The notes under the pieces were generated by a model. The model was not told where the DNA came from. It worked only from the letters and a program-made list of their open reading frames with translations, and searched no databases. The position numbers and the translations under genes are program-made. From positions 563,184 to 627,183 of the forward strand of contig CAVQPG010000004.1 of NCBI GenBank assembly GCA_963714675.1: a stretch of DNA of 64,000 nt, in the 5' to 3' direction. This DNA comes from an uncultured Chloroflexia bacterium. GTDB lineage: Bacteria > Chloroflexota > Limnocylindria > Limnocylindrales > CSP1-4. This document shows positions 1-64,000 of this stretch, in pieces. Numbering within the stretch: position 1 is the stretch's first letter; the number at the start of each line of letters is the position of its first letter.

Positions 1-2
1 TC

Positions 3-1772
3 GTGATCGTGGCCCGCGAGAGCGGCCGTCCCTCGGGTGCTGCGGCCGCGCTCGGGCTGGCCTGCTGGGGCCTGCTCCTGGCACAGCCGTCGATGATCAC
101 CGACATCGGTCTGCAACTCTCGCTGGTCGCGACGGCCGGCTTGCTGGCCCTCGGTGCCCCGGCCGAGACGGCCGTCAGACGGGTCACCCGCGACCGGGGG
201 CCACGCTGGCTCAAGGAGGTGCTGGGGGTGTCGCTGGCGGCCCAGCTCGCGACGCTGCCGCTGATCCTGCTCCATTTCGGGCGGCTGTCGCTCATCTCAC
301 CACTGGCCAACCTGCTGGTCGCGCCGGTGGTGCCGCTGGCCATGCTCGGAGCGGCGGTGGGCACGCTGGTCGGTCCGCTGATGGCGGGGCCGGACATGGC
401 ACTCGGGCTGGCGCCGCTGCTGGTGGCGGCCTGGCTTCCGTTGGCGTTGATGACGCGTGGCGCCGGACTGCTGGCGCAGGTGCCGCTGGCCAACGTGGAG
501 TTGCTCCCGCCCTTCGACCTCATCGGGGCTGCCATCGCGCTGGGTGCCCTGGCCCTCGCCCTGCGCCGGTCACGCAGCATGCCCGGCCCCGCGCTGCGGC
601 CGTGGCAACCGCCGCCGGCTGCGGGCGCACCCCGTCGTCGGCGTGCTCCTGCCGTGCTCATCGGCCTGGTGCTCGTAGGGGTCACCTCCGCGACGCTGGT
701 GGGGCGGACGGTGCCAGCCTTGCGGGTGGACATCCTCGACATCGGCCAGGGTGACGCCATCCTGCTCGAAGCGGACGACGGCACCCGTCTGCTGGTGGAC
801 GGCGGCCCGGACCCGGACCTGCTGGTCCGGCGACTCGACGAGCGCATCCCGGCCTGGGACCGGCACATCGACCTGGCCCTGCTGACCCATCCCCACGAGG
901 ACCACGCTGGTGGGCTGGCCGGTCTGGTGCCGCGCTACCGGGTCGGGCGCATCATCGAGACGGACATGAACTCGGAGGGATCGGGAGTCCTGGAGCTGCG
1001 GGCCGCTGCGGAGCGGTACGGTATCCGGCGGCTGCGCCTCAGCCAAGGTGACTCGTTCACGCTCGGGGGCGCCCGGGTCGACGTGCTCTGGCCGCCCGAG
1101 GATGCGATCCCCGACCGGGTCATCACCGACGGTCGAGCGGTCAACGGCACCTCGATCGTGCTGGCGGTCAGCCTCGGGCGCCAGCGCATCCTGCTTACGG
1201 GTGACCTCGAGGACGATCACGACGCTGATGTGCTCGGCGTCATCCCTCATGACGACCGGCGCTGGGACCTGCTCAAGGTCGCCCATCACGGCAGCGCCAC
1301 CGCCTCGAGCAGGCCGCTCCTCGACGTCCTGCGGCCACGTCTCGCGGCGGTCAGCTCCGGCCACGGCAATCGCTACGGCCATCCCGCTCCGGCCACCCTT
1401 GGACGGCTCTCCGAGGTCGAGGCCAGGATCTGGCGCACCGATCGCGAGGGCACGCTGTCGGTCGCGTTCGATGGCCGACCGCGGTCGACGACGGCGCTGC
1501 TGGAGGGGCTGCCACGGTCGACCTGCCCATCACGACGCGAGCGACCCATGCCTGACGCGACCGCTCCGGCCGAGCCCTGTTACATTCGACCCGATGGCGG
1601 TACCCACCCGAACCGAAGCGCTTTCCCTGCTCGTCTCGACCTCGCCCTCGCCCCGCTTGTTACAGCACGTGACCGTCGTGGCGGAATTGGCCTCGTTCCT
1701 GGCCTACCGCGCCTCGCGAGCTGGCCTCACGGTCGACCGACGGCTGGTGGAAACGGCCGCGCTCCTCCATGA
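3..1772 (+). CDS. comEC: ComEC/Rec2 competence protein, C-terminal part with metallo-beta-lactamase-fold domain; 5' end cut by window
   Basis: Motifs HPHEDHAGG, VAHHGS and GHPAP are typical of the ComEC MBL domain. The ORF is open to 1772 but its last ~180 nt overlap the next gene. A frame-2 stop near 1555 suggests the true end is earlier and frameshifted. Confidence 0.75.
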   Translation: MIVARESGRPSGAAAALGLACWGLLLAQPSMITDIGLQLSLVATAGLLALGAPAETAVRRVTRDRGPRWLKEVLGVSLAAQLATLPLILLHFGRLSLISPLANLLVAPVVPLAMLGAAVGTLVGPLMAGPDMALGLAPLLVAAWLPLALMTRGAGLLAQVPLANVELLPPFDLIGAAIALGALALALRRSRSMPGPALRPWQPPPAAGAPRRRRAPAVLIGLVLVGVTSATLVGRTVPALRVDILDIGQGDAILLEADDGTRLLVDGGPDPDLLVRRLDERIPAWDRHIDLALLTHPHEDHAGGLAGLVPRYRVGRIIETDMNSEGSGVLELRAAAERYGIRRLRLSQGDSFTLGGARVDVLWPPEDAIPDRVITDGRAVNGTSIVLAVSLGRQRILLTGDLEDDHDADVLGVIPHDDRRWDLLKVAHHGSATASSRPLLDVLRPRLAAVSSGHGNRYGHPAPATLGRLSEVEARIWRTDREGTLSVAFDGRPRSTTALLEGLPRSTCPSRRERPMPDATAPAEPCYIRPDGGTHPNRSAFPARLDLALAPLVTARDRRGGIGLVPGLPRLASWPHGRPTAGGNGRAPP

Positions 1773-2262
1773 CGTGGACAAGGCGCTGCCCCCGGACCAT
1801 CCGCTCAAGGCGCTCGGGCACGGCGCCGCCGGCGCAGCTTGGCTGACCGAAGCCGGACACGCGGAGCTGGCACGCACGCTCATCGCGCACCCGGTCACCC
1901 GCTTCACCGACCCCGAAGCGGAGGCTTGGGTCACCGACGCACCCATCGAGGAGCGCATCGTGACCTACGCCGACAAGCGCGCCACGCAGCGCGTCGTCAC
2001 GCTCGAACAGCGTTTCGATCGCTGGCGCAAGGATCACCCCGAGTACCGGGCCAAGCTCGACCGCGCCTACGCCATCGCGCAACGCCTCGAGGAGTCGCTC
2101 TGCACCGCCATCGGCATCGAGGCCGCCGACGTCGAACGGCTGCGCTGGGTCGACGACGCCATGTCGCGAGCCTTTGCGGCGGGCCTGCCCGACGGGCAAC
2201 CAGCCGCATCGGTCGATGGGTTGCCGGTCTACGGGGCACCGGCCGATCCCTCGGCGGCATGA
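1594..2262 (+). CDS. yqeK: HD-domain hydrolase of the YqeK family (usually encoded next to nadD)
   Basis: Start ATG is residue 183 of ORF 1048-2262. Motif HVTVVAELASFLAYRA...LLHDVDK and the HD-fold spacing support the call. Its stop overlaps the holA start (ATGA). Confidence 0.7.
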   Translation: MAVPTRTEALSLLVSTSPSPRLLQHVTVVAELASFLAYRASRAGLTVDRRLVETAALLHDVDKALPPDHPLKALGHGAAGAAWLTEAGHAELARTLIAHPVTRFTDPEAEAWVTDAPIEERIVTYADKRATQRVVTLEQRFDRWRKDHPEYRAKLDRAYAIAQRLEESLCTAIGIEAADVERLRWVDDAMSRAFAAGLPDGQPAASVDGLPVYGAPADPSAA

Positions 2263-3359
2263 GCGAGGCGCCGCCGCTGGCTTACTTCTGGGGTGAGGAC
2301 GCGTTCATGATCGAGCGAGCCGCTCGCGCCTTCACCGAGCGGCTGTCCTCGCCCGACGATCCGATGGAGGTCTTCCGTGCCAGCCTCGACGATGACGCCG
2401 GTGAGGAGGGCGGCTCTGCCTCGGTAGCGAGGCGCCGGGCCCGGGCACTCGATGGCATCGAGCAGCACCTGGGCATGGCTCCGCTCTTCGGCTCGGGCAC
2501 CCTGGTCGTGGTGCGCCAGCCGGCCGGCCTCCTCGCGGAGAAAGCGGCCCGCGCGCGACTCATCGAGCTGGTGGCCACCGTCCCACCAGGCAACGCCCTG
2601 TGCATCACCGACCTCACCGCTTCGGGAGCCAAGGGTCCGGCTGCCCGCGGTGCCCTGCGCGATGCGATCGAAGCCGCCGGCGGCGAGGTCAGGGAGTTCA
2701 GGACGCCGGGCGCCGGACAGCTCGAACCGTGGCTGGTCAAACGCGCCAAGGAGCTCCAGATCGAGCTGCAGCCGCAGGCCGCCCACCTCCTGGCCGATCG
2801 CGTCGGCGGCCACATCCGCGAGTCCGACGTCGACCGTCGGCGACGTACCGAGCTGGCCAACGGGGAGTTGGAGAAGCTGGCGCTCTACAAGCCCGGCGGA
2901 ACCATCGCTGCCGAGGACGTCGAGGCCCTCGTGACCGAGACCATCCCCGGGTCTGCCTGGGCCTTCCTCGATGCGGTCGGTGCCCGGGCCGGCGCCAAGG
3001 CGAGCGCCCTCGCGGAGCGCCTGCTCGCCGACGGTGCACCCCTTCCGGTGCTCATCTCCCAACTCCATCGCCGGCTGCGGGAACTCATCCTCGTGCGCGA
3101 GCACCTCGATGTGGGCTCCACGCCGCCGCAGATCGTCAAGGACCTCAAGCTGCAGCCCTTCCGCGCCAAGAAGCTTGCGGAGCAGGCGCACGCCTGGTCG
3201 CTGCCGGCGCTGGAGGCTGCGACCACTGAGCTGCTCGCGCTCGACCTCCGCTCCAAGGGCATCGCCCTCGATGGCTCGACGCTGCAAGTGTCCGAAGCGA
3301 TCGACGCGCTCACGGTCCAGACCTGGATCGCCCGCCACGCATCGGTGGCTTCCCGCTGA
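2259..3359 (+). CDS. holA: DNA polymerase III delta subunit
   Basis: Internal ATG of ORF 1839-3359 begins MSEAPPLAYFWGEDAFMIERAARAF, a typical HolA N-terminus. The comEC-holA gene order is conserved. Confidence 0.75.
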   Translation: MSEAPPLAYFWGEDAFMIERAARAFTERLSSPDDPMEVFRASLDDDAGEEGGSASVARRRARALDGIEQHLGMAPLFGSGTLVVVRQPAGLLAEKAARARLIELVATVPPGNALCITDLTASGAKGPAARGALRDAIEAAGGEVREFRTPGAGQLEPWLVKRAKELQIELQPQAAHLLADRVGGHIRESDVDRRRRTELANGELEKLALYKPGGTIAAEDVEALVTETIPGSAWAFLDAVGARAGAKASALAERLLADGAPLPVLISQLHRRLRELILVREHLDVGSTPPQIVKDLKLQPFRAKKLAEQAHAWSLPALEAATTELLALDLRSKGIALDGSTLQVSEAIDALTVQTWIARHASVASR

Positions 3360-3361
3360 CG

Positions 3362-4336
3362 GTGCGACCGGCTCGAGTCGAGCCACGATCCCATCGGGTC
3401 GCCGTCTGGCTGGCGCTCTTCGTCACGGTGCTGTGGTCCTCGTCGTGGGTGCTCATCCGTTGGGGCCTCGACGACGAGGGCCTGACGCCGGCGATGTTCG
3501 CGGCCCTGCGCTATGGCCTCGCCGCCATCGTGCTCGTCGGTTTCGTCATCGTCCGCGAACGGCACGGCCGCCACCACTACGAGGTCGGCCGCAGCGAGGT
3601 CCTCAAGCTCGTGGCCCTGGGCGTGGTCATGTACACGCTCACCCAGGGTGCCCTGTTCGTGGCCCTCGACGAACAGCCCGCCGCGACCACCAGCCTGGTG
3701 CTCTCGCTGACCCCGCTGCTCGTCGCCGGGACCGCCGCCATCACCCTCGCCGAGGTGCCATCGCGCGTCCAGCTCGGGGGCGTGGCGCTGGTCGCAGTGG
3801 GCGCCTTCCTCTACTTCTCAGGCGATCTCGGCGCCACGGCCGCCGGCATGGTGGCCGCCGTCACCGCCCTGCTGGCGAACGTGGGGGCGTCGGTCCTCGG
3901 CCGCAGCGTCAACCGCGAGGGGCGGCTACCGGCGCTCCATGTCACCGCCGTGACCATGGCCATCGGCGCGGGCGTGCTGGCCTTCCTCGCGTTCGGCCTG
4001 GAGGGCATCCCGGCCATCTCGGCGCGAGGCTGGCTCATCATCGCCTGGCTGGCCGTGGTCAACACCGCCTTCGCGTTCACGCTCTGGAACCTGTCGCTGC
4101 AGCGCCTCAGTGCCGTCGAATCGGCCGCCATCAACAACACCATGCTGGTGCAGATCGCGATCCTCGCCTGGATCTTCCTCGACGAGGCCCCGGGCGCGCT
4201 CGGGCTGCTCGGGATCGCGCTCGTGACGAGCGGCGTCTACCTCGTGCAGGCCACCCGCTGGGCGGGCATCGCAGCCGCGGGACCGGACCGGCCGCAGGCA
4301 GCAGAAGAGCCGGGTCGGGGACCCGGCTCAGTGTGA
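3362..4336 (+). CDS. EamA/DMT-superfamily membrane transporter
   Basis: GTG start. Ten predicted TM helices and duplicated EamA-like halves. Confidence 0.7.
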   Translation: MRPARVEPRSHRVAVWLALFVTVLWSSSWVLIRWGLDDEGLTPAMFAALRYGLAAIVLVGFVIVRERHGRHHYEVGRSEVLKLVALGVVMYTLTQGALFVALDEQPAATTSLVLSLTPLLVAGTAAITLAEVPSRVQLGGVALVAVGAFLYFSGDLGATAAGMVAAVTALLANVGASVLGRSVNREGRLPALHVTAVTMAIGAGVLAFLAFGLEGIPAISARGWLIIAWLAVVNTAFAFTLWNLSLQRLSAVESAAINNTMLVQIAILAWIFLDEAPGALGLLGIALVTSGVYLVQATRWAGIAAAGPDRPQAAEEPGRGPGSV

Positions 4337-4354
4337 TAGCTCGAAGGGTTCCGC

Positions 4355-4609
4355 TCAGACGGGGAACTGGGTCGCGCGCTCCTGGGTGACACCGTCGGAC
4401 TCGATGGCGAAGACACAGCGGCCATCGGGGATGTCGAGGACCTCGAGCAGGTCGGGGTCGAGGTACAGCTGATGGCAGTCGGAGCAGAGGGCGGCCGGGA
4501 TGGCGAAGCACAGGCGCTCGTCGCCGTCGGGCATGCGGAACGTGGTGTCAAAGCGCGAGTTGACCAGCTGGCGCTCGCACTGCGGGCAGTTGTCCCGGAG
4601 CCACGTCAT
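4355..4609 (-). CDS. Small zinc-ribbon protein (CPQC...CSDC), function unknown
   Basis: 84 aa, strongly G/C-biased third codon positions, two Cys pairs. Convergent with the EamA gene. Confidence 0.45.
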   Translation of the reverse strand: MTWLRDNCPQCERQLVNSRFDTTFRMPDGDERLCFAIPAALCSDCHQLYLDPDLLEVLDIPDGRCVFAIESDGVTQERATQFPV

Positions 4610-4782
4610 CGTCCATCAAACCTCGACTCGGCGATCGGTCCATCCGATCGACTACGTGTTCGATGCTACGGACGAGCCCACCCTATCCCCATGCCCCGGT
4701 GGTACCACGAGGGGTCCGATCGAGGGGGTAGATGAGTACGGTCCCGGGTGGTGCGCTCGCGCAACAACCCCGTACGGTCGCG

Positions 4783-5346
4783 TCAGACGACGTGGAGCAG
4801 CAGCGCCGCCTCCGACCACAGCTTCTCGAGCTGATAGAACTCGCGTTCAGGCTTGCTCATGACATGGACGATCACGCCACCGAAGTCGACAAGCAGCCAG
4901 TGCGAGCTGGCTTCTCCCTCACGGGAGAGCGGCGGGTCGCCATCTTCCTTGAGCCCACTGATGATGCCGTCGGCGATGGCATCGAGTTGCCGATCCGAGG
5001 CACCGGTGCAGATGACGAAGTAGTCGGTCATCGTGGTCTGGCCGCGCACGTCGAGCAGGATGATGTCACTGGCCTTCTTGTCGGAGGCCAGGTCCACGAT
5101 CTTGTGGGCCATGGCCAGCACCGACTCGTCGACGGCATCGACCACGGCCGGCCGGGAACGATCCTGATCCTGTGCCCGCCCGGCGGGCAGGCCCGGTTTG
5201 GCCGCCTCTCGTGGGTCGGGAGTGCTGGCCGCAGCCGCCACGGGCTCGGTCGGTCTCGTGGCCTGCTCGTCGTTCACCGTCGTCGTGTCCTCCTCTATCG
5301 GTCGGTCGTCTCCCATCATGCCTCCTCGGGTCCAGCGAGGGCCCAA
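4783..5346 (-). CDS. rsfS: Ribosomal silencing factor RsfS (Iojap family)
   Basis: C-terminal 120 aa match RsfS (ASDIILLDVRGQTTMTDYFVICTGASDRQ...). The N-terminal 65 aa are acidic and low-complexity. An internal GTG at 5145 would give a typical 121-aa RsfS. Confidence 0.7.
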   Translation of the reverse strand: MGPRWTRGGMMGDDRPIEEDTTTVNDEQATRPTEPVAAAASTPDPREAAKPGLPAGRAQDQDRSRPAVVDAVDESVLAMAHKIVDLASDKKASDIILLDVRGQTTMTDYFVICTGASDRQLDAIADGIISGLKEDGDPPLSREGEASSHWLLVDFGGVIVHVMSKPEREFYQLEKLWSEAALLLHVV

Positions 5347-6029
5347 CGTGCGGCAGCCTGCGCATGGAGTGCGGTCGTGGGGAAGTAGGGCAGCTCCACG
5401 TCGGCGGGGCCCACCAGCAACTCGATCTCGGTGCAGCCGGCGATGACGCCGCGGGCGCCACGTTCGACCAGGCGCTCGATGACCCCGAGGTAGGCCGACC
5501 GCGACGCGGCGGAGACCACGCCCTGCACCAGTTCGTCGTAGATGACCTCGTGCACGAGCGTACGATCGGGCTCATCGGGCACCATCACCCGCAGGCCCTG
5601 GCTCTCCAGCCGGCCGCGATAGAAGGCGGCTTCCATCGTGTAGCGCGTGCCCAGCAGCCCGACCTCGCCGAGCCCAGCCTCGACCACCGCGCTGGCCGTG
5701 GCATCAGCGATGTGCAGGAAGGGCACCTCGACTGCGGCCTCGATGGCCTCGGCGCAACGGTGCATGGTGTTGGTGCAGAGCACGATGAGCTCGGCCCCCG
5801 CGTCCTGCAGCCGGCGGGCGTCGGCGGCGAGCACGGCACCGGCGCCGTCCCAATCGCCCTCGGCCTGGCGCCGCTCGATCTCGGCGAAGTCGTAGGCGCG
5901 GATGAGCAGGCTTGCCGAGTGCGCGCCACCGAGCGCGCGTCGGACCTCGCGGTTGATGATGCGCTCGTACTCGATGCTGGACTCCCAGCTCATGCCGCCA
6001 AGCAGGCCGACGGTGCGCACGCGCCTCAC
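5316..6029 (-). CDS. Asp/Glu/hydantoin racemase family protein
   Basis: 237 aa. Two racemase-type half-domains (LLGGMSWESS...; VIAGCTEIELLV). Lies between nadD and rsfS. Confidence 0.7.
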   Translation of the reverse strand: MRRVRTVGLLGGMSWESSIEYERIINREVRRALGGAHSASLLIRAYDFAEIERRQAEGDWDGAGAVLAADARRLQDAGAELIVLCTNTMHRCAEAIEAAVEVPFLHIADATASAVVEAGLGEVGLLGTRYTMEAAFYRGRLESQGLRVMVPDEPDRTLVHEVIYDELVQGVVSAASRSAYLGVIERLVERGARGVIAGCTEIELLVGPADVELPYFPTTALHAQAAARWALAGPEEA

Positions 6030-6703
6030 GTCGCCGCGGTCCGATAGAGCCCTTGGGCCTCGATGTAGCGGACGACCACGCGGGGGACGCGGTCATCGAT
6101 CGGCTGGCCGGCCGCGACCCGCTCGCGGATGCGAGTCGAGGCGATGTCGAGCTCCGGGCCGGGCAGGAAGGCAAAGCGATCCTCGAAGCCGGGATGATGT
6201 TCAACGACCCAGCGGCGATCGAGCGGGTCGGCCCCGGGACGCGGCGCCACCGCCACGCGGCAGAGCTGCAGGATGCGCTCGGGCTCACGCCAGCCGGCGA
6301 AGTCATCGAGCACCTCGGCCGACATCACGAACCAGGGCTCCGGGCGCCCCTCGGCACGCGAGCGCACGGCCAGCTCGGCGACGGTATCGACCGTGTAGCT
6401 GGGCCCTGGTCGCTCGAGCTCGATGCGCGAGAGCTCGAAGGCCGGCTCAGCAGCGAGGGCCAACGCCACCATGGCCTCACGGTGGTGTGCAGGTGTCACC
6501 GCCTGGTGCTGCTTGTGCGGCGGGTCCGCGTTGGGCACGAAGAGGACACGCTCGAGGTCCAGCTCGGTGAGGGCTTCACGCGCCAGCGCCAGGTGGCCGT
6601 CGTGGACAGGATCGAAGGTGCCGCCGAGGATGCCCAGCGCCCGGGGCGCGGCGCCCCTCGGAGCCGGGTCGGTCACACCCAGGCTCCGGGCTCTGCATCC
6701 CAC
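6026..6703 (-). CDS. nadD: Nicotinate-nucleotide adenylyltransferase
   Basis: GILGGTFDPVHDGHL (the H/T-x-G-H nucleotidyltransferase motif). 225 aa. Confidence 0.85.
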   Translation of the reverse strand: MGCRARSLGVTDPAPRGAAPRALGILGGTFDPVHDGHLALAREALTELDLERVLFVPNADPPHKQHQAVTPAHHREAMVALALAAEPAFELSRIELERPGPSYTVDTVAELAVRSRAEGRPEPWFVMSAEVLDDFAGWREPERILQLCRVAVAPRPGADPLDRRWVVEHHPGFEDRFAFLPGPELDIASTRIRERVAAGQPIDDRVPRVVVRYIEAQGLYRTAAT

Positions 6704-7977
6704 TCCAGCTCGGTATCGCCGATGCGTACGGTGTCACCCGCCTCGACGCCGGCCTCGCGCAACCGCTCGACCAGGCCCATCCTGGCCAGCTCGCGCTGGA
6801 AGCGGGCGGCCGACTCCTCGTTCTCGAAGTCGGTCTGGGCCACGAGCCGCTCCAGCCGGCGACCCTCGACCGCCCACACGCCACCGGCTTCGCGCTCGAT
6901 GAGGTAGCCCTCCTCGGCAGGATCGTAGCGGTGGACCACGACGCCGGTGGCCTCGCCGGGACCGCCCAGTTCCTCGTCCGTCGGCAGCAGGCGCGCCAGG
7001 GCAGAGCGCAGCTCGACCAGGCCGGCCGCTTGCGCCGCTGAGACCAGGACCACGTCCAGACCCTCGTGCGCGCGGGCCTCGTTGAAGGCGCGCAGCATCT
7101 CGCGGTCGGGCTCGAGGTCCATCTTGTTGGCTACCACCAGCGTGGTCTTGTCGAGCAGCTTGGGATCGCGCGCCTCGAGCTCCTCGCGGATGATCTGGTA
7201 GTCCCGCTCGGGGTCGGCCTCGGACATATCCACCACGTGCACCAACACGCGCGTGCGCTCGACGTGTCTCAGGAAGGCATGGCCCAGGCCGGCACCGGCA
7301 CTGGCACCCTCGATGAGGCCGGGCAGGTCGGCCAGCGTGGGCCGCCGCTCGTCGAGCGGGTCGTCCGCGGCCAGGTCGAGCACGCCGAGGTTGGGTTCGA
7401 GCGTGGTGAAAGGGTAGTCGGCGATCTTGGGCGTGGCCGCGGTGAGGGCCGTGAGCAGGGTGGACTTGCCCGCGTTGGGCAGGCCCACGAGGCCCACGTC
7501 GGCGATGAGACGCAGCTCCAGACGCAGCCGGCGCTCCTCCCCTGGCTCACCCTTCTGGGCGTGCTTGGGGGCCTGGTGCGTGGAGGTCGCGAAGTGCGTG
7601 TTGCCCAGGCCGCCGCGTCCGCCGCGCGCGACCATCACCCGCTGTGCGGGATAGACCAGGTCCGCCATGAGGTCGCCGCTCGCCGCGTCGTAGATGGTGG
7701 TGCCGGGCGGGACCGCCAGCTCCAGGTCGGAGCCGGCCTTGCCGTGACGACGGGACCGCTGGCCGGGACCGCCGTGCTCGGCGCGGAAGTGATGCTTGTA
7801 GCGGAAGTCGACGAGCATCGTCTGACCCACGTCCACCACCAGGTAGACCGATCCGCCGCGGCCACCGTCGCCACCGTCGGGACCGCCCCGTGGCACATGG
7901 GCCTCGCGGCGGAACGTGGCGGCGCCATTGCCGCCGTTGCCGGCGATGACGGTCAGGTCGACTTGATCGAGGAACAT
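6673..7977 (-). CDS. obg: GTPase Obg/CgtA
   Basis: Gly-rich Obg fold N-terminus (MFLDQVDLTVIAGNGGNGAATFRREAH...GGDGGRGGSVY), G-domain motifs GLPNAGKST and DLPGLIEGA, TGS-like C-terminus. Confidence 0.9.
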   Translation of the reverse strand: MFLDQVDLTVIAGNGGNGAATFRREAHVPRGGPDGGDGGRGGSVYLVVDVGQTMLVDFRYKHHFRAEHGGPGQRSRRHGKAGSDLELAVPPGTTIYDAASGDLMADLVYPAQRVMVARGGRGGLGNTHFATSTHQAPKHAQKGEPGEERRLRLELRLIADVGLVGLPNAGKSTLLTALTAATPKIADYPFTTLEPNLGVLDLAADDPLDERRPTLADLPGLIEGASAGAGLGHAFLRHVERTRVLVHVVDMSEADPERDYQIIREELEARDPKLLDKTTLVVANKMDLEPDREMLRAFNEARAHEGLDVVLVSAAQAAGLVELRSALARLLPTDEELGGPGEATGVVVHRYDPAEEGYLIEREAGGVWAVEGRRLERLVAQTDFENEESAARFQRELARMGLVERLREAGVEAGDTVRIGDTELEWDAEPGAWV

Positions 7978-8022
7978 CGGTCCGGGCAGTATGACCGGCG
8001 GATCAGTCGCTGACCGCCTGCG

Positions 8023-9324
8023 TCACTTGCTCGCGTTGCGCTCCTCGGCGGCGGCGTTCTTCGTCAACTGGGCGAGGAACTCGGCGTTGGAGTCGGTCTT
8101 GCTGAGGCGGTTGAGCAGCAGCTCGATGCCTTCGTTGGTACCGACGGCGCTGAGCATGCGGCGCATGGTCCAGACCATCTTCAGCACGGGCTCCTCGAGC
8201 AGCAGCTCCTCGCGCCGGGTACCCGAGCGCTGGACGTCGATCGAGGGGTAGATGCGCTTCTCGGCCAGCTTCCGATCGAGGATGAGCTCGCTGTTGCCGG
8301 TGCCCTTGAACTCCTCGTAGATGACGTCATCCATGCGCGAGCCGGTGTCGACGAGGCAGGTCGCGATGATGGTCAGCGAGCCGCCTTCCTCGAGCTTGCG
8401 CGCGGCGCCGAAGAAGCGCTTGGGCGGGTACAGCGCGATCGGGTCGATGCCGCCGGTCAGGGTGCGGCCCGACGGCGGAAGGGCCAGGTTGTAGGCGCGC
8501 GAGAGGCGGGTGATGGAGTCGAGCAGGATGACCACGTCACGGCCGGACTCGACCTGACGCTTGGCGATCTCGAGCGCCATCTCTGCCACGTGCGTGTGGT
8601 TCTCGGTGGGCTCGTCGAAGGTGGAGGAGATGACCTCACCCTTGACCGAGCGCCGCATGTCGGTGACCTCCTCGGGGCGCTCGCCGATGAGCGCGACCAT
8701 GAGCAGGATCTCCGGGTAGTTGGTGGTGATGCCGTTGGCGATGTTCTTGAGCAGCATCGTCTTGCCGGCCTTTGGCGGGCTGACCACGAGGGCGCGCTGA
8801 CCCTTGCCGATGGGGTTGACCAGGTTGACGAGGCGCTGGCTCAGGTTCTCAGGGTCGGACTCGAGGTTGATGAGCTGGATCGGGTGGATCGGCGTGAGCT
8901 CATCGAAGTGCGGCCGGCGGCGGGCGTCGTTGGGGTCCATGCCGTTGACGGTCTCGACCCGGACCAGGCCCCAGTACTTCTCACCCTTCTTGGGCTGGCG
9001 CGGGATGCCGGCCACTCGGTCACCGGCACGCAGGCCGAAGCGGCGGACGTGACTGGAACTGACGTAGATGTCATCTGGGCTGGGCATGAGGCCACGACGG
9101 CGCATGAAGCCGTAGCCGTCATCGACGAGGTCGAGGATGCCGGCCGCGTAGCGCTGGCCCTTCTGCTCGGACTGACGCTGCATGATCTGCTCGACGAGCT
9201 CTTCACGCTGCATGGCATCGGCGTCCGCGACGTCGAGATCGCCGCCGATCTTCGCGAGCTCGTCGACGTCCTTCTTCTCGAGTTCCTTGATATCCATGTC
9301 CAGGGTCTTCGTTCCTTGCGGCAT
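8023..9324 (-). CDS. rho: Transcription termination factor Rho (short form, no large N-terminal insertion)
   Basis: RNA-binding domain, Walker A GKTMLL, Q and R loops, C-terminal LSKTDSNAEFL. 433 aa. Confidence 0.9.
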   Translation of the reverse strand: MPQGTKTLDMDIKELEKKDVDELAKIGGDLDVADADAMQREELVEQIMQRQSEQKGQRYAAGILDLVDDGYGFMRRRGLMPSPDDIYVSSSHVRRFGLRAGDRVAGIPRQPKKGEKYWGLVRVETVNGMDPNDARRRPHFDELTPIHPIQLINLESDPENLSQRLVNLVNPIGKGQRALVVSPPKAGKTMLLKNIANGITTNYPEILLMVALIGERPEEVTDMRRSVKGEVISSTFDEPTENHTHVAEMALEIAKRQVESGRDVVILLDSITRLSRAYNLALPPSGRTLTGGIDPIALYPPKRFFGAARKLEEGGSLTIIATCLVDTGSRMDDVIYEEFKGTGNSELILDRKLAEKRIYPSIDVQRSGTRREELLLEEPVLKMVWTMRRMLSAVGTNEGIELLLNRLSKTDSNAEFLAQLTKNAAAEERNASK

Positions 9325-9765
9325 CGGGGTGACCGCTCGACGTACAGCAGCGCGGCGCGCGGCTCGAAGCGAGCGTGAAGATGGGTGCCTTCCGTTCCCA
9401 GGGTCGCGCAGGGACCAGCCGTGAGCCGGTCAGGCATCGGACGGTGGGGTGGAAGCGAATCCGATAGTAGCACGCGCCCGGAGTTGGTCAACTTCCGGCC
9501 CCAACGCATCCTCACGGCGACGAACGCCGGCTCGCCCGCACATCGCGATGCAGCGTCCGTTGTGCGACCTCGCGAGCCCAGGACGCACGTCGCCGGCGGC
9601 GGCATGGCAGTGGCCAACGGGACCAGGAAGCAACGGGCCCGCGCCCCGCGGCACGGGCCTCGCTGATGGGAGCTGCGGCGGCGGATCGGGCGGTGGTGGT
9701 GGTAGAACGGGCGCCGCCGACGGTGTGTCGGGCGTCGCCGTTGACTACCGAGCTCTGGCGGGTGG

Positions 9766-10431
9766 CTAGCTCTTGGCGGCGATCTCCGCCTGTGCCTTGG
9801 CCCAGTCAGCCTCGAACTGGGCGATGCCCTTGTCGGTCAGCGGATGCTTGACCATCTGCTGCACGACCTTGAATGGGACGGTGGCGATGGTGGCGCCGGC
9901 GAGGGCCCCGTCGATGACGTGGCGCGGCGAGCGGGTGGAAGCGACGATGATCTCCGCGTCCATCTCGTGGATCTCGAGCACCGCGGCCAGCTCCCGGACC
10001 ATGTCCATGCCGTCCTGGGCGATGTCGTCGAGGCGGCCCACGAACGGAGACAGGTAGGTGGCACCAGCCTTGGCTGCGAGCAGGCCCTGGGCCGTGCTGA
10101 AGATGAGCGTGCAGTTGGTCTTGATGCCCTCTTCGGCGAAGGTCGAGATGGCCGTCAGGCCGGTCTCGGTCATGGGCACCTTGATGACGATGTTGGGCGC
10201 GATCTTGGTGAACGCCCGACCCTCGCGCAGGATCCCCTCGAGGTCGTCAGCGATGACCTCAGCGCTGACCGGCCCGGAGGTGATGCTCGTGATCTCCGCG
10301 AGGACATCCTCGTAGCTGCCGCCACCGGCCTTGGCGAAGAGCGTGGGGTTGGTGGTGACGCCGTCGAGCACGCCCCAGCTATGGACGGTGCGGATCTCGT
10401 CGATGACAGCGGTATCCAGGAACAACTTCAT
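9766..10431 (-). CDS. tal: Transaldolase, short Fsa/TalC type
   Basis: Internal ATG (residue 35 of ORF 9766-10533) starts [14 protein letters not shown]. Active-site region [13 protein letters not shown]. 221 aa. Confidence 0.85.
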
Positions 10432-10540
10432 GGGATGCGGGCTCCTTGAGGGAGTGATGCGGGTCTGTTCCGACATTGTACGGCCCGGCCGTATCGAAGC
10501 GATGTCGAAGACCGAGTCACCATCCGCGGCCACCCGGCTC

Positions 10541-10723
10541 GAACCACGTGGGTACCCAACGCGCCGTGTGGGTACCTAGCGCGCCGTGTGGGTACATAGC
10601 GCGCCGTGTGGGTACATAGCGCGCCGTGTCGGCACCTAGCGCGCCGTGTCGGCACCTAGCGCGCCGTGTCGGCACCTAGCGCGCCGTGTCGGCACCTAGC
10701 GCGCGTGCGGATCGTGTCGGCAC
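10541..10723. repeat. Tandem array of a 20-bp unit, 7 full plus 2 partial copies, two sequence variants
   Basis: Units gcgccgtgtgggtacMtagc (x3) then gcgccgtgtcggcacctagc (x4), in exact phase from 10561 to 10700, with degenerate flanking copies. Confidence 0.85.
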
Positions 10724-11076
10724 CGATGCTTCTGCTCAAATGGCCCGCTGGGTGGCACAAGGGAGATGTCCCTTGGGTCGCGGGTGACGCACCTGCGTAT
10801 GCATGCATGACTCCTGCATACCGCCTCCTGCCACGATGCAGGCCGGTCGCATGTCGATGCGAACGGACCGCGGCATGAGGGAGAACCAGGACTCGTAGCT
10901 GTCCACGGCCGCGTGAGGGTCCATCTGACCAGAAGTGCGCCACGGGCGACCGAGGCCTCCCACCGGCCACCGCCGCCAACCGTTCTGGAACCGCGTGTCG
11001 CAGGCACCGACGCTCGGGCACTGACGATCCCAGAGCCAAACACCCAGCCATCGCGGGCACCGACGCCCTGGGCAAC

Positions 11077-11133
11077 GACGATCTCGGCACTGACGATCTC
11101 GGCGCCGACGATCTCGGCGCCGACGCCCGAGCC
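11077..11133. repeat. Tandem 15-bp repeats (gacgatctcggcRcY, 3-4 copies) immediately 3' of pyrG
   Basis: Direct reading: ...gacgatctcggcactgacgatctcggcgccgacgatctcggcgccgacgcccgagcc. Confidence 0.7.
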
Positions 11134-11150
11134 AGGATCGAGCTGTCGAG

Positions 11151-13286
<2,136 letters not shown>

Positions 13287-13320
13287 CTAGCCCCCGCTCG
13301 CGCTAGCCACCCAGCTCGCG

Positions 13321-14147
13321 CTACCGCCGGCCGAGCCCTCGTTCGCCCAGGAAGAGCCGACCGACGATGAGGAAGAAGAGCACCGCCGGCAGCGTGAGCA
13401 TGACGGCGCCAGCCATCATCACCGGCCAGCCAGTGGGGTCGAGCTGCTGCAGCTGTCGAAGCGCCAAGGGCAGGGTGTAGAGATCCTGGTCCCGCAGGTA
13501 CAGCAGCGGGCTGATGAAGTCGCTCCAGTAGAGGATGAACGTGAGCACCGCCACCGCCACCGTCGAGGGCCAGGCGTTGGGCATGGCGATCCGGCGCCAC
13601 ACGCGCCAGCGGCCCGGCCCCGTCGAGATGGGCCATCTCGAAGACTTCGGCCGAGGCCCGCCGGAAGGTCCAGTAGTAGATGAGCACGAACAGCGGACTG
13701 GACCCCGCCACGGCCGGAGCCACCAGCGCCAGCAGCGTGTCGGTCAGCCCGATCGAGTTGAAGATGAGGAAGCGCGTCAGCCACAGGGCGGTCACCGGCA
13801 CCAGCAGCAGCGCCACCGAGAGCACCAGCAGCGCGCCCCGCGTGCGCCGCTCGAGCAGGGCCATCGCGAAGCCCGCCATCGAGGCGGTGACGACGGTCAG
13901 CGGTACCGCCAGCGCCACCACCGCGAGGGAGTTGAGCAGGTAGCGCGCGAACGGCAACAGCTCGAAGACGGTCCCGTAGTTCTCGATGGTCGCCGACGGG
14001 CGGCAGCCACTCGATGGTCGTCGGCGGCGCCAGCCCGGGCCCACGCAGCGAGGCCGTGATCATCCACAGCAGCGGCAGCAGGAACAGGACCGCCACCAGC
14101 AGCGGCATGAGGTGGCCACCGACCCAGCCACTCCGACGCTCAGACAT
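13321..14147 (-). pseudogene. Carbohydrate ABC transporter permease (MalG/UgpE-like), split over three frames by two same-direction 1-nt indels
   Basis: Fragments MSERRSG...TTIEWLPP | SATIENYGTVFELLPF...HLDGAGPLAR | VWRRIAMPNAW...LFFLIVGRLF join into one EAA-loop permease. Shifts are near 13995 and 13605. May be an assembly artefact. Confidence 0.65.
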
Positions 14148-15012
14148 CGGCCACGTAGCCTCGCCGGCGGAAGAGCAGGTAGATGCCGCCGATGATGGCC
14201 ACCGAGAGCAGGAACGTGAGCAGCATCAGCGCTGAGCCGGCCCCGAAGCGGAAGCGGTCGAAGGCCTCCTCGTAGGTCAGCAGGGGCACGAACAAGGTGG
14301 CGTAGTAGGGATCGCCGCCGGTCATCACGTACGAGGGCGTGAACGTCCACCCGAAGCTGAGGACCACGTCGCGGAACGTGAGCAGCGCCAGCCACGGCAG
14401 CAGCAGTGGCAGGGTCAGGTACCGGAACGAGGTCCAGCGCCCGGCCCCATCCACGGCACCCGCGTCGAAGACCTCCCGCGACAGCCCGCGAAGAGCTGCC
14501 AGCAGGACCACGAACCCCTCCCCGATCTGGAAGGCGGCCATGATCACGAACGGGAAGCGGGCCGTGTCGGGGTCGGCCAGCCAGCCGGGGGTCGGCAGCC
14601 CCAGCGTCTCGAGCGCCACGTTCACCGGGCCGAAGACCGGGTTGAGGATCCACAGCCAGATGAGCGCGAAGGCCACGTCGGGGATGATCGTGGGCACGTA
14701 CACCGCGGCCCGATAGCCCCCGGCACCCCGGCGAGGCCGGGACAGCAGCATGGCCAGGCCCAGCGCGCCAAGGATGCGCAGGGGCACGGCCAGCAGGATG
14801 AAGACGAGCGAGTTGCTGATGGCCGTGCCCACGATGGGGTCCGCCGCGAGCAGGCGGAAGTTGGCGAAGCCCACGTAGACCGGGGGCGTGAGCGCGTCGA
14901 AGGAGGTGAACGCCAACACCGCCGACATCAGCGCCGGCAGCCCCACCAACGCGAGCGTGCCCACGAGGTACGGCAGCAGCATGACCCACAGGCCCGCTCG
15001 CCAGGAGTTCAT
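14140..15012 (-). CDS. Carbohydrate ABC transporter permease (MalF/UgpA-like)
   Basis: 290 aa, six TM helices, EAA-like loop. Overlaps the downstream permease by 8 nt. Confidence 0.8.
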   Translation of the reverse strand: MNSWRAGLWVMLLPYLVGTLALVGLPALMSAVLAFTSFDALTPPVYVGFANFRLLAADPIVGTAISNSLVFILLAVPLRILGALGLAMLLSRPRRGAGGYRAAVYVPTIIPDVAFALIWLWILNPVFGPVNVALETLGLPTPGWLADPDTARFPFVIMAAFQIGEGFVVLLAALRGLSREVFDAGAVDGAGRWTSFRYLTLPLLLPWLALLTFRDVVLSFGWTFTPSYVMTGGDPYYATLFVPLLTYEEAFDRFRFGAGSALMLLTFLLSVAIIGGIYLLFRRRGYVADV

Positions 15013-15027
15013 GTCGAGTCGGTGCCC

Positions 15028-16419
15028 CTAGCCTTCCTCACCAGCGAAGAACGGGGTCGTTCGCGTGATCATCGCGTCGATGGCCTCGTCCACGCTCGCC
15101 TGGCCATAGAAGGCGCGCTCCAGCTCGTCGCCGGTGACCTCCTCGATATCTACCCACGTGGCCATCACCGGCAGGGTCCGGAGCGTGTCCGCCGTCTCCA
15201 GCCAGACCGCACTGTTGGCCGGCGCCGCTGACGGATCGAGGAAGGCGTCCGACGAGGCTACCGATCTGAGCGACGGCACGGTCCGGCCCGACTCAGCCAC
15301 GATGGCCTGCCCGACAGGCGAGTTGGCGAACTCGATGAACGTCCAGGCAGCATCCTTGTCCTCGGTCGCGGCCGCCATGCAGTAGGCGTCGGAGTGCAGG
15401 ATGCCGGCCGGCTCCGAACCGGTGGGCAAGGCGGCGACGTCCCAGTCGAGGCCCTCGACGGCACGCGCCGTGGGCGTCCCCCGGCGGCTGTTGAGGAACA
15501 TCGCGGTGCGTCCGTTGAGGAAGCGACTCTCGCTGGACTCGGCCGTCTCGGCCAGCGCATCGGGCACCACGCCATGGACGGTCTGCAGCTCGACGAACCA
15601 TTCCACGGCCTCGCGCGCGGCGCGCGAATCGAGGGCCAGTCGGATCGGCCGCAACCCCGACTCGAGCACGGTCAGCTGCCCTCCGTTCCCCCACACGAAC
15701 GGCGCCAGGCGGAAGATGGAGGCCTCGGTGCCGAGACCGTACTGGTCGGTGTCACCGTCGCCATCGAGGTCCAAGGTCAGGGCCTGCGCGGTGGCCAGGA
15801 AGTCGTCCCAGGTCCAGTCATCGGTGGGGTAGGCCAGGCCGGCGGCGTCGAAGAGCTCGCGGTCGTAGTAGACGACGAGGCTGCTGATGTTCTGCGGGAT
15901 GCACATCAGCTGGCCGCGCCACTTGAACGGCTCGGTGGCGACCTCGAAGAAGTCGCTCTCGCTGATGAGGTCGCTCCCGCGCAGGTAGGGTGCCAGGGGC
16001 TCCAGCGCACCCATGGCCGCGAAGGGCGCATAGCGGCGGTAGTTGATGAGCACCACGTCCGCGGGGTCGCCGGCGGCGAAGTCGACACCCAGACGGGCGC
16101 GGTAGTCCGAGGCGCTCGGGATGTGGATGAGCTCGACGTCGATATCTGGGTGCTCAGCCTCGAAGGCTGCCACCAGCGACCCGTAGGCGGCCAGCTCAGC
16201 AGGGTCCCCGAAGACCATGAACGAGACCTCGCCCGACCCCTGTGCAGCCGCGCCCGAGGCTGCCACCACGGACGCGAGGACAGTGGCCGAGATGATGTGG
16301 GCAAGCCGATTCGGAAGGAAGCGCAAGGGTCGGACCTCGAAGCGACGGCGTGAGGGCCGATAGGATAGGTGGGATGTCGGGAATGAGCGCTCCGCCCCCC
16401 AGCCAGCCTGCGCCCTCAT
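15028..16419 (-). CDS. ABC transporter extracellular solute-binding protein, family 1 (sugar)
   Basis: Signal-like segment RLAHIISATVLASVVAASGAAAQG, then a family-1 binding-protein fold. The true start is probably downstream of 16419 at a non-ATG codon. Confidence 0.75.
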   Translation of the reverse strand: MRAQAGWGAERSFPTSHLSYRPSRRRFEVRPLRFLPNRLAHIISATVLASVVAASGAAAQGSGEVSFMVFGDPAELAAYGSLVAAFEAEHPDIDVELIHIPSASDYRARLGVDFAAGDPADVVLINYRRYAPFAAMGALEPLAPYLRGSDLISESDFFEVATEPFKWRGQLMCIPQNISSLVVYYDRELFDAAGLAYPTDDWTWDDFLATAQALTLDLDGDGDTDQYGLGTEASIFRLAPFVWGNGGQLTVLESGLRPIRLALDSRAAREAVEWFVELQTVHGVVPDALAETAESSESRFLNGRTAMFLNSRRGTPTARAVEGLDWDVAALPTGSEPAGILHSDAYCMAAATEDKDAAWTFIEFANSPVGQAIVAESGRTVPSLRSVASSDAFLDPSAAPANSAVWLETADTLRTLPVMATWVDIEEVTGDELERAFYGQASVDEAIDAMITRTTPFFAGEEG

Positions 16420-16763
16420 GGGTACCGGTGCTGCGCGCTGCGGGGCTCGTGTATCTCGCCCTGGGCGCCCTGCTGGGGGCCGCGTGGCTGGTCGGCGGGA
16501 TCGACTCGTCGCTCTTCCCCACCGGCTGGATCTTCCCGGCGGTGCTGCTCGCGAGCGGCGCGCTGATGGTCGCCCGGCGCCGCTTCGACATCGTCGTGAC
16601 CCTCTGGGCCGGATTGGCAGTGGCCACCTTCTCGCTCGCGGTGTTGCTCTACACCGACGCCCTGAACCTCGGCCTCGACGACCCGGCGGCCTTCGATTCG
16701 GCCATCATCGTGGCGGCGTTCGGCCTCGTGGCCCTGGTGACCCGACCGGCATTCCGGGACTGA
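16350..16763 (+). CDS. Small integral membrane protein, hypothetical
   Basis: Three or four hydrophobic helices. The start is probably at an internal M (MSGMSAPP, near 16374). Confidence 0.4.
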   Translation: MRADRIGGMSGMSAPPPSQPAPSWVPVLRAAGLVYLALGALLGAAWLVGGIDSSLFPTGWIFPAVLLASGALMVARRRFDIVVTLWAGLAVATFSLAVLLYTDALNLGLDDPAAFDSAIIVAAFGLVALVTRPAFRD

Positions 16764-16911
16764 GCGATCGGGTCGCCCCGTCATCGATCGGCGACCCGGA
16801 CGACAGCGCACTCGCTGAAGTGGGTGTAGGCTCGCGCGAAATCGGACCAGCGCGCTGCGCGATGGCCCGCCAGATCGGGAATGCCCAGCCCCGAACCCGC
16901 ATGCCGGAGAG

Positions 16912-17577
16912 GTGCCTCGACCGATGCTGAAGCAGGAACGCCCCCACCGCCGCCTCCGCGGCCTCGCCGCCGCCACCATCGTGGCTGGCCTCACGCTGTT
17001 CCCTGCTGGTGCAGCCATGGCCGTGGACACCGGGGCCGCTGAGGTGGAACCCGCGCTTACCGACAGCGTCGCCGCCACCGCCACGGTCGACGAGCTGCGC
17101 ACGATCGTCGCGGATCTGAGCACGGCCAATGACGCCTTGACCGCGAATAACATGGACCTGCAGGCCACGGTCGACACGCTGGCCCAGGAGCGCGACCGCC
17201 TGGCGGCCTCGATCGAGCGCTTCGACGAACTCTACGACCCAATCGAGTCCGACCGCCAGCTGCTCTTCGAGCTGCGCAAGCAGCTACCCGAGACCCGCCC
17301 TGAGGCTGAGGCCCAGCTGGCACGTATCCGTTCGCTGGCCCTGTCCTCCGATCCCCAGCGCCTGGGCCAGATCGTCGAGCGCGTCGATCGAGCCGCACCG
17401 GCCTTCCTCGACTGGCGCTTCGGCGACTTCGAGACCACCCAGGAATTCAGCGCGGCCTACGTCGAGACCGGCGCCAACGCCTTCGACAGCTCCTTCGAGG
17501 AGCTGCGCTCGGAAGCCCTGATGACCGTGGCCAATCGCCTCGACGGACTGCTGACCATCCTCGACCGGGTCCGCTAG
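16912..17577 (+). CDS. Secreted coiled-coil protein with a Tat-like signal peptide (RRLRGLAAATIVAG...AMA)
   Basis: N-terminal RR motif, hydrophobic stretch and AxA site. The remainder is helical and Ala/Leu/Glu-rich. First gene of a plus-strand operon. Confidence 0.5.
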   Translation: MPRPMLKQERPHRRLRGLAAATIVAGLTLFPAGAAMAVDTGAAEVEPALTDSVAATATVDELRTIVADLSTANDALTANNMDLQATVDTLAQERDRLAASIERFDELYDPIESDRQLLFELRKQLPETRPEAEAQLARIRSLALSSDPQRLGQIVERVDRAAPAFLDWRFGDFETTQEFSAAYVETGANAFDSSFEELRSEALMTVANRLDGLLTILDRVR

Positions 17578-17614
17578 CGCGGCCTGCCAACTCCCAGACC
17601 CGACAAGGAGAACG

Positions 17615-19796
17615 ATGACCCCTGCCCGCACGTCGTGGCGCCTCGCGCTCGGCACCTCACTGGCCCTTGCCCTGAGCATCTCCGTCCCGGCCGCTGGCCG
17701 AGGACGATGAGGATCCGCTCGGAACCGATCCCTCCAACGTCATCCCGCTGCTCGGGGCCCAGCCGATGGACCTGCTCGGTCCGGCCGGCAACCTGCTCTC
17801 CGGCCAGGCCTGGCTGATGGCCACCGGCGGCGGCGACCCTGCCGCTGCCGCAGTCGCCGACGTCGACCAGCTGCTGGGGCCGGGCCTCGGGGCCACGACC
17901 GGATCGGACCGCACGCAGGCCGCCGGCGCGGGTGCGCCAGTGCCGTTCCGCGAGCCTGGACCGGCGTTCTCGCGCAACATCCTGGTCACCCGCGACTTCG
18001 GCCAGGCCCCGTTCCAGACCGAGCCGCACATCGAGGCTAACCCGGAGGATCCCCAGCACCTCGTGCTGGGCGTCATCGACTACGCCTTCCCCTCGATGTC
18101 GACCTACGTCAGCTTCGACGGCGGCGAGCGCTGGGAGGGGCCCAACCAGGTGCCCTACCTGCTCAAGGACCTTGGCGCGGGCGGCGACCCGGTCATGGCC
18201 TTCGACCGTGACGGCGGCGTGTACATGAACTACATCTCCATCGGCGTCGACGAGTTCAACCTGGGCCCCATCGAGGTGGCGGCACAGGTCTCGAGCATCG
18301 CGGTGGCCAGGTCCGACGACGACGGCTTCACCTGGCCGACGCAGATCTCCGCGGCGCGCAGCGCGGTCGATACCGACGGCCTCGAGAGCGACCGCTTCGG
18401 GCGCCTCCGTGGCCTCGTCGACATCTCCTTCCTCGACAAGCCCTGGATGGCCGTGGGCCCGCACCCCGACGATCCCGAGGCCGACGTCATCTACGTGACC
18501 TACACGAACTTCGACCTCAGCTACGAGATCCTCTACATCGGCGAGATCCCCAACCTGCTGCCGACCGAGATGCGCACCAGCATCGAGCTGGTCAAGTCCG
18601 AGGACGGTGGCCGCACCTGGACCGACCCGGTGACCGTGAGCCCGGTCGTGCGTCGCGCCTACGGTGAACAGGGCGACGACACCGGCGGGTCGGGCGTCTT
18701 CGGCACCCTGCGCGTCGTACAGGGCAGCCAGCCCGAGGTCACCCCCGACGGCACCGTGCACGTGGCCTGGATGGACAGCACCGACGACGATTCCCAGAAG
18801 GGCATCGCGGAGATCCAGGTGGCCACCAGCAGCGACGCCGGCGAGACGTGGTCGACGCCGGTCGTGGCCTCGGTCTTCAACGAGCCCGAGTTCCGGCCGC
18901 GGACCAACAACTTCCGCTTCTGGGCCTCGGCCTTCCCGCAGATCGCGTCAGGGCCCGAGGGTGAGGTCTACGTCGCCTACGTCGGGCGTCCCTCGGACAA
19001 GCCCAACGACGACGGCGATGTGTTCCTGACGACCTCGCTCGACCAGGGCCTGACCTGGAGCCGGCCCAAGGTGCTCAACGACGACGACACCGACCACGTC
19101 CAGATCTTCCCCAGCATCGATGTGAGCCCCGACGGCGCCGTGCACGCGATGTGGGGCGACTTCCGCGACAGCATCTCGCAGTCGCGCTACCAGATCTACT
19201 ACACCCGCTCGGACGACCAGGGTCAGACCTTCGGCTTCACCAACGAGCAGCTGGGCCTGAGCGTGGGCGACACACGCGTGACGGACTACGCCTCCAATCC
19301 CAACTACGCCTTCCCCGGCGGCCGCTTCATCGGCGACTACTTCAGCCTTACCGCGACCGACGACGACGTGCACATGGCCTGGTCAGACGCACGCCTCGGC
19401 GAGTTCGGCCCCATGAACCAGAAGGTGGCCGTGGCTCGCACCGAGGCGGTCAACTCGCCGGAGATCTTCATCAACCCGCCGTCCGGACCGGGCGGCCAGG
19501 AGGTGACCCTCCAGGGCTTCGACTACCAGCCGGACATGGGCGTCTACGTGCAGCTCGGGGATAGCACCATCTCCAACCTGCGCACCAACGCCGACGGAGG
19601 CTTCACTGCCCGCATCTACATGCCCATCACCAGCGAGGGCAGTCAGAGCATCACCGTCTTCGACGAGTCCGGCAACGCCGCGTCCACGTCGTTCTTCACC
19701 GATTTCGGCTTCGGCAACATCAAGGATCTCATCGAGGACCTTGGTGGGCGCATCGACGAGCTCGAGTCGAGCGACAGCGGCACGAGCGAGGAGTAG
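17615..19796 (+). CDS. BNR/Asp-box repeat protein (sialidase/glycosidase-like beta-propeller) with a C-terminal Ig-like domain; the signal peptide is frameshifted
   Basis: Asp-box motifs SDDDGFTW, SEDGGRTW, SSDAGETW, SLDQGLTW, SDDQGQTF. An ATG near 17615 with a perfect AAGGAG RBS encodes MTPARTSWRLALGTSLALALSISVPAA. It joins the 17766 ORF after a 1-nt shift near 17695. Confidence 0.65.
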
Positions 19797-19799
19797 GCC

Positions 19800-22211
19800 A
19801 TGACCGGGTGCGATCGCGTGCGGATGGCTCTGCCATTCGCGTTCTCCCTGCTGCTCGTGGGCGCGCTCCTGCCCGCCTCCACGCTGGCCCAGGAGGAGGC
19901 CTACGAGCCGCCCCACGACAAGCCCGGCCCGGCGGCCGAGCGCCTGCTCTACAACTCGTTCTTCGTCGATCGGGCACCGCTCGACATCGAGGCGGGGAAC
20001 ATGGACCTTTACCTGTTCGGGCTCAAGACCGAAGCCGCCCAGGACCTGCGCGGGGCCGAGGGCGTGAAGCTCATCGACGCGCCGGCCACCCAGGTCTCGC
20101 TCATCCTCAACCCCGCCCCTGCGCGCGAGGGTGAGCTCAACCCCTTCTCCATCAAGGGCATCCGCCAGGCGATGCAGTACCTCGTCAACCGCGAGGCCAT
20201 CGCCCAGGACATCTACCGCGGCGCGGGGCAGCCGCAGCTCACCCACGTGGGCCCCAGCGATCCCGACTTCCTGACCATCTACGACATCGACCGCGGCTCC
20301 GGCATCCGCTACGACCCCGAGCTGGCGCGCGACCTCATCAGCGCCGAGATGGAAGCCGCCGGTGCCGAGCTGGTCGATGGGATCTGGAACTACGAGGGCC
20401 AGCCCGTCCGGATCAAGCTCATCGGCCGCGTCGAGGATGAACGCCGCGACATCGCTGACCTGGTCCGCTCGGAGCTCGAGCAAGCCGGCTTCGCCGTGGC
20501 CATCACCTACGACCAGTTCGCACCGGCCCTGCAGAAGGTCTACTCCAGCGACCCCGCCCAGTTCGAGTGGCACATCTACACCGAGGGCTGGGGCCGCAGC
20601 GCCCCACGCCGCTACGACGTTGGCTCGGTCAACGCCTACATCGCTCCCTGGCTGGGACAGATGCCCGGCTGGCTCGAGGAGGGCTACTGGCAGTACGAGA
20701 ACCCCGAGCTCGACGCCCTGGGACAGACGCTCTATCGCGGTGAGTTCGACAGCCTCGAGGAGCGCAATGCGATCTACCGCGAGATGACCGCGGCCGGGCT
20801 CGACGAGTCCATCCGCATCTGGCTGGCCACGGTCGACAACAGCTTCCCCGCCGTCGACACCCTCGAGGGCATGACGCGTGACCTGGTGGCCGGTCCCCGC
20901 AACCCGTGGGCCCTGCGCGAGGCCTACGTGCCCGGTTCGGACGATGTGCGCGTGGGGCACCAGTGGGTCTGGACCGAGCGCACCACCTACAACCCCATCG
21001 GCGGTCTCGGCGACGTCTACGCGGTGGACGTCTGGCGCAACCTCGCCGACCCGCCCATCTGGAACGACCCTTTCACCGGCATTCCCAAGCCCTTCCGCGC
21101 CGACTACGAGGTGGAGACCGCCGGTCCCGATGGCACCCTCGAGGTGCCGGCCGACGCACTGACCTGGGATGTCACATCCAAGACCTGGACACCGGTGCCC
21201 GCGGGCACGACCGCGGTGAGCAAGGTCACCTTCGACTACTCCAAGTACACCGATTCGGTCTGGCATGACGGCCAGCCCATCACCATGGCCGACGCCATCT
21301 ACTCCATCGCACAGGGCGTCGAGCTGGCCTACGACCCCGAGAAGGTACGCATCGAGACCGCCCTGGCGGTGACCTCGCGACCCATCCTCGAGACGTTCAA
21401 GGGCTATCGCCTGACCGATGACGGCCAGCTCGAGGTCTACGTCGACTACTGGCACTTCGACGAGGACCACATCGGCGCCTACGCCAGCCCCGTCAGCTTC
21501 GACATGCCCTGGGAGCTGAAGGCCGCCATGGACGACCTTGTCTTCGAACAGCGTCGCGCGGCCTACAGCGACACCGCCGCCAGCCGCTTCAGCGTGCCCT
21601 GGCTGTCGCTCGTGCTCGAGCGCGACGCCGGCCTCGTCGATCGCACGCTGCGGGGCCTCGAGCGCGACGAGTTCGTGCCCGAGGGCGTCTTCGACTTCGG
21701 CGGCCAGGTGCTGGTCACGCCCGAAGAGGCCGTGGCCCGCTACCAGGCGGCCCAGGAGTGGTACGACGAGAAGGATCACCTGGTCATCAGCCAGGGACCG
21801 TTCTACCTGCAGCAGTTCGATCCGCCGGCGCAGTTCGCCGAGCTGGTGGCCTTCCGCGATGAGTCCTACCCGTTCCACCCCGGCGATCACTACCGCGGCG
21901 AACCGCCGCTGCTGGAGATCGGCGAGGTGCAGGCTGACCTGGTGGTGCCCGGTGAGGACGCCGTCATCAGTGCCGTCGTCAACGGCCCCGGCACCGTCGG
22001 TCTGCAGTACCTGCTGCTCGATCCGGCTACCACCGAGGTGGTGGTCTCAGGGCGAGCCGAGGACGCGGGCGATGGCACCTTCGCGGTGACGATCCCGGCC
22101 GAAGTCACCGGGTCACTCTTCCCGGGCTTCTACGAGCTCTACATCGCCGCCGACAGCGACTCGCTCGCTCTCATCACCGAGCGCCGGATCGACCTGGAGG
22201 TGCTGCCCTAG
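19800..22211 (+). CDS. ABC transporter substrate-binding protein, family 5 (oligopeptide/dipeptide type), unusually long
   Basis: 803 aa, signal peptide, family-5 binding-protein core plus an extra C-terminal domain. Confidence 0.8.
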   Translation: MTGCDRVRMALPFAFSLLLVGALLPASTLAQEEAYEPPHDKPGPAAERLLYNSFFVDRAPLDIEAGNMDLYLFGLKTEAAQDLRGAEGVKLIDAPATQVSLILNPAPAREGELNPFSIKGIRQAMQYLVNREAIAQDIYRGAGQPQLTHVGPSDPDFLTIYDIDRGSGIRYDPELARDLISAEMEAAGAELVDGIWNYEGQPVRIKLIGRVEDERRDIADLVRSELEQAGFAVAITYDQFAPALQKVYSSDPAQFEWHIYTEGWGRSAPRRYDVGSVNAYIAPWLGQMPGWLEEGYWQYENPELDALGQTLYRGEFDSLEERNAIYREMTAAGLDESIRIWLATVDNSFPAVDTLEGMTRDLVAGPRNPWALREAYVPGSDDVRVGHQWVWTERTTYNPIGGLGDVYAVDVWRNLADPPIWNDPFTGIPKPFRADYEVETAGPDGTLEVPADALTWDVTSKTWTPVPAGTTAVSKVTFDYSKYTDSVWHDGQPITMADAIYSIAQGVELAYDPEKVRIETALAVTSRPILETFKGYRLTDDGQLEVYVDYWHFDEDHIGAYASPVSFDMPWELKAAMDDLVFEQRRAAYSDTAASRFSVPWLSLVLERDAGLVDRTLRGLERDEFVPEGVFDFGGQVLVTPEEAVARYQAAQEWYDEKDHLVISQGPFYLQQFDPPAQFAELVAFRDESYPFHPGDHYRGEPPLLEIGEVQADLVVPGEDAVISAVVNGPGTVGLQYLLLDPATTEVVVSGRAEDAGDGTFAVTIPAEVTGSLFPGFYELYIAADSDSLALITERRIDLEVLP

Positions 22212-22259
22212 CGCTGTGGGCGACCACTCTGGCCGCCCGCGCGGAGGGCTGACCCGCCC

Positions 22260-23318
22260 GTGAGCTCATCGCTCCTGCGCCCCATCCTCGTCCGCGCCGC
22301 CAGCCTCGGTGCGGTCCTCATCATCGTGCTCGTGCTGCTGGTGCTGACGCTCGGCGCCACCGGCTACAGCGACCGCATCCTCGAGGCCCAGGTCGGCGAG
22401 GAGCTGCGGGTCATGCGCACGAGCCTGTCGGAGACGGTCACCGATCCCGACGCGGTCGAGGCGATCATCGCGGCTCGACGCGACGAGCTGGAGCAGTCCT
22501 ATGGGCTCGATCGGCCGTGGTTCGAGCGCCTGCCCGGGTTGGTGGCGCAGGTGCTCGTCTTCGACCTCGGCGAGGCGCGCTCGATCAGGGCCGCCGACGG
22601 CAGCAACAGCGTGGCCGACATCATCCTCGAGCGGCTGCCGCGCACGGTCATGCTGCTGACGACGGCCCTGGCCATCAACGCGATCATCGGCCTGACCGTG
22701 GGCGTGTGGCTCTCGACGCGACCGGGCTCGCGGGCGGACCGCTTCGTGAGCTACGTGGCCGCCATCACCAACGGCTTGCCGGCCTGGTGGGCGGGTATCC
22801 TGCTCATCCTCATCTTCAGCTTCTGGTTACGGATCCTGCCCTCGGGCGGGATGTACTCGACACCGCCGCCCGAAGGGGCGGTGGCCTCGTTCCTGGACCT
22901 CGCCTGGCACGCGCTGCTGCCGATCCTGACGCTGGTGCTGGTCAGCATCGGGCCCTCGATCTACGTCATCCGCACGCTGACCCTCGACGTGGCCCTCCAG
23001 GACCACGTCACGGTGGCCCGTGCCAAGGGCCTGCCCGAGGGTCTCATCCGACGGCGCCACATCCTGCGCGTGGCGGCCCCACCCATCGTCACCGGGCTCA
23101 TCCTGGGCCTCGCGGCCACCCTCGGCGGCTCGATCCTCATCGAGACCGTCTTCGCCTGGGAGGGCATGGGCCAGCTCTACTTCAAGACCTTCTCGGGCCA
23201 GCCGGACGAGTCGATCATCATCGGCCTGACCTTCATGTTCACGCTCATCTACGTGGCAGCGCGGTTGCTGCTCGAGGTCCTCTACGTGTTCCTCGACCCG
23301 CGGGTGCGCTACGGATGA
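22260..23318 (+). CDS. Peptide ABC transporter permease (DppB/OppB-like)
   Basis: 352 aa, six TM helices, EAA motif region. Confidence 0.85.
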   Translation: MSSSLLRPILVRAASLGAVLIIVLVLLVLTLGATGYSDRILEAQVGEELRVMRTSLSETVTDPDAVEAIIAARRDELEQSYGLDRPWFERLPGLVAQVLVFDLGEARSIRAADGSNSVADIILERLPRTVMLLTTALAINAIIGLTVGVWLSTRPGSRADRFVSYVAAITNGLPAWWAGILLILIFSFWLRILPSGGMYSTPPPEGAVASFLDLAWHALLPILTLVLVSIGPSIYVIRTLTLDVALQDHVTVARAKGLPEGLIRRRHILRVAAPPIVTGLILGLAATLGGSILIETVFAWEGMGQLYFKTFSGQPDESIIIGLTFMFTLIYVAARLLLEVLYVFLDPRVRYG

Positions 23319-24737
23319 AGCGACGCAGCCTGCTGCGGCAGGTCCTCGCCAGCACGGCCGGCAAGCTCGGCGTGGCCCTCGCGCTCGTGCTGGGCCTCAC
23401 CTCGACTCTTCGTGCTGCTGACCATGCCACTCGACTTCGGGCCCACGGTCTGGTCGAACCCCGCGGTCTGGGCCGACTATCCCAAGGCCGTGCCGCCGGC
23501 CTGGACGGCGGCCCTCTCGGACGACGCGGTCGAGCACCAGGTCATCGAGGCCGACCAACCCACCGAGGTCACCGAACGCGGCACGGCGCGGGTGGAGGTC
23601 TACGACCTGCCCTACGAGCACACCGCGAACGAGCCGCCGACCTTCCTCTCCTTCAGCCTCGGCGAGGTGACCTTCAGCGAGCGTCCGCCCTCGCTGAGCG
23701 TGACCCTGCTGCGACCCGACGGCACCGCCGTGCCGCTGGTGCGGACGACGGTCCGGGGTCCACGGCCGGACGAGGAGCCACCCTACCGGCGCCACGACCA
23801 GACCCCCCTGCGCCTGCTGCTCACGTCCGAACCCGAGACGGCCGAGGCCGTATCGACGACCCTCGCGGAGGCATACGGCGTGGAGATCCCCGCAGCGCAG
23901 ATCCAGAACGACACGGCCGCCTGGCTCTTCGGCGTGCCCGGCGACGACGGCGAGCCGGAGCCACTCGGGGGTGCGTACGTCACGCAGGTGCGGGTCGCGC
24001 TGGCGGCCCCGGACGACACCGTGGCCTGGGTGCGGACGGTCGTGGGTGGGACCGTCTTCGGTCTGCTGGGCACCGACGGCAGCGGCCGCGACCTCGCACA
24101 GGGCCTCGCCTTCGGCCTGCCGGTGGCCCTGCTCATCGGCCTCGCGGCGGCCACCGTCAGCACCGCCATCGGGACCGGCCTGGGGATGCTCAGCGGCTAC
24201 AAGGGTGGCCGCATCGACCTCGTCATCCAGCGCACCGCGGACGTCGTCAACAACGTGCCCCTGCTGCCGCTGCTGATCTTCTTCGTCTTCGTCTTCGGCG
24301 CCCAGCTGTGGCTGATCCTGCTGCTGCTGGTGGCCTTCAGCTGGCCAGGCCTGGCCATCCTCGTGCGCTCGATGGTGCTGGGGCTCTCGGGCAGCCAGGA
24401 GGTGGAGGCGGCACGCGCCCTGGGGGCCTCATCACGGCACATCCTCGTGCACCACATCTTCCCGCACACGGCACCCTACGTGTTCACCCAGCTCATCTTC
24501 TTCGTGCCCGCGGTCATCCTGGCCGAGGCCGGGCTCTCGTTCCTCGGCCTCGGCGACCCGTCGCTGCCGACCTGGGGCCAGATCCTCGAGGATGGCTTCC
24601 GCACCGGCGCCGTCTTCCTCGGCTACTGGTGGTGGGTGGTGGCCCCGGGGCTACTGATCGTGCTGACGGCGGTGACCTTCATGCTCCTGGCGCTGGCCAT
24701 GGAGCCCATCGTCAACCCCAAGCTGAGGCGCGACTGA
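23315..24737 (+). CDS. Peptide ABC transporter permease (DppC/OppC-like) with a long periplasmic N-terminal domain; 1-nt frameshift after the first TM helix
   Basis: MKRRSLLRQVLASTAGKLGVALALVLGL (frame of ORF 22517) continues as FVLLTMPLDFGPTVWSNP (ORF 23412-24737). Overlapping stop and start: ATGA. Confidence 0.7.
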
Positions 24738-25711
24738 TGGCCCTGCTCGAAGTCCGTGACGTGGCCGTGGAATACAGCACGGAGCGCGGTCCCCTGCGCG
24801 CGGTCGACGGCGTCTCCTTCGACCTCGCCGAAGGTGAGGCCCTGGGCGTCATCGGTGAGTCGGGCTCGGGCAAGACGAGTATGGCCGTGGCCCTGATGCG
24901 CCTGCTGCCGCGCAACGGGACGCTCGTGGGCGGATCGGTCCGACTGGCCGGCGAGGAGCTGACCGCGCTCGACGACGAGACCTTCCGCAGGACGGTCCGC
25001 TGGAGCCGCATGGCGATGGTCTTCCAGGGCGCGATGCACTCGCTCAACCCGGTCGTGCGCGTGGGCGACCAGGTCGGTGAGCGGCTGCGCTCGGACGGGG
25101 TCGACAAGGGCGAGGTCAAGGCACGGGTGGCGGAGCTGCTCACGCGCGTGGGCCTGCCGGCCAGCACGGCCCAGCGCTATCCCCACGAGCTCAGCGGTGG
25201 CATGAAGCAGCGCGTGATGGTGGCCACGGCCCTGACCCACGACCCGCCGCTGCTGATCCTCGACGAACCCACCAGCGCACTCGACGTGAGCATCCAGGCG
25301 CAGATCATGAACCTGCTCAAGGAGCTCAAGGCCGAACGGCGCATCTCGATGCTGTTCATCACCCACGACCTCGCACTGGCCTCCGACCTGTGCGACTCGA
25401 TCGCGGTGGTCTACGCCGGTCAGGTCCGGGAGCTGGGCTCCGCGGAACGCGTGCTCGAGGCACCGGCCGACCCCTATACGCAGCGGCTGCTCGCGAGCAT
25501 CCCCAGCCTCCACGACGCGGTCCCGCCCGACTTCCTGCCGGGTGCGCCGCCCGATCTGCGGGAGTCGATCGCCGGCTGCCGCTTCGCGGCCCGCTGCCCC
25601 CTCGTCTACGAGCCCTGCGGCGAGCCCCCGCCCTACATCGAGGTCGAGCCGGGCCACGGCGCCCGCTGCTGGCGGCACGACCCACGGCGCCGCGCGGGGG
25701 AGCCCGCATGA
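24737..25711 (+). CDS. Peptide ABC transporter ATP-binding protein (DppD/OppD-like)
   Basis: Walker A GESGSGKT, signature LSGGMKQR, Walker B LLILDEPTSALD, C-terminal oligopeptide-transporter domain. Confidence 0.85.
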   Translation: MALLEVRDVAVEYSTERGPLRAVDGVSFDLAEGEALGVIGESGSGKTSMAVALMRLLPRNGTLVGGSVRLAGEELTALDDETFRRTVRWSRMAMVFQGAMHSLNPVVRVGDQVGERLRSDGVDKGEVKARVAELLTRVGLPASTAQRYPHELSGGMKQRVMVATALTHDPPLLILDEPTSALDVSIQAQIMNLLKELKAERRISMLFITHDLALASDLCDSIAVVYAGQVRELGSAERVLEAPADPYTQRLLASIPSLHDAVPPDFLPGAPPDLRESIAGCRFAARCPLVYEPCGEPPPYIEVEPGHGARCWRHDPRRRAGEPA

Positions 25712-26803
25712 GCAGCTGGACCCGGGCGGACGGGCCGCTGCTGCGCATCGAGGAGCTGTCGGTGCGCTTCTACGTGCGCAAGTCGTTCTTCAGCGCGCGG
25801 CCGATCGCCGCGGTGACCGAGGTCTCGCTGGACCTCGCCATGGGCGAGACCGTGGCGGTGGTCGGCGAGTCGGGCAGCGGTAAGACGACGCTGGGCCGGG
25901 CCACGTTGCGCCTCGTGGATGCCGCCGCGGGTCGGGTGGTCTTCGAGGGCACTGACATCGCCGCGCTCGAGGGCGCGGACCTGCGCGCCTTCCGCCACCG
26001 CGCGCAGGCCATCTTCCAGGATCCGTTCTCCAGCCTCAGCCCCTACATGCGCGTGGGCGAGCTGGTCGCCGAGCCACTGGTCATCCACGGGCCGACGGAC
26101 CGCGAGCAGCGCGAAGCGGCGGTCATGCGAGGCGCTCGAGCAGGTGAAGCTCTCGCCGGCCGGGGACTTCGTCGAGAAGTACCCGCACACGCTCTCGGGC
26201 GGCCAGCGCCAGCGGGTCTCGATCGCCCGGGCCATGGTGCTCGAGCCCGACTACCTGATGGCCGATGAGCCGGTCTCCATGATCGACGCCTCGAGCCGCG
26301 CGGAGATCCTGTACCTGCTCGCCGAGCTCCAGGAGCAGCGAGAGCTGACCTTCCTCTACATCACCCACGATCTCGCGAGCGCACGCCACTTCGCCGACCG
26401 CATCGCGGTCATGTATGCCGGGCGCATCGTGGAGCTGGCGTCGGCCGATGTCCTCATCGAGGACGCCAAGCATCCCTACACCAAGGCCTTGCTCGCTGCG
26501 GTGCCTGCCCCGGACCCGGCCAACCGGCTACGACAACGCCCGGTGGTCGGTGGTGAGCCGCCCGATGCGGGCGACCTGCCGCCCGGCTGTGCCTTCGCGC
26601 CGCGCTGCCCGGTGGCCATCGCCGGCACCTGCGAGCGGGAGGTGCCACCGCTGATCGAGCTCGAAGGTGGCCACCAGGTGGCCTGCCACCTCTATCCGGC
26701 CGCCGCGGTCTCCACGGGGTCAGCGGATGCCTCGGCCTCCTCGGCGTCCGAAGACAGCACCTCGAGCGCGGCCAGCAGGAAGGGATCCTCCGCCTCCGGA
26801 TAG
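25708..26803 (+). CDS. Peptide ABC transporter ATP-binding protein (DppF/OppF-like), frameshifted near 26115
   Basis: GESGSGKTTLGR, LSGGQRQR, LMADEPVSMIDAS. The C-terminal ~100 nt overlap the convergent peptidase gene, so the true stop is probably earlier. Confidence 0.7.
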
Positions 26804-28067
26804 GCCAGCCAGTCGGCTTCGACCGATGACGTCAGGGGTCACGCCCACGCCCTCGAGCGTCTGGCCGTCCGGCAACTGGAAGCCGTAGGAGACGATCTGC
26901 ACCAACGACCCATCGGGGAGGTCGATGCTGGCGGCGCCATGCGTCTGGCCCGATGTCGCCTCGCCCACGATGGTGGCCCGGCCCTGGTCCTGCAGGATGG
27001 CCGCGAGCTGCTCGGCGTCGGCCTCGGTCTGCTGGTCCACGAGCACGACCACGGGCACGTCCGCGTACTGGGCCGCGAGGTCGTTGGGCTCGATCTCGAT
27101 GGGCTCGTTGCCGACGCGCGAGTGGTACTCCCCCACCTGCCCTTCGACGAAGGTCGCGAGCGTCTCGAAGACCACGCCGGGTGCACCCTGGTCGGAGGCG
27201 CGCAGGTCGAGCACGAGGCCCTCGAGCGGATCATCCCGAAGCAGCTCCGTGAGGCCCTGGTCGATGCCGTCGACCGCCTCCTGGCCGGAGAGCGCCAGCA
27301 CCTGCAGGTAGCCGATCGAGGGAGCGGAGTCGAGGCGGCGTGCCTCGGGCGCGATGACGGGGCTGATGCGACGTCGTTCGAGGGTCACGTCCCGGGGCTC
27401 ACCCCCAGGCGAGACCACCGTGAGGGTCACCTCGGTACCGGCCGGACCGCGGATGTCGACGATGCGGGCGCACGAGTCGCCCTCGACGCCGATGATGCGG
27501 TCGCGCGCGACGATGCCGGACTCCCTGGCCGAGCCACCGTCGAAGACGTAGAGGATGCGTAGCCCCTCGCTGTCTTCGCCCGCGGCGCTCGTGTCGAGCA
27601 GCGCGCCGATGCCGCCGTACGACGGGTCGAAGGCAGCCGGGTCACCAAGGTCCTCGGGCGCGTAGTAGTTGGTGTACGGATCGTCGAGCGTCTCGACCAT
27701 CTCGCGCAGCAGCTCGTAGACCTCGTGGGCGTTGTCGGTGGCGATGACCAGCTGGGCGTACTCGTCGCCGATGGCCTCCCAGTCGAGGCCGTTGGTCTCG
27801 GGATCCACGTAGTAGTCGCGGATGCCCTCCCACACGCCGTCGAAGAGCGTGATGCGGAAGTCCTCCGGCATCGAGAGCGCCTCGTCGGTGACGGGCGCCT
27901 GGGTCGCCTCGGGCTCGACGCACTCGGCGTCGGCGGATGATGGCGCAGACGCAGGCACGGCAGACGGGCTCGCTTCCTGGGCGGCCGACCGGGCCCAGGG
28001 ACAGGACCAGAGCGGCCGGCAGCACCAGCAGCACGGTGGTCAGCGATCGGGGCGTATGGGGGCGCAT
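26693..28067 (-). CDS. S41 family C-terminal processing peptidase (tail-specific protease-like), N-terminal signal/lipobox region; frameshifts near 27950 and 26810
   Basis: PDZ plus S41 core (GYLQVLALSG, VVVLVDQQTEADAEQLAA, TIVGEATSGQT). The N-terminus MRPHTPRSLTTVLLVLPAALVLSLG lies in an adjacent frame. The alternative C-terminal frame ...VEADWLAYPEAEDPFLLAALEVL ends near 26693. Confidence 0.65.
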
Positions 28068-28161
28068 CGTTCCTCCGCAGGGCAGATCGGTTGTCCCTCC
28101 GGGGGTGATGCTAGCGGGTCTGACCGACATCGACCGATACCGACGCGCCCGCACCATCAGG

Positions 28162-29793
28162 CTATGGCTGGTTGCAGAGCTCCACCCCGGTACAGGCAGC
28201 ATCGAGCCGAACGGTGCCGACCTGGTCGGGCTGCGGGTAGTTCTGGATGAGCTGCGCGCCGCCGGCGTACTTCACGGTCCACGCGATGAGTTGGCCGACT
28301 TCACCCACCTGGCTGGTGTTGTCGCCGTTGACCTGGACGTTGTCACTGGGCGCATAGACGATGCCCGAGACAGCCAGGTTGCCATTGCCGGGCAGGTTGA
28401 CCGTGTTGTTGGAGGTCGTGCAGCTGCCGATATCCAGGGGCGTCATGCTCCCGGCTCCGCCGAAGCACGCATCATCGCGCGGCACCTCGATGCTGATCAG
28501 CAGGCCCTCATGCGACTTCACCTCACGGCCGAGCCAGTCGAGGGCCGGCAAGGAGCGGCAGCTGTCCTCCGTGCAGGTCTCGCCGCCCTGGTTGATCCTG
28601 AGTGCCACGGAGTTGTTGCCGGCGAGGTCGGCATCCTGTGGGACGACCAGCACGACACCGTTGGCTCCCGTCACGAGACCGCCCATCAGCGTCCCGCCCA
28701 CGTCCAGTCCCTTCTCGCCGAAGTAGTACGCGCCGGGCAGCAGGTAGGCCACGTCCGTGTTCTGGGGCACGTTGAAGCCCTGCTTGTCCATGTACACGCC
28801 GGGCAGGTAGCAGACCACGTCGAACGCCGGGTTGGCCAGGATCGACGTGTAGTCCGATGGGAACCCTTCGGTGCCCGGAGCCGGACACGCCCCGGGACCG
28901 TTGCCGGACACCGCATCCCAGCGTCCGTCTTCCTGGTCGCTGAAGACCGGGGCCGCCGGCAGCCCATCGGCTGGGTCGCCGTCGAAGTCGGCGATCAGGT
29001 AGTCGGGGTCGTGGATCAGCTTGCGAAGGAGCTTGCCCTCCGGAAGCCCGTTGACCTGGTTCCAGGGGTCGGGCGAGATGTCGTCGATGTGGTCGATGCG
29101 GTAGCCCGAGGCGAGCGTGATGCGGCCACCCGAGTTGGTGAAGGCGCTGGTATTGGTGCCGACGTCTCCCCGCGGCACATCGACCCAGGTGTTGGTCCCG
29201 TCGACGCTGATGTTCTCGCGGTTCTGGTCGATGGCGTTGGGGAGTGGATGCGGTGGCCGCAGTGTCTGGACCGCGTACCGGCCGGAGAACTGGAGCCCGG
29301 CCACAGCCGTCGCCTGTACGTTCCAGTTCGCCTGGCCGGCCAGCCGCGCGAAGGTCAGGCCGTACGACGGATTGCGGATGGTGACCTGCACCGACCGCGC
29401 AGGCTCGCAGTCGACACAGCTGGGCGACGGCGTCTTGATCGAGACGAGGTACGGCGTGCCCGGTAACGCACAGCCGACGATGTCGAAGTCGGGCTCACAG
29501 CCACTGCCCGCAGGCGTGGAGGTGGCCCCCAGTCGCTCGACCAGCACGTCCATGGCATGTCCCCTGGCCCGCCCATATTCCACGGTCGTGACCGCCCGGC
29601 TCTTGGCCTTCTGCAGGTCCTGGCCGCCAGCGAGGGCAGCCGCGTCCGCCGTGGTCGTGTAGAAGCGCTCGGCCGAGAGCACACCGGTCACATCGACCGC
29701 CAAAGCTGCGACCAGCAGCAAGGCGGTCATGAACAGCGCGGTCAGCGGAAGGACCTGGCCCAGCTCGTTGCGCGCCATCAGCGGGCCCCTCAA
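28162..29793 (-). CDS. TadG-like protein: Tad/Flp pilus-assembly TadE/G-like N-terminus with a large beta-helix-like extracellular domain
   Basis: N-terminus LTALFMTALLLVAALAVDVTGVLSAERFYTTTADAAALAGGQDL matches the TadG-type membrane anchor. 543 aa with a Gly/Asn/Thr-rich repetitive C-terminus. Confidence 0.6.
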   Translation of the reverse strand: MRGPLMARNELGQVLPLTALFMTALLLVAALAVDVTGVLSAERFYTTTADAAALAGGQDLQKAKSRAVTTVEYGRARGHAMDVLVERLGATSTPAGSGCEPDFDIVGCALPGTPYLVSIKTPSPSCVDCEPARSVQVTIRNPSYGLTFARLAGQANWNVQATAVAGLQFSGRYAVQTLRPPHPLPNAIDQNRENISVDGTNTWVDVPRGDVGTNTSAFTNSGGRITLASGYRIDHIDDISPDPWNQVNGLPEGKLLRKLIHDPDYLIADFDGDPADGLPAAPVFSDQEDGRWDAVSGNGPGACPAPGTEGFPSDYTSILANPAFDVVCYLPGVYMDKQGFNVPQNTDVAYLLPGAYYFGEKGLDVGGTLMGGLVTGANGVVLVVPQDADLAGNNSVALRINQGGETCTEDSCRSLPALDWLGREVKSHEGLLISIEVPRDDACFGGAGSMTPLDIGSCTTSNNTVNLPGNGNLAVSGIVYAPSDNVQVNGDNTSQVGEVGQLIAWTVKYAGGAQLIQNYPQPDQVGTVRLDAACTGVELCNQP

Positions 29794-30272
29794 ACCGGCT
29801 CGGGTTCCATGCGGAACTCAGCAGTAGTCGTCAACTGACCGTCACCTGGCACCAGCGGGAAGAAGATGGGGATCTGGTGTTCGATCTGGACCTGCACCCA
29901 CGCTTCGTCCTGGTTGGACGCTGGTGGACAAGGCTCTCCGGTGTCCCGAGGCCAGGACACCTCGACCTTGTTCGTGGTGCCGGTCCCTCCGTTGGCCCAC
30001 AGGTCCGTGGAGTAGCCGAAGAGCGTGGAGTTGGCTGCGATGTCGTTGGCTGCCTGGGTGACCAGCGACGTGTTGCCGTCACAGTAGGTCTGCGTCGCAG
30101 CCCAACGGCCGGTGTCACGTGCGATCTGGGTCAGCGTCTGCTGTGACCAGAAGATCAGCCCGAACTGGACGATGCCGGCCACCAGGAAGAAGAAGACGGG
30201 TATCACGAGCGCGAACTCGGCCAGGGCCTGGCCACGCTGGTCCACGGTGGACGGATGTCTCGTCGGGTCCAC
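29790..30272 (-). CDS. TadE-like pseudopilin-type protein
   Basis: RGQALAEFALVIPVFFFLVAGIVQFGLIFW, the TadE-family N-terminal motif. 160 aa. 4-nt overlap with the TadG-like gene. Confidence 0.7.
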   Translation of the reverse strand: MDPTRHPSTVDQRGQALAEFALVIPVFFFLVAGIVQFGLIFWSQQTLTQIARDTGRWAATQTYCDGNTSLVTQAANDIAANSTLFGYSTDLWANGGTGTTNKVEVSWPRDTGEPCPPASNQDEAWVQVQIEHQIPIFFPLVPGDGQLTTTAEFRMEPEPV

Positions 30273-30687
30273 GACGCTTCCCCACCGATCGCGCCGCTGC
30301 CCTTCGCAGCATGTTCATGTTGTTGCCTCGTTGCGGCGATATCTGCCGTGCTGCAGGCGAGCACGACCTCTGACGTGATGCCACGGGCGCATCCGCCGCG
30401 GGTCGATGGCCAAAGGCTAGGGGGAAACGCGCGACACGGGCAGAGCACCTTGGGGCCATGCCCACCGTACGACCGTCCGGCGGGGCGGCCAGGCGCCCTC
30501 GCTCCGGGCCAGGGATCCACTCGTTCGCCGCGTTCCGCTCGAACGCTTCGCGCAGCTTGTGCCTGTGGTCGACAATGGACCCTGACAAAGCATCGAAGGT
30601 CGCGGGCAGAACGGCACTTGCCGCTCTCTCGAGGCACAGGCGATCGTTGGCTACGCCGAGTCCACTCGGCAGAAGGGAGGCTCGTCG

Positions 30688-31299
30688 GTGTTCGACACCA
30701 CCGCCGCGGACACGATCTTCCTGGTGTGCGCGCTCGTCGGCGGCGGCCTGCTGCTCATCACCGTCCTGCTCGACGACATCCTCGGCGGCATACTCGAGGT
30801 GCTCGACTTCGATGTCGGCGGCAGCTCGTTCGTGCCCATCCTGCTCGCCTTCGTGGCCATGTTCGGCATCGGCGGCCTGTTCGGCACGCAGGTCCTCGAC
30901 CTCAGCAGCGGGCAGGCGGCGTTCGTGGGCGTCATCGCCGGCCTCGGCGGGGCGGCGCTGGCGTATGGCATGTTCCGCTTCCTGCGCAGCGCCGTGACCG
31001 AATCGCCGTTCTCGCAGGACGATCTCGTGGGCCGCGACGCCTACGTCTCGGTGGCCATCCCCAAGACCGCCTGGGGCACTATCTCGATGGAGGTCGAGGG
31101 CATGACCCAGGAGTTCCGCGCCACCTCCTCGGTCGACATCGACCGCGGCCAGATGGTGCACATCAGCGGCGTCGCCGGCAACGGGCTCATCGTCGAACCG
31201 GCGACGGCCGCGACGACCGAGCCCGAGGCTCCCGACCGGCACCGAACCCGATACCACCGCATAGCCCTGCGCGGGCGGCAGACCGGCCGCCTGCGCTGA
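30688..31299 (+). CDS. NfeD-like (YuaF/YqiJ-type) membrane protein with a C-terminal OB-fold
   Basis: GTG start with a GGGAGG RBS. Two or three TM helices, then the OB-fold signature DLVGRDAYVSVAIPKTAWGTISMEVEGMTQEFRATSS...GQMVHISGVAGNGLIVEP. Confidence 0.7.
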   Translation: MFDTTAADTIFLVCALVGGGLLLITVLLDDILGGILEVLDFDVGGSSFVPILLAFVAMFGIGGLFGTQVLDLSSGQAAFVGVIAGLGGAALAYGMFRFLRSAVTESPFSQDDLVGRDAYVSVAIPKTAWGTISMEVEGMTQEFRATSSVDIDRGQMVHISGVAGNGLIVEPATAATTEPEAPDRHRTRYHRIALRGRQTGRLR

Positions 31300-31324
31300 C
31301 GTCCCCGCAGCAGGAGTAGGAGCC

Positions 31325-32759
31325 ATGGAAATCGGCAGCGAAGTCCTCATCATCTTCGGCATCATCGTCATCGCGGTGCTCATCGCGATGTTCGTGAGCT
31401 CGCGCTACAAGGTCGCGAGCGCCAACGAGGCGCTCGTGCGCAGCGGCCAACGCGGCAAGGGTGAGGAGCTCAAGGTCGTCCGCGGTGGCGGCATGATGGT
31501 CATCCCGCTGCTCCACGACCTCGGCCGGCTCAAGCTGACCGCCCGGCAGATCTCCGTACAGCTGACCGACGCGGTCACCAGCCAGGGCATCAAGGTCGCG
31601 CTCGAAGGCGTGGCCACCTTCAAGGTCGGCGCTGACGAGACGTCGATCCGCAACGCCGCCGAGCGCTTCCTGCAGACCGATGAGGCAGAGGTCGACGACA
31701 TCGTCAAGAACGTCCTCGAGGGCTCGCTGCGGTCGATCGTCGGCACGCTCACCGTCGAGGAGCTCAACCTCGACCGACAGAAGTTCCAGCAGGCCGTGCA
31801 GTCGGCCGCCATCGGCGACCTGGCCACCTCCGGCCTGGTCATCGACAGCTTCACCATCCAGGCCATCGGCGGCGAGGCCCTCCAGTACATGGAGCTGGTC
31901 GGCCGTCAGGAGCTGGCCCGCCGCGAGCGCGACGCACGCATGGCCCAGGCGACCGCCGACCAGGAAGCCCGCGTCCGCGAGGCCGAATCCGAGCAGATCA
32001 AGCTGAACGCGGAGCGGGGCGTCCAGCTCCGTGAGGCCGACGTCAAGCAGGAGACCGACACGGCCCGCGCCAAGGCCGGGCAGGCCGGTCCGCTGGCCGA
32101 GGCCCAGGCCACGCAGGAGGTCGTGAAGGAGCAGACCAAGCTGGCCGAGCTGGCTGCCGAGCGCAAGGCCAAGGAGCTGCTCGCGAGCACCGTGCGGCCG
32201 GCGGAGGCGGAGGCGGAGGCCGTGGTCAAGCGTGCCGACGGCGACCGCCTCGCGGCCATCGCCGCGGCCCAGGCCGAGGCCGAGAAGATCCGCCTCCGGG
32301 GCGAAGCCGAAGCGACGATCATCCAGGCGCAGGGACAGGCGGAAGCGGCCGCCCTGGAGATGCGAGCGGACGCCTACAAGCACTTCAACGATGCGGCCAT
32401 CCTGGCCACCATCCTGCGCGACCTGCCCGGCCGTCGTGAGCGCAGCGGCCGACCCCATCGGCAAGATCGACAACCTGACGGTGCTCTCCACCGACGGGGC
32501 CTCGGAGATCGTGCGCACCGCCACCACCAACCTGACCCAGGCCGGTCACGCCATCAAGGGCCTCACCGGCATCGACATCCCGCAGGTCTTCGGCAACGCG
32601 CTCGACAACGCCAACCTCACCGGCACGTCAGAGGAGCGGGCCCTCCGGGCCCGGACGGAGCCTGCGACCGCGACTGAGGTGGACCTGGCCGCCGGCAACG
32701 AAGGCACGGCGCCCACAGAAGAAAGCGGCCCGGACGAGGCCGAGCCGCAGGAGGACTGA
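31325..32759 (+). CDS. Flotillin (SPFH-domain, FloT/YuaG-like), C-terminal frameshift near 32440
   Basis: N-terminal TM, SPFH domain, long Ala/Glu-rich coiled coil. The C-terminus DLPAVVSAAADPIGKIDNLTVLSTDGASEI continues in ORF 32232-32759. The nfeD-flotillin pairing is conserved. Confidence 0.8.
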
Positions 32760-33029
32760 ACCGAGCGCGTCGCGCCCGAGTTCCTCGGTCAGTCGGTGCC
32801 GAACGACACCTTGCAGGTCATCGTGGCCTTGCCATTCTTGGTGACCGTGGCATGTGAATCCGGTCGTGAGCATGAGCCCTTGCTCGCGCGGCAGGTACAC
32901 GTAGCACATGAACCCGGAGTAGTGCTGGGTGCGCCCGCTGTCGTTGGCGGACCTCGCCCTGACAGGTCATGACCGCAACGTGGTCGTTCTGGACGACATG
33001 CGTGAGGGTACCTAGCGCCACCGAGGAGC

Positions 33030-33170
33030 TCACCCTTCGAACCCGCACTTGCCATCCCGCAGTGCGCCCAGGTCGCGGACGACGATAGCCGGATCGGCGG
33101 AGGCCGGGACGGCCACCAAGACCGTCGAGGCCAGGGCCACACCGAGAGAGAGGCTGATGATCTTGCGCAC
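33030..33170 (-). CDS. Small secreted peptide ORF not in the ORF track: Sec signal peptide plus a 21-aa mature peptide; possibly the start of a longer frameshifted Cys-rich secreted protein
   Basis: GTG start preceded by GGAAGGAGAG. Encodes VRKIISLSLGVALASTVLVAVPASA|DPAIVVRDLGALRDGKCGFEG. High-GC3 coding-like segments continue in two other frames down to 32789 (...CATCTCRASKGSCS...TMTCKVSFGTD). Confidence 0.35.
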   Translation of the reverse strand: MRKIISLSLGVALASTVLVAVPASADPAIVVRDLGALRDGKCGFEG

Positions 33171-33286
33171 GGCTGCGCTCTCCTTCCCGCGCCCGCTACG
33201 TGCTGATCGTTCGGCCCGCGGGCGTTCGGGCCGAGGTGCGTTTCAGGCAGAGTCCTGTTCGACAGGCTCAGTGCCGGAGTTCGACC

Positions 33287-34372
33287 TCACCGGTGGCGTC
33301 GAACTTGAACGAGCCGCCGGGGGCATCGCAATACTTCTTCGTCGGGCTCGGACGGGTCCTGGCAGGCGAGCTCGTCGACTCGATAGCCTTGCAGCCACTT
33401 GGCGTGCTCGGTACCTGAGCCCGTGAGGACGATGGCCCCGTAGCCCACGATGTCGTAGTACGCGTTCGTGCCGTTGGCGTTCGGGTCCAGGGGCGTGCTG
33501 TAGATCGGCACCCACACGGGAACCTTGTTGTCGATGTAGTGGCTGAGGTCGCCCCATTCGTTGCCGGTCAGTGCGCCGATCTTGTTCTCGTTGACCTCGC
33601 CGTTGGGACCAGGCTCACCGACTCGTCCGCAACAGCCGTGCGAGTTCGGCTCAGGCCAGATCTGCGATTGCAGGAAGGGCTGGTTGCCCTGACAGCCGCC
33701 ATCGGCGACCATGCCCAGGCTGTAGCCCCAATCGCACTTGCCGCCGTTGCCGTCGAGCCCGAACTTCAGCCAGCCGAAGTTGCCGGGCGCGATGAGCTCG
33801 CCAGGCGTCAGCGCCTGGAAGCAGCTGCCCAGGGTGTGAGCATCGCAATCAGAGAGGTCGTTGTAGGTATCGTCTTCGATGCCCACCGGCAGGATGCCGC
33901 CGCCCGTGCTCTCTCCAGTGGTCATGGCCGTGGCTGTGGCGCCGGCGATCCAATCGGTGATGCCGATCGCCCCGAGCAGGAAGGGTTGCCAGTTGGTGCG
34001 TGCCTCGACGACGACGCCGAACGCGTCGTCGGGGATGCTGGTCTCGGTGGTGACATCCCCGAGATCGACACCGGTGTGGTCGACGTACCGGGCCGAGACG
34101 ATCTCGCTGTCGTTGGCGGCAAGCGTCGAGGTGATGGCCTCGCGGACGTTGGCAACGGTGCCCACGCCGGCTGGCCGGCCCGTGATCGACGCGCCGATGA
34201 TGCGCGCACCGGCCATGGCCGCGAAGTCGGCCGCGTTCTGTGCTTGGCGGCGCTGGGCGAAGGCATAGCCGCCGTCGACCACGACCGCCGAGGCGAGGAC
34301 GATGGCCGTGAGCGAGATGGCGAACAGCGCCAGCGCCTGGCCCCGCTGTCGTTCCCGAAGGGACGTTCGCAT
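33287..34372 (-). CDS. TadG-like protein (TadE/G-like N-terminus plus a Cys/Gly-rich extracellular domain)
   Basis: N-terminus RGQALALFAISLTAIVLASAVVVDGGYAFAQRRQAQNAADFAAMAGARI. 361 aa. The C-terminal end may be frameshifted. Confidence 0.6.
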   Translation of the reverse strand: MRTSLRERQRGQALALFAISLTAIVLASAVVVDGGYAFAQRRQAQNAADFAAMAGARIIGASITGRPAGVGTVANVREAITSTLAANDSEIVSARYVDHTGVDLGDVTTETSIPDDAFGVVVEARTNWQPFLLGAIGITDWIAGATATAMTTGESTGGGILPVGIEDDTYNDLSDCDAHTLGSCFQALTPGELIAPGNFGWLKFGLDGNGGKCDWGYSLGMVADGGCQGNQPFLQSQIWPEPNSHGCCGRVGEPGPNGEVNENKIGALTGNEWGDLSHYIDNKVPVWVPIYSTPLDPNANGTNAYYDIVGYGAIVLTGSGTEHAKWLQGYRVDELACQDPSEPDEEVLRCPRRLVQVRRHR

Positions 34373-34382
34373 CGCTGTCTCC

Positions 34383-34969
34383 CTAGTTGATGATCATCGT
34401 CGCGGAGCCGCTGAGCGACGTCGATCCGATGAACGAGCTGACGATGGGCGTGAATAGGTCGTAGGTGTACTCGACGCGCACGCTCACCAGCTCCCCAGTC
34501 GCAGAGACCGGATTGCCCGCAGCCGTCGTCGCATCCGTTGCCGCCGACGACCTCGGTCCAGGCCCCGATGGGCGCCAGATCCACGCCGCTCCCGTCGTTG
34601 CAGCTGACATACACGGAGGTGATCGGGCCCACGGCCACGGTCATGCGCTGGACCGCGTCGGAGATGTGCGACTTGAACGCATCGAGGTCCACCGGGCACA
34701 CGTGTGCGCCGGGCCGACTCGACGTGATGCCACTCTCGTCGGGCACGCACGCCGGATGGGTCGAGCCGATCCAGCGTGCCTCGGCCGCAGCGAGGCGAGC
34801 TCCTTCACGAGCGGCCTGCGAGAGCGTGGAGTTGGTGTAGACCAGGCGGCCGACGTCGACCAGGCCGAACACGACCAGCAGGAAGACCGGCAGCACGAGG
34901 GCGAACTCGACCAGCGTCTGGCCACCTTCGTGTCCTTGACGGTCGCTGCTGGTCGCGATGGCCGAACAT
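34383..34969 (-). CDS. TadE-like pseudopilin-type protein, split by at least two frameshifts
   Basis: ATG overlaps the upstream stop (TGATG). Reconstructed: MFGHRDQQR | QGHEGGQTLVEFALVLPVFLLVVFGLVDVGRLVYTNSTLSQAAREGARLAAAEA... | ...ELVSVRVEYTYDLFTPIVSSFIGSTSLSGSATMIIN. Confidence 0.55.
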
Positions 34970-35855
34970 CAGTTGTTGTCCACCGCCATGTCCGACGAGC
35001 AGAGGACGATCGAGTTCGCCGTGAGGGTCTGGCTCTGGATCTTCAGCGTGCCGGCGAGGTTCGTGAGCGTCCCGGTGAAACCGGCACGTTCCCACACTTC
35101 CTCCGCGGATACGCCCCCGACATCATTCCAGTGGGTGTGCCAGTAGTTGGGCACGCTGCACGTGGGGGTGGGCGTCGCCGTGGGCTCCGGCGTTGGCGGT
35201 CGGTTCGGGCGTCGGCGTCGGGGTGGGCACCGGGATGCCGGGCGTCGTCGGCGACGGCGTGGGCGTCGGAGAGGGGTCGGCGTTGGCGTCGGTGCGAGCG
35301 TCGGAGACGGGGTAGGCGTGGGCTCCGGCGTTGGGGTCGCGATCGCCAGGATCTGCGTCACCGCGGGGTTCAGGACCGGCGCCGTCGCCGAAGCAGACAG
35401 CGTCAACTGTCCGCCGACGATGTCGCCGATGAGCGGCGTCAGGAAGGTGAAGGGCCGGCTCGCCGACACCGACACGCGGTTGCCGGAGCCGGCGGCGAAG
35501 TTGGCGGCTGTATTGCAGGCCATCGTGGTGCCCGACGTCGGCTCGAAGCATGTGGGAGCGGTCACACTCAGGGCGCCCTCGCCTCCCTGGCCCTGGACGT
35601 TCGCCTCGGTCGGCAGCCGCGCGAGCCACGTTGGACTCGAACGCTGGTCTGGTTGTAGTCCCAGTCGGATGCATGGGTGGCCGCGTAGAACGCGCCCTCC
35701 CGTGCAGCATTGTTGACGGCCACGTAGGTGAAGAACAGCCGGCCGAAGTCCACGGCCAGCAACATGATCACCAGCATCACCGGTGCCACAAGCGCGAACT
35801 CGACCAGTGCCTGACCACGCGCGGAGTCGCGGGCAGAGCTACGGCGAGACAGCAT
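34969..35855 (-). CDS. TadE-like protein with a Pro/Thr-rich linker and a C-terminal PASTA-like domain; frameshifted
   Basis: N-terminus MLSRRSSARDSARGQALVEFALVAPVMLVIMLLAVDFGRLFFTYVAVNNAAREGAFYAAT. Linker PTPEPTPTPSPTLAPTPTPTP. C-terminus CSVPNYWHTHWNDVGGVSAEEVWERAGFTGTLTNLAGTLKIQSQTLTANSIVLCSSDMAV. Confidence 0.55.
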
Positions 35856-36110
35856 CGCTTCGGCGGGTCCTTTCTTCCAGGTCTACACATGGCTCGGATC
35901 GCCAGGAAGAGTCGCTAGGGCGCGGGCGTTCCGACCGGATAGGTGTAGAAGATGCCCCGTCGAGGACCCGACTGGCGCCTATACGGATGGCCCCCGTGCG
36001 GTCGTACGACCGGGGGCCCGGACCACACCTATGCGCGCCTCACCACACCAAAGCACACAGCCGGAACCGACGAACGTCTCACGACGCGGGCTGCGGTGCA
36101 GTAGACAGGG

Positions 36111-36159
36111 CTATCTATCTATGTTGCGCTATCTATCTATGTTGCGGCCACTTGTGGCC
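36111..36159. repeat. Perfect 18-bp tandem duplication (ctatctatctatgttgcg x2) abutting a 6-bp-arm palindrome ggccacTTgtggcc, inside a lower-GC 600-bp intergenic island
   Basis: Read directly at 36111-36146 and 36146-36159. Lies between the stop of the TadG-like gene (36461) and the start of the TadE/PT/PASTA gene (35855). Confidence 0.8.
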
Positions 36160-36460
36160 AACGACCTGGCGACGTGGCTTTGGGCGGGTTACAGCTCTAT
36201 GCCGAGCAGGGCTTGCGGTTCTGGGCTGGCGGGAACCGGAAACCGTCGTCGACATCCCACAAGCCCTTCGGCGCCGCGTTGGTCCTCAAGACGCACCAGG
36301 AGGAGACCCCACGTCGGTGTTCTGCGAGACTTCCGCGCCTTAGTCGTGGTGCCTCAGCTATTTGTCCGTGTTACGCGCCGGGCCGGTGCACACCGCGTAG
36401 AGCGCGGGACGAAGAGGCTGTCCGCCCAGATGTACAACAGAGTGCCCGTCCGAAATGCCG

Positions 36461-37717
36461 TTATCGACCCGTGCCTTGCGCTCCTTCTTGTGGGCACTCA
36501 GTGAATGAGCTGAATACCGATGAAGTTCGTGGGAGATGGATAGTCGGATCGCCGGGGTCGTAGAGCGGCCCAACCGTCGTGTTCTGGTAGACGTCCTCCA
36601 CGAAGGTTCCCACCAAACAGGACGTGCCGCCGCTGCCCGAGGGCGTACTTGGGTCGTTGTCGTCACACTCGGAGGAGTTCTGGCCGGTCAGGTAGGACCC
36701 ATAGGGCGTGCAATTGGTCGGATTGTCCGGCCCTCCACATAATCGGAATGCACCGACGCCTACGAAGTGGTACCAGTTGTTCTGTCCCTGACCCCCGTTG
36801 CACTTCTCTTCCTCGGTTTCTGGGTCATAGCCCGGGTCTTCCTCGCAGGTGTCATCGAATAGCGGGATATAGACTACGTCGCCGTCCAATGAGCGCAGTG
36901 CATCCTGCACCTGCTTGCTGTTTATGTTTCCCGTCGAGGTCACGTAGTTCCATGAGGGCACGGTAATGCCGTCATTGCAGCCTGGGGTGTTGAAGGGGTC
37001 CTCGATGCAAGACGCGGAGTTCGCTCGTTCCTCCAGCGGTGGGGGTCCAATCGATCCAACCCACGTTGCCGGAAGCCGCGTTCTGGCAGAGCGGGATCTT
37101 GTACAGGGTTCCCGCTTCCCAGGGCATGGGCTTCCCAAAGTCAGGATGTTCTGGGTCAGGATTTTCTGGGAAGAACGGCCTGTTCTGGCCGTCGCATGCC
37201 ACGATGTTGATTGGTGGTGTGACTGGCAAGACCCCGAAGCGCGGAGACCCACTCTCGCCGGTGATGGCAGTGGCGCTCGTGACCGCGGTGAAGGTGTCGA
37301 GGCCGAGCACGCGTGCGAAGTAGGATCCGAACTGTCGCTCACCAGTGACGGCGACTCCAGCCGCCCCTTCTGGTATGACACCGGAGGGGTTCCCGACCGA
37401 TGTCGGCATGGGTTCCCCGTTGATGTTTGTGTATACGGCCTCCTGGACAGTGACCTGCATATCGGACGCGGTCGCGCTGAGCGCGGCCAGCACGTCGTCG
37501 TCGGATCTCGACTCTCCCCCCAATCGCTCGGCCAGCACGGTCGTCCCGGCAAGTGCCGCCGCGTCGGTGCCGTTCTGCGTCCACCGCTCCTGCGCCCAGA
37601 CGTTGCCGCCATCGACTACGAGGCCGATCATCGCGATGATCGCCAGGATCCGATCGCGAATAGTGCCAGAACCTGCCCTCGCTCGCTTTGGCGTCGGTCT
37701 CTTGAAGAGGCTGACAT
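36461..37717 (-). CDS. TadG-like protein, frameshifted near 37630
   Basis: ATG at 37717 with an AGGAG RBS: MSASSRDRRQSERGQVLALFAIG joins MIGLVVDGGNVWAQERWTQNGTDAAALAGTTVLAE (ORF 36972-37631) and the Cys-rich C-terminal part in ORF 36461-37612. Confidence 0.55.
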
Positions 37718-37749
37718 GTTTCGTCTCCTGTGTCTGGGGCTCAACGTGA

Positions 37750-38214
37750 CTACTCTGGGTCGGCGAAGAGTCGTTCGACTGGCATCGTGGTCGATGCCTC
37801 TAGATCGAACGGGTCGAAAATCAACGAGGCCAGCGGCGTAATCGGCGTCCACGTGTGTCTGACGGTGACGGTGATGTCGCAGCCACTCGTCTCACAGGTG
37901 TCGCTGTCGAGGGCATCGAGATCATCGATCTCGGCGGAAGTAACGCCAAAGGCGCCACCGTGATCCACGGCAGCACACTTGAAGGTTCGCACAGAGACGC
38001 AGTCAGTCGCGTCGTTGCTCTGGTTGACGATGGCTACGCGGGCCCCCTCCCGAGAGGCGTTCGCCAACGTGGTGTACTCGATGACAAGGCGTCCACCATC
38101 GATGAGGCCGAAGACAAGAAGCGCGAAGATGGGCAAGGCAAGGGCGAACTCGACCAATGATTGGCCGCCACTTTGCGAGGGCGCCACTTTCGTCAGAGAG
38201 ATCCTCATGTTCAT
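37750..38214 (-). CDS. TadE-like pseudopilin-type protein
   Basis: SGGQSLVEFALALPIFALLVFGLIDGGRLVIEYTTLANASREGARVAIV. 154 aa, intact. Confidence 0.7.
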   Translation of the reverse strand: MNMRISLTKVAPSQSGGQSLVEFALALPIFALLVFGLIDGGRLVIEYTTLANASREGARVAIVNQSNDATDCVSVRTFKCAAVDHGGAFGVTSAEIDDLDALDSDTCETSGCDITVTVRHTWTPITPLASLIFDPFDLEASTTMPVERLFADPE

Positions 38215-39221
38215 GGCTTTCCGCCACCGGGATTTGGACCCACAGTAATCTCCGAGGCGCAGTCCACTTCAGTTGGGCCGCCCACGAGCGACTGAGATTG
38301 GATGGTGTAGTCCTGGCCTGCCGGCGGGCGGAAGATGACCGAGGTCGTGAACCCCGCTTCATCCCAACTTGCCTCAGCGAGGCTCTTGAGCGTGCCTGAG
38401 AAGTTGGGGACCTCACACGTCAGCGGATCCGAGGGTGGCTCTGCGTTTACGTCGACAAGGACATCAAGTGAGAGCGAATTCTCGCAAGCCGTTCCCTCGT
38501 CCACAGTGAGCGTTACCGCATACGTCCCGTAGTCGGCGTATTCATGCACATCCGGTGTTCTCCGATTCTCCTGTGAGGTCGTCCCCGAAGTCCCAGTTCC
38601 ACGTATCAGGCCCGCCCGTTGAGGTATCCGTGAACTGGACGAAGTGCCAATCGTCTCCATTCGGGAACGACCATGTAAAGCCAGGTTCGGGACAGGTTGG
38701 AGGCGGGTTCTGTTCCTGATCCAACGTTCATACCGGTTGGAATTCGTGAAGACCGAGCGCGCACTAACCGAGAATCTGTTGCCAGACGCAGCGAAAATCT
38801 CGCCGATGATCGGCGTGATAGGTCGGAACTCGCAATCCAACTTGAGCGCAACAGGGTCGCCTAGATCCTTGCCATCGGGGAACTCGGGCGCGGGAATGGT
38901 CTCATCGCATCCGATCAGTGATGCCTCACCCTCGGCGCGCGCTCCAGACAGATGCTGGTACGTCGACTGCTCGGTCGCATCTCCAGGGGAACCCCACGCG
39001 GTGGAGTGAGTGGCCGCATAGTTAGCACCGACACGAGCCGCGTTGTTCAGGACCACCCAGCCTTGGAAGACACGCCCGAAATCGATCGCAGCGAGAACGA
39101 TAAGCAGCAGCACTGGGATGACAAAGGCCAGCTCCACGATCGCTTGCCCACTCGACCGCCACTGGGACTCAGACTTGTACGCGGTGTGGCGTGTTCGCAG
39201 CATGATGGCGAGTCGTTTCAC
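38211..39221 (-). CDS. TadE-like protein fused to PKD-like and PASTA-like domains; frameshift inside the PKD domain near 38560
   Basis: N-terminus SGQAIVELAFVIPVLLLIVLAAIDFGRVFQGWVVLNNAARVGANYAAT. PKD halves WHFVQFTDTSTGGPDTWNWDFGDD | HEYADYGTYAVTLTVDEGTACENSLSLDVLVDV. C-terminus CEVPNFSGTLKSLAEASWDEAGFTTSVIFRPPAGQDYTIQSQSLVGGPTEVDCASEITVGP. Confidence 0.55.
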   Translation of the reverse strand: MKRLAIMLRTRHTAYKSESQWRSSGQAIVELAFVIPVLLLIVLAAIDFGRVFQGWVVLNNAARVGANYAATHSTAWGSPGDATEQSTYQHLSGARAEGEASLIGCDETIPAPEFPDGKDLGDPVALKLDCEFRPITPIIGEIFAASGNRFSVSARSVFTNSNRYERWIRNRTRLQPVPNLALHGRSRMETIGTSSSSRIPQRAGLIRGTGTSGTTSQENRRTPDVHEYADYGTYAVTLTVDEGTACENSLSLDVLVDVNAEPPSDPLTCEVPNFSGTLKSLAEASWDEAGFTTSVIFRPPAGQDYTIQSQSLVGGPTEVDCASEITVGPNPGGGKP

Positions 39222-39550
39222 TGGCTTGCTCCGGGTGGCTAGTCATTGGGATCATACCGAGGCTGCATCTCAGCACGGGACTGTCAGACCACGGTGCCGA
39301 GACGTTGCAGTGAATGGTAAGGGGCCCCAGTACCAATGTGCTAGTGCCTTCGCTATAATTCCGCTGACCGTAGTCAACGGGTCCCGTACCCAATTACCTC
39401 GCCGCCACGCGCGAGTCCCAGAACTGAGTGACTCCAGAATGAGTCGCTCAGTGGCGAGGCGAGAACGCTACGGCGGAGTGGGCTACTCGCCTTGAGGTTG
39501 TCGCGCGGCACCTGGGTCGGGCAGCAGGCCACGCTCGGTTGGCCGTAAGC

Positions 39551-40132
39551 TCACGAGGCCCCGAGCTGGCCGTCCGTTAGGCGATTTGCCACCTCTTCTA
39601 CGCGTCGGGCGCGAGTATCGGCTCGTCTGGCCGTCGCAATCGATAGCAAGGAGCCACGCTGGGCGGACGGCGAGAGAGCGGCCCACCGGTCGCGCGCGCC
39701 GGGCCTGGCATCGAATGCTGCCGCCAGATCGTCGGGCACGCTCAGGTCCTCGACCGGCTCGAGGATGGTCCATGAACCGTCGGCCTTGGCGCGCTCGATG
39801 GCGGCACGGCCGGCGTCGGTCATGCGGCCCTCGGCCTCCAGCCGCTCCACACGCGCCTTGTTGGTACGTGCCCACATCGAGCCCTTGCGCCGCGGCGACC
39901 ACCACAGCGCACCACGCTCGTCGTCGATCCGTCGGTAGGTGGAGTCGATCCAGCCGAAGCAGAGCGCCTCGCACACGGCGTCCTCGTAGTCGATGGCTGG
40001 CTTGCCGGTGCGCGGCTTGTACTGGACCAGCCACACGCCCTGCGGCTGACGGTGATGTTCGGCCAGCCAGGCGCGCCACTCGGCCGCGGTCGTGAAATGG
40101 AGCTCCTCGGCCTCGTCCATGACGCGGCTCAT
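39551..40132 (-). CDS. YdeI/OmpD-associated family protein (DUF1801-like)
   Basis: Internal start MSRVMDEAEELHFTTAAEWRAWLAEHH...WIDS..., the family hallmark. The N-terminal Arg-rich extension of the ORF is rejected. Confidence 0.55.
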   Translation of the reverse strand: MSRVMDEAEELHFTTAAEWRAWLAEHHRQPQGVWLVQYKPRTGKPAIDYEDAVCEALCFGWIDSTYRRIDDERGALWWSPRRKGSMWARTNKARVERLEAEGRMTDAGRAAIERAKADGSWTILEPVEDLSVPDDLAAAFDARPGARDRWAALSPSAQRGSLLSIATARRADTRARRVEEVANRLTDGQLGAS

Positions 40133-40136
40133 CAGC

Positions 40137-40970
40137 TCAGGCCGAGCTGCCGGGGGCACGGCCGGCGACCGTCCGCCCCTCTTCCCAGACCTCCGGTCCG
40201 CAGATGAACGTCTCGACCTCCGGCCTGGCCGCGGTCGCCCAATCGTCGAAGACGGCACGATCGGCCGGCAGGCGGCCGTCCAGGAGCGCCAGCTCGAGCC
40301 ACTCGGCCGCGTCGGCCAACCGGTCCCACGGCTCGTAGGGGATGTTCTCGACCTCGCACCAGCTGGCCAGCGAGGCCTTGGCCAGGATCGACGTCGGCGT
40401 GATGCGCGGCGTACCGGTCCGAGGGGCCATCACCGACGAAGACCACGGCCCGGCCGGCGTCGCGGTGGAGCCGGATGCGCTCGCGCTTGCAGGTCCCACA
40501 CACGAAGCAGGCAGGATGGCCGTAGGGGAAGGTCACGCCGGCACCCCCCGCGCCGAGGACCGTGCGGTTCGTGGCCACCGGCAGATCGGTCACTCCGAGG
40601 CGCTCGAGCATGCGCTCGATGTGGAAGCCCATCCCGTCACTGACGATCTCGGCGGCTGCACCGGCCTCGCGCACGGTGTCGAGGAGCTCGACGAGGGTCT
40701 CATCGAGCGCCAGCGGAGTCGATCTCGCGCCAGCAGCACCTCGGCGTCGCGAGGCAGCACCTCCATGTCCCAGGCGATGAGCTCGCGCGAGCCCTTCTGT
40801 CCCGACATGTACAGCTCGTTCATCTGTCGCACGAGGTCCTGGTCCTCGACGAGCCGCGCGAGCAGCGCGTCGCCGGTGTCGTCGAGGCTGACGGTGCCGT
40901 CGAAGTCGATGAGCACGCTGACGGGCGCACCGTCGGCCTGGAACGTGGGCTGGGCTGCGGCACGGGTCAT
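40137..40970 (-). CDS. HAD-superfamily phosphatase (MtnX/PSP-like), split over three frames
   Basis: Motif I VLIDFDGTVS, motif II/III region VFVGDG(x)SDRYAA, C-terminal WCEVENIPYEPWDRL. Frameshifts near 40700 and 40430. Confidence 0.5.
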
Positions 40971-41038
40971 GGACGGCTCCGGACATGAAGAAGCCGGGCC
41001 CCGGAGGCCCGGCTCCAGACGAATCTGCGGTGGTGGGG

Positions 41039-41200
41039 CTAGACGCCCGCCTCCTGCTCGAGTTCGAGCGCTTCCTCGTCAGCCTCTTCGGTCAGCTTGA
41101 GCCAGACGAACAGGCCCGCAAGGATGACCAACGGGACGATGACGGCGGCCGCGATGAGCACACCAAGTGCGGCCCCGATGAACTTGATGATGCTGCCCAT
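41039..41200 (-). CDS. 53-aa single-pass membrane peptide, hypothetical (not in the ORF track)
   Basis: ATG preceded by AGGAGG with 8-nt spacing. Encodes MGSIIKFIGAALGVLIAAAVIVPLVILAGLFVWLKLTEEADEEALELEQEAGV. Strong GC3 bias. Confidence 0.45.
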   Translation of the reverse strand: MGSIIKFIGAALGVLIAAAVIVPLVILAGLFVWLKLTEEADEEALELEQEAGV

Positions 41201-41344
41201 TCTTCGACCTCCTGCGGCGGCAGGTCCTCCTCGTCCGGACGAGCCGCGTCATGTGCGTGTGAGCCATGACGATGGCACGAGAGGGCGCATCCTGCAAGTG
41301 CCGTCCGGATGACCGCTGACGAGCGGGGGCGTGTCCGCGGTGCG

Positions 41345-41881
41345 TTACTCGCCGCCGGGCCTCGTGACCGACGATGCGTGGATCTCCTCACCGCGCAGGC
41401 CCGGACCCTGGCGCACCATCGATGCGAGGTCAGGTTCGGTGAACTCGGCGAGATGGTGCTTGCTGCCCTGGCGGGTGTTCATGAGCAGGCGCAGCACGTA
41501 GGCGCCCTCCTGCTCGAAGAAGAACACGTCCTTGGGCTTCTGGTCGTCGATATAGCGGCCGATGACGCGCAGCACGCGCTCGTAGGTGCCGGCCATCGGC
41601 GAACCGTCATTCGCGGGACCCGTGCGTCGACGAGCCTGGGAGTCCTCGAGGAAACGGGCGATGTCCTCGTCGAGGAACGTGTACGTCTCCTTGGTGATGG
41701 TCATTGACGGATCGGACCAGGCGGATGAATCCTGTCGCTCGCTCACGATACCCTGCAGGATGAAACCGTCGGGCGCTTCGGCCAGCAGGATCTCGTGCAG
41801 GCCACGCTGATCGACGAAGGCACCGATCGAGCGCAGGACTTCTTCGTAGTCCTGGCGCGGACTACCTTCGTAGATTCGCAT
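41345..41881 (-). CDS. Hypothetical protein built from two tandem ~65-aa homologous domains
   Basis: Internal repeat YEEVLRSIGAFVDQRGLHEILLAEAPDGFILQGIV versus YERVLRVIGRYIDDQKPKDVFFFEQEGAYVLRLLM. No known family recognised. Confidence 0.5.
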   Translation of the reverse strand: MRIYEGSPRQDYEEVLRSIGAFVDQRGLHEILLAEAPDGFILQGIVSERQDSSAWSDPSMTITKETYTFLDEDIARFLEDSQARRRTGPANDGSPMAGTYERVLRVIGRYIDDQKPKDVFFFEQEGAYVLRLLMNTRQGSKHHLAEFTEPDLASMVRQGPGLRGEEIHASSVTRPGGE

Positions 41882-41911
41882 CGAGAGCCTCCGTGGATCT
41901 CCCCATGGTAG

Positions 41912-42985
41912 TCATGGGTTCCCGTCGAGAGCGCAGGCGCACGGAACTCGACGGCCGTTGCTCCGAGAGTAATGGCCGGGGCGACGCATGGCAATGAACG
42001 GACGGCATCCTTCGACCGGTACGGAGGTCCCGGTCTCCGTCCGCAAGGATGGGCGACCGCTCCTAGCCACGGGCGGCAAGGGCCACCGCGATCTGCCCAG
42101 CGAGAGCGCATCACGGCGGATGATCTCGAGGTTGGCGCGCACGCTGCGCCCATCGGTGAGCTGGGCCACCCGGGCCAGCACGAAAGGGGTGCTGGCAGGA
42201 CCGTGGATCCCGGCCGCCTGTGCTTCGGACTCGGCCTGCTCGACGGCCGCTGCGACCTCGTCCGGCGGCAGCGCGATCTCGGGCGGCAGCGGCTGCGTGA
42301 TGAGCACGCCACCCTCGAGGCCGAGGGCACGCTGCGTGCTGATGATCGCCGCGGCCTCGCCGGGGGTATCGACGCGCAGGGGGGCCCGGTAGCCGCTGCT
42401 GTGGCTGTAGAAGCCGGCCACCTCGTCGCTGCCGTAGCCCACCACGGGCACGCCCCGGGTCTCGAGGACCTCGAGCGTACGGCCCACGTCGAGGATCGGA
42501 CTTGGGTCCGGCACACACGACGGTCACCGGCGTGCGGCCCAGCTCGCCGAGGTCAGCGCTGATGTCCATCGACGACTCCCCTCCCCGGTGGACACCGCCG
42601 ATGCCGCCGGTGGCGAAGACATCGATGCCGGCGAGGTGTGCGGCGATCATCGTGGCCGAGACGGTCGTCCCGCCCCAGCCCGGGCGCGCCAGCACGCCCG
42701 CGAGGTTCTGCCGCGAGACCTTGGGGATGTCACGAGCGTCGGCCAGCTCGACCAGCTGCTCGTCGGTGAGGCCCACCAGCAGCCGACCGTCGCGGACCGC
42801 GACCGTGGCCGGTACCGCGCCGGACTCGCGCACGGCCGCTTCGGCACATGCGGGCGGCCTCGAGGTTGTCGGGGCGTGGCAGCCCGTGGGTGGTGATGGT
42901 CGACTCGAGGGCCACCACGGCACCACCGTAGGCGAGCGCGTCGGCGGACCTCGGGAGGATCGGCGAGCAGGTCGGTGGGGTTCAC
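41912..42985 (-). CDS. psuG: Pseudouridine-5'-phosphate glycosidase (IndA/PsuG family), split by at least three frameshifts
   Basis: Segments [22 protein letters not shown] / [21 protein letters not shown]...[12 protein letters not shown]...[29 protein letters not shown]...[23 protein letters not shown] / [17 protein letters not shown]...[19 protein letters not shown]. Confidence 0.65.
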
Positions 42986-42996
42986 GTCTCGCCAGC

Positions 42997-43930
42997 CTAG
43001 CGGAGCTCGATCTGGGGCCGGCCGCGGCGCAGGGCTCCGGCGGCGGCCTTGTGGCCGGCCATGGCCGCACGCCGCAGGGCCTGGTCTCGACCCAGCCCGC
43101 CGGCCTGTTCACCCGAGCCCAGCAGCGAACGCAGGAAGCCCGCCGCGAAGGCGTCGCCGGCGCCGGTGGTGTCGACCTCGCGGCCGACGCGCGTGGCGGC
43201 CACGTCGACTGGCGGATGGCCTCGCCCTCGTCCCGCAGCACGCGGCAGCCCCAGACGCCGTCCTTGACGACCACCAGCGCCGGCGTAGCCCAGGAGTCGA
43301 GACCAGGCACCGACGGCCGGTCTCGCGCAGGAGCGCTGCGGCTTCGTCCCGATTGGCGAAGAGGATGTCCGGCGCCAGCTCGGCCGATGCGCGCGCGGGA
43401 CCGGCGGACGCCGTAGGCCAGGAGCGGGTCCGGCAGACGAGAGGTCGGTGCTGATGAGGGCGCCCGCATCACGCGCTCGACGACGTGGCCTCGAACGCGG
43501 CTGTCCCGATGCGGCTCGCTGAAGAGCGAGTAGGCCGGTACGTGCAGGACATCGGCGCGACGCAGCCAGCTCGCGCCGCAGGTCAGCAGGCTCGAGGGCA
43601 TCGGCGGCACCGCGCTCGGTCACGAACGAGCGTTCGCCATGATCGTCGATGAGGGCCGCCAGCCGGCCGCTGGGGCCGGGATGGCGAACGGCATGCACCT
43701 GCACGCCGTCGGCACGCAGCGAGGCCAGCAGGCGGTGGCCCAGACGTCGTCGCCGAGGCTGGTGATGAGGCGGCGTCGCCACCCGGCCGGCGAAGGTGGC
43801 GGCGGTGGTGGCGGCCGAGCCACCGCGACGGAAGGCCACGGTGCCGGGCACGTCCGTGCCGCTGTTCGATGGGCTGCTCGGGCGTGATGACCGACGTCGA
43901 GGAGGCAGGTCGCCGAGCGCGACCAGGCGG
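42997..43930 (-). CDS. psuK: PfkB-family carbohydrate kinase, probably pseudouridine kinase; frameshifted, 5' end approximate
   Basis: PfkB C-terminal motif DTTGAGDAFAAGFL and N-terminal ribokinase-like segments in adjacent frames. Directly upstream of psuG on the same strand. Confidence 0.5.
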
Positions 43931-44027
43931 GGAGGCTTCGTCGGACTCACGAGAAGGCAGGATACGCGTCTGGGCCCGCGGGGTCGTCCATGGCAGGATT
44001 CCGTATCGATGGACGAGGAGATCGCCC

Positions 44028-44472
44028 GTGGAGCTGAACGAGACGATCCGGGTCGAGCGGTCACCGGCTGAGGTCTTCGACGCCTGGGCCCGCATCGATC
44101 GCGCCACGCGCCACGACCCCGCCATCATCGAGCGGACCAAGCTGACCGATCGGGCCCATCGGCGCCGGTTCCCGGTTCCGGGCGATCGACCGTTGGCCCG
44201 GGCTCGATGTCGCCTACACCGTCGAGATCACCGCCTTCGAGCGACCCGAGCGCATCGCAGCGACCTGGTCGAACCCGCTCTCGGGCGGCTGGGACGCCAT
44301 CTTCGAGGCGTCCGCTGGTGGCACCGAGATGCACTTCCACGCCACCCTCCACCCCGGCGGGATCCACGGACTGGCCATACGCCTGCTGTGGCCCTGGTAT
44401 CGGCGCCGGGCGCGTGTCTTCCTCGAGACGTTCGGCGCCAGCGTGGAGGGCCGCGGCGACGTTCGCGACTAG
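44028..44472 (+). CDS. SRPBCC-superfamily protein (polyketide cyclase/AHSA1-like), frameshifted near 44150
   Basis: GTG with a GGACGAGGAG RBS: VELNETIRVERSPAEVFDAWARIDRATRHDP... continues in another frame as VAYTVEITAFERPERIAATWSNPLSGGWDAIFEASAGGTEMHFHATL. Confidence 0.45.
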
Positions 44473-44685
44473 GGTTTCCCGGGGGCACCGACCCGGCCGC
44501 GCTGACGGTGTCGGGACGAAGGCCAGGGTCAGCGGGACGTCTGCGCCCGAGGTCCGGGCCAGTATCATGGGGGCAGTCACACCGACCCCTCGGAGCCCAC
44601 CTGGGCAGGCCACGCCTGCCCAGGAACCACGCCGGGCCGCTCCAGCCTCCCGCTGGGCGAGCCCTCAGCCCTAGGAGCGCACATC

Positions 44686-46781
44686 TTGGACGGCACTATC
44701 ACGCCCTTCGATCAGAAGAGGGCCATCGACACCATCCGCATCCTCTCCATCGACGCGATCCAGCAGGCCAACAGCGGCCACCCGGGTGCACCCATGGGCG
44801 CGGCGCCGATGACCTACGCGCTGTGGACCGCCTTCCTCAAGCACGCCCCCACGCGCCCCGACTGGTTCGACCGCGACCGCTTCGTGCTCAGCGCCGGCCA
44901 TGCCAGCATGTTGCTCTACTCGATGCTCCACCTGACCGGCTACGACCTGCCGCTCGAGGAGCTCAAGCGCTTCCGCCAGCTGGGCTCCAAGACCCCGGGA
45001 CACCCGGAGTACGGCCTGACCGCCGGAGTGGAGGCCACCACCGGTCCGCTGGGCCAGGGCTTCGCCAACGCCGTCGGCATGGCCATGGCCGAGCGACGGC
45101 TGGCCGCCGAGTTCAACCGGCCCGGGCACGAGATCATCGACCACTGGACCTACACCCTCTGCTCCGACGGCGACCTCCAGGAGGGCATCGCGGCCGAGGC
45201 GGCCAGCCTCGCGGGCCATCTCGAGCTGGGCAAGCTGGTGGCGCTCTACGACGACAACGGCATCCAGCTCGACGGCCCCACCTCCATGGCCTGGTCGGAA
45301 GATGTGCTGGCCCGCTTCGACGCCTACGGCTGGCACACGCAGCGTGTGGACGGCGAGGATGTCGCGGCCATCACGGCGGCTATCGAGGCCGCGCGCGCCG
45401 ACGACCGCCCGTCGCTCATCAGCGTCAGGACCATCATCGGCGTCTGGCGCTCCCAACAAGGCCGGCACGCACAAGGTCCACGGCTCGCCCCTGGGTGCTG
45501 ACGAGGTGGCTGCCACCAAGGTGGCCCTGGGCTTCGACCCCGAGGCGTTCTTCGCGGTCGACCCCGACGTGCTCGGCCACTTCCGCGGTGCCGCCGAGAC
45601 CGGTGAGGAGCTGGTGGCGGCGTGGGAGCAGCGCCTGACCGCCTACACCGAGGCCTTCCCCGACGCCGGCGCCGCATTGCGTCGCCGCATCGACGGCACC
45701 CTCGCCCAGGACTGGGACGCCGACCTGCCGTGGTACTCCACGGAGGACGACGCGCTGGCCACGCGCAACGCCTCGCAAAACGCCATCGCGGGGCTCGAGG
45801 CGCGCGTGCCCGAGCTCTTCGGCGGGTCAGCCGACCTCTCGAGCTCCAACCTCACCGACATCGCCGACGCGGGCGACTTCAGCGCCGACGAGAGCGGTCG
45901 CAACATCCGCTTCGGCGTGCGCGAGCACGCCATGGGAGGCATCGCCAACGGCATCGCCTATCACGGCGGGCTGCTGCCCTACGTGGCCACGTTCCTGCCC
46001 TTCAGCGACTACATGCGTGGCTCGGTCCGCCTGGCGGCCCTGTCGGGCCTGCATGTCATCTATGTCTGGACCCACGACTCCATCGGCGTCGGCGAGGACG
46101 GGCCGACCCACCAGTCGGTCGAGCACTACGCGGCCCTGCGGGCCATCCCCAACCTGACCTTCGTCCGCGCGGGCGATCCCAACGAGGCCTCGGCCGGCTG
46201 GGCGCTGGCCGTCGAGCACCAGAGCGGACCGGTGGCCATGGTCTTCACGCGCCAGAAGCTGCCGGTGCTGCCCGGGCACCGCCGAGCTGGCCCGCGATGG
46301 TGTCCGCGCCGGCGGCTACGTGCTGGCCGAGGCGGTCGCTCCCGACGGCACCGCCACCGCGCCCGAGCTCATCCTGCTGGCCACCGGCTCGGAGCTGCAC
46401 CTGGCCATGGGCGCACGCGAGCTGCTCACCGCCGAGGGTCGCAAGGTACGCGTCGTGTCGATGCCCAGCTGGGAGCGCTTCGAGGCGCAGCCGGCGGCCT
46501 ACCGCGACGAGGTCCTGCCGCCGGCGGTGACCGCGCGCGTGTCCATCGAATCGGGCGTGTCGTTCGGCTGGGACCGCTGGGTGAACCAGCGCGACGGCGC
46601 CATCGTCGCCATCGATCGCTTCGGCATGAGCGCACCTGCTCCCCAGATCTTCGAGCAGTTCGGTCTCACCGTGGAGCACCTGGCCGAGGTCGCGCGTGGC
46701 GTCCTCGCGGGTGACGTGCGCGGTGTCATCTCCCCCGCTGCCGACCACGCCGGCAGCACCCCGAAGGCGGAGGGCCGCTAG
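44686..46781 (+). CDS. tkt: Transketolase, split over three frames by two frameshifts (near 45470 and 46290)
   Basis: TPP-binding N-terminus [12 protein letters not shown]...[18 protein letters not shown], Pyr domain [13 protein letters not shown]-terminal domain in ORF 46320-46781. Confidence 0.85.
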
Positions 46782-48496
46782 ATGGACACGACGCTGAAGC
46801 TGCCCGCAGCACTGCAGGGCACGGTCGATGAGGCCATCGCCAGGGCCGTGGGCGAACGCTGGGCCAGTCGCATCTGGGAGAGCGACACCAGCCTCTGGAC
46901 CGACGACCCCGAGGTCGCCGAGAAGATCAGGCATCGCCTGGGCTGGCTCTTCGCACCCACCTACTTCGTCGATGAGGTCGCGGAGCTGACCGCCTTCGGT
47001 CAGAGCATCGAGGCGGCCGGCTACACCGATGTGCTGGTCTGCGGCATGGGCGGCTCTTCACTCGCGCCGGAGGTGCTGACCAAGGTCTACCCCATCGAGG
47101 ACAAGGGCCTCAACGTCCACGTCCTCGACTCGACCGATCCGGCGGCCGTGGCGGCCTATGACGAGGCGCTCGACGCCAGCCGCACCCTCCGGGTCATCGC
47201 CACCAAGTCGGGCAGTACCACCGAGACGCTGGCCTTCCTGGCCCACTACTGGGCCCTCGAGGAGGGACGCGTGGGGCACTTCCCGCGCAATCGGGCCGGC
47301 AACGAGTTCGTCTCGATCACCGACCCCGGTGCACCGCTCAAGGCCGTGCCCCAGTCCAATTACTTCCGCGAGTCCTTCCTCAACCCCGAGGATGTGGGCG
47401 GTCGCTACAGCGCCCTGACCTACGTGGGCCTGGTACCGGCGGCGTTGCTGCAGCTGGATCTCGACCCGCTGCTCGAGGACGCGCGCATCATGGCCGACAG
47501 CACCAAGCTGGACACGGACGACAACCCGGCGCTGCGTGCTGGGGGCGGCCATGGCCGCGCTGGCAGCGGCCGGCCGCGACAAGCTGACCTTCGTCATCGA
47601 GCCCGACCTCGCGTCGCTGGGCGCCTGGCTCGAGCAGCTCATCGCCGAGTCCACCGGCAAGCAGGGCGTGGGCATCGTGCCCGTCGACGGCGAGCCGCTG
47701 GGCGCACCCGAGGTCTACGGTGACGACCGCGTCTTCGTCCGCCTCGGTCCTGCCAGCGACAGCGAGTGGCACAGCGAGGTCGACCAGAAGCTCGGGGCCC
47801 TCGCCGAGGCCGGACACCCGCTCATCGATATCCGCCTCGACGACGCCTCCTGGGTGGCGGCCGAGTTCTTCCGCTGGGAGTTCGCGACCGCGGTCGCAGG
47901 CATCGGCCTCGGGGTCAACCCCTTCGACGAGCCCAACGTGACCGAATCGAAGCAGAACACCCGCGACGTGCTCGAGACCTACGCCGCCGAGGGGCGGCTG
48001 CCCGAGCCGGAGCCGGGTGCCACGCGAGGGCCGCTGCGGGCCTGGCGGCAGAGCGGCGAGCGAGACCGACTTCGTGGCGCTGCTGCGCGAGCACATCGCC
48101 CGCGCGCCCCAGAACGGCTACTTCCAGATCGGCGCCTATATCGCTCCCACCGAAGCTCGCACGGAGCTGCTGCGGACGCTCCAGGCGAAGCTGCGCGACG
48201 GTACCGGCAAGGCATCCACGCTCGGCTATGGCCCGCGCTTCCTGCACTCGACGGGCCAGCTGCACAAGGGCGGTGCGCCCACGGGCTGCTTCATCCAGCT
48301 CACCAACGGCCATCCGGTCGACCTCGACATCCCCGGTCGCGACGAGTCGTTCGGCGTGCTCATCGACGCCCAGGCCATGGGTGACTTCGCGGCGTTCGGA
48401 GCCCACGATCTGCCAGCCATCCGCATCGACCTCGGCGACGACCCGGAGGCCGGCCTCAGCGAGCTGCTCGCCGCCTTCGCCGAAGCGCTCGCCTGA
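46782..48496 (+). CDS. pgi: Glucose-6-phosphate isomerase (SIS-domain type), split by two frameshifts
   Basis: VLVCGMGGSSLAPEVL, ATKSGSTTETLAFL. The middle and C-terminal parts continue in ORFs 47536-48384 and 48017-48496. Confidence 0.65.
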
Positions 48497-48540
48497 CCCT
48501 GACCACGCGGCATCAGGCCGCCTCACGAGGAGCACCATCC

Positions 48541-49440
48541 ATGGATCTCGTCATCGCCGGACTCGGCCGCATGGGCGCCAACATGGCCCGCCGTCTGCAC
48601 GCCGCGGGCCACCACGTGGTCGCCTACAACCGCTCCGAGGAGAAGGTCCGGGACATCATGAGCGAGGGTCTCGACGGTGCCTTCAGCGCGGCGGACGCGG
48701 TCGCCAAGCTGCCGACGCCGCGCGTGGTCTGGCTGATGGTGCCCGCGGGTGACGCCACCGAGGCCACGCTGGAAGAGTTCGCTGCCCTGCTCTCGGCGGG
48801 CGACACCATCGTCGACGGTGGCAACGCCAACTTCAAGGACAGCAAGCGCCGGCACGCAGCCCTGGCCATGCGGGGCATCCACTTCGTGGACGCCGGTATC
48901 AGCGGTGGCGTGTGGGGCCTCGAGAATGGCTACGGCACGATGGTCGGTGGCGACCGCGAGGCTGTCGCGCCGCTCGAGCCGATCTTCACCGCCCTGGCCC
49001 CCGAGAATGGCTATATCCACTGCGGCCCGTCCGGCTCGGGTCACTACACCAAGATGGTCCACAACGGCATCGAGTACGGCCTCATGCAGGCCTACGCGGA
49101 AGGCTTCGAGATCCTCCACGCCAGCGAGTACCCGCTCGACCTGGAGGCCGTGGCCAAAGCCTGGCAGCACGGCACCGTCATCCGCTCCTGGCTGCTGGAG
49201 CTGGCCGGCAACGCGTTCGCCCAGCGCGGCCAGGACCTCGATGGCGTCAAGGGCTACGTGTCCGACTCGGGCGAGGGTCGCTGGACGGTGCAGGAGGCCA
49301 TGGACCTCGACGTGCCGGCCCCGGTCATCACGCAGTCGCTCCTCACCCGCTTCCGCTCACGGCAGGACGAGTCCTATACCGCCCAGGTGCTGGCTGCCCT
49401 CCGTGAGCAGTTCGGCGGCCACGCCATCAAGGAGAAGTAG
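48541..49440 (+). CDS. gnd: 6-phosphogluconate dehydrogenase, decarboxylating (short YqeC-like form)
   Basis: Rossmann N-terminus MDLVIAGLGRMGANMARRL, GGNANFKDS, and the 6PGD C-terminal domain. 299 aa, intact. Confidence 0.8.
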   Translation: MDLVIAGLGRMGANMARRLHAAGHHVVAYNRSEEKVRDIMSEGLDGAFSAADAVAKLPTPRVVWLMVPAGDATEATLEEFAALLSAGDTIVDGGNANFKDSKRRHAALAMRGIHFVDAGISGGVWGLENGYGTMVGGDREAVAPLEPIFTALAPENGYIHCGPSGSGHYTKMVHNGIEYGLMQAYAEGFEILHASEYPLDLEAVAKAWQHGTVIRSWLLELAGNAFAQRGQDLDGVKGYVSDSGEGRWTVQEAMDLDVPAPVITQSLLTRFRSRQDESYTAQVLAALREQFGGHAIKEK

Positions 49441-49451
49441 GAGCCTCGGCG

Positions 49452-51135
49452 ATGCCCTCCAAGACGCCCGCCAAGCCCAGGCTCAAGCGTGGCGCTGGCG
49501 GCGACGGTCGTGCCCGGCACGTGATGCACCGCGACACGGTCGAAGACGCTGCGGCGGCCAATCCGCTGCGAGCGGGCACGCGCCTCGAGCGGGTGCCAGA
49601 CCCGTCCATCGTGGTCGTCTTCGGCGCCACCGGCGATCTCTCGCACCGCAAGATCTTCCCGGCCTTCTACAACCTCCGACGGGCCGGGCTGCTGCCCATC
49701 GAGACGAGCATCGTGGGCTACTCGCGCCGGTCCTACACGGACGCCGCCTTCGCCGACGAGATGAAGGCGGCCGTGACCGAGCATTCCCGCAATGAGGTCG
49801 AGGGTGCGCTCTGGAACGACTTCGCCCAGACCATCCACTACCAGCAAGGCGACTTCGGCAAGGCCGCCGACTACACCCGCCTCGCCGAACGGCTGGACCA
49901 GATCGACGCCGCGGCCGGCTGTCGGGGCAACCGCCTCTTCTACCTGGCCACGCCGCCTTCGGCCTACGAGGACATCGTGGCCAACCTCGGTGCTGCCGGC
50001 CTGGCCGACCCGGAGGGCGCCTGGAGCCGCATCGTCATCGAGAAGCCGTTCGGCCACGACCTCGACTCGGGCCACGCGCTGAACGACGCGGTCATGAAGT
50101 CGTTCGATGAGTCGCAGGTCTATCGCATCGACCACTACCTGGGCAAGGACACCGTCCGCAACCTGCTGGTCTTCCGCTTCGCCAACGGCATCTTCGAGCC
50201 GGTCTGGAACCGGCGCTACGTCGACCACGTCCAGATCACCGTGGCCGAGGACCTCGGCGTGGGCACCCGCGGCGCCTTCTACGAGGAGGCCGGTGCCAGC
50301 CGCGACATCCTCCAGAACCACATGCTCCAGCTGCTCAGCCTGGTGGCCATGGAGCCGCCCATCAACTTCGAGGCTGACGCCCTGCGCGACGAGAAGGTGC
50401 GCGTGCTGCGGGCCATCGACACCGACTGGACGCCAGCAGCGCATCCACAACGACGTCGTGCGCGGCCAGTACCGCGCCGGCTGGGTCGCCGACCGCAAGG
50501 TCAAGGGCTACCTCGACGAAGAGGAGGTCTCGGGCGACTCGAGCGTCGAGACCTACGTGGCCCTGCGCCTCGAGGTCGAGAACTGGCGCTGGGCCGGCGT
50601 GCCCTTCTACCTGCGCACGGGCAAGCACCTGCCGCGGCGCGCGACCGAGATCGCCATCCAGTTCAACCGGCCGCCGCTGACCCTCTTCAAGGAGAGCGCC
50701 AGCGACCCCGAGCCGAACATGCTGGCCATGCGCATCCAGCCCGATGAAGGCATCCTCCTGCGCTTCGCGGCCAAGGTGCCCGATCTTGGGCTCGACGTGC
50801 GCTCGGTGAACATGGACTTCACCTACGGCTCGACGTTCCTCGAGGATGCACCCGAGGCCTACGAGACGTTGCTGCTCGACGCCATGCTCGGTGATGCCTC
50901 GCTCTTCACCCGCGCCGACGAGGTGGAGGCGGCCTGGTCGCTGGTGACCCCGCTCAACGAGATGTGGGCCGAGTGGGGTGCGGGCGGTGGCAACGGCAAG
51001 GGCCGAACCAAGGCTGGCTCGCCCCAGAGCGGCAAGCTGGACGGCAGCATCCAGCCGTACGAGGCCGGGACCTGGGGTCCCGAAGCCGCCGACCGACTGC
51101 TGCAGCGAGACGGCCGACGATGGCGACGTCTGTAG
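49452..51135 (+). CDS. zwf: Glucose-6-phosphate 1-dehydrogenase, frameshifted near 50430
   Basis: GATGDLSHRKIFPA, IDHYLGKD, RIDHYLGKDTVRNLLVFRFAN. The C-terminal half continues in ORF 50107-51135. Confidence 0.85.
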
Positions 51136-52386
51136 TCCCCATCGAGTTCGACAAGGCCGGCTCCTGGCGCTGGCATGTGCGGACCGATTCGATCCGGGCC
51201 ACCACCGACATGCTCAGCAGTCTCTGGGGACGTGTCGCCGAAGAAGCCGGCCACGACGCGCTCATCGACAGCGAGGGCCGCGCGCTGGCGCACGACGACC
51301 CGCGTCTGGCGGCGATCGTGGGTGCCGGCAGCGACGAGAAGGGCATGCGCGTGCGCGCGCGCACCTCGGTGCTGACGCTGGTCGTGGTGGCACCCCGACC
51401 AGAGCTCGTGGAGCGGGCCATGGCCACGGTGGCCACGCTGGCCGCACGCCACCCGTCACGCGCGGTCGTGCTCTCTCCCACCGACCCCGACGGGCCGCCC
51501 AGCTTCGACGCCCATGTCTATGCCTCCTGCAAGCTACCCGCGCAGGGCAGCAGCGAGGTCTGCACCGAAGAGGTCCTCATCAAGGTCGGTGGTGAGCTGG
51601 CCCAGCATCTCTCCAGCACCGTCGCGCCGCTGCTCATCCACGATCTGCCGGTGGTCCTGTGGTGGCCCGACGATGTGCCCTTCGGGCGCGCGGACTTCGC
51701 CGAGCTGGCTGACGAGGTCGACCGCCTCTTCGTGGATTCCGGGCAGTTCCGGCACCACGGGCTGACACGGCTCGGGGGCATGGCTGACGCCGTCCACAGC
51801 GGGCTCGTGGTCCACGATGTGAGCTGGATGCGGCTGATGCTCTGGCGAGAGCTGCTGGCCTCGTGCTTCGACCACCCCCTGCTCATCCGCGAGCTCAAGC
51901 ACCTGCGCTCGATCCGCGTGGACGTGGCGCGGCCCGGCGGCGACGTGCGCCTCTCACGTGCGGTGCTCTTCGTGGGCTGGCTGATGTCCCGCCTGCGGCT
52001 GCAGGTCGTGGAACCGCTGCGCGAGTCGGACGACGACACCTGGGCCGCCAAGGTGCGCTCGGGCAAGCGCACCATCGACGTCGAGATCCGGCCGGTGGAG
52101 GTCGAGTTCAGCGGCGCTGTGCGAGGCGCCGGGTCGGTCGTGCGGGCCGAGCTCGAGGCCCATCGCAGCGATGCCGCCACACACGTCAACGTCACTCGCC
52201 AGGCCGACCACCTGCTGGCCACTGCCAACTGGAACGGCGCCTCGGTCGTCCGTCGCGCGAGCAAGCTCGAGGCCTTCGACGAGGTACCCGTACCTCGCCG
52301 ACTCCCTCGACCGCACCGGGCACGACCGACTGTTCGCACAGGCGCTCGACAAGGCCGTCGCGCTCATCGAGGGCGGCTCACGATGA
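51120..52386 (+). CDS. opcA: OpcA, glucose-6-phosphate dehydrogenase assembly protein; frameshifted near 52290
   Basis: Internal ATG (residue 53 of ORF 50964-52445) MATSVVPIEFDKAG overlaps the zwf stop. C-terminus ...DRLFAQALDKAVALIEGGSR lies in ORF 52171-52386. Order zwf-opcA-pgl. Confidence 0.75.
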
Positions 52387-52398
52387 GGCGCACGTCGC

Positions 52399-53139
52399 GT
52401 GGTGGTCTGCCCGGACGTGGAGGGCATCGCGCGGCGGGCGCTTGACCTGGTGGTCGAAGGCCTGCGGACCGGCATCAGCAGACGCGGGCAAGCGCACCTC
52501 GCGTTGACCGGTGGCTCCTCGGCAGCAGCGCTGTTCGAGCTCCTGCGCATCGACCCGCGAGCCGCTCGTGTGGACTGGTCGCGCGTCGACGTGTGGCAGG
52601 GCGACGAGCGCTTCGTGCCCATCGACCACCCCGATCGCAACTGGGCCGGCGCGCTGCGCGACTGGCTCGCAGCCGATGGTGGTCCTGGTGCGATCCTTCA
52701 TCCCATGCCCGTCGATGCGGCCATCGCCGGCGGCCACGACGCGGCCTGGGCGGCGGCGCGCTACGCCGAGGAGCTCGGTGAGGCGCTGCCTCTCCGGGAC
52801 GGCGTGCCCTCGTTCGACGTGCTGCTCCTGGGCATGGGCGGCGACGGGCACATCCTCTCGACCTTCCCGGGCAGCCCGCCGGTACGGGAGACGGAGGTGC
52901 CGGTGCTGGCGGTGGCAGCGCCCACCCACATCGAGCCGCACCTGCCGCGCGTGACGCTCTCGCCGTTCGTGCTGCGGGGGGCGTTGAGCGTCGTGGTCAT
53001 GGTCCCGGGCGCCGGCAAGGCCGACACCGTGCGCGACGTCCTCACCTCCCCCGCCGATCCGGTCCGCCTCCCGGCGCAGGTCGCGGTCCGCCCCAACGCC
53101 GTGTGGCTGCTCGAACCGGGGTCTGCCGGGCACCTCTAG
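52399..53139 (+). CDS. pgl: 6-phosphogluconolactonase
   Basis: ALTGGSSAAALFELL, LLGMGGDGHILSTFPGS. GTG start (a second GTG lies 3 nt upstream). Follows opcA. Confidence 0.75.
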   Translation: MVVCPDVEGIARRALDLVVEGLRTGISRRGQAHLALTGGSSAAALFELLRIDPRAARVDWSRVDVWQGDERFVPIDHPDRNWAGALRDWLAADGGPGAILHPMPVDAAIAGGHDAAWAAARYAEELGEALPLRDGVPSFDVLLLGMGGDGHILSTFPGSPPVRETEVPVLAVAAPTHIEPHLPRVTLSPFVLRGALSVVVMVPGAGKADTVRDVLTSPADPVRLPAQVAVRPNAVWLLEPGSAGHL

Positions 53140-53193
53140 GGAGTTGTCGCCGTAACCTGCATGTCATCGCATTCATGCGCGATAATCTCGCGC

Positions 53194-53619
53194 ATGGGCA
53201 ACGAGAAGCACGGCACCGAGTCCACCCGCCTCCGCATCGGCGAGGCCGCCTCGCAGCTGGGCGTGAGCCCGGACACCCTCCGCCGTTGGGCCGAAGCTGG
53301 GCGGCTCGACGTGGAGCTGACCCCTGGCGGGCAACGCACCGTCAGCCAGGCTGACGTCACCCGCCTGGCCGCCGAACGTCGTCGCGACGGTGCCGAGCGG
53401 CCGATCGTGGCGCAGTCCGCCCGCAACCGCTTCCCGGGCGTCGTCACGCGCGTACAACGCGATGGCGTGGCCGCGGTGGTGGAGGTCCAGGCCGGCCCGC
53501 ATCGGCTCGTCAGCCTCATCACCCGCGAGGCCTCGGAGGAGCTCGGGCTCGAGCCGGGCGACGAGGTCGTCTGCACCGTCAAGTCCACCGACGTGATGGT
53601 GGAGGTGCCATCGCGCTGA
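53194..53619 (+). CDS. Transcriptional regulator with a MerR/excisionase-type HTH plus a TOBE (molybdate-binding) domain, ModE-like
   Basis: HTH LRIGEAASQLGVSPDTLRRWAEAG. TOBE SARNRFPGVVTRVQRDGVAAVVEVQAGPHRLVSLITREASEELGLEPGDEVVCTVKSTDVMV. Confidence 0.65.
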   Translation: MGNEKHGTESTRLRIGEAASQLGVSPDTLRRWAEAGRLDVELTPGGQRTVSQADVTRLAAERRRDGAERPIVAQSARNRFPGVVTRVQRDGVAAVVEVQAGPHRLVSLITREASEELGLEPGDEVVCTVKSTDVMVEVPSR

Positions 53620-53660
53620 GGACCACCGGCTCCCGCTCCACGGGCGCACGGTGGTGGCTG

Positions 53661-54325
53661 GTGGTCCCGCTCCTGCTGCTGTCGGTCACCGCCTGCTCCG
53701 GTGGGGACGAGACCCAGGGTCTGACCGTCTTCGCGGCAGCTTCGCTGCGAGCGGTGGTCGATGAGCTGGAGGTGGCCTGGCTCGAGGAGCACCCGGACCT
53801 GCCCCTGACTGTCGCGACAGAGGCCTCCAACGTGCTGGCGGCACAGATCAGGGAGGGCGCGCCGGCTGATGTCTTCATCTCGGCCGATAGCGCCCGGCCG
53901 TGGGAGCTGTCCGCCGCGGGCCTCACCGTCGGCCGAGCCGGTCCTCTTCGCGCCGAACCGGGTCGCGCTGGTGGCGCCGGTCGGCGACGCGACCGTGCAG
54001 GCGGCGGCCGACCTCGCGACACCCGGAGTGCGCATCGTGGGCGTCAGCGAAGGCGTGCCCATCGCCCGCTATGCCCTCGAGGCGCTCGCCCAACTGGCCG
54101 AGAGCATGCCGCGAGCCCCGGGAGTTCGCCGAGGCCGTCGCGGCCAACGTGGTGTCACGCGAGGACAACGTACGCGCGGCGCTGGCCAAGGTGGAGCTGG
54201 GCGAGGGCGATGCGGCCTTCGTCTACCGCACCGACGCCCTCGACGCGGACGGCGTGCGCGAGGTGCCGCTGCCGCCGACCGTCGAGGTGACCGCGCAGTA
54301 CGCGGCCGTGCCAGGTCAGCGATGA
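53661..54325 (+). CDS. modA: Molybdate ABC transporter substrate-binding protein, split by two frameshifts
   Basis: Lipobox-like [19 protein letters not shown]...DVFISAD in ORF 53661, the remainder in ORF 53900-54325. Confidence 0.6.
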
Positions 54326-54409
54326 GCCGGCGGCCGGCCGCTTCGTGGCCTGGCTGGGCGAGCCCACCGCCACTGCCATCATCGCCGCCGCCGGCTTCGA
54401 GGTGGAGCC

Positions 54410-55265
54410 GTGAGCAGCCCGGCCGTCATCCGCTCGTCGCCGGCCCGAGGTCAGCCACGCGCTCGTGGTCCAAACGGCCCAGCTGGTGGGTCGTGGCGCT
54501 GGCGGGCATGGGACTGCTGTTCCTGGCCATGCCGGTGCTGGCGCTGCTCGCTGCGTGCCGTCGAGTCGGGAGCGCTGAGCAACGCGCTCGCCGGTCGGGC
54601 TGTGCTCGATGCGCTGGTGCTCAGCCTCAGCAGCACCGCGGTCAGCCTGGTCGTGGTCGTCGCCTTCGGCACGCCGCTGGCCTTCGTGCTGGCCCGCACC
54701 ACGCTTCCGCGGCAAGGCCCTCGCCGAGGCCCTGGTCGACCTGCCCATCGTGCTGCCGCCGTCGGTCGCCGGCCTGGCCCTGCTCTTCGCCTACGGCCGC
54801 AACGGCGTCGCAGGAGGCGCACTCGAAGTGGTGGGCCTGACCCTGCCCTTCACCACCCTGGCGGTCATCGTGGCCCAGGTCTTCGTGGCCAGCCCCTTCT
54901 ACATCCGTGCCGCACGCTCGGGCTTCCGTGCCGTGTCACCGGAGGTCGAGGAGGCAGCTCGGGTCGACGGTGCCTCCGAGAACGCGGTGCTCGGTCGCAT
55001 CACCATGCCCCTCGCGGCGCCCGCCATCGGCGCCGGCCTGGTGCTGGCGTGGGCTCGGGCGCTGGGTGAGTTCGGCGCCACCATCCTCTTCGCCGGCAAC
55101 CTCGAAGGTCGCACGCAGACGCTGCCGCTGCTGGTCTACAGCGAGTTCCAGGCCGGCCTCGACGAGGCCATCGCGGCGGCCACCATCCTCGTGCTGGCCG
55201 CGCTCGGGGTGCTCATCGCCGTGCGCCTCATGCGCTGGCCTTCCGGAGCCGGCTGGTTCAGCTGA
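54410..55265 (+). CDS. modB: Molybdate ABC transporter permease, frameshifted
   Basis: EAA-loop region EAARVDGASENAVLGRITMPLAAPAIGAG in ORF 54609-55265. The N-terminal TM helices are in a neighbouring frame. Confidence 0.6.
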
Positions 55266-56131
55266 GCAGTTCGGCCGGGAGCCCGATGAGGACCACCCCG
55301 CAGATGGCCAGGGCCACGCCCAGCATCCGCAGTGGGCTCAACCGCTCGTGCAGGAAGATCCGCGCCAGGATCGCGGTCACGACCGGGTAGAGCGACGTCA
55401 GCACGATGACCACGGCCAGCTGGCCTTCGTCGCTCGCGAGCACGAAGAAGAGGTTGCCACCGAGGTCACCGAGGCCCGCGATGCAGGCGACCAGCAGCGC
55501 CGCGACACCCAGCTCGATGCCCGGGAAGCGGCCCAGCGGGGCCAGCACCACGGCCGCCACCACGACCGCCATGACGCCCGCGAGCTTGACCGTGAAGAGC
55601 GGCCACCAGACGGCTCCACCGGCAGCATGGGAGGCGTCGATGAAGAGGAAGAAGCCGCCGAAGCCGAGCGCGGCCCCGAGGATCAGCAACCACTCGTTCC
55701 GGCGCGAGCCGTGGTAGGTGGGCATCACGGGCGTGCCCATGCGGCGATCGGGCAGGGAGATGAGCACGATCGAGACGAGTGCGATGCCCATGCCCACGAG
55801 CGCGAGCGTGCCCACCCGGTCGCCGGTGAGCAGCACGAAGGCCGCCGGCCAGGCTGCCGACAGGAGGGCCGCTGCGGGGGCCACCAGGCCCATCGTGCCG
55901 CGGCTCAGCGCGAGGTAGAACGAGCCCAGGCCGAAGGCGCCCGAGACGCCCGCGGCGGCACCCCAGGCAAGCGCCTCGGTCGAGGGCATCGGCTCGCCAC
56001 TGAGCACCAGCAGGACCGAGGCCACCAGCGAGGCCCACTCCCTGCGCCAGGAAGACGGCCACGAAGTTGTTCGAGAGCCGCGTGGCGATGCCGCCCGAGA
56101 AATCCCCGACGCCCCACGAGGCCGCCGCCAC
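55258..56131 (-). CDS. EamA/DMT-family transporter, frameshifted near 56030
   Basis: Ten TM helices across ORFs 55258-56025 and 55466-56131. Confidence 0.55.
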
Positions 56132-56157
56132 CAGCGAGAGGAGCGGTGCGAGCAGGT

Positions 56158-58692
56158 TCAGCCGGCCGCTCCCTGCCCGTCGTCGTCACCGAGCCGGAAC
56201 GGGTCCGCCACGTCGGTGTCGTGCTCCGCCTCGCCGGCGTCCTGCGCCGCGCGTCGCAACGACTCGAGCGGATCGGTCGCCCCTTCCGCGTCTCTGGCGG
56301 CTCGGGCAGCGCGGAACGTCGCGAGGCGGGCCTCCGCCTTCGCCGCCTCCTCGGCCGGGGCGAACAGGGGCACGGCGCCAGGCTCCTCGGGTTCCACGCG
56401 ACGAGGCGCCACCGGATCGGGGTTGCGGCGCGGGTCGGGCGCGAAGCGCAGGGTCGGCTGTGGGGCATCGCCGCCAGTCGGGTCTTCGGTCGGGGCTTCG
56501 GTCACGATTTCGGTCGGGGGCTCTGGCTCCACCGTCCGACGGGGATGGGCCAGGACGCGCTCGCTCGACGGACCCGGCAGGACCACCAGCTCGTCGGCGA
56601 GCCCGTCGAAGCGGTCGGAGCAGGTCAGGTACAGCACCTGGAAGTCGTGCTCGTGGGCCATCCGCTTGACCAGGCGCACGGCCCGCTCGGCACGAAGGCC
56701 GTCGAAGGTGACGAACGGATCGTCGAGGATGAGCGGTGGACGTCGGCCGAGCGTGACCAGGCGCACGAGGCCAAGGCGAGCGGCCAGGAAAAGCTGGTCG
56801 GCGGTGCCCTGCGAGAGCTGGTCGACCTCGACGAACTCGCCGGACTCGGGTGCTCGCACCTTGAAGGCGAGGCTCTTCTCATCGACCTCGATATCGTCGT
56901 AGCGGCCGTCGGTGACCGCGGCGATGGTCGGACCCATGCGTTCCTCGAGGTAGCGCGCGGCCGTCTTGAGCGTGGCCACCTCGGCCGTATCGATGGCCGT
57001 GAGCGTGCCCTGGTAGACGAGCACCCGGCGCTCGAGCTCCGCATAGCGGTCACGTGCCGCCGCCAGGCGCTCGGCGAGGCCCGCCACCAGCTCGGCGTCG
57101 ACCTGGTTGGCATCCACCCGGCCCTGGGCCTGGTCGGCCTCCGAGCGAGCGGCATCACGAGCCGGGGTCGTCTGTGCCACCTGCCGCTGGGCCGTGGCCA
57201 GGGCCTGTGCGGGGTCATCTGCGAGACGGCCGATAGCCGCCAGCGCGTGCTTCGCCTGCTCGGCCTCGTTGGCGGCTTGGTCGCGGGCCTCCTCCAGCCG
57301 CCGGACATCGTCCTCATCGATGCCCAGGCCGCGCAGCTCGCCTTCGATCTGGGCCAGCCGCTCGGTGTGCTCCTCCGTCGTGGCCAGGACCGACTCGGCA
57401 GCCCGAACGTCGGCTACGCCCAACGCCTCGAGGGCGCCCTCGAGCTCGCGACGCGCCCGGCGCTGCGCCTCCTGCCGCTCGCGCGCGGCCTCCTGCTGGG
57501 CGCTGGCCTCTGCCTGCGCCAGCTGCATGGTGAGCCCATAGGTCCGTCGCAGGCGCGCCTGCCGGAAGGCCTGCACGAGAGTCACTGCCACACCCACGGC
57601 GATGACGGCCACGACAGCGATCCCGAGTGCGCCGGCATCCCGAAGCACGAACATGCTCAGCCAGCCGAGGGCCACGAGCAGGGCGGCGGCACCCAGCCAG
57701 CGCAGCGGATGGGGCGGCACCAGGTCAGGACCTTCATCCTCCGCAGCTTCCGCTGCGGTCTCGATGTCCGCCTCCAGCTCGGAGAGCTCGAACTCCAGGC
57801 TCTGAGCTCGTGAGACGGTCGTACGCAGCTGGGCCAGTGGGAGCGACGTGGGCTGCCCGCGACGCAGCTCGAGATGAGCCTCGGTCAGCTCAGCGGCTCG
57901 CTTGAGGCGCCGGTAGCGATCCTCGGCAGCGTCGCGCTTCTGGGCCAGGGCCTCCGCTCGCTGGGCCTCGGCCAGGTCGGCCTGCTGGCGGATGAGCCTG
58001 GTCTCGAGCTCCTTGCACCGCTCGTTGGCGTCGACCCACTGGGTGCGATCGGCCTGCAGGCGGGCCAGCGCCGCCTCGCCGTCGGCCAGATCGCGCTCGA
58101 GCAGCACCATCTCCTCTCGCGCGACCTTGAGCAGGCCGGGGTTCTTGGGTCCCTCCGTGCGATAGCGGCGGATGGCGGTCTCGAGCTTCTTCTTGGCCTG
58201 GGCCGTGCCTCGATCGGCGCCGCTGATGGCCTTCTGCAGCCGATCGCCGATGGCCGGCTCCTCGCCGCTGACCGTATCGAGCTCCGCATGACCCACGCTG
58301 GCGGTAGCGCGAAAGAAGGCCTCGGTGGGCACGCCCATCAGCTCCGACAGCTCGTCACCGATGAGCGTGTAGTCCCGGATGGTCTGATCGCCCACGGTCA
58401 GCTCGGCCTCGGATCGCGGGCCGTCGAAACGCTTGCGCAGGCTGCCGCTGACCCCATCAGCCTCGAAGTCGAGCTCGACGGTGGGCGGCTCGGCTGAACC
58501 CCAGGCCCACGAGCGGCGGATGTCCTCGCGGTTGGCGTCGGCCTTGCGGAAGAGCGCCAGCTCGATCGCCTGCTGGATGCTGGACTTGCCGGCCTCATTG
58601 GGTCCTCGGATGATGGTCAACCCGAGGGCCGGCTTGATCTCCAGATCGCGGTGGGTCTTGAAGTCGGTGAGACGGAGTCGGGTGATGCGCAT
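56158..58692 (-). CDS. SbcC/YhaN-like AAA ATPase (SMC-head split by a long coiled coil) with two central transmembrane helices
   Basis: Walker A GPNEAGKSS at the N-terminus. Signature and D-loop region LSQGTADQLFLAARL...LILDDPFVTFD at the C-terminus. Central hydrophobic pair WLGAAALLVALGWLSMFVL / IAVVAVIAVGVAVTLV. 844 aa. Confidence 0.7.
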   Translation of the reverse strand: MRITRLRLTDFKTHRDLEIKPALGLTIIRGPNEAGKSSIQQAIELALFRKADANREDIRRSWAWGSAEPPTVELDFEADGVSGSLRKRFDGPRSEAELTVGDQTIRDYTLIGDELSELMGVPTEAFFRATASVGHAELDTVSGEEPAIGDRLQKAISGADRGTAQAKKKLETAIRRYRTEGPKNPGLLKVAREEMVLLERDLADGEAALARLQADRTQWVDANERCKELETRLIRQQADLAEAQRAEALAQKRDAAEDRYRRLKRAAELTEAHLELRRGQPTSLPLAQLRTTVSRAQSLEFELSELEADIETAAEAAEDEGPDLVPPHPLRWLGAAALLVALGWLSMFVLRDAGALGIAVVAVIAVGVAVTLVQAFRQARLRRTYGLTMQLAQAEASAQQEAARERQEAQRRARRELEGALEALGVADVRAAESVLATTEEHTERLAQIEGELRGLGIDEDDVRRLEEARDQAANEAEQAKHALAAIGRLADDPAQALATAQRQVAQTTPARDAARSEADQAQGRVDANQVDAELVAGLAERLAAARDRYAELERRVLVYQGTLTAIDTAEVATLKTAARYLEERMGPTIAAVTDGRYDDIEVDEKSLAFKVRAPESGEFVEVDQLSQGTADQLFLAARLGLVRLVTLGRRPPLILDDPFVTFDGLRAERAVRLVKRMAHEHDFQVLYLTCSDRFDGLADELVVLPGPSSERVLAHPRRTVEPEPPTEIVTEAPTEDPTGGDAPQPTLRFAPDPRRNPDPVAPRRVEPEEPGAVPLFAPAEEAAKAEARLATFRAARAARDAEGATDPLESLRRAAQDAGEAEHDTDVADPFRLGDDDGQGAAG

Positions 58693-58694
58693 GG

Positions 58695-59873
58695 CTAGGG
58701 CAGCGTCACGTGATCGGGGTCATCGAGCAGCAGTCGCCGCCCCAGCCGCAGGATCTGGCGCGCCTCCTCCGCGGCCTCGACGTTGCCCTTGGCCTCCGCG
58801 GCCTTGATACGCGCCTCGAGATCAAGGGCGAACCGGCCGGCCACCGTGTCGCGGGGCAGATCCGGGACGTCCGCCAGCTCGGTCGCAGAGCGGTCGCGGA
58901 CGCGGACGTGCAGGAACTCGCCCTCCAGCGTGCGCTCGACCTCATCGGTATCGAGCTCGAGGGTGTCGGGGGCGATGCCGTCGATGCTCACCGACAGCAC
59001 CAGGTCGGGATCGGAAAGCTCACGCAGCCGCTCCACCAGCGCGACCTGGCTACCCACGTCGGCGGCGTCGACCGACTCGGCACGGAAGACCGTGCGACCG
59101 ACCCGCAGGCGCTCGACGTGCACGCTGCTGTCGCCACCCGCGCCGTCGGCGAGTCGGACGAGGCAGACCGAGCCGGCTCCGTCCTGGTCGACGGCCACCG
59201 GTTCGGGCGCGCCAGAGTAGGCCCAGGTCGTGCCCCCAGCCCGTCCGCTCGAGTAGCTGTGCCAGTGCCCCAGCGCGAGGTAGTCGAGCCCCGAAGCCGC
59301 CACCTCCGTGTCGCTGAAGATGACGTCGTCGCTCTCCACGCGCCCCGGGATCTGGCGCGAGCCGTGGATCATGCCCACCTTCCAGGCGGCGCGGGCGTCG
59401 CCTCGGACGTCGAAACCGGCAAGCGGGCTCCGCGGCGCCCGCTTGGTGGCGAAGACTCGCCCGTAGATGATGAGGTCGAGGTCCTTGAGCAGGAGCTCGG
59501 GGGACTCGGGTGTAAGCACCGTCAGCAGGTCGCTGCCACGCGGCAGGCCGGCCATGGCGGCGAGATCGAAGGCGCGGTAGATCGAGCGCTTGTCGTAGAC
59601 GTCGTGGGTGCCGGGGATGATCACCACGCGCACACCGCGGTCGGTCAGCCGGCGCAGCTCCGCCACCGCCGCCTCCACCGAGCGGCGAGGCTGGGCGTTG
59701 GAGTCGAAGAGGTCGCCGCAGATGAGGGCCGCATCCACCCCGGCCTTGAGCCCTTCGTCGACGGCCCGCGCGAAGGCCGCGCTCTGGCGCTCGCGCTGCT
59801 TGACCGCGGCCCGGCCCATGTCCGCATGGCGAGCGCCGAGATGGACATCAGCGAGATGCAGCAAGGACGGCAT
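58695..59873 (-). CDS. SbcD/Mre11-like metallophosphoesterase (YhaO-like nuclease)
   Basis: Internal ATG (residue 104 of ORF 58695-60182) MPSLLHLADVHLG, then GDLFD, IIPGTHD, GHWH phosphoesterase motifs. 3-nt gap to the ATPase gene. Confidence 0.7.
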   Translation of the reverse strand: MPSLLHLADVHLGARHADMGRAAVKQRERQSAAFARAVDEGLKAGVDAALICGDLFDSNAQPRRSVEAAVAELRRLTDRGVRVVIIPGTHDVYDKRSIYRAFDLAAMAGLPRGSDLLTVLTPESPELLLKDLDLIIYGRVFATKRAPRSPLAGFDVRGDARAAWKVGMIHGSRQIPGRVESDDVIFSDTEVAASGLDYLALGHWHSYSSGRAGGTTWAYSGAPEPVAVDQDGAGSVCLVRLADGAGGDSSVHVERLRVGRTVFRAESVDAADVGSQVALVERLRELSDPDLVLSVSIDGIAPDTLELDTDEVERTLEGEFLHVRVRDRSATELADVPDLPRDTVAGRFALDLEARIKAAEAKGNVEAAEEARQILRLGRRLLLDDPDHVTLP

Positions 59874-60273
59874 GGGTGTGCTCGGGATCCCCTTTCCCTC
59901 TGATCGCAGCGTGGCCGCAGACGACACTCGGACGACCCACCAATTGTGCCACCGGACCCCGGCCCTGACGCCGCTACCTCGGTCCTCGCAGCGGACGGTA
60001 CTGACGGCGATGCGCGAGGGACGGGGGTCGGTGGGAGCGCTCGCCCGCCGAGGCGCTGTCCGCAGCGTGGACCGGGGGTCGTTGCCGGTTCGGCGGCCTC
60101 GGTGTAACCTCCCCCGAGCATTCCGGTGCGCCCAACCAGAACGGGACTTCGGGACAGAACTGGGACATACGGCGCCCGGCATTCCAGACGCCTACGCCCT
60201 CCTGTTTCAGCCTGCCCGAGATGGGCTCGTCGGAGCGAAGATGCAAGCTATCGCGCCCCAGGAGGTCAGCCAC

Positions 60274-60639
60274 GTGTCGTACACGGATCGAACCCTTACA
60301 TGTGTCGATTGCAGCGTCGAGTTCATCCACTCCGCTGCCGACCAGGAGTTCTACGCAGAGAAGGGGTTCGTATCCGATCCCAAGCGCTGTCCGAGCTGTC
60401 GAGCAGCCCGGCGCGCCATGCGCGAGTCGAGTGGATACGACTCCCGCGACATCGGCGGTCCGCGTGGCTACGAGCGTGGCGAGTACCGTGCCGCGCGCGA
60501 GTACTTCGCGGTCATCTGCTCCGAGTGCGGCAACGCCGCACAGGTGCCCTTCAAGCCGCGCATGGACAAGCCGGTCTACTGCTCGGACTGCTTCCGCACG
60601 GTCCAGGCCCGCAGCTCGGAGCAGGCTGAGACCGCCTAG
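60274..60639 (+). CDS. Double zinc-ribbon protein (CxxC-x17-CxxC twice), function unknown
   Basis: GTG with an AGGAGG RBS. TCVDCSVEF...KRCPSCRA and VICSECGNAA...VYCSDCFR. 121 aa. Confidence 0.5.
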   Translation: MSYTDRTLTCVDCSVEFIHSAADQEFYAEKGFVSDPKRCPSCRAARRAMRESSGYDSRDIGGPRGYERGEYRAAREYFAVICSECGNAAQVPFKPRMDKPVYCSDCFRTVQARSSEQAETA

Positions 60640-60665
60640 TACGGCGCTCACACACGACGCCTGGC

Positions 60666-60689
60666 GGCCGCTCCGGGATCGGAGCGGCC
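60666..60689 (+). terminator. Putative intrinsic terminator hairpin after the zinc-ribbon gene
   Basis: Perfect 10-bp stem ggccgctccg / cggagcggcc with a 4-nt loop ggat, followed by a weak T-containing tail gtcctgattc. Confidence 0.45.
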
Positions 60690-60793
60690 GTCCTGATTCG
60701 GGGCTCGGGGCCAGAGTAGACTCGGAGGCTGAGGCGATACCCCGCGCCCCGTTCGGAGCCAGTGAATCGACGCCACGAGGTAACCGCAGGACC

Positions 60794-62368
60794 ATGACCG
60801 ACGCACCGCGCACCAAGATCACCTACGCCACCCTCAGCGCGGACAACGAGGATCTGCACGCGGCCTTCGAGGCAGCCGTGGACTCCGTGCGAGCGCGACT
60901 GGGCGGCGGTCACCCCAACATCATCGGTGGTCAGGAGCGAGCGGGAGACGGCGAATTCGAGCTGCGCTCGCCCATCGACCAGGAGATCGTCGTGGGTCGC
61001 TTCGCGGTAGCCACGCGTCAGGACGTGCGCGACGCGATCATGGCGGCTCGTGCGGCGCAGCCAGCATGGAACGCGCTCGGCTGGCAGAAGCGGGTGGAGA
61101 TCATGACCCGCGCCGGCGACCTCATCAGCGAGCGAGCCATGGAGTACGCCGCGCTCATGGCCATCGAGGTCGGCAAGAACCGCCTCGAGGCTATCGGCGA
61201 GGTCGAGGAGAGCGCCGACCTCATCCGCTACTACGCGCGCATCGCGGTCGAGAACGACTTCTACCAGAAGCCGATGGACAACCTGGGCGACCCCGCCACG
61301 CACACCCGCTCGGTGATGCGGCCGTACGGCGTCTTCGGCGTCATCGCACCCTTCAACTTCCCGCTGGCGCTGGCGGCCGGCCCGGTCGGCGGCGCACTGG
61401 TGGCCGGCAACACCGCGGTCTTCAAGCCCGCCAGCACGGGCGCCATGAGCGGCGTGCTGCTGATGGAGGCCCTGCGCGATGCGGGTGTGCCCGACGGCGT
61501 GTGCAACCTGGTCATGGGCCCAGGGCCGGTCGTAGGCGACGAGCTGGCGGACAGCCGGCATCTCGACGGCATCGTCTTCACCGGCTCCTACGAGGTCGGT
61601 ATGGGCCTGCAGCGCTCGTTCAGCAAGGCCTATCCACGGCCCTGCATCATCGAGATGGGCGGCAAGAACCCGGCCATCGTGATGGGCAGCGCCGATCTCG
61701 ACAAGGCGGCAGAAGGCATCGTGCGAGCGGCCTTCGGCTTCGGCGGCCAGAAGTGCTCGGCCAACAGCCGCGTCTACGTCCAGCGCGAGGTCCACGACGA
61801 GCTGGTCGGCAAGCTGGTCGAGAAGACCGCAGCGCTGACCCTCGGCGACCCTCTCGACCGCGGCACCTTCCTGGGCCCGGTGACCGACCAGCGCGCGGTC
61901 GACCGTTTCGTCGAGGCCGTCGCCGAGGCCCGAGCCGAGGGCACGGTCTACACCGGCGGCGAGAACCCCACCGATGGCGAGTTCGCGCGTGGTTTCTACG
62001 TGGAACCGACGGTCGTGGGCAATCTGCCGGTGGATCACCGCCTCTTCCGCGACGAGCTCTTCGTGCCCTTCACGGCCGTGGCCCCGGTCGACTCCCTCGA
62101 CGAAGCCCTCGAGCTATCGAACGGGGTCGTCTACGGCCTGACCGCGGGCATCTACAGCGAGGACGAGGCAGAGGTCGAGCAGTTCCTCGACCAGATCCAC
62201 ACCGGCGTGCTCTACGTCAACCGCCGGGCCGGAGCGACGACCGGTGCCTGGCCCGGCGTGCAGCCGTTCGGTGGCTGGAAGGGCTCCGGCTCCACCGGCA
62301 AGTCCGCGCTCGGTCCCTACTACGTGGGCCTGTTCCTGCGCGAGCAATCGCACACCATCGTCGACTGA
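60794..62368 (+). CDS. pruA: L-glutamate gamma-semialdehyde (1-pyrroline-5-carboxylate) dehydrogenase, ALDH family
   Basis: Internal ATG of ORF 60221-62368. ALDH motifs FTGSYEVG, catalytic EMGGKNP and GQKCSA region. 524 aa. Confidence 0.8.
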   Translation: MTDAPRTKITYATLSADNEDLHAAFEAAVDSVRARLGGGHPNIIGGQERAGDGEFELRSPIDQEIVVGRFAVATRQDVRDAIMAARAAQPAWNALGWQKRVEIMTRAGDLISERAMEYAALMAIEVGKNRLEAIGEVEESADLIRYYARIAVENDFYQKPMDNLGDPATHTRSVMRPYGVFGVIAPFNFPLALAAGPVGGALVAGNTAVFKPASTGAMSGVLLMEALRDAGVPDGVCNLVMGPGPVVGDELADSRHLDGIVFTGSYEVGMGLQRSFSKAYPRPCIIEMGGKNPAIVMGSADLDKAAEGIVRAAFGFGGQKCSANSRVYVQREVHDELVGKLVEKTAALTLGDPLDRGTFLGPVTDQRAVDRFVEAVAEARAEGTVYTGGENPTDGEFARGFYVEPTVVGNLPVDHRLFRDELFVPFTAVAPVDSLDEALELSNGVVYGLTAGIYSEDEAEVEQFLDQIHTGVLYVNRRAGATTGAWPGVQPFGGWKGSGSTGKSALGPYYVGLFLREQSHTIVD

Positions 62369-62375
62369 CATGACC

Positions 62376-62401
62376 CGACGGCACTCCGCGCGGGTGCCGT
62401 C
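62376..62401 (+). terminator. Possible terminator hairpin 8 nt after pruA
   Basis: Stem cgacggcac / gtgccgtcg (9 bp) with loop tccgcgcgg. No U-tract. Confidence 0.3.
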
Positions 62402-62407
62402 GCCCGC

Positions 62408-63070
62408 ATGACTCCGAACCAGCCACGAGCGCGCCGCGAGCCGGAGTGGCCCAGCCACCGCGACGACGCGGCGCCCCCCGCGGATCCACGCTCGCTCCGA
62501 CGTGGCCTGCTGGCCGGCGCCTCGGTGGCGATGGTGACGCTGGCGCTGCTGATGGCCGGACCGTGGTCGACACAGGCCGGCGGCACCCTGCTGGGGCTCG
62601 GCTGGATCGCGGCCGTCGGGTTCGGAGCGCTGGCCTATCGCGGCCGGCCGCCGGTGGTGCTGGCCCTGACCAAGCTGGCGCTGCTGGCGGGCCTGGCCTC
62701 GCTGGCCGGGGCCCTCTTCCTCTTCTTCATCAGCCTGCAGGTCCGCGCCGTCCTGGAGGGCACGGTCGTCTTCGGGACGGCCGGTGAGGGCTGTACGGTC
62801 CAGGGTGATGGCGCTTCCTTCAGCTACGGCCAGCCCACCTACCAGGTGGCGCACCTCGCGCGAACCATCGCAGCGGGTGAGCTCGTGACCCTGACCATGC
62901 TCCAGGACGGCTCGGAAGTGGCCCGCGGGTCCAACGCCGCTGAAACCGCCTTCGACTGCCTCGGAGCGCCGCTCGAGCCGCTTCCGACAGGTGACTACGA
63001 AGTGACCGTCTCGGCCGGCGACGAACGCCTTGCCGAGGGCCGCTTCACGGTCGTGCCCGGGGACCGCTAG
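62408..63070 (+). CDS. Membrane protein, hypothetical (three TM helices plus an extracytoplasmic domain)
   Basis: 220 aa with hydrophobic helices. No recognised family. Confidence 0.45.
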   Translation: MTPNQPRARREPEWPSHRDDAAPPADPRSLRRGLLAGASVAMVTLALLMAGPWSTQAGGTLLGLGWIAAVGFGALAYRGRPPVVLALTKLALLAGLASLAGALFLFFISLQVRAVLEGTVVFGTAGEGCTVQGDGASFSYGQPTYQVAHLARTIAAGELVTLTMLQDGSEVARGSNAAETAFDCLGAPLEPLPTGDYEVTVSAGDERLAEGRFTVVPGDR

Positions 63071-63139
63071 CCCCCTATACTCGCTATCCATCATGCATAC
63101 GCTTCATGCAGTGGGATGACTTCATCGAAGGAGGAGTTC

Positions 63140-64000
<861 letters not shown>

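Follow-up and report, generated by a model that had tools for sequence, protein, structure and literature searches.

Three modules of Tad-type minor pilin genes in a Limnocylindria genome, probably encoding alternative pilus tips

Background

Tip complexes of Tad pili, built from TadE/F/G, KilL/M/N or CpaJ/K/L, have been proposed from genetics and structure modelling (PMC12075869, PMC12607857, PMC13533445). The large member of each set, TadG or CpaL, acts in the manner of PilK or GspK through its C-terminal beta-strand (PMC12075869, PMC12607857, PMC13533445). In Caulobacter (CpaJ/CpaK/CpaL) and Aggregatibacter (TadE/TadF/TadG), the genes lie inside the cpa or tad operon, with one set per machine (PMC12607857, PMC13533445). 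Myxococcus xanthus, by comparison, carries four paralogous KilL/KilM/KilN sets (PMC12075869).

The sequence analysed here, a 64-kb window from a nanopore-style metagenome-assembled genome (MAG) of the Chloroflexota class Limnocylindria, contains eight genes of this kind, named A through H. We put at about three in four the probability that they encode three alternative tip (initiation) complexes of a Tad/Flp type IVc pilus whose motor, platform and major pilin are specified at another locus. One conserved machine could then produce pili with different binding specificities by drawing on three modules, one of them located in a fast-changing slot.

Among the closest known counterparts is the Myxococcus Kil system, where several TadE/TadF/TadG-like triplets occur per genome, most of them away from the machinery, the variable C-terminal domain of the large TadG-like subunit is the proposed extremity, the proteins are Cys-rich, and the model is of a single machine using exchangeable tips (PMC12075869). 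Unlike the Kil system, the present locus comes from another phylum (Chloroflexota, class Limnocylindria), the tad locus of its class shows no secretin, two of its three modules are in tandem and the other has only two genes, the TadE-type subunits also bear extra domains (PKD, PASTA-like), and nothing ties it to predation or a T3SS*-like partner; for the module proteins, complex formation is itself proposed by analogy. The Caulobacter and Aggregatibacter sets share with it two small Glu5 minor pilins, a large pilin-like protein that corresponds to PilK/GspK and combines a big insertion with a C-terminal beta-strand that is conserved, and a prepilin-peptidase motif (G/xxxxEF), but differ in their position within the operon. 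The parallel extends to GspK, PilX and PilK of T2SS and T4a pili (PDB 3ci0), in which an apex subunit without Glu5 caps a trimer of minor pilins, but here no sequence relationship is detectable, and the inserted domains and the machinery are different.

A first-pass annotation had called this the least conventional part of the window. That description is not supported, given the paralogous TadE/F/G sets known away from the machinery of the Myxococcus Kil Tad pilus (PMC12075869) and the current view of TadG/CpaL as the subunit at the apex of a three-part tip complex (PMC13533445, PMC12607857). Dispersed tip sets separate from their motor have already been described in Myxococcus, and the finding is only moderately new.

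Organization of the eight genes

All eight genes are on the minus strand, in three operon-like modules of order B-A, E-D-C and H-G-F. Module 1 consists of a short TadE-type minor pilin, B (29790..30272, 160 aa, G|QALAEF), and a TadG-type candidate apex minor pilin, A (28162..29793, 538-543 aa); the B stop overlaps the A start or lies at most 11 nt from it. Module 2 comprises the long TadE-type E (34969..35855, about 294 aa), the short TadE-type D (34383..34969, about 194 aa, G|QTLVEF) and the TadG-type C (33268..34372, about 365 aa after one correction), with the D ATG overlapping the E stop by 1 nt and 10 nt separating D from C. In module 3, the long TadE-type H (38211..39221, about 330 aa after two corrections) overlaps by 4 nt the start of the short TadE-type G (37750..38214, 154 aa, G|QSLVEF), which is followed by the TadG-type F (36461..37717, about 420 aa, G|QVLALF). 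All told, neighbouring genes within modules either share 1-4 nt or leave gaps of 10-32 nt.

Pfam searches place five of the proteins in TadE (PF07811, gathering cut-off 22.9 bits), with scores of 54.4 for B, 68.7 for D, 56.8 for E, 55.7 for G and 52.7 for H (D and H as stitched or corrected proteins), and the other three in Tad (PF13400, cut-off 22.3 bits), with 34.4 for A, 34.6 for C and 36.5 for F (the last on the stitched protein). The family assignment made in the first-pass annotation is thus confirmed, as are its coordinates, N-terminal motifs and three minus-strand blocks; it made no mention of the modular logic of two to three genes, of the assembly noise behind the frame corrections or of the divergence of the third block.

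In each module a large TadG/CpaL-type protein (G|Q, without Glu5) is accompanied by one TadE-type minor pilin or two (G|QxLVEF, with Glu5), and the order long TadE, short TadE, TadG-like recurs with near-fixed spacing at about 50 Chloroflexota loci. The presence of a single TadE-type gene in module 1 counts against the preferred reading. Across 86 loci, G-1, Q+1 and F+6 are conserved in about 280 TadE-like N-termini, and the TadG-like N-termini have L, I, M or V at +5, with the division into E5 and non-E5 classes set by our own filter.

If the modules do encode pilus tips, the TadE/TadF-type minor pilins with their class-III signal and the TadG/CpaL/KilN-type protein with its hydrophobic +5 residue would be cleaved after the Gly by a TadV/CpaA-type prepilin peptidase. 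Within the membrane, the two or three proteins of a module would then pack their N-terminal helices into a bundle whose apex is taken by the Glu5-less TadG-type subunit, an arrangement drawn by analogy from GspK, PilK and CpaL. Such a complex would presumably display its module-specific domains to ligands at the tip: the beta-solenoid of A, the Cys-rich domain of C, another domain of F, and the PKD and/or PASTA-like domains of E and H.

Integrity of the reading frames

Many 1-nt indels are scattered across the window, and about 11 frame corrections are needed in five of the eight tip genes, A, B and G being uninterrupted. The breaks fall at roughly 33340 in C, near 34940 and 34524 in D, at 35644, 35608, 35272 and 35196 in E, at 37649 and about 37025 in F, and at about 38735 and 38555 in H. 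Taken at face value, so many disruptions would suggest decaying, non-functional remnants of former tad loci, and one of them, near the 3' end of C, also occurs in an independently assembled contig, L001, that is 94 % identical to the window. That said, comparable frameshifts interrupt essential and housekeeping genes of the window, among them those for the opp ATPases (oppD/oppF), transketolase, PGI and G6PDH, and because these genes are broken too, we attribute the frameshifts in the tip genes to assembly error rather than to pseudogene formation. The breaks in L001 are mostly elsewhere (E, F and H are intact there; A and D are broken), the alignment of the two sequences has 92 gaps in 12.8 kb, third-position GC tracks the stitched reading frames, and dozens of genomes carry intact, well-conserved orthologues. 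Decay is therefore a very improbable account of the locus, although the C 3'-end frameshift, being common to L001, could be real.

Domains and relatives of the individual proteins

The large proteins model as pilins carrying inserted tip domains. Protein A, whose N-terminal motif G|QVLPL lacks Glu5, combines a pilin-like domain with a large beta-solenoid, and its best structural match is ComZ, the tip pilin of a T4a competence pilus (Thermus thermophilus, a diderm; PDB 6qvi; PMC6561018), with which it shares 11 % sequence identity. C (G|QALALF, again without Glu5) has a Cys-rich distal domain. Its true C-terminus is in a different frame, ending at 33271, and includes a strand, YCxAPGGxFxFDxTGEVxL, that is near-invariant at the extreme C-terminus of the C family. 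F likewise lacks Glu5 and is 34-36 % identical to TadG-like genes in cis with tadABC (L085, L038). CpaL and TadG have a MIDAS-bearing vWA domain, whereas Pfam finds no vWA match in A, C or F.

Two of the TadE-type proteins extend well beyond the pilin core. In E a Pro/Thr linker joins the core to a C-terminal PASTA-like domain with two Cys; H has, beside its core, a PKD domain (in the corrected protein, PKD_4 at 42.3 bits against a cut-off of 27 and PKD at 25.0 against 23.5) and a C-terminal PASTA-like domain, also with two Cys. For the C-terminal domain of E, 5 of 21 members match Pfam PASTA, all below the cut-off (best E 0.0013), and the sole PDB sequence matches are PknB PASTA repeats (E 0.034). 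Among the orthologues, B is 90 % identical to its L001 counterpart, E is 97 % identical to an intact L001 protein of 294 aa, and D is 77-82 % identical to intact proteins in L002, L005 and L014.

Location of the pilus machinery

The first-pass annotation found no Tad machinery in the 64 kb, and this absence stands. Six-frame regular expressions detected no GxTGSGKT, GxGDxK or Flp motif; tblastn with CpaF, TadB, TadC, TadZ, CpaB and Flp from an Anaerolineae tad locus, and with the same proteins from a Limnocylindria tad locus (E <= 0.01), gave no match; Pfam assigned a further 40 ORF segments to housekeeping families only; and no prepilin peptidase was found in the window by motif or, for the main ORFs, by Pfam. 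The sequence examined ends with the window, so an ordinary split tad locus could in principle begin just outside it. This we consider scarcely credible, since about 28 kb separate module 1 from the left end, modules 2 and 3 are about 33-36 kb from the left and 25-28 kb from the right, all intervening genes are housekeeping genes, and the same syntenic context, without tad genes, extends to relatives whose C is 56 % identical. The tad loci observed in the class have different neighbours: a mannosyltransferase-like gene, a LuxR-type two-component system, DUF192, ComF, HPF and an AP endonuclease.

Other members of the class possess a complete flp-cpaB-tadZ-tadA-tadB-tadC locus, followed by a two-component system and homologous modules in cis. 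The class therefore has the machinery, and the window copies would be served in trans, in keeping with the earlier proposal that peptidase and machinery are encoded elsewhere. L084, L085 and L086 read HK-RR-Flp(PF04964)-CpaB/RcpC-TadZ-T2SSE-T2SSF-T2SSF-RR-HK and then one or two modules. L038 reads tadB-tadC-RR-HK-[TadE/PKD, TadE, F-type TadG]-DUF192-ComF-[TadE/PKD, TadE, C-type TadG], its C-type TadG being 41-42 % identical to window C. TadC homologues labelled 'Candidatus Limnocylindria bacterium' are at least 82 % identical. The machinery is conserved between L084 and L085/L086 (CpaF 92-95 %, TadC 85 % identity), whereas the TadG-like proteins in cis at these three loci are only 27 % identical. 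L084 and L001 come from one metagenome assembly, though not necessarily from one organism. No prepilin peptidase was seen in the 10 kb around any module or tad locus, which counts against the preferred reading.

The first-pass annotation had also raised the possibility of membrane-anchored surface proteins that use the prepilin-like N-terminus as a signal-anchor and form no pilus. Adhesin-like C-terminal domains (PKD, PASTA-like, beta-solenoid) would suit such a role, as would the absence of machinery from the 64 kb and from +-10 kb around about 75 of 79 related loci. We give this view little credence. A plain anchor would not need the strict retention of G-1, Q+1, Glu5 and Phe6; the triplets always join Glu5 subunits to one Glu5-less subunit; homologous TadE-TadE-TadG triplets lie directly downstream of tadC in L038, L084, L085 and L086, and Anaerolineae relatives of the TadG-like N-domain adjoin flp, cpaB, tadZ, tadBC and cpaF. 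Moreover, the Flp pilin of the class (EEG|QTLVEYGL) shares the G|QxLVE(Y/F) cleavage context of the window proteins, and the large proteins have their pilin-like models. The earlier interpretation is partly supported: it stands as to family, layout, absence of machinery and its location elsewhere, and finds no support on co-option and unconventionality.

A somewhat better case can be made for minor pilins or pseudopilins of a non-Tad type IV filament machine, either T4a/Com-like or unrecognised, and we allow it a small chance. The machinery partner is unobserved in the source genome, A finds its best structural match in ComZ, the window has comEC at 3-1769, and relatives have a ComF-like gene after their tad locus. 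Against it, the Pfam families TadE and Tad are Tad-specific, tadB/tadC/tadA and flp are linked in cis to homologous modules in the same class, the window proteins and the class Flp pilin share one cleavage context, and no PilB/PilC/PilM-type genes were seen near any of the 86 loci.

The third module and its surroundings

Module 3, the last of the proposed tip sets, is a low-GC cassette in a fast-changing slot. The slot spans 36063..39682 (module 3 plus edges) and has 60.3 % GC, compared with 66.5-67.5 % for the other two modules. Megablast gives no alignment of the slot with L001, whereas both flanks are 93-95 % identical. The L001 proteins at the same position are 38-51 % identical to those of the window (F 48 %, G 51 %, H 38 %), and in L002 a C-type duplicate module occupies the slot. 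The left edge of the region not conserved with L001, placed at about 36063 by blastn break points, falls inside the spacer between modules 3 and 2 (35856..36460), where 18 nt are also perfectly duplicated in tandem (36110-36145).

Between modules 1 and 2, on the plus strand, are an NfeD-like gene and an SPFH/flotillin gene (30688..32677), neighbours that we do not assign to the system. The SPFH/flotillin gene scores 89 bits for Band_7, and the NfeD match, at 21.7 bits, falls short of its cut-off; the pair also occurs in L001 and L002 and is missing in L003.

Eight TadE- and TadG-type genes in three modules

A first-pass annotation had placed eight TadE/TadG-type genes on the minus strand, and all eight open reading frames are indeed present where it put them. 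Its family assignment also held when the proteins were compared with Pfam: five matched TadE and three matched Tad, all above the gathering cut-offs of 22.9 bits (TadE, PF07811) and 22.3 bits (Tad, PF13400). The TadE-type genes are B (29790-30272, 54.4 bits), D (34383-34969, 68.7 bits), E (34969-35855, 56.8 bits), G (37750-38214, 55.7 bits) and H (38211-39221, 52.7 bits), and the TadG-type genes are A (28162-29793, 34.4 bits), C (33268-34372, 34.6 bits) and F (36461-37717, 36.5 bits). No protein exceeded the cut-off of 40 for the NCBIfam model TadE_Rv3655c (NF041390), the best being D at 26.7 bits and the others scoring 17 bits or less or nothing.

In all five TadE-type proteins a short basic leader precedes a processing motif of the TadV type (G/xxxxEF), here in the form G|Q(A/T/S)(L/I)(V/A)E(F/L)A with Glu at +5; in related loci the 15 residues N-terminal of the Gly have a mean net charge of +2.8. 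The corresponding motif of A, C and F is G|Q(A/V)L(A/P)L(F/T), in which position +5 is hydrophobic. A vWA-type TadG, as in CpaL and proteobacterial TadG, was ruled out for these three proteins, in which no Pfam match to a vWA/MIDAS domain was found at E <= 0.01. Our search for literature on Limnocylindria and pili found nothing.

The genes fall into three modules, within which neighboring genes either share 1-4 nt or lie 10-32 nt apart. In the order of transcription, module 1 consists of B (TadE, 160 aa) and A (TadG-type, 538-543 aa). Module 2 runs from E (TadE, ~294 aa), which has a Pro/Thr linker and a two-Cys C-terminal domain, through D (TadE, ~194 aa) to C (TadG-type, ~365 aa), and module 3 from H (TadE, ~330 aa), which combines a PKD domain with the same two-Cys domain as E, through G (TadE, 154 aa) to F (TadG-type, ~420 aa). 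A profile search with the C family revealed the same succession of long TadE, short TadE and TadG-type genes, almost fixed in spacing, in about 50 Chloroflexota loci.

An NfeD-like/flotillin (SPFH) pair occupies the opposite strand between modules 1 and 2 (30688-32677, plus strand). It is found in the related contigs L001 and L002 and is missing from the single-module relatives L003 and L004, for which reason it was not adopted as part of the system. Directly downstream of C lies a small minus-strand ORF (32792-33242) with a signal-peptide-like N-terminus (…RKIISLSLGVALASTVLVAVPASA…) and no Pfam match. It is probably frameshifted, and L001 to L004 have unannotated ORFs (123-210 aa) at this position.

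Frameshifts and assembly quality

Gene or pseudogene calls anywhere in the window require frame correction. Single-base indels are pervasive across the whole of this ~69 % GC sequence, as is typical of an unpolished long-read MAG; homologues of the window proteins, which bear the names 'Candidatus Limnocylindrales/Limnocylindria bacterium' or 'uncultured Chloroflexia bacterium', derive from Microflora Danica long-read MAGs. Protein A is 100 % identical to P0121, and P0244, a 361-aa protein in the 90 %-identity cluster of C, is encoded on the same 771,566-bp contig. Housekeeping genes spread over two or three frames include the oligopeptide (opp) ABC ATPases, transketolase, PGI and G6PDH, and examples of indel-hit regions are 24735-26803, 44506-46778, 46782-48493 and 49407-51132. 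Of the eight genes, three (A, B and G) are uninterrupted; the other five (C, D, E, F and H) require about 11 single-base frame corrections, which are supported by third-position GC. Aligned over 12.8 kb with L001, a contig 94 % identical to it, the window shows 92 gaps, and in L001 it is E (294 aa), F (412 aa) and H (349 aa) that are intact and A and D that are broken.

Frameshifts in long-read MAGs can make TadE/TadG-type genes seem decayed, and the eight genes might accordingly be taken for pseudogenes. Pseudogenisation was rejected, however, and the frame corrections in C, D, E, F and H are attributed to assembly error, because the housekeeping genes are equally frameshifted and L001 is broken mostly at other sites. 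With indel noise genome-wide and intact orthologues elsewhere, decay is highly improbable. One frameshift, near the 3' end of C (~33340), is common to the window and L001 assemblies; all other C homologues end in ...YCxAPGGxFxxDVTGEVQL, and the window has the same ending in another frame, to 33271.

Location of the Tad machinery

The absence of tad machinery from the 64 kb, as claimed in the first-pass annotation, was borne out by regular-expression, tblastn (two reference sets) and Pfam searches, all of them negative. A six-frame regular-expression search of the window found no T2SSE Walker box, A24 motif or Flp motif. The window was matched in tblastn neither by CpaB, TadZ, TadB, TadC, ParA, CpaF and Flp of Anaerolineae loci nor by Flp, CpaB, TadZ, CpaF, TadB, TadC and the two-component system of a Limnocylindria locus. 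A Pfam scan of 40 other window ORF segments returned housekeeping families only: ComEC, an HD-domain protein, EamA, a racemase, NadD, Obg, Rho, transaldolase, CTP synthase, two ABC uptake systems, a BNR protein, an S41 peptidase, NfeD/flotillin, OmdA, Indigoidine_A, a pentose-phosphate operon, ModE/ModB, an SbcCD-like pair, an aldehyde dehydrogenase and an aminotransferase. No canonical tad locus, with TadA/CpaF, TadB/TadC, TadZ, Flp and TadV alongside, was found in the window, and the A24 prepilin peptidase motif appears neither there nor in any of 86 loci. The SbcC-like AAA protein (853 aa) and SbcD-like metallophosphoesterase (56161-60191, minus strand) are unrelated to the modules, as is a small four-Cys zinc-ribbon-like ORF from near 60100 (plus strand).

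Synteny, to which the first-pass annotation had pointed as a check, is kept in the housekeeping context of close and mid-distance relatives; it does not extend to the number of modules, which is three in L001, two in L002 and one each in L003 and L004. No tad genes lie within 10 kb of the modules in these four contigs, or in nearly all of 79 loci. Machinery situated just outside the window could also account for its absence, yet the housekeeping synteny is conserved and the tad locus of the class sits in a different neighborhood, making this reading exceedingly improbable.

The link to Tad machinery comes from four loci of the same class with modules in cis. In the contig L038, tadB and tadC are followed by an OmpR-type regulator, a histidine kinase and an F-type module (TadE/PKD, TadE, F-type TadG), and then by DUF192, a ComF-like gene and a C-type module (TadE/PKD, TadE, C-type TadG), whose TadG is 41-42 % identical to window C. 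A search with L038 TadC, preferred over CpaF as a query for ranking Limnocylindria sequences, recovered 120 homologues that are >= 82 % identical to it, among them several with the name Candidatus Limnocylindria, and the contexts of two matches (L084; L085/L086) proved to be a complete tad locus. These loci begin with a LuxR-type two-component system, Flp (PF04964, 61 aa) and CpaB/RcpC, continue with TadZ (receiver plus ParA), TadA/CpaF (T2SSE), TadB and TadC, and end with a two-component system and one or two TadE-TadE-TadG modules. L084 and L001 belong to one metagenome assembly. The class Flp (...EEG|QTLVEYGL) has the same cleavage context as the window TadE-type proteins, and in the more distant Anaerolineae, homologues of the TadG-type N-domain are found next to copies of flp or within a full tad locus (L061, L077, L080). 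From the L038 and L084-L086 loci it follows that the class possesses a Tad machine accompanied by one or more cis modules and that the window holds extra modules encoded in trans; we infer that a tad locus is present in the window's own genome. 'Orphan' TadE/TadG clusters are no evidence to annotators for a machinery-free system.

In more distant relatives, genes for an OmpR-type regulator (54-57 % identical) and a histidine kinase flank the trans modules (L019, L022, L023, L026, L028, L031, L032, L035, L036, L040, L042, L049, L050 and L060). This pair is homologous to the one that, at the tad locus, separates tadC from the cis module, which suggests that a two-component system plus tip module was duplicated as a unit. 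The window modules are without the pair.

L038 (DASRYM010000091.1) is labelled 'Candidatus Zixiibacteriota'. This NCBI taxon label is probably wrong, since the TadC of L038 shares 86-92 % identity with proteins assigned to Candidatus Limnocylindria and the modules likewise match the family found in Limnocylindria. The gene at 303-1874 of L084, just upstream of the tad locus, encodes a membrane protein of 523 aa that weakly matches PMT (protein mannosyltransferase) and is a possible candidate for pilin glycosylation.

Predicted structures and domains

The AF2 model of A is of high confidence (pLDDT 94.8, pTM 0.89) and comprises an N-terminal helix, a pilin-like sheet and a long beta-solenoid. 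As expected of a TadG-type protein, it is predicted to have a pilin-like fold, with a long N-terminal helix on a beta-sheet, together with a large inserted or distal domain, here the beta-solenoid. A C-type model, built on the intact homologue P0005 (79 % identical; 107 sequences; pLDDT 88.5), begins with a helix of 59 residues and continues as beta structure, and no strong PDB relative was found for it. The C family has eight invariant cysteines and a nearly invariant C-terminus, P-GG-F...TGEV-L, modelled as strands 350-352 and 358-361. In TadG and CpaL themselves, a conserved extreme C-terminal beta-strand is described as completing the pilin sheet (PMC13533445).

Frame-corrected H contains a complete PKD domain by both families used (PF18911/PF00801), with 42.3 bits for PKD_4 (cut-off 27) and 25.0 bits for PKD (cut-off 23.5). 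E, H and many orthologues share a C-terminal domain of ~60 residues marked by two invariant Cys along with P, W and F. The commonest sub-threshold Pfam match of this domain is PASTA (PF03793), below the 23.2-bit cut-off and at best E 0.0013, in 5 of 21 members; all five matches in a PDB profile search were to PknB PASTA repeats (E 0.034-1.1). The domain is therefore called only PASTA-like, the resemblance being distant.

A variable cassette

Module 3 behaves like a low-GC cassette swapped between genomes with 93-95 % identical flanks. Between the window and L001, identity is 93-95 % in flanking DNA, 90 % for B and 97 % for both C and E, versus 48 % for F, 51 % for G and 38 % for H, and homology breaks at ~36063 and ~39682. 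The GC content of module 3 is 60.3 %, versus 66.5-67.5 % for modules 1 and 2. The best matches of G and H are in the more distant genomes L016, L024 and L044, not in L001, and in L002 a duplicate C-type module occupies the slot. At the tad loci, by contrast, the machinery is very conserved: L084 and L085/L086 share CpaF at 92-95 % and TadC at 85 % identity, and their cis TadG-like proteins at 27 %. Machinery is 85-95 % conserved among members of the class, while tip proteins fall to 27-50 %.

A perfect 18-nt tandem duplication (GCTATCTATCTATGTTGC x2) occupies 36110-36145, within the spacer that separates module 3 from module 2 and about 50 nt away from the L001 similarity break, with a 72 % copy at 36357-36374.

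A putative tip complex and its relation to known systems

Tip complexes are now thought to govern both whether a type IV filament is assembled and what it binds. TadV cuts TadE/TadF at G/xxxxEF, CpaJ/K/L and KilL/M/N have been modelled as tripartite tip complexes, and TadG/CpaL is a PilK/GspK-like apex subunit (PMC12075869, PMC12607857, PMC13533445). By analogy, each window module probably encodes a Tad-pilus tip or initiation complex, a reading to which we give a probability of roughly three in four. Glu5-bearing TadE-type and Glu5-less TadG-type subunits would be cleaved after Gly, and their N-terminal helices would form a bundle in the membrane. This bundle would prime Flp polymerisation driven by TadA/B/C, and the complex would then remain at the fiber tip with its module-specific domains exposed. 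Three modules, one of them swappable, could vary the presumed ligands of the pilus.

The proteins might instead serve another type IV filament machine; the cis linkage to tad genes in the class speaks against this and makes it unlikely. The first-pass annotation had also entertained a pilus-independent family of surface proteins. That alternative is very unlikely, since the processing and assembly residues are strictly conserved and modules occur in cis with tad genes in the class.

The closest system to the proposed tip complexes is the Kil pilus of Myxococcus, which has four paralogous Tip sets and is so far the only case in which exchangeable multiple Tad tips have been worked out. Both have at least two paralogous sets, some unlinked to machinery (the window has three sets and no machinery in 64 kb), and in relatives of the window cis sets are also found at class tad loci. 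The window differs from Kil in lineage, in the lack of vWA domains in its set, in the binding-type domains on its TadE-type subunits, and in having a two-gene module and a cassette slot. It is a useful extension of known Tad tip systems with some variant features, and not a surprise. The same tip logic would operate in the distant, uncultured and environmentally abundant Limnocylindria, a soil and freshwater class, with binding-type domains (PKD, PASTA-like) not confined to the TadG-type subunit but also present on the small TadE-type ones.

More speculatively, and with the odds against the whole, the slot, fixed in the chromosome next to a conserved module, might hold exchangeable tip cassettes, replaced horizontally, that retarget one highly conserved Tad pilus. 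Their PASTA-like, PKD and ComZ-like/ice-binding-like solenoid domains might recognise peptidoglycan, polysaccharide or DNA of other cells, so that the pili would serve contact-dependent interaction with neighboring bacteria or DNA uptake, not simple adhesion. Tad pili do serve DNA uptake in Micrococcus luteus (PMC4322843), and comEC, the ComF-like gene and the ComZ-like fold of A together hint that those of the class may do likewise. The comEC/rec2 gene (Competence and metallo-beta-lactamase domains) is at the left edge of the window (3-1769, plus strand), and the ComF-like gene, whose product has a double zinc ribbon, comes after the tad locus in relatives (L084, 16532-17152; L038, 7468-8139).

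Follow-up and report, generated by a model that had tools for sequence, protein, structure and literature searches.

A flotillin operon that stands between genes for pseudopilin-like proteins of the TadE/TadG type raises the question of whether the two groups of genes work together or are neighbors by accident. We followed this question in a 64,000-nt stretch of DNA (hereafter the window) from an uncultured soil bacterium of the Chloroflexota (Candidatus Limnocylindrales). A first-pass annotation had recognized an nfeD-floT operon at the center of this stretch and framed it in terms of Gram-positive flotillins; the host is neither a Firmicute nor an actinobacterial Gram-positive. Thus, Gram-positive lipid-raft biology can be transferred to this locus by analogy only. 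The same annotation proposed co-regulation or co-localization of the operon with the pseudopilin-like genes and kept coincidence as a fallback. Our analysis describes nfeD-floT as an ordinary two-gene membrane-scaffold operon, and the fallback proved to be the better reading: judged from gene order and sequence comparison, the flotillin-Tad adjacency is best read as coincidental and confined to one lineage.

Results

Both gene identities assigned to the operon, more tentatively in the case of the NfeD domain, were upheld by Pfam, by profile and structure-chain matches, and by orthologues (Table 1). The flotillin matches Band_7 (PF01145) with 89 bits against a cut-off of 23.6 bits (E=4e-25, residues 30-212), so that the SPFH assignment stands under profile search. 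Flot (PF15975) is matched after frame repair, with 41.7 bits against a cut-off of 27 bits over residues 315-404 and across the junction at residue 368, whereas the as-assembled fragment yields 18.8 bits only. All 19-residue scanning windows with a Kyte-Doolittle mean >1.6 fall inside residues 1-32, which form the membrane anchor with the N-terminal sequence MEIGSEVLIIFGIIVIAVLIAMFV. The repaired protein of 477 aa is 87% identical to protein P0001 over 99% of its length, and along its full length it matches the cryo-EM chains of human flotillin-2 (E=2.9e-52, residues 32-420) and flotillin-1 (E=3.5e-44). The FloT equivalog model (NCBIfam NF058507) is not reached, with 236.5 bits against a 700-bit cut-off; the protein is a member of the flotillin family and not a strict equivalog of Bacillus subtilis FloT.

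The upstream gene had been described as encoding a YuaF/NfeD-like OB-fold membrane protein. Its open reading frame and three hydrophobic helices were recovered, but its tail is probably frameshifted. Pfam NfeD (PF01957) gives 21.7 bits for the window protein, below the 29.1-bit cut-off; it does match orthologues (E<=0.01 in 9 of 12, lowest E=6.4e-6), with scores that all lie below the curated thresholds. An orthologue profile matches the structures 2K5H (E=0.011) and YuaF 2K14 (E=0.013). Hydropathy places three N-terminal helices at approximately residues 4-41, 41-70, and 77-96; a single-sequence AF2 model of low confidence (pLDDT 54.5) predicts helices at 4-39, 48-69, and 74-103 and five strands within residues 118-170, as a C-terminal all-beta domain. 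The predicted topology agrees with what has been published on the NfeD2/YuaF proteins that accompany SPFH2 flotillins (PMC2636767). Near 31231, one additional C probably puts the 3' tail of the gene out of frame, and the corrected protein of 191 aa, with a stop near 31265, would fit the length of five intact close orthologues (188-191 aa). The two genes run in the same direction and are separated by 25 nt as assembled, or by approximately 59 nt after the tail correction.

Table 1. Positions of the nfeD-floT operon, its leader, and its neighbors in the window.
Feature	Position	Strand	Basis and remarks
S41 peptidase	26720-27958	-	next after TadG1, same direction
TadG1 (TadG-like)	28162-29793	-	Pfam Tad PF13400 E=2.9e-8; 4-nt overlap with TadE1
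TadE1 (TadE-like pseudopilin)	29790-30272	-	Pfam TadE E=1.3e-14; leader RG/QALAEFALV; divergent from nfeD
Conserved nfeD leader/promoter-proximal region	30550-30687	+	8-locus alignment
Motif GTCGACAATGGAC	30568-30580		in conserved nfeD leader
Hairpin GCCGAG-TCCA-CTCGGC	30655-30670		in conserved nfeD leader
Ribosome-binding site AGAAGGGAGG	30671-30680		before nfeD
nfeD (YuaF/NfeD2-like)	30688-31299 as assembled	+	ORF, sub-threshold Pfam NfeD, orthologue profile
floT-type flotillin	31325-32759	+	anchor, SPFH/Band_7, Ala/Glu-rich segment, Flot; 1-nt insertion at 32426-32429
Small secreted Cys-containing protein gene	~33170-32800	-	convergent with floT, downstream of TadG2, frameshifted
TadG2	33287-34372	-	Pfam Tad; TadE-TadE-TadG triad 33287-35855
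TadE2	34383-34925	-	leader motif at 34923; frameshifted near 34520
TadE3	34969-35855	-	leader motif at 35816; frameshifted near 35610-35645
TadG3	36461-37631	-	second triad (36461-39221); Pfam Tad
TadE4	37750-38214	-	second triad; Pfam TadE
TadE5 with PKD domain	38211-39221	-	second triad; Pfam TadE
Other window-specific frameshifts	near 26120 (Opp ATPase), 34520, 35610-35645, 40388, 40715-40730, 42500		each backed by at least two relatives

The flotillin had been annotated as one FloT-like gene. The SPFH identity holds, but the annotated interval spans 1435 nt, which is no multiple of 3, and is not one open frame. As assembled, it consists of two overlapping reading frames (31325-32677 and 32232-32759), split by a single surplus base within ctgCCCGgcc; intact reading frames of six relatives locate the switch at 32424-32431. 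At least six other genes of the window are frameshifted, including that for the Opp ATPase, and an alignment of 14.8 kb with the relative L013 contains 96 gap positions, nearly all of them single-base indels. The closest relatives are Nanopore-only MAGs of the Microflora Danica set that received one round of Medaka polishing (PMC12313526). A methylation-linked systematic error was considered as the source of the frameshifts and rejected, as no shared sequence motif is evident at the sites.

The divergent layout upstream of nfeD is as first described, with TadE1 and TadG1 on the minus strand behind a gap of 415 bp (30273-30687). Downstream, the next Tad genes do begin at 33287, but the gap of approximately 500 bp that was thought to precede them is not empty and contains a frameshifted gene for a small secreted protein. 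In the window, tblastn locates this gene in two frames, at 33170-32889 and 32884-32804, and it occurs in L001, L002, L005, and L013 as well. An intact orthologue (L004:3812-4189(-)) encodes 125 aa with the signal peptide MRRVISLAMGVALAVTVFAAVPASA, and the protein has no match in Pfam. A terminator-like hairpin on the minus strand lies inside the 3' end of floT (one hairpin, two overlapping calls).

The TadE genes match PF07811 (E=1e-14 to 5e-15) and carry a prepilin leader; a motif scan of the window found GQxLVEFAL at 30233, 34923, 35816, 38166, and 39149. Like the minor-pseudopilin genes tadE-tadF-tadG in the Tad/Flp pilus loci of Aggregatibacter (tad) and Caulobacter (cpa), the triads show the canonical gene order, N-terminal domains that Pfam assigns to TadE and Tad, and the G/QxLxE prepilin-type leader. 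They differ from these loci in being multiplied as paralogues, in the PKD domain of one TadE, and in their surroundings: neither a Tad ATPase (TadA/CpaF) nor TadB/TadC nor a TadV prepilin peptidase occurs among the Pfam-scanned ORFs of the 64-kb window, and a Flp-motif scan of the same 64 kb for a Flp pilin was negative. The Tad machinery may be encoded elsewhere in the genome. The nfeD-floT unit does not include the Tad triads.

The 415-bp spacer had been taken for a shared promoter region, a view that its conservation does not support. Approximately 135 nt nearest to nfeD are conserved in eight loci, whatever gene stands upstream, whereas the distal 280 nt are unconserved, even with L003. 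The hairpin in the conserved leader shows an A-T to G-C compensatory change in the 8-locus alignment. A scan of 30200-33400 found no sigma-70 consensus site, and the search of the 415-bp spacer for a shared palindromic operator returned short chance-level matches only. An Rfam scan of 28-40 kb (E<=1) gave no match.

We compared gene order in relatives, designated L001 to L020. Tad genes lie 0.5-1.2 kb downstream of floT in 8/8 close floT-bearing relatives (L001-L007 and L013), and the adjacency is stable within this close sub-lineage. The same eight relatives have kept Opp and S41, which are unrelated genes, just as faithfully; thus, the floT-Tad pattern reflects general collinearity. In addition, floT and the Tad genes downstream of it point toward each other, which excludes their co-transcription. 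The TadE1/TadG1 pair stands upstream in only three of the eight arrangements (the window, L003, and L013) that are informative, meaning that their upstream side is readable, with the window counted among the eight. Orthologous TadE-TadE-TadG triads occur in L001-L007, L013, and L018-L020, and three of these loci have no floT: in L018, the order YdeI-TadE-TadE-TadG is followed directly by S41 and Opp, and L019 and L020 likewise have Tad triads without floT. L018 is 77% identical to the window in S41 and 80% in the Opp permease, the same distance as L001-L007.

The nfeD-floT pair is kept in all loci whose upstream side can be read; L001-L005 and L007-L017 have it, in four different neighborhoods. 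Seven more distant loci carry nfeD-floT in three other neighborhoods, with Tad genes in none, and neither a TadE leader motif nor a tblastn match was found in L008-L012 and L014-L017, all of which have nfeD-floT. Conserved synteny between nfeD-floT and tad genes, the check that the first-pass annotation had itself suggested, is therefore not seen beyond collinearity across divergent genomes, and the proposed co-regulation or co-localization falls with the related genomes that carry nfeD-floT elsewhere without Tad neighbors. Merging L014 and L019 into one genome on the basis of their shared ENA analysis accession was considered and rejected, because an accession of this kind may stand for the metagenome assembly of one sample, and the Microflora Danica paper reports 154 samples (PMC12313526).

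Discussion

The operon has the same gene order as B. subtilis yuaF-floT (yuaG; SPFH2a/NfeD2a), with a small NfeD-like gene directly upstream of a flotillin of approximately 480-510 aa, and E. coli yqiJ-yqiK belongs to the same class. As predicted for the window, the B. subtilis partner is a three-helix and all-beta NfeD, and the flotillin has an anchor, Band_7, and Flot (PMC2636767). The window differs in its Chloroflexota host, in the absence of a third, yuaI-like gene, in its low score under the FloT model, and in its sub-threshold NfeD. The FloA-NfeD pair of Staphylococcus aureus likewise joins an SPFH protein to an NfeD; FloA presumably falls into another SPFH subgroup (YqfA type) than the window protein, which is of the flotillin/reggie type. 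The S. aureus pair, an SPFH protein with its NfeD partner, is described as a microdomain scaffold that stabilizes client proteins (PMC11222466). Homology to eukaryotic flotillin-1/flotillin-2 (PDB 9BQ2, 9L3G) covers the SPFH and Ala/Glu-rich regions (residues 32-420), whereas the window has a single bacterial gene, whose product carries a membrane segment at its N-terminus and is paired with an NfeD protein.

We consider it likely that the locus contains a self-contained SPFH2/NfeD2-type operon with its own promoter, that its frameshifts are assembly errors, and that its lineage-specific adjacency to Tad genes carries no functional link. By analogy with the family, the flotillin would be held at the membrane by its N-terminal hydrophobic segment and would assemble into a membrane-associated scaffold by oligomerization of its SPFH and Ala/Glu-rich coiled-coil/Flot regions; the three-helix membrane protein NfeD may bind the flotillin through a putative C-terminal OB-fold domain. 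Transcription of nfeD-floT would start from a promoter and leader of its own within the approximately 135 nt upstream of nfeD. The frame breaks in floT and in the nfeD tail would be indels wrongly introduced in an error-prone assembly of long reads. A lineage-specific rearrangement in the variable stretch from S41 to the YdeI-like gene probably put nfeD-floT between the TadE/TadG modules. The TadE-TadE-TadG triad would then belong to the conserved backbone of this interval, and its variable inserts would be nfeD-floT, the TadE1-TadG1 pair, and the gene for the small secreted protein.

Taken at face value, the assembled floT, split over two frames, might be a genuine pseudogene or be read by programmed +1/-1 recoding, so that the frameshift at 32426-32429 would be biological; the same truncated product of 450 aa is found in the database (P0025, a cluster of 6 member sequences). 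We regard such an origin as unlikely. L013, which is 94% identical in DNA sequence, does not have the extra base and carries a different indel 113 nt upstream (matching window position 32313), a difference that argues for random error rather than an inherited lesion. The Opp ATPase and at least five more genes are hit within approximately 20 kb, both halves of floT retain 80-90% identity with intact orthologues and show no other decay, and ctgcccggccgtc, where recoding would have to take place, holds no slippery heptamer. Since L013 has a different indel and many neighboring genes are frameshifted, the break in floT is most likely a Nanopore indel error and not the mark of a pseudogene.

With regard to the Tad genes, a functional coupling would have the flotillin of this sub-lineage organize or stabilize the TadE/TadG proteins, with co-regulation of TadE1/TadG1 through the 415-bp divergent region. 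The constant adjacency in the eight close relatives is what such a coupling would predict, TadE and TadG proteins are membrane-anchored, and flotillins are reported as scaffolds of secretion machines in other bacteria, with the type VII system in S. aureus as one example (PMC5718613). Coupling is nonetheless improbable, as Opp and S41 have stayed in place just as well, the triad occurs in the equally distant L018 in the absence of floT, and floT stands in three other neighborhoods, all free of Tad genes, in the more distant relatives. The divergent pair is present in only three of the eight informative arrangements (window counted) and the distal spacer is unconserved; the convergent orientation precludes co-transcription, and our literature search found no paper tying flotillin to TadE. 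A search for literature on Limnocylindria with pili found nothing relevant. In a variant that we hold to be very unlikely, one Limnocylindria sub-lineage captured nfeD-floT and kept it among orphan TadE-TadE-TadG modules, where the scaffold would organize or stabilize the membrane-anchored pseudopilin-like proteins and might do the same for the small secreted protein. If true, this would be a partnership between flotillin and type IV filament proteins that has not been described before.

A further conceivable reading is a mobile or horizontally acquired island in which nfeD-floT moves together with the Tad modules, as the content between S41 and YdeI differs between relatives and the TadG3-TadE4-TadE5 module has a GC content of 58-64% against 66-72% around it. 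This we consider extremely unlikely: at 67-73%, the GC content of nfeD-floT itself is that of its surroundings, direct or inverted repeats that flank it occur at chance level only, no integrase or transposase is present among the scanned ORFs, and the Tad triad remains in place without nfeD-floT in L018 and L019. A self-contained operon beside Tad genes thus remains the preferred reading.

The nfeD-flotillin operon is a textbook arrangement, found here in an uncultured soil lineage, and its importance lies mainly in annotation. The flotillin and several of its neighbors should not be annotated as pseudogenes, because their frameshifts look like Nanopore indel errors. The link between flotillin and pseudopilins fails a direct synteny test, and there is consequently no guilt-by-association inference to propagate. 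The more interesting feature is the S41-YdeI interval, which is variable and contains multiplied orphan TadE-TadE-TadG triads, but this is a separate question. Intact orthologues of the second triad in L013 encode a TadG of 412 aa and a TadE with a PKD_4 domain of 349 aa.

Identity of the nfeD-flotillin operon

The two-gene nfeD-flotillin operon was correctly spotted in the first-pass annotation and is an ordinary one, found here in Limnocylindria. The gene positions, the divergent TadE/TadG pair, and a TadG-like gene some 500 bp downstream all stood, but floT as assembled is not one intact ORF. Its span (31325-32759) is 1435 nt, which is no multiple of three. The DNA around the junction reads ...GAC CTG CCC G GCC GTC GTG..., and removal of one base at 32426-32429 fuses both frames into a 477-aa protein.

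Features of the nfeD-floT region, in window coordinates
Feature	Position	Strand	Remark
TadG-like gene (TadG1)	28162-29793	-	divergent from nfeD
TadE-like gene (TadE1)	29790-30272	-	divergent from nfeD
nfeD/TadE1 spacer	30273-30687		
Motif GTCGACAATGGAC	30568-30580		within conserved nfeD leader, 8 loci
Hairpin GCCGAG/CTCGGC	30655-30670		immediately 5' of nfeD ribosome-binding site, 8 loci
Ribosome-binding site AGAAGGGAGG	30671-30680		nfeD
nfeD ORF	30688-31299	+	203 aa, ORF list
floT first ORF	31325-32677	+	450 aa, starts 25 nt after nfeD ORF, ORF list
floT second ORF	32232-32759	+	other frame, overlaps 3' part of 31325-32677
Small secreted-protein gene	33170-32800	-	between floT and TadG2, frameshifted
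TadG-like gene (TadG2)	33287-34372	-	527 nt past floT
Frame switch	near 26120		Opp-type ABC ATPase
Frame switch	near 34520		TadE2
Frame switch	near 35610-35645		TadE3
Frame switches	~40388, 40715-40730, 42500		

The SPFH assignment, on which the earlier proposal was said to depend, holds in profile search, as the first flotillin ORF carries a Pfam Band_7/SPFH domain (E=4e-25); the second fragment has a weak Flot match. The repaired protein scores 89 bits for Band_7 and 41.7 bits for Flot (cut-off 27 bits), the latter match crossing the repair junction, and the human flotillin-2 and flotillin-1 chains align with its residues 32-420 (E=3e-52 and 4e-44). It reaches 236 bits on the NCBIfam FloT model, far under the 700-bit equivalog cut-off, and is thus a flotillin-family protein rather than a strict FloT equivalog. 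The NfeD assignment of the 30688-31299 product is well supported, with scores below cut-off (21.7 bits on Pfam NfeD against 29.1). Pfam NfeD is matched by nine of 12 orthologues (best E=6e-6), and the orthologue profile matches B. subtilis YuaF (2K14, E=0.013) and 2K5H (E=0.011). Hydropathy and a low-confidence AF2 model give three helices and then five strands, which fall within residues 118-170. Hinderhofer et al. describe this architecture for the NfeD2/YuaF proteins, weakly conserved partners of SPFH2 flotillins (PMC2636767). The analysis itself shows the domains, the operon structure, and the predicted topology. By analogy with its family (PMC2636767, PMC11222466), the flotillin would form an oligomeric scaffold on the inner side of the membrane, and NfeD would be its partner in the membrane.

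Frameshifts and assembly quality

The closest flotillins (69%-87% identity) come from MAGs labelled uncultured Chloroflexia, Candidatus Limnocylindrales, or Chloroflexota. Most of these MAGs have isolate names starting with MFD, which we take to denote the Microflora Danica project. Microflora Danica MAGs are Nanopore-only assemblies with one round of Medaka polishing (PMC12313526).

Along the intact floT ORFs of six relatives, the window changes frame at 32424-32431. Locus L013, 94% identical to the window at the DNA level, lacks the extra base at 32426-32429 but has another where it aligns with window 32313; between the two assemblies there are 96 gap positions over 14.8 kb, nearly all of them single-base indels. 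The window-specific frame switches (Table) are each backed by at least two relatives. An extra C near 31231 probably puts the nfeD tail out of frame as well; once corrected, NfeD has 191 aa, and the five close orthologues that are intact have 188-191 aa. That the frameshifted genes are pseudogenes is less likely, given the floT of L013 without the extra base and indels spread across many window genes. Sequencing and assembly indels would be the parsimonious reading of the window frameshifts, and that in floT is most likely an assembly artefact. ORF-based annotation of the window will split or under-call genes. Further single-base frameshift sites lie at ~36975 and 38500-38750, with TadG3 and TadE5 among the interrupted genes.

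Tad-like genes and their surroundings

When the larger ORFs of the window were scanned with Pfam, housekeeping genes appeared on either side of the Tad/floT region. The left flank holds ComEC, Obg, Rho, transaldolase, CTP synthase, sugar and oligopeptide ABC transporters, a BNR protein, and an S41 peptidase; the right flank holds YdeI/OmdA-like and indigoidine-A-like proteins, pentose-phosphate genes, SbcCD-like genes, and others. Between them lie five TadE-like genes, all with a GQxLVEFAL prepilin-type leader, and three TadG-like genes, arranged as TadE1-TadG1, TadE3-TadE2-TadG2, and TadE5(PKD)-TadE4-TadG3. The scanned ORFs included no Tad ATPase, platform protein, prepilin peptidase, or Flp pilin.

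In TadE5 (38211-39221, minus strand) a PKD domain follows the pseudopilin N-terminus, an unusual addition to a minor pilin of the Tad type; the intact L013 orthologue (17289-18338, minus strand) likewise combines TadE and PKD_4. The TadG3-TadE4-TadE5 module (36000-39600) has a GC content of 58%-64% compared with 66%-72% on either side, which suggests more recent acquisition. A TadG3-type triad directly follows floT in L006 and L007, and is distal to the TadG2 triad in the window.

Synteny and regulation

The position of nfeD-floT among pseudopilin-like genes had been taken to suggest co-regulation or co-localisation, if not coincidence. By tblastn of window proteins, TadE-TadE-TadG triads lie downstream of floT in all eight close floT-bearing loci (L001-L007 and L013). 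The Opp permease and S41 peptidase are kept equally well wherever the flank extends, and the floT-Tad pattern thus reflects general collinearity. The upstream TadE1-TadG1 pair is confined to the window, L003, and L013. The S41 gene is itself the divergent neighbour of nfeD in L004, L005, and L007, while ~1 kb of unassigned sequence (L002) or a 4.6-kb BNR-repeat gene (L001) can separate the two; L006 is cut off on this side. The stretch between S41 and nfeD acts like a hot spot for insertions. Seven more distant loci (FloT 59%-64% identical) keep nfeD-floT in three other neighbourhoods (OsmC/aldehyde dehydrogenase, carbonic anhydrase/Zn-peptidase, and pyrimidine genes/aminotransferase IV), and none of the seven gave a TadE motif or a tblastn match.

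The reverse comparison started from TadG2 homologues. Locus L018 is as close as L001-L007 (identity to the window 77% for S41 and 80% for the Opp permease) and shares backbone and orientation, yet its YdeI-TadE-TadE-TadG genes run directly into S41 and the Opp operon, without TadG1/TadE1, nfeD, floT, or the small gene. In L019, YdeI-TadE-TadE-TadG precedes CTP synthase, transaldolase, Rho, and Obg, and several triads adjoin a two-component system in L020. The triad is therefore part of a conserved backbone beside the YdeI-like gene, and nfeD-floT, judged by gene order, is a variable insert in one sub-lineage. Conserved nfeD-floT/Tad synteny is thus not borne out.

Nor does the divergent spacer favour co-regulation. 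Across eight aligned loci only the nfeD-proximal ~135 nt are conserved, whatever gene lies upstream, so nfeD-floT is apparently served by a promoter and leader of its own. The distal 280 nt toward TadE1 are conserved with L013 only, and not with L003 despite its TadE1; a search for shared operator sites yielded no convincing shared palindrome. Downstream, the small gene and TadG2 run convergently toward floT, which makes co-transcription with it impossible. A genuine functional link between flotillin and Tad is very improbable, and the position of nfeD-floT is best explained as a lineage-specific rearrangement in a variable interval.

A scan of 30200-33400 gave no sigma-70 consensus site, and one of 28-40 kb (E<=1) gave no Rfam family. 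The conserved motif and the hairpin, which shows one compensatory A-T to G-C pair between loci, may serve the flotillin operon as promoter or leader elements.

Additional observations

The small gene is intact in L004 (3812-4189, minus strand), encoding 125 aa with a signal peptide and several Cys; Pfam gave no match. Further copies are present in L001, L002, L005, and L013 and absent from L003, L006, L007, and L018, and the gene may close the TadE-TadE-TadG unit. In the window, in L003, and in L018 (8571-12593), the gene for the S41 peptidase (tricorn-C1 type; 26720-27958 on the minus strand in the window) closely follows a TadG-like gene in the same direction, with broken pieces of both genes at the corresponding position in L013; a Tad-S41 link may be worth testing. 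The TadE1-TadG1 slot in L001 (4967-9170, plus strand) holds a frameshifted gene for a BNR/'DGGxTW'-repeat protein of ~1400 aa. Between its two Tad triads, L013 carries a second copy of a 260-bp floT 3' segment (14820-15077; 96% identical to window 32351-32610) that the window lacks, either a rearrangement scar or a mis-assembly.
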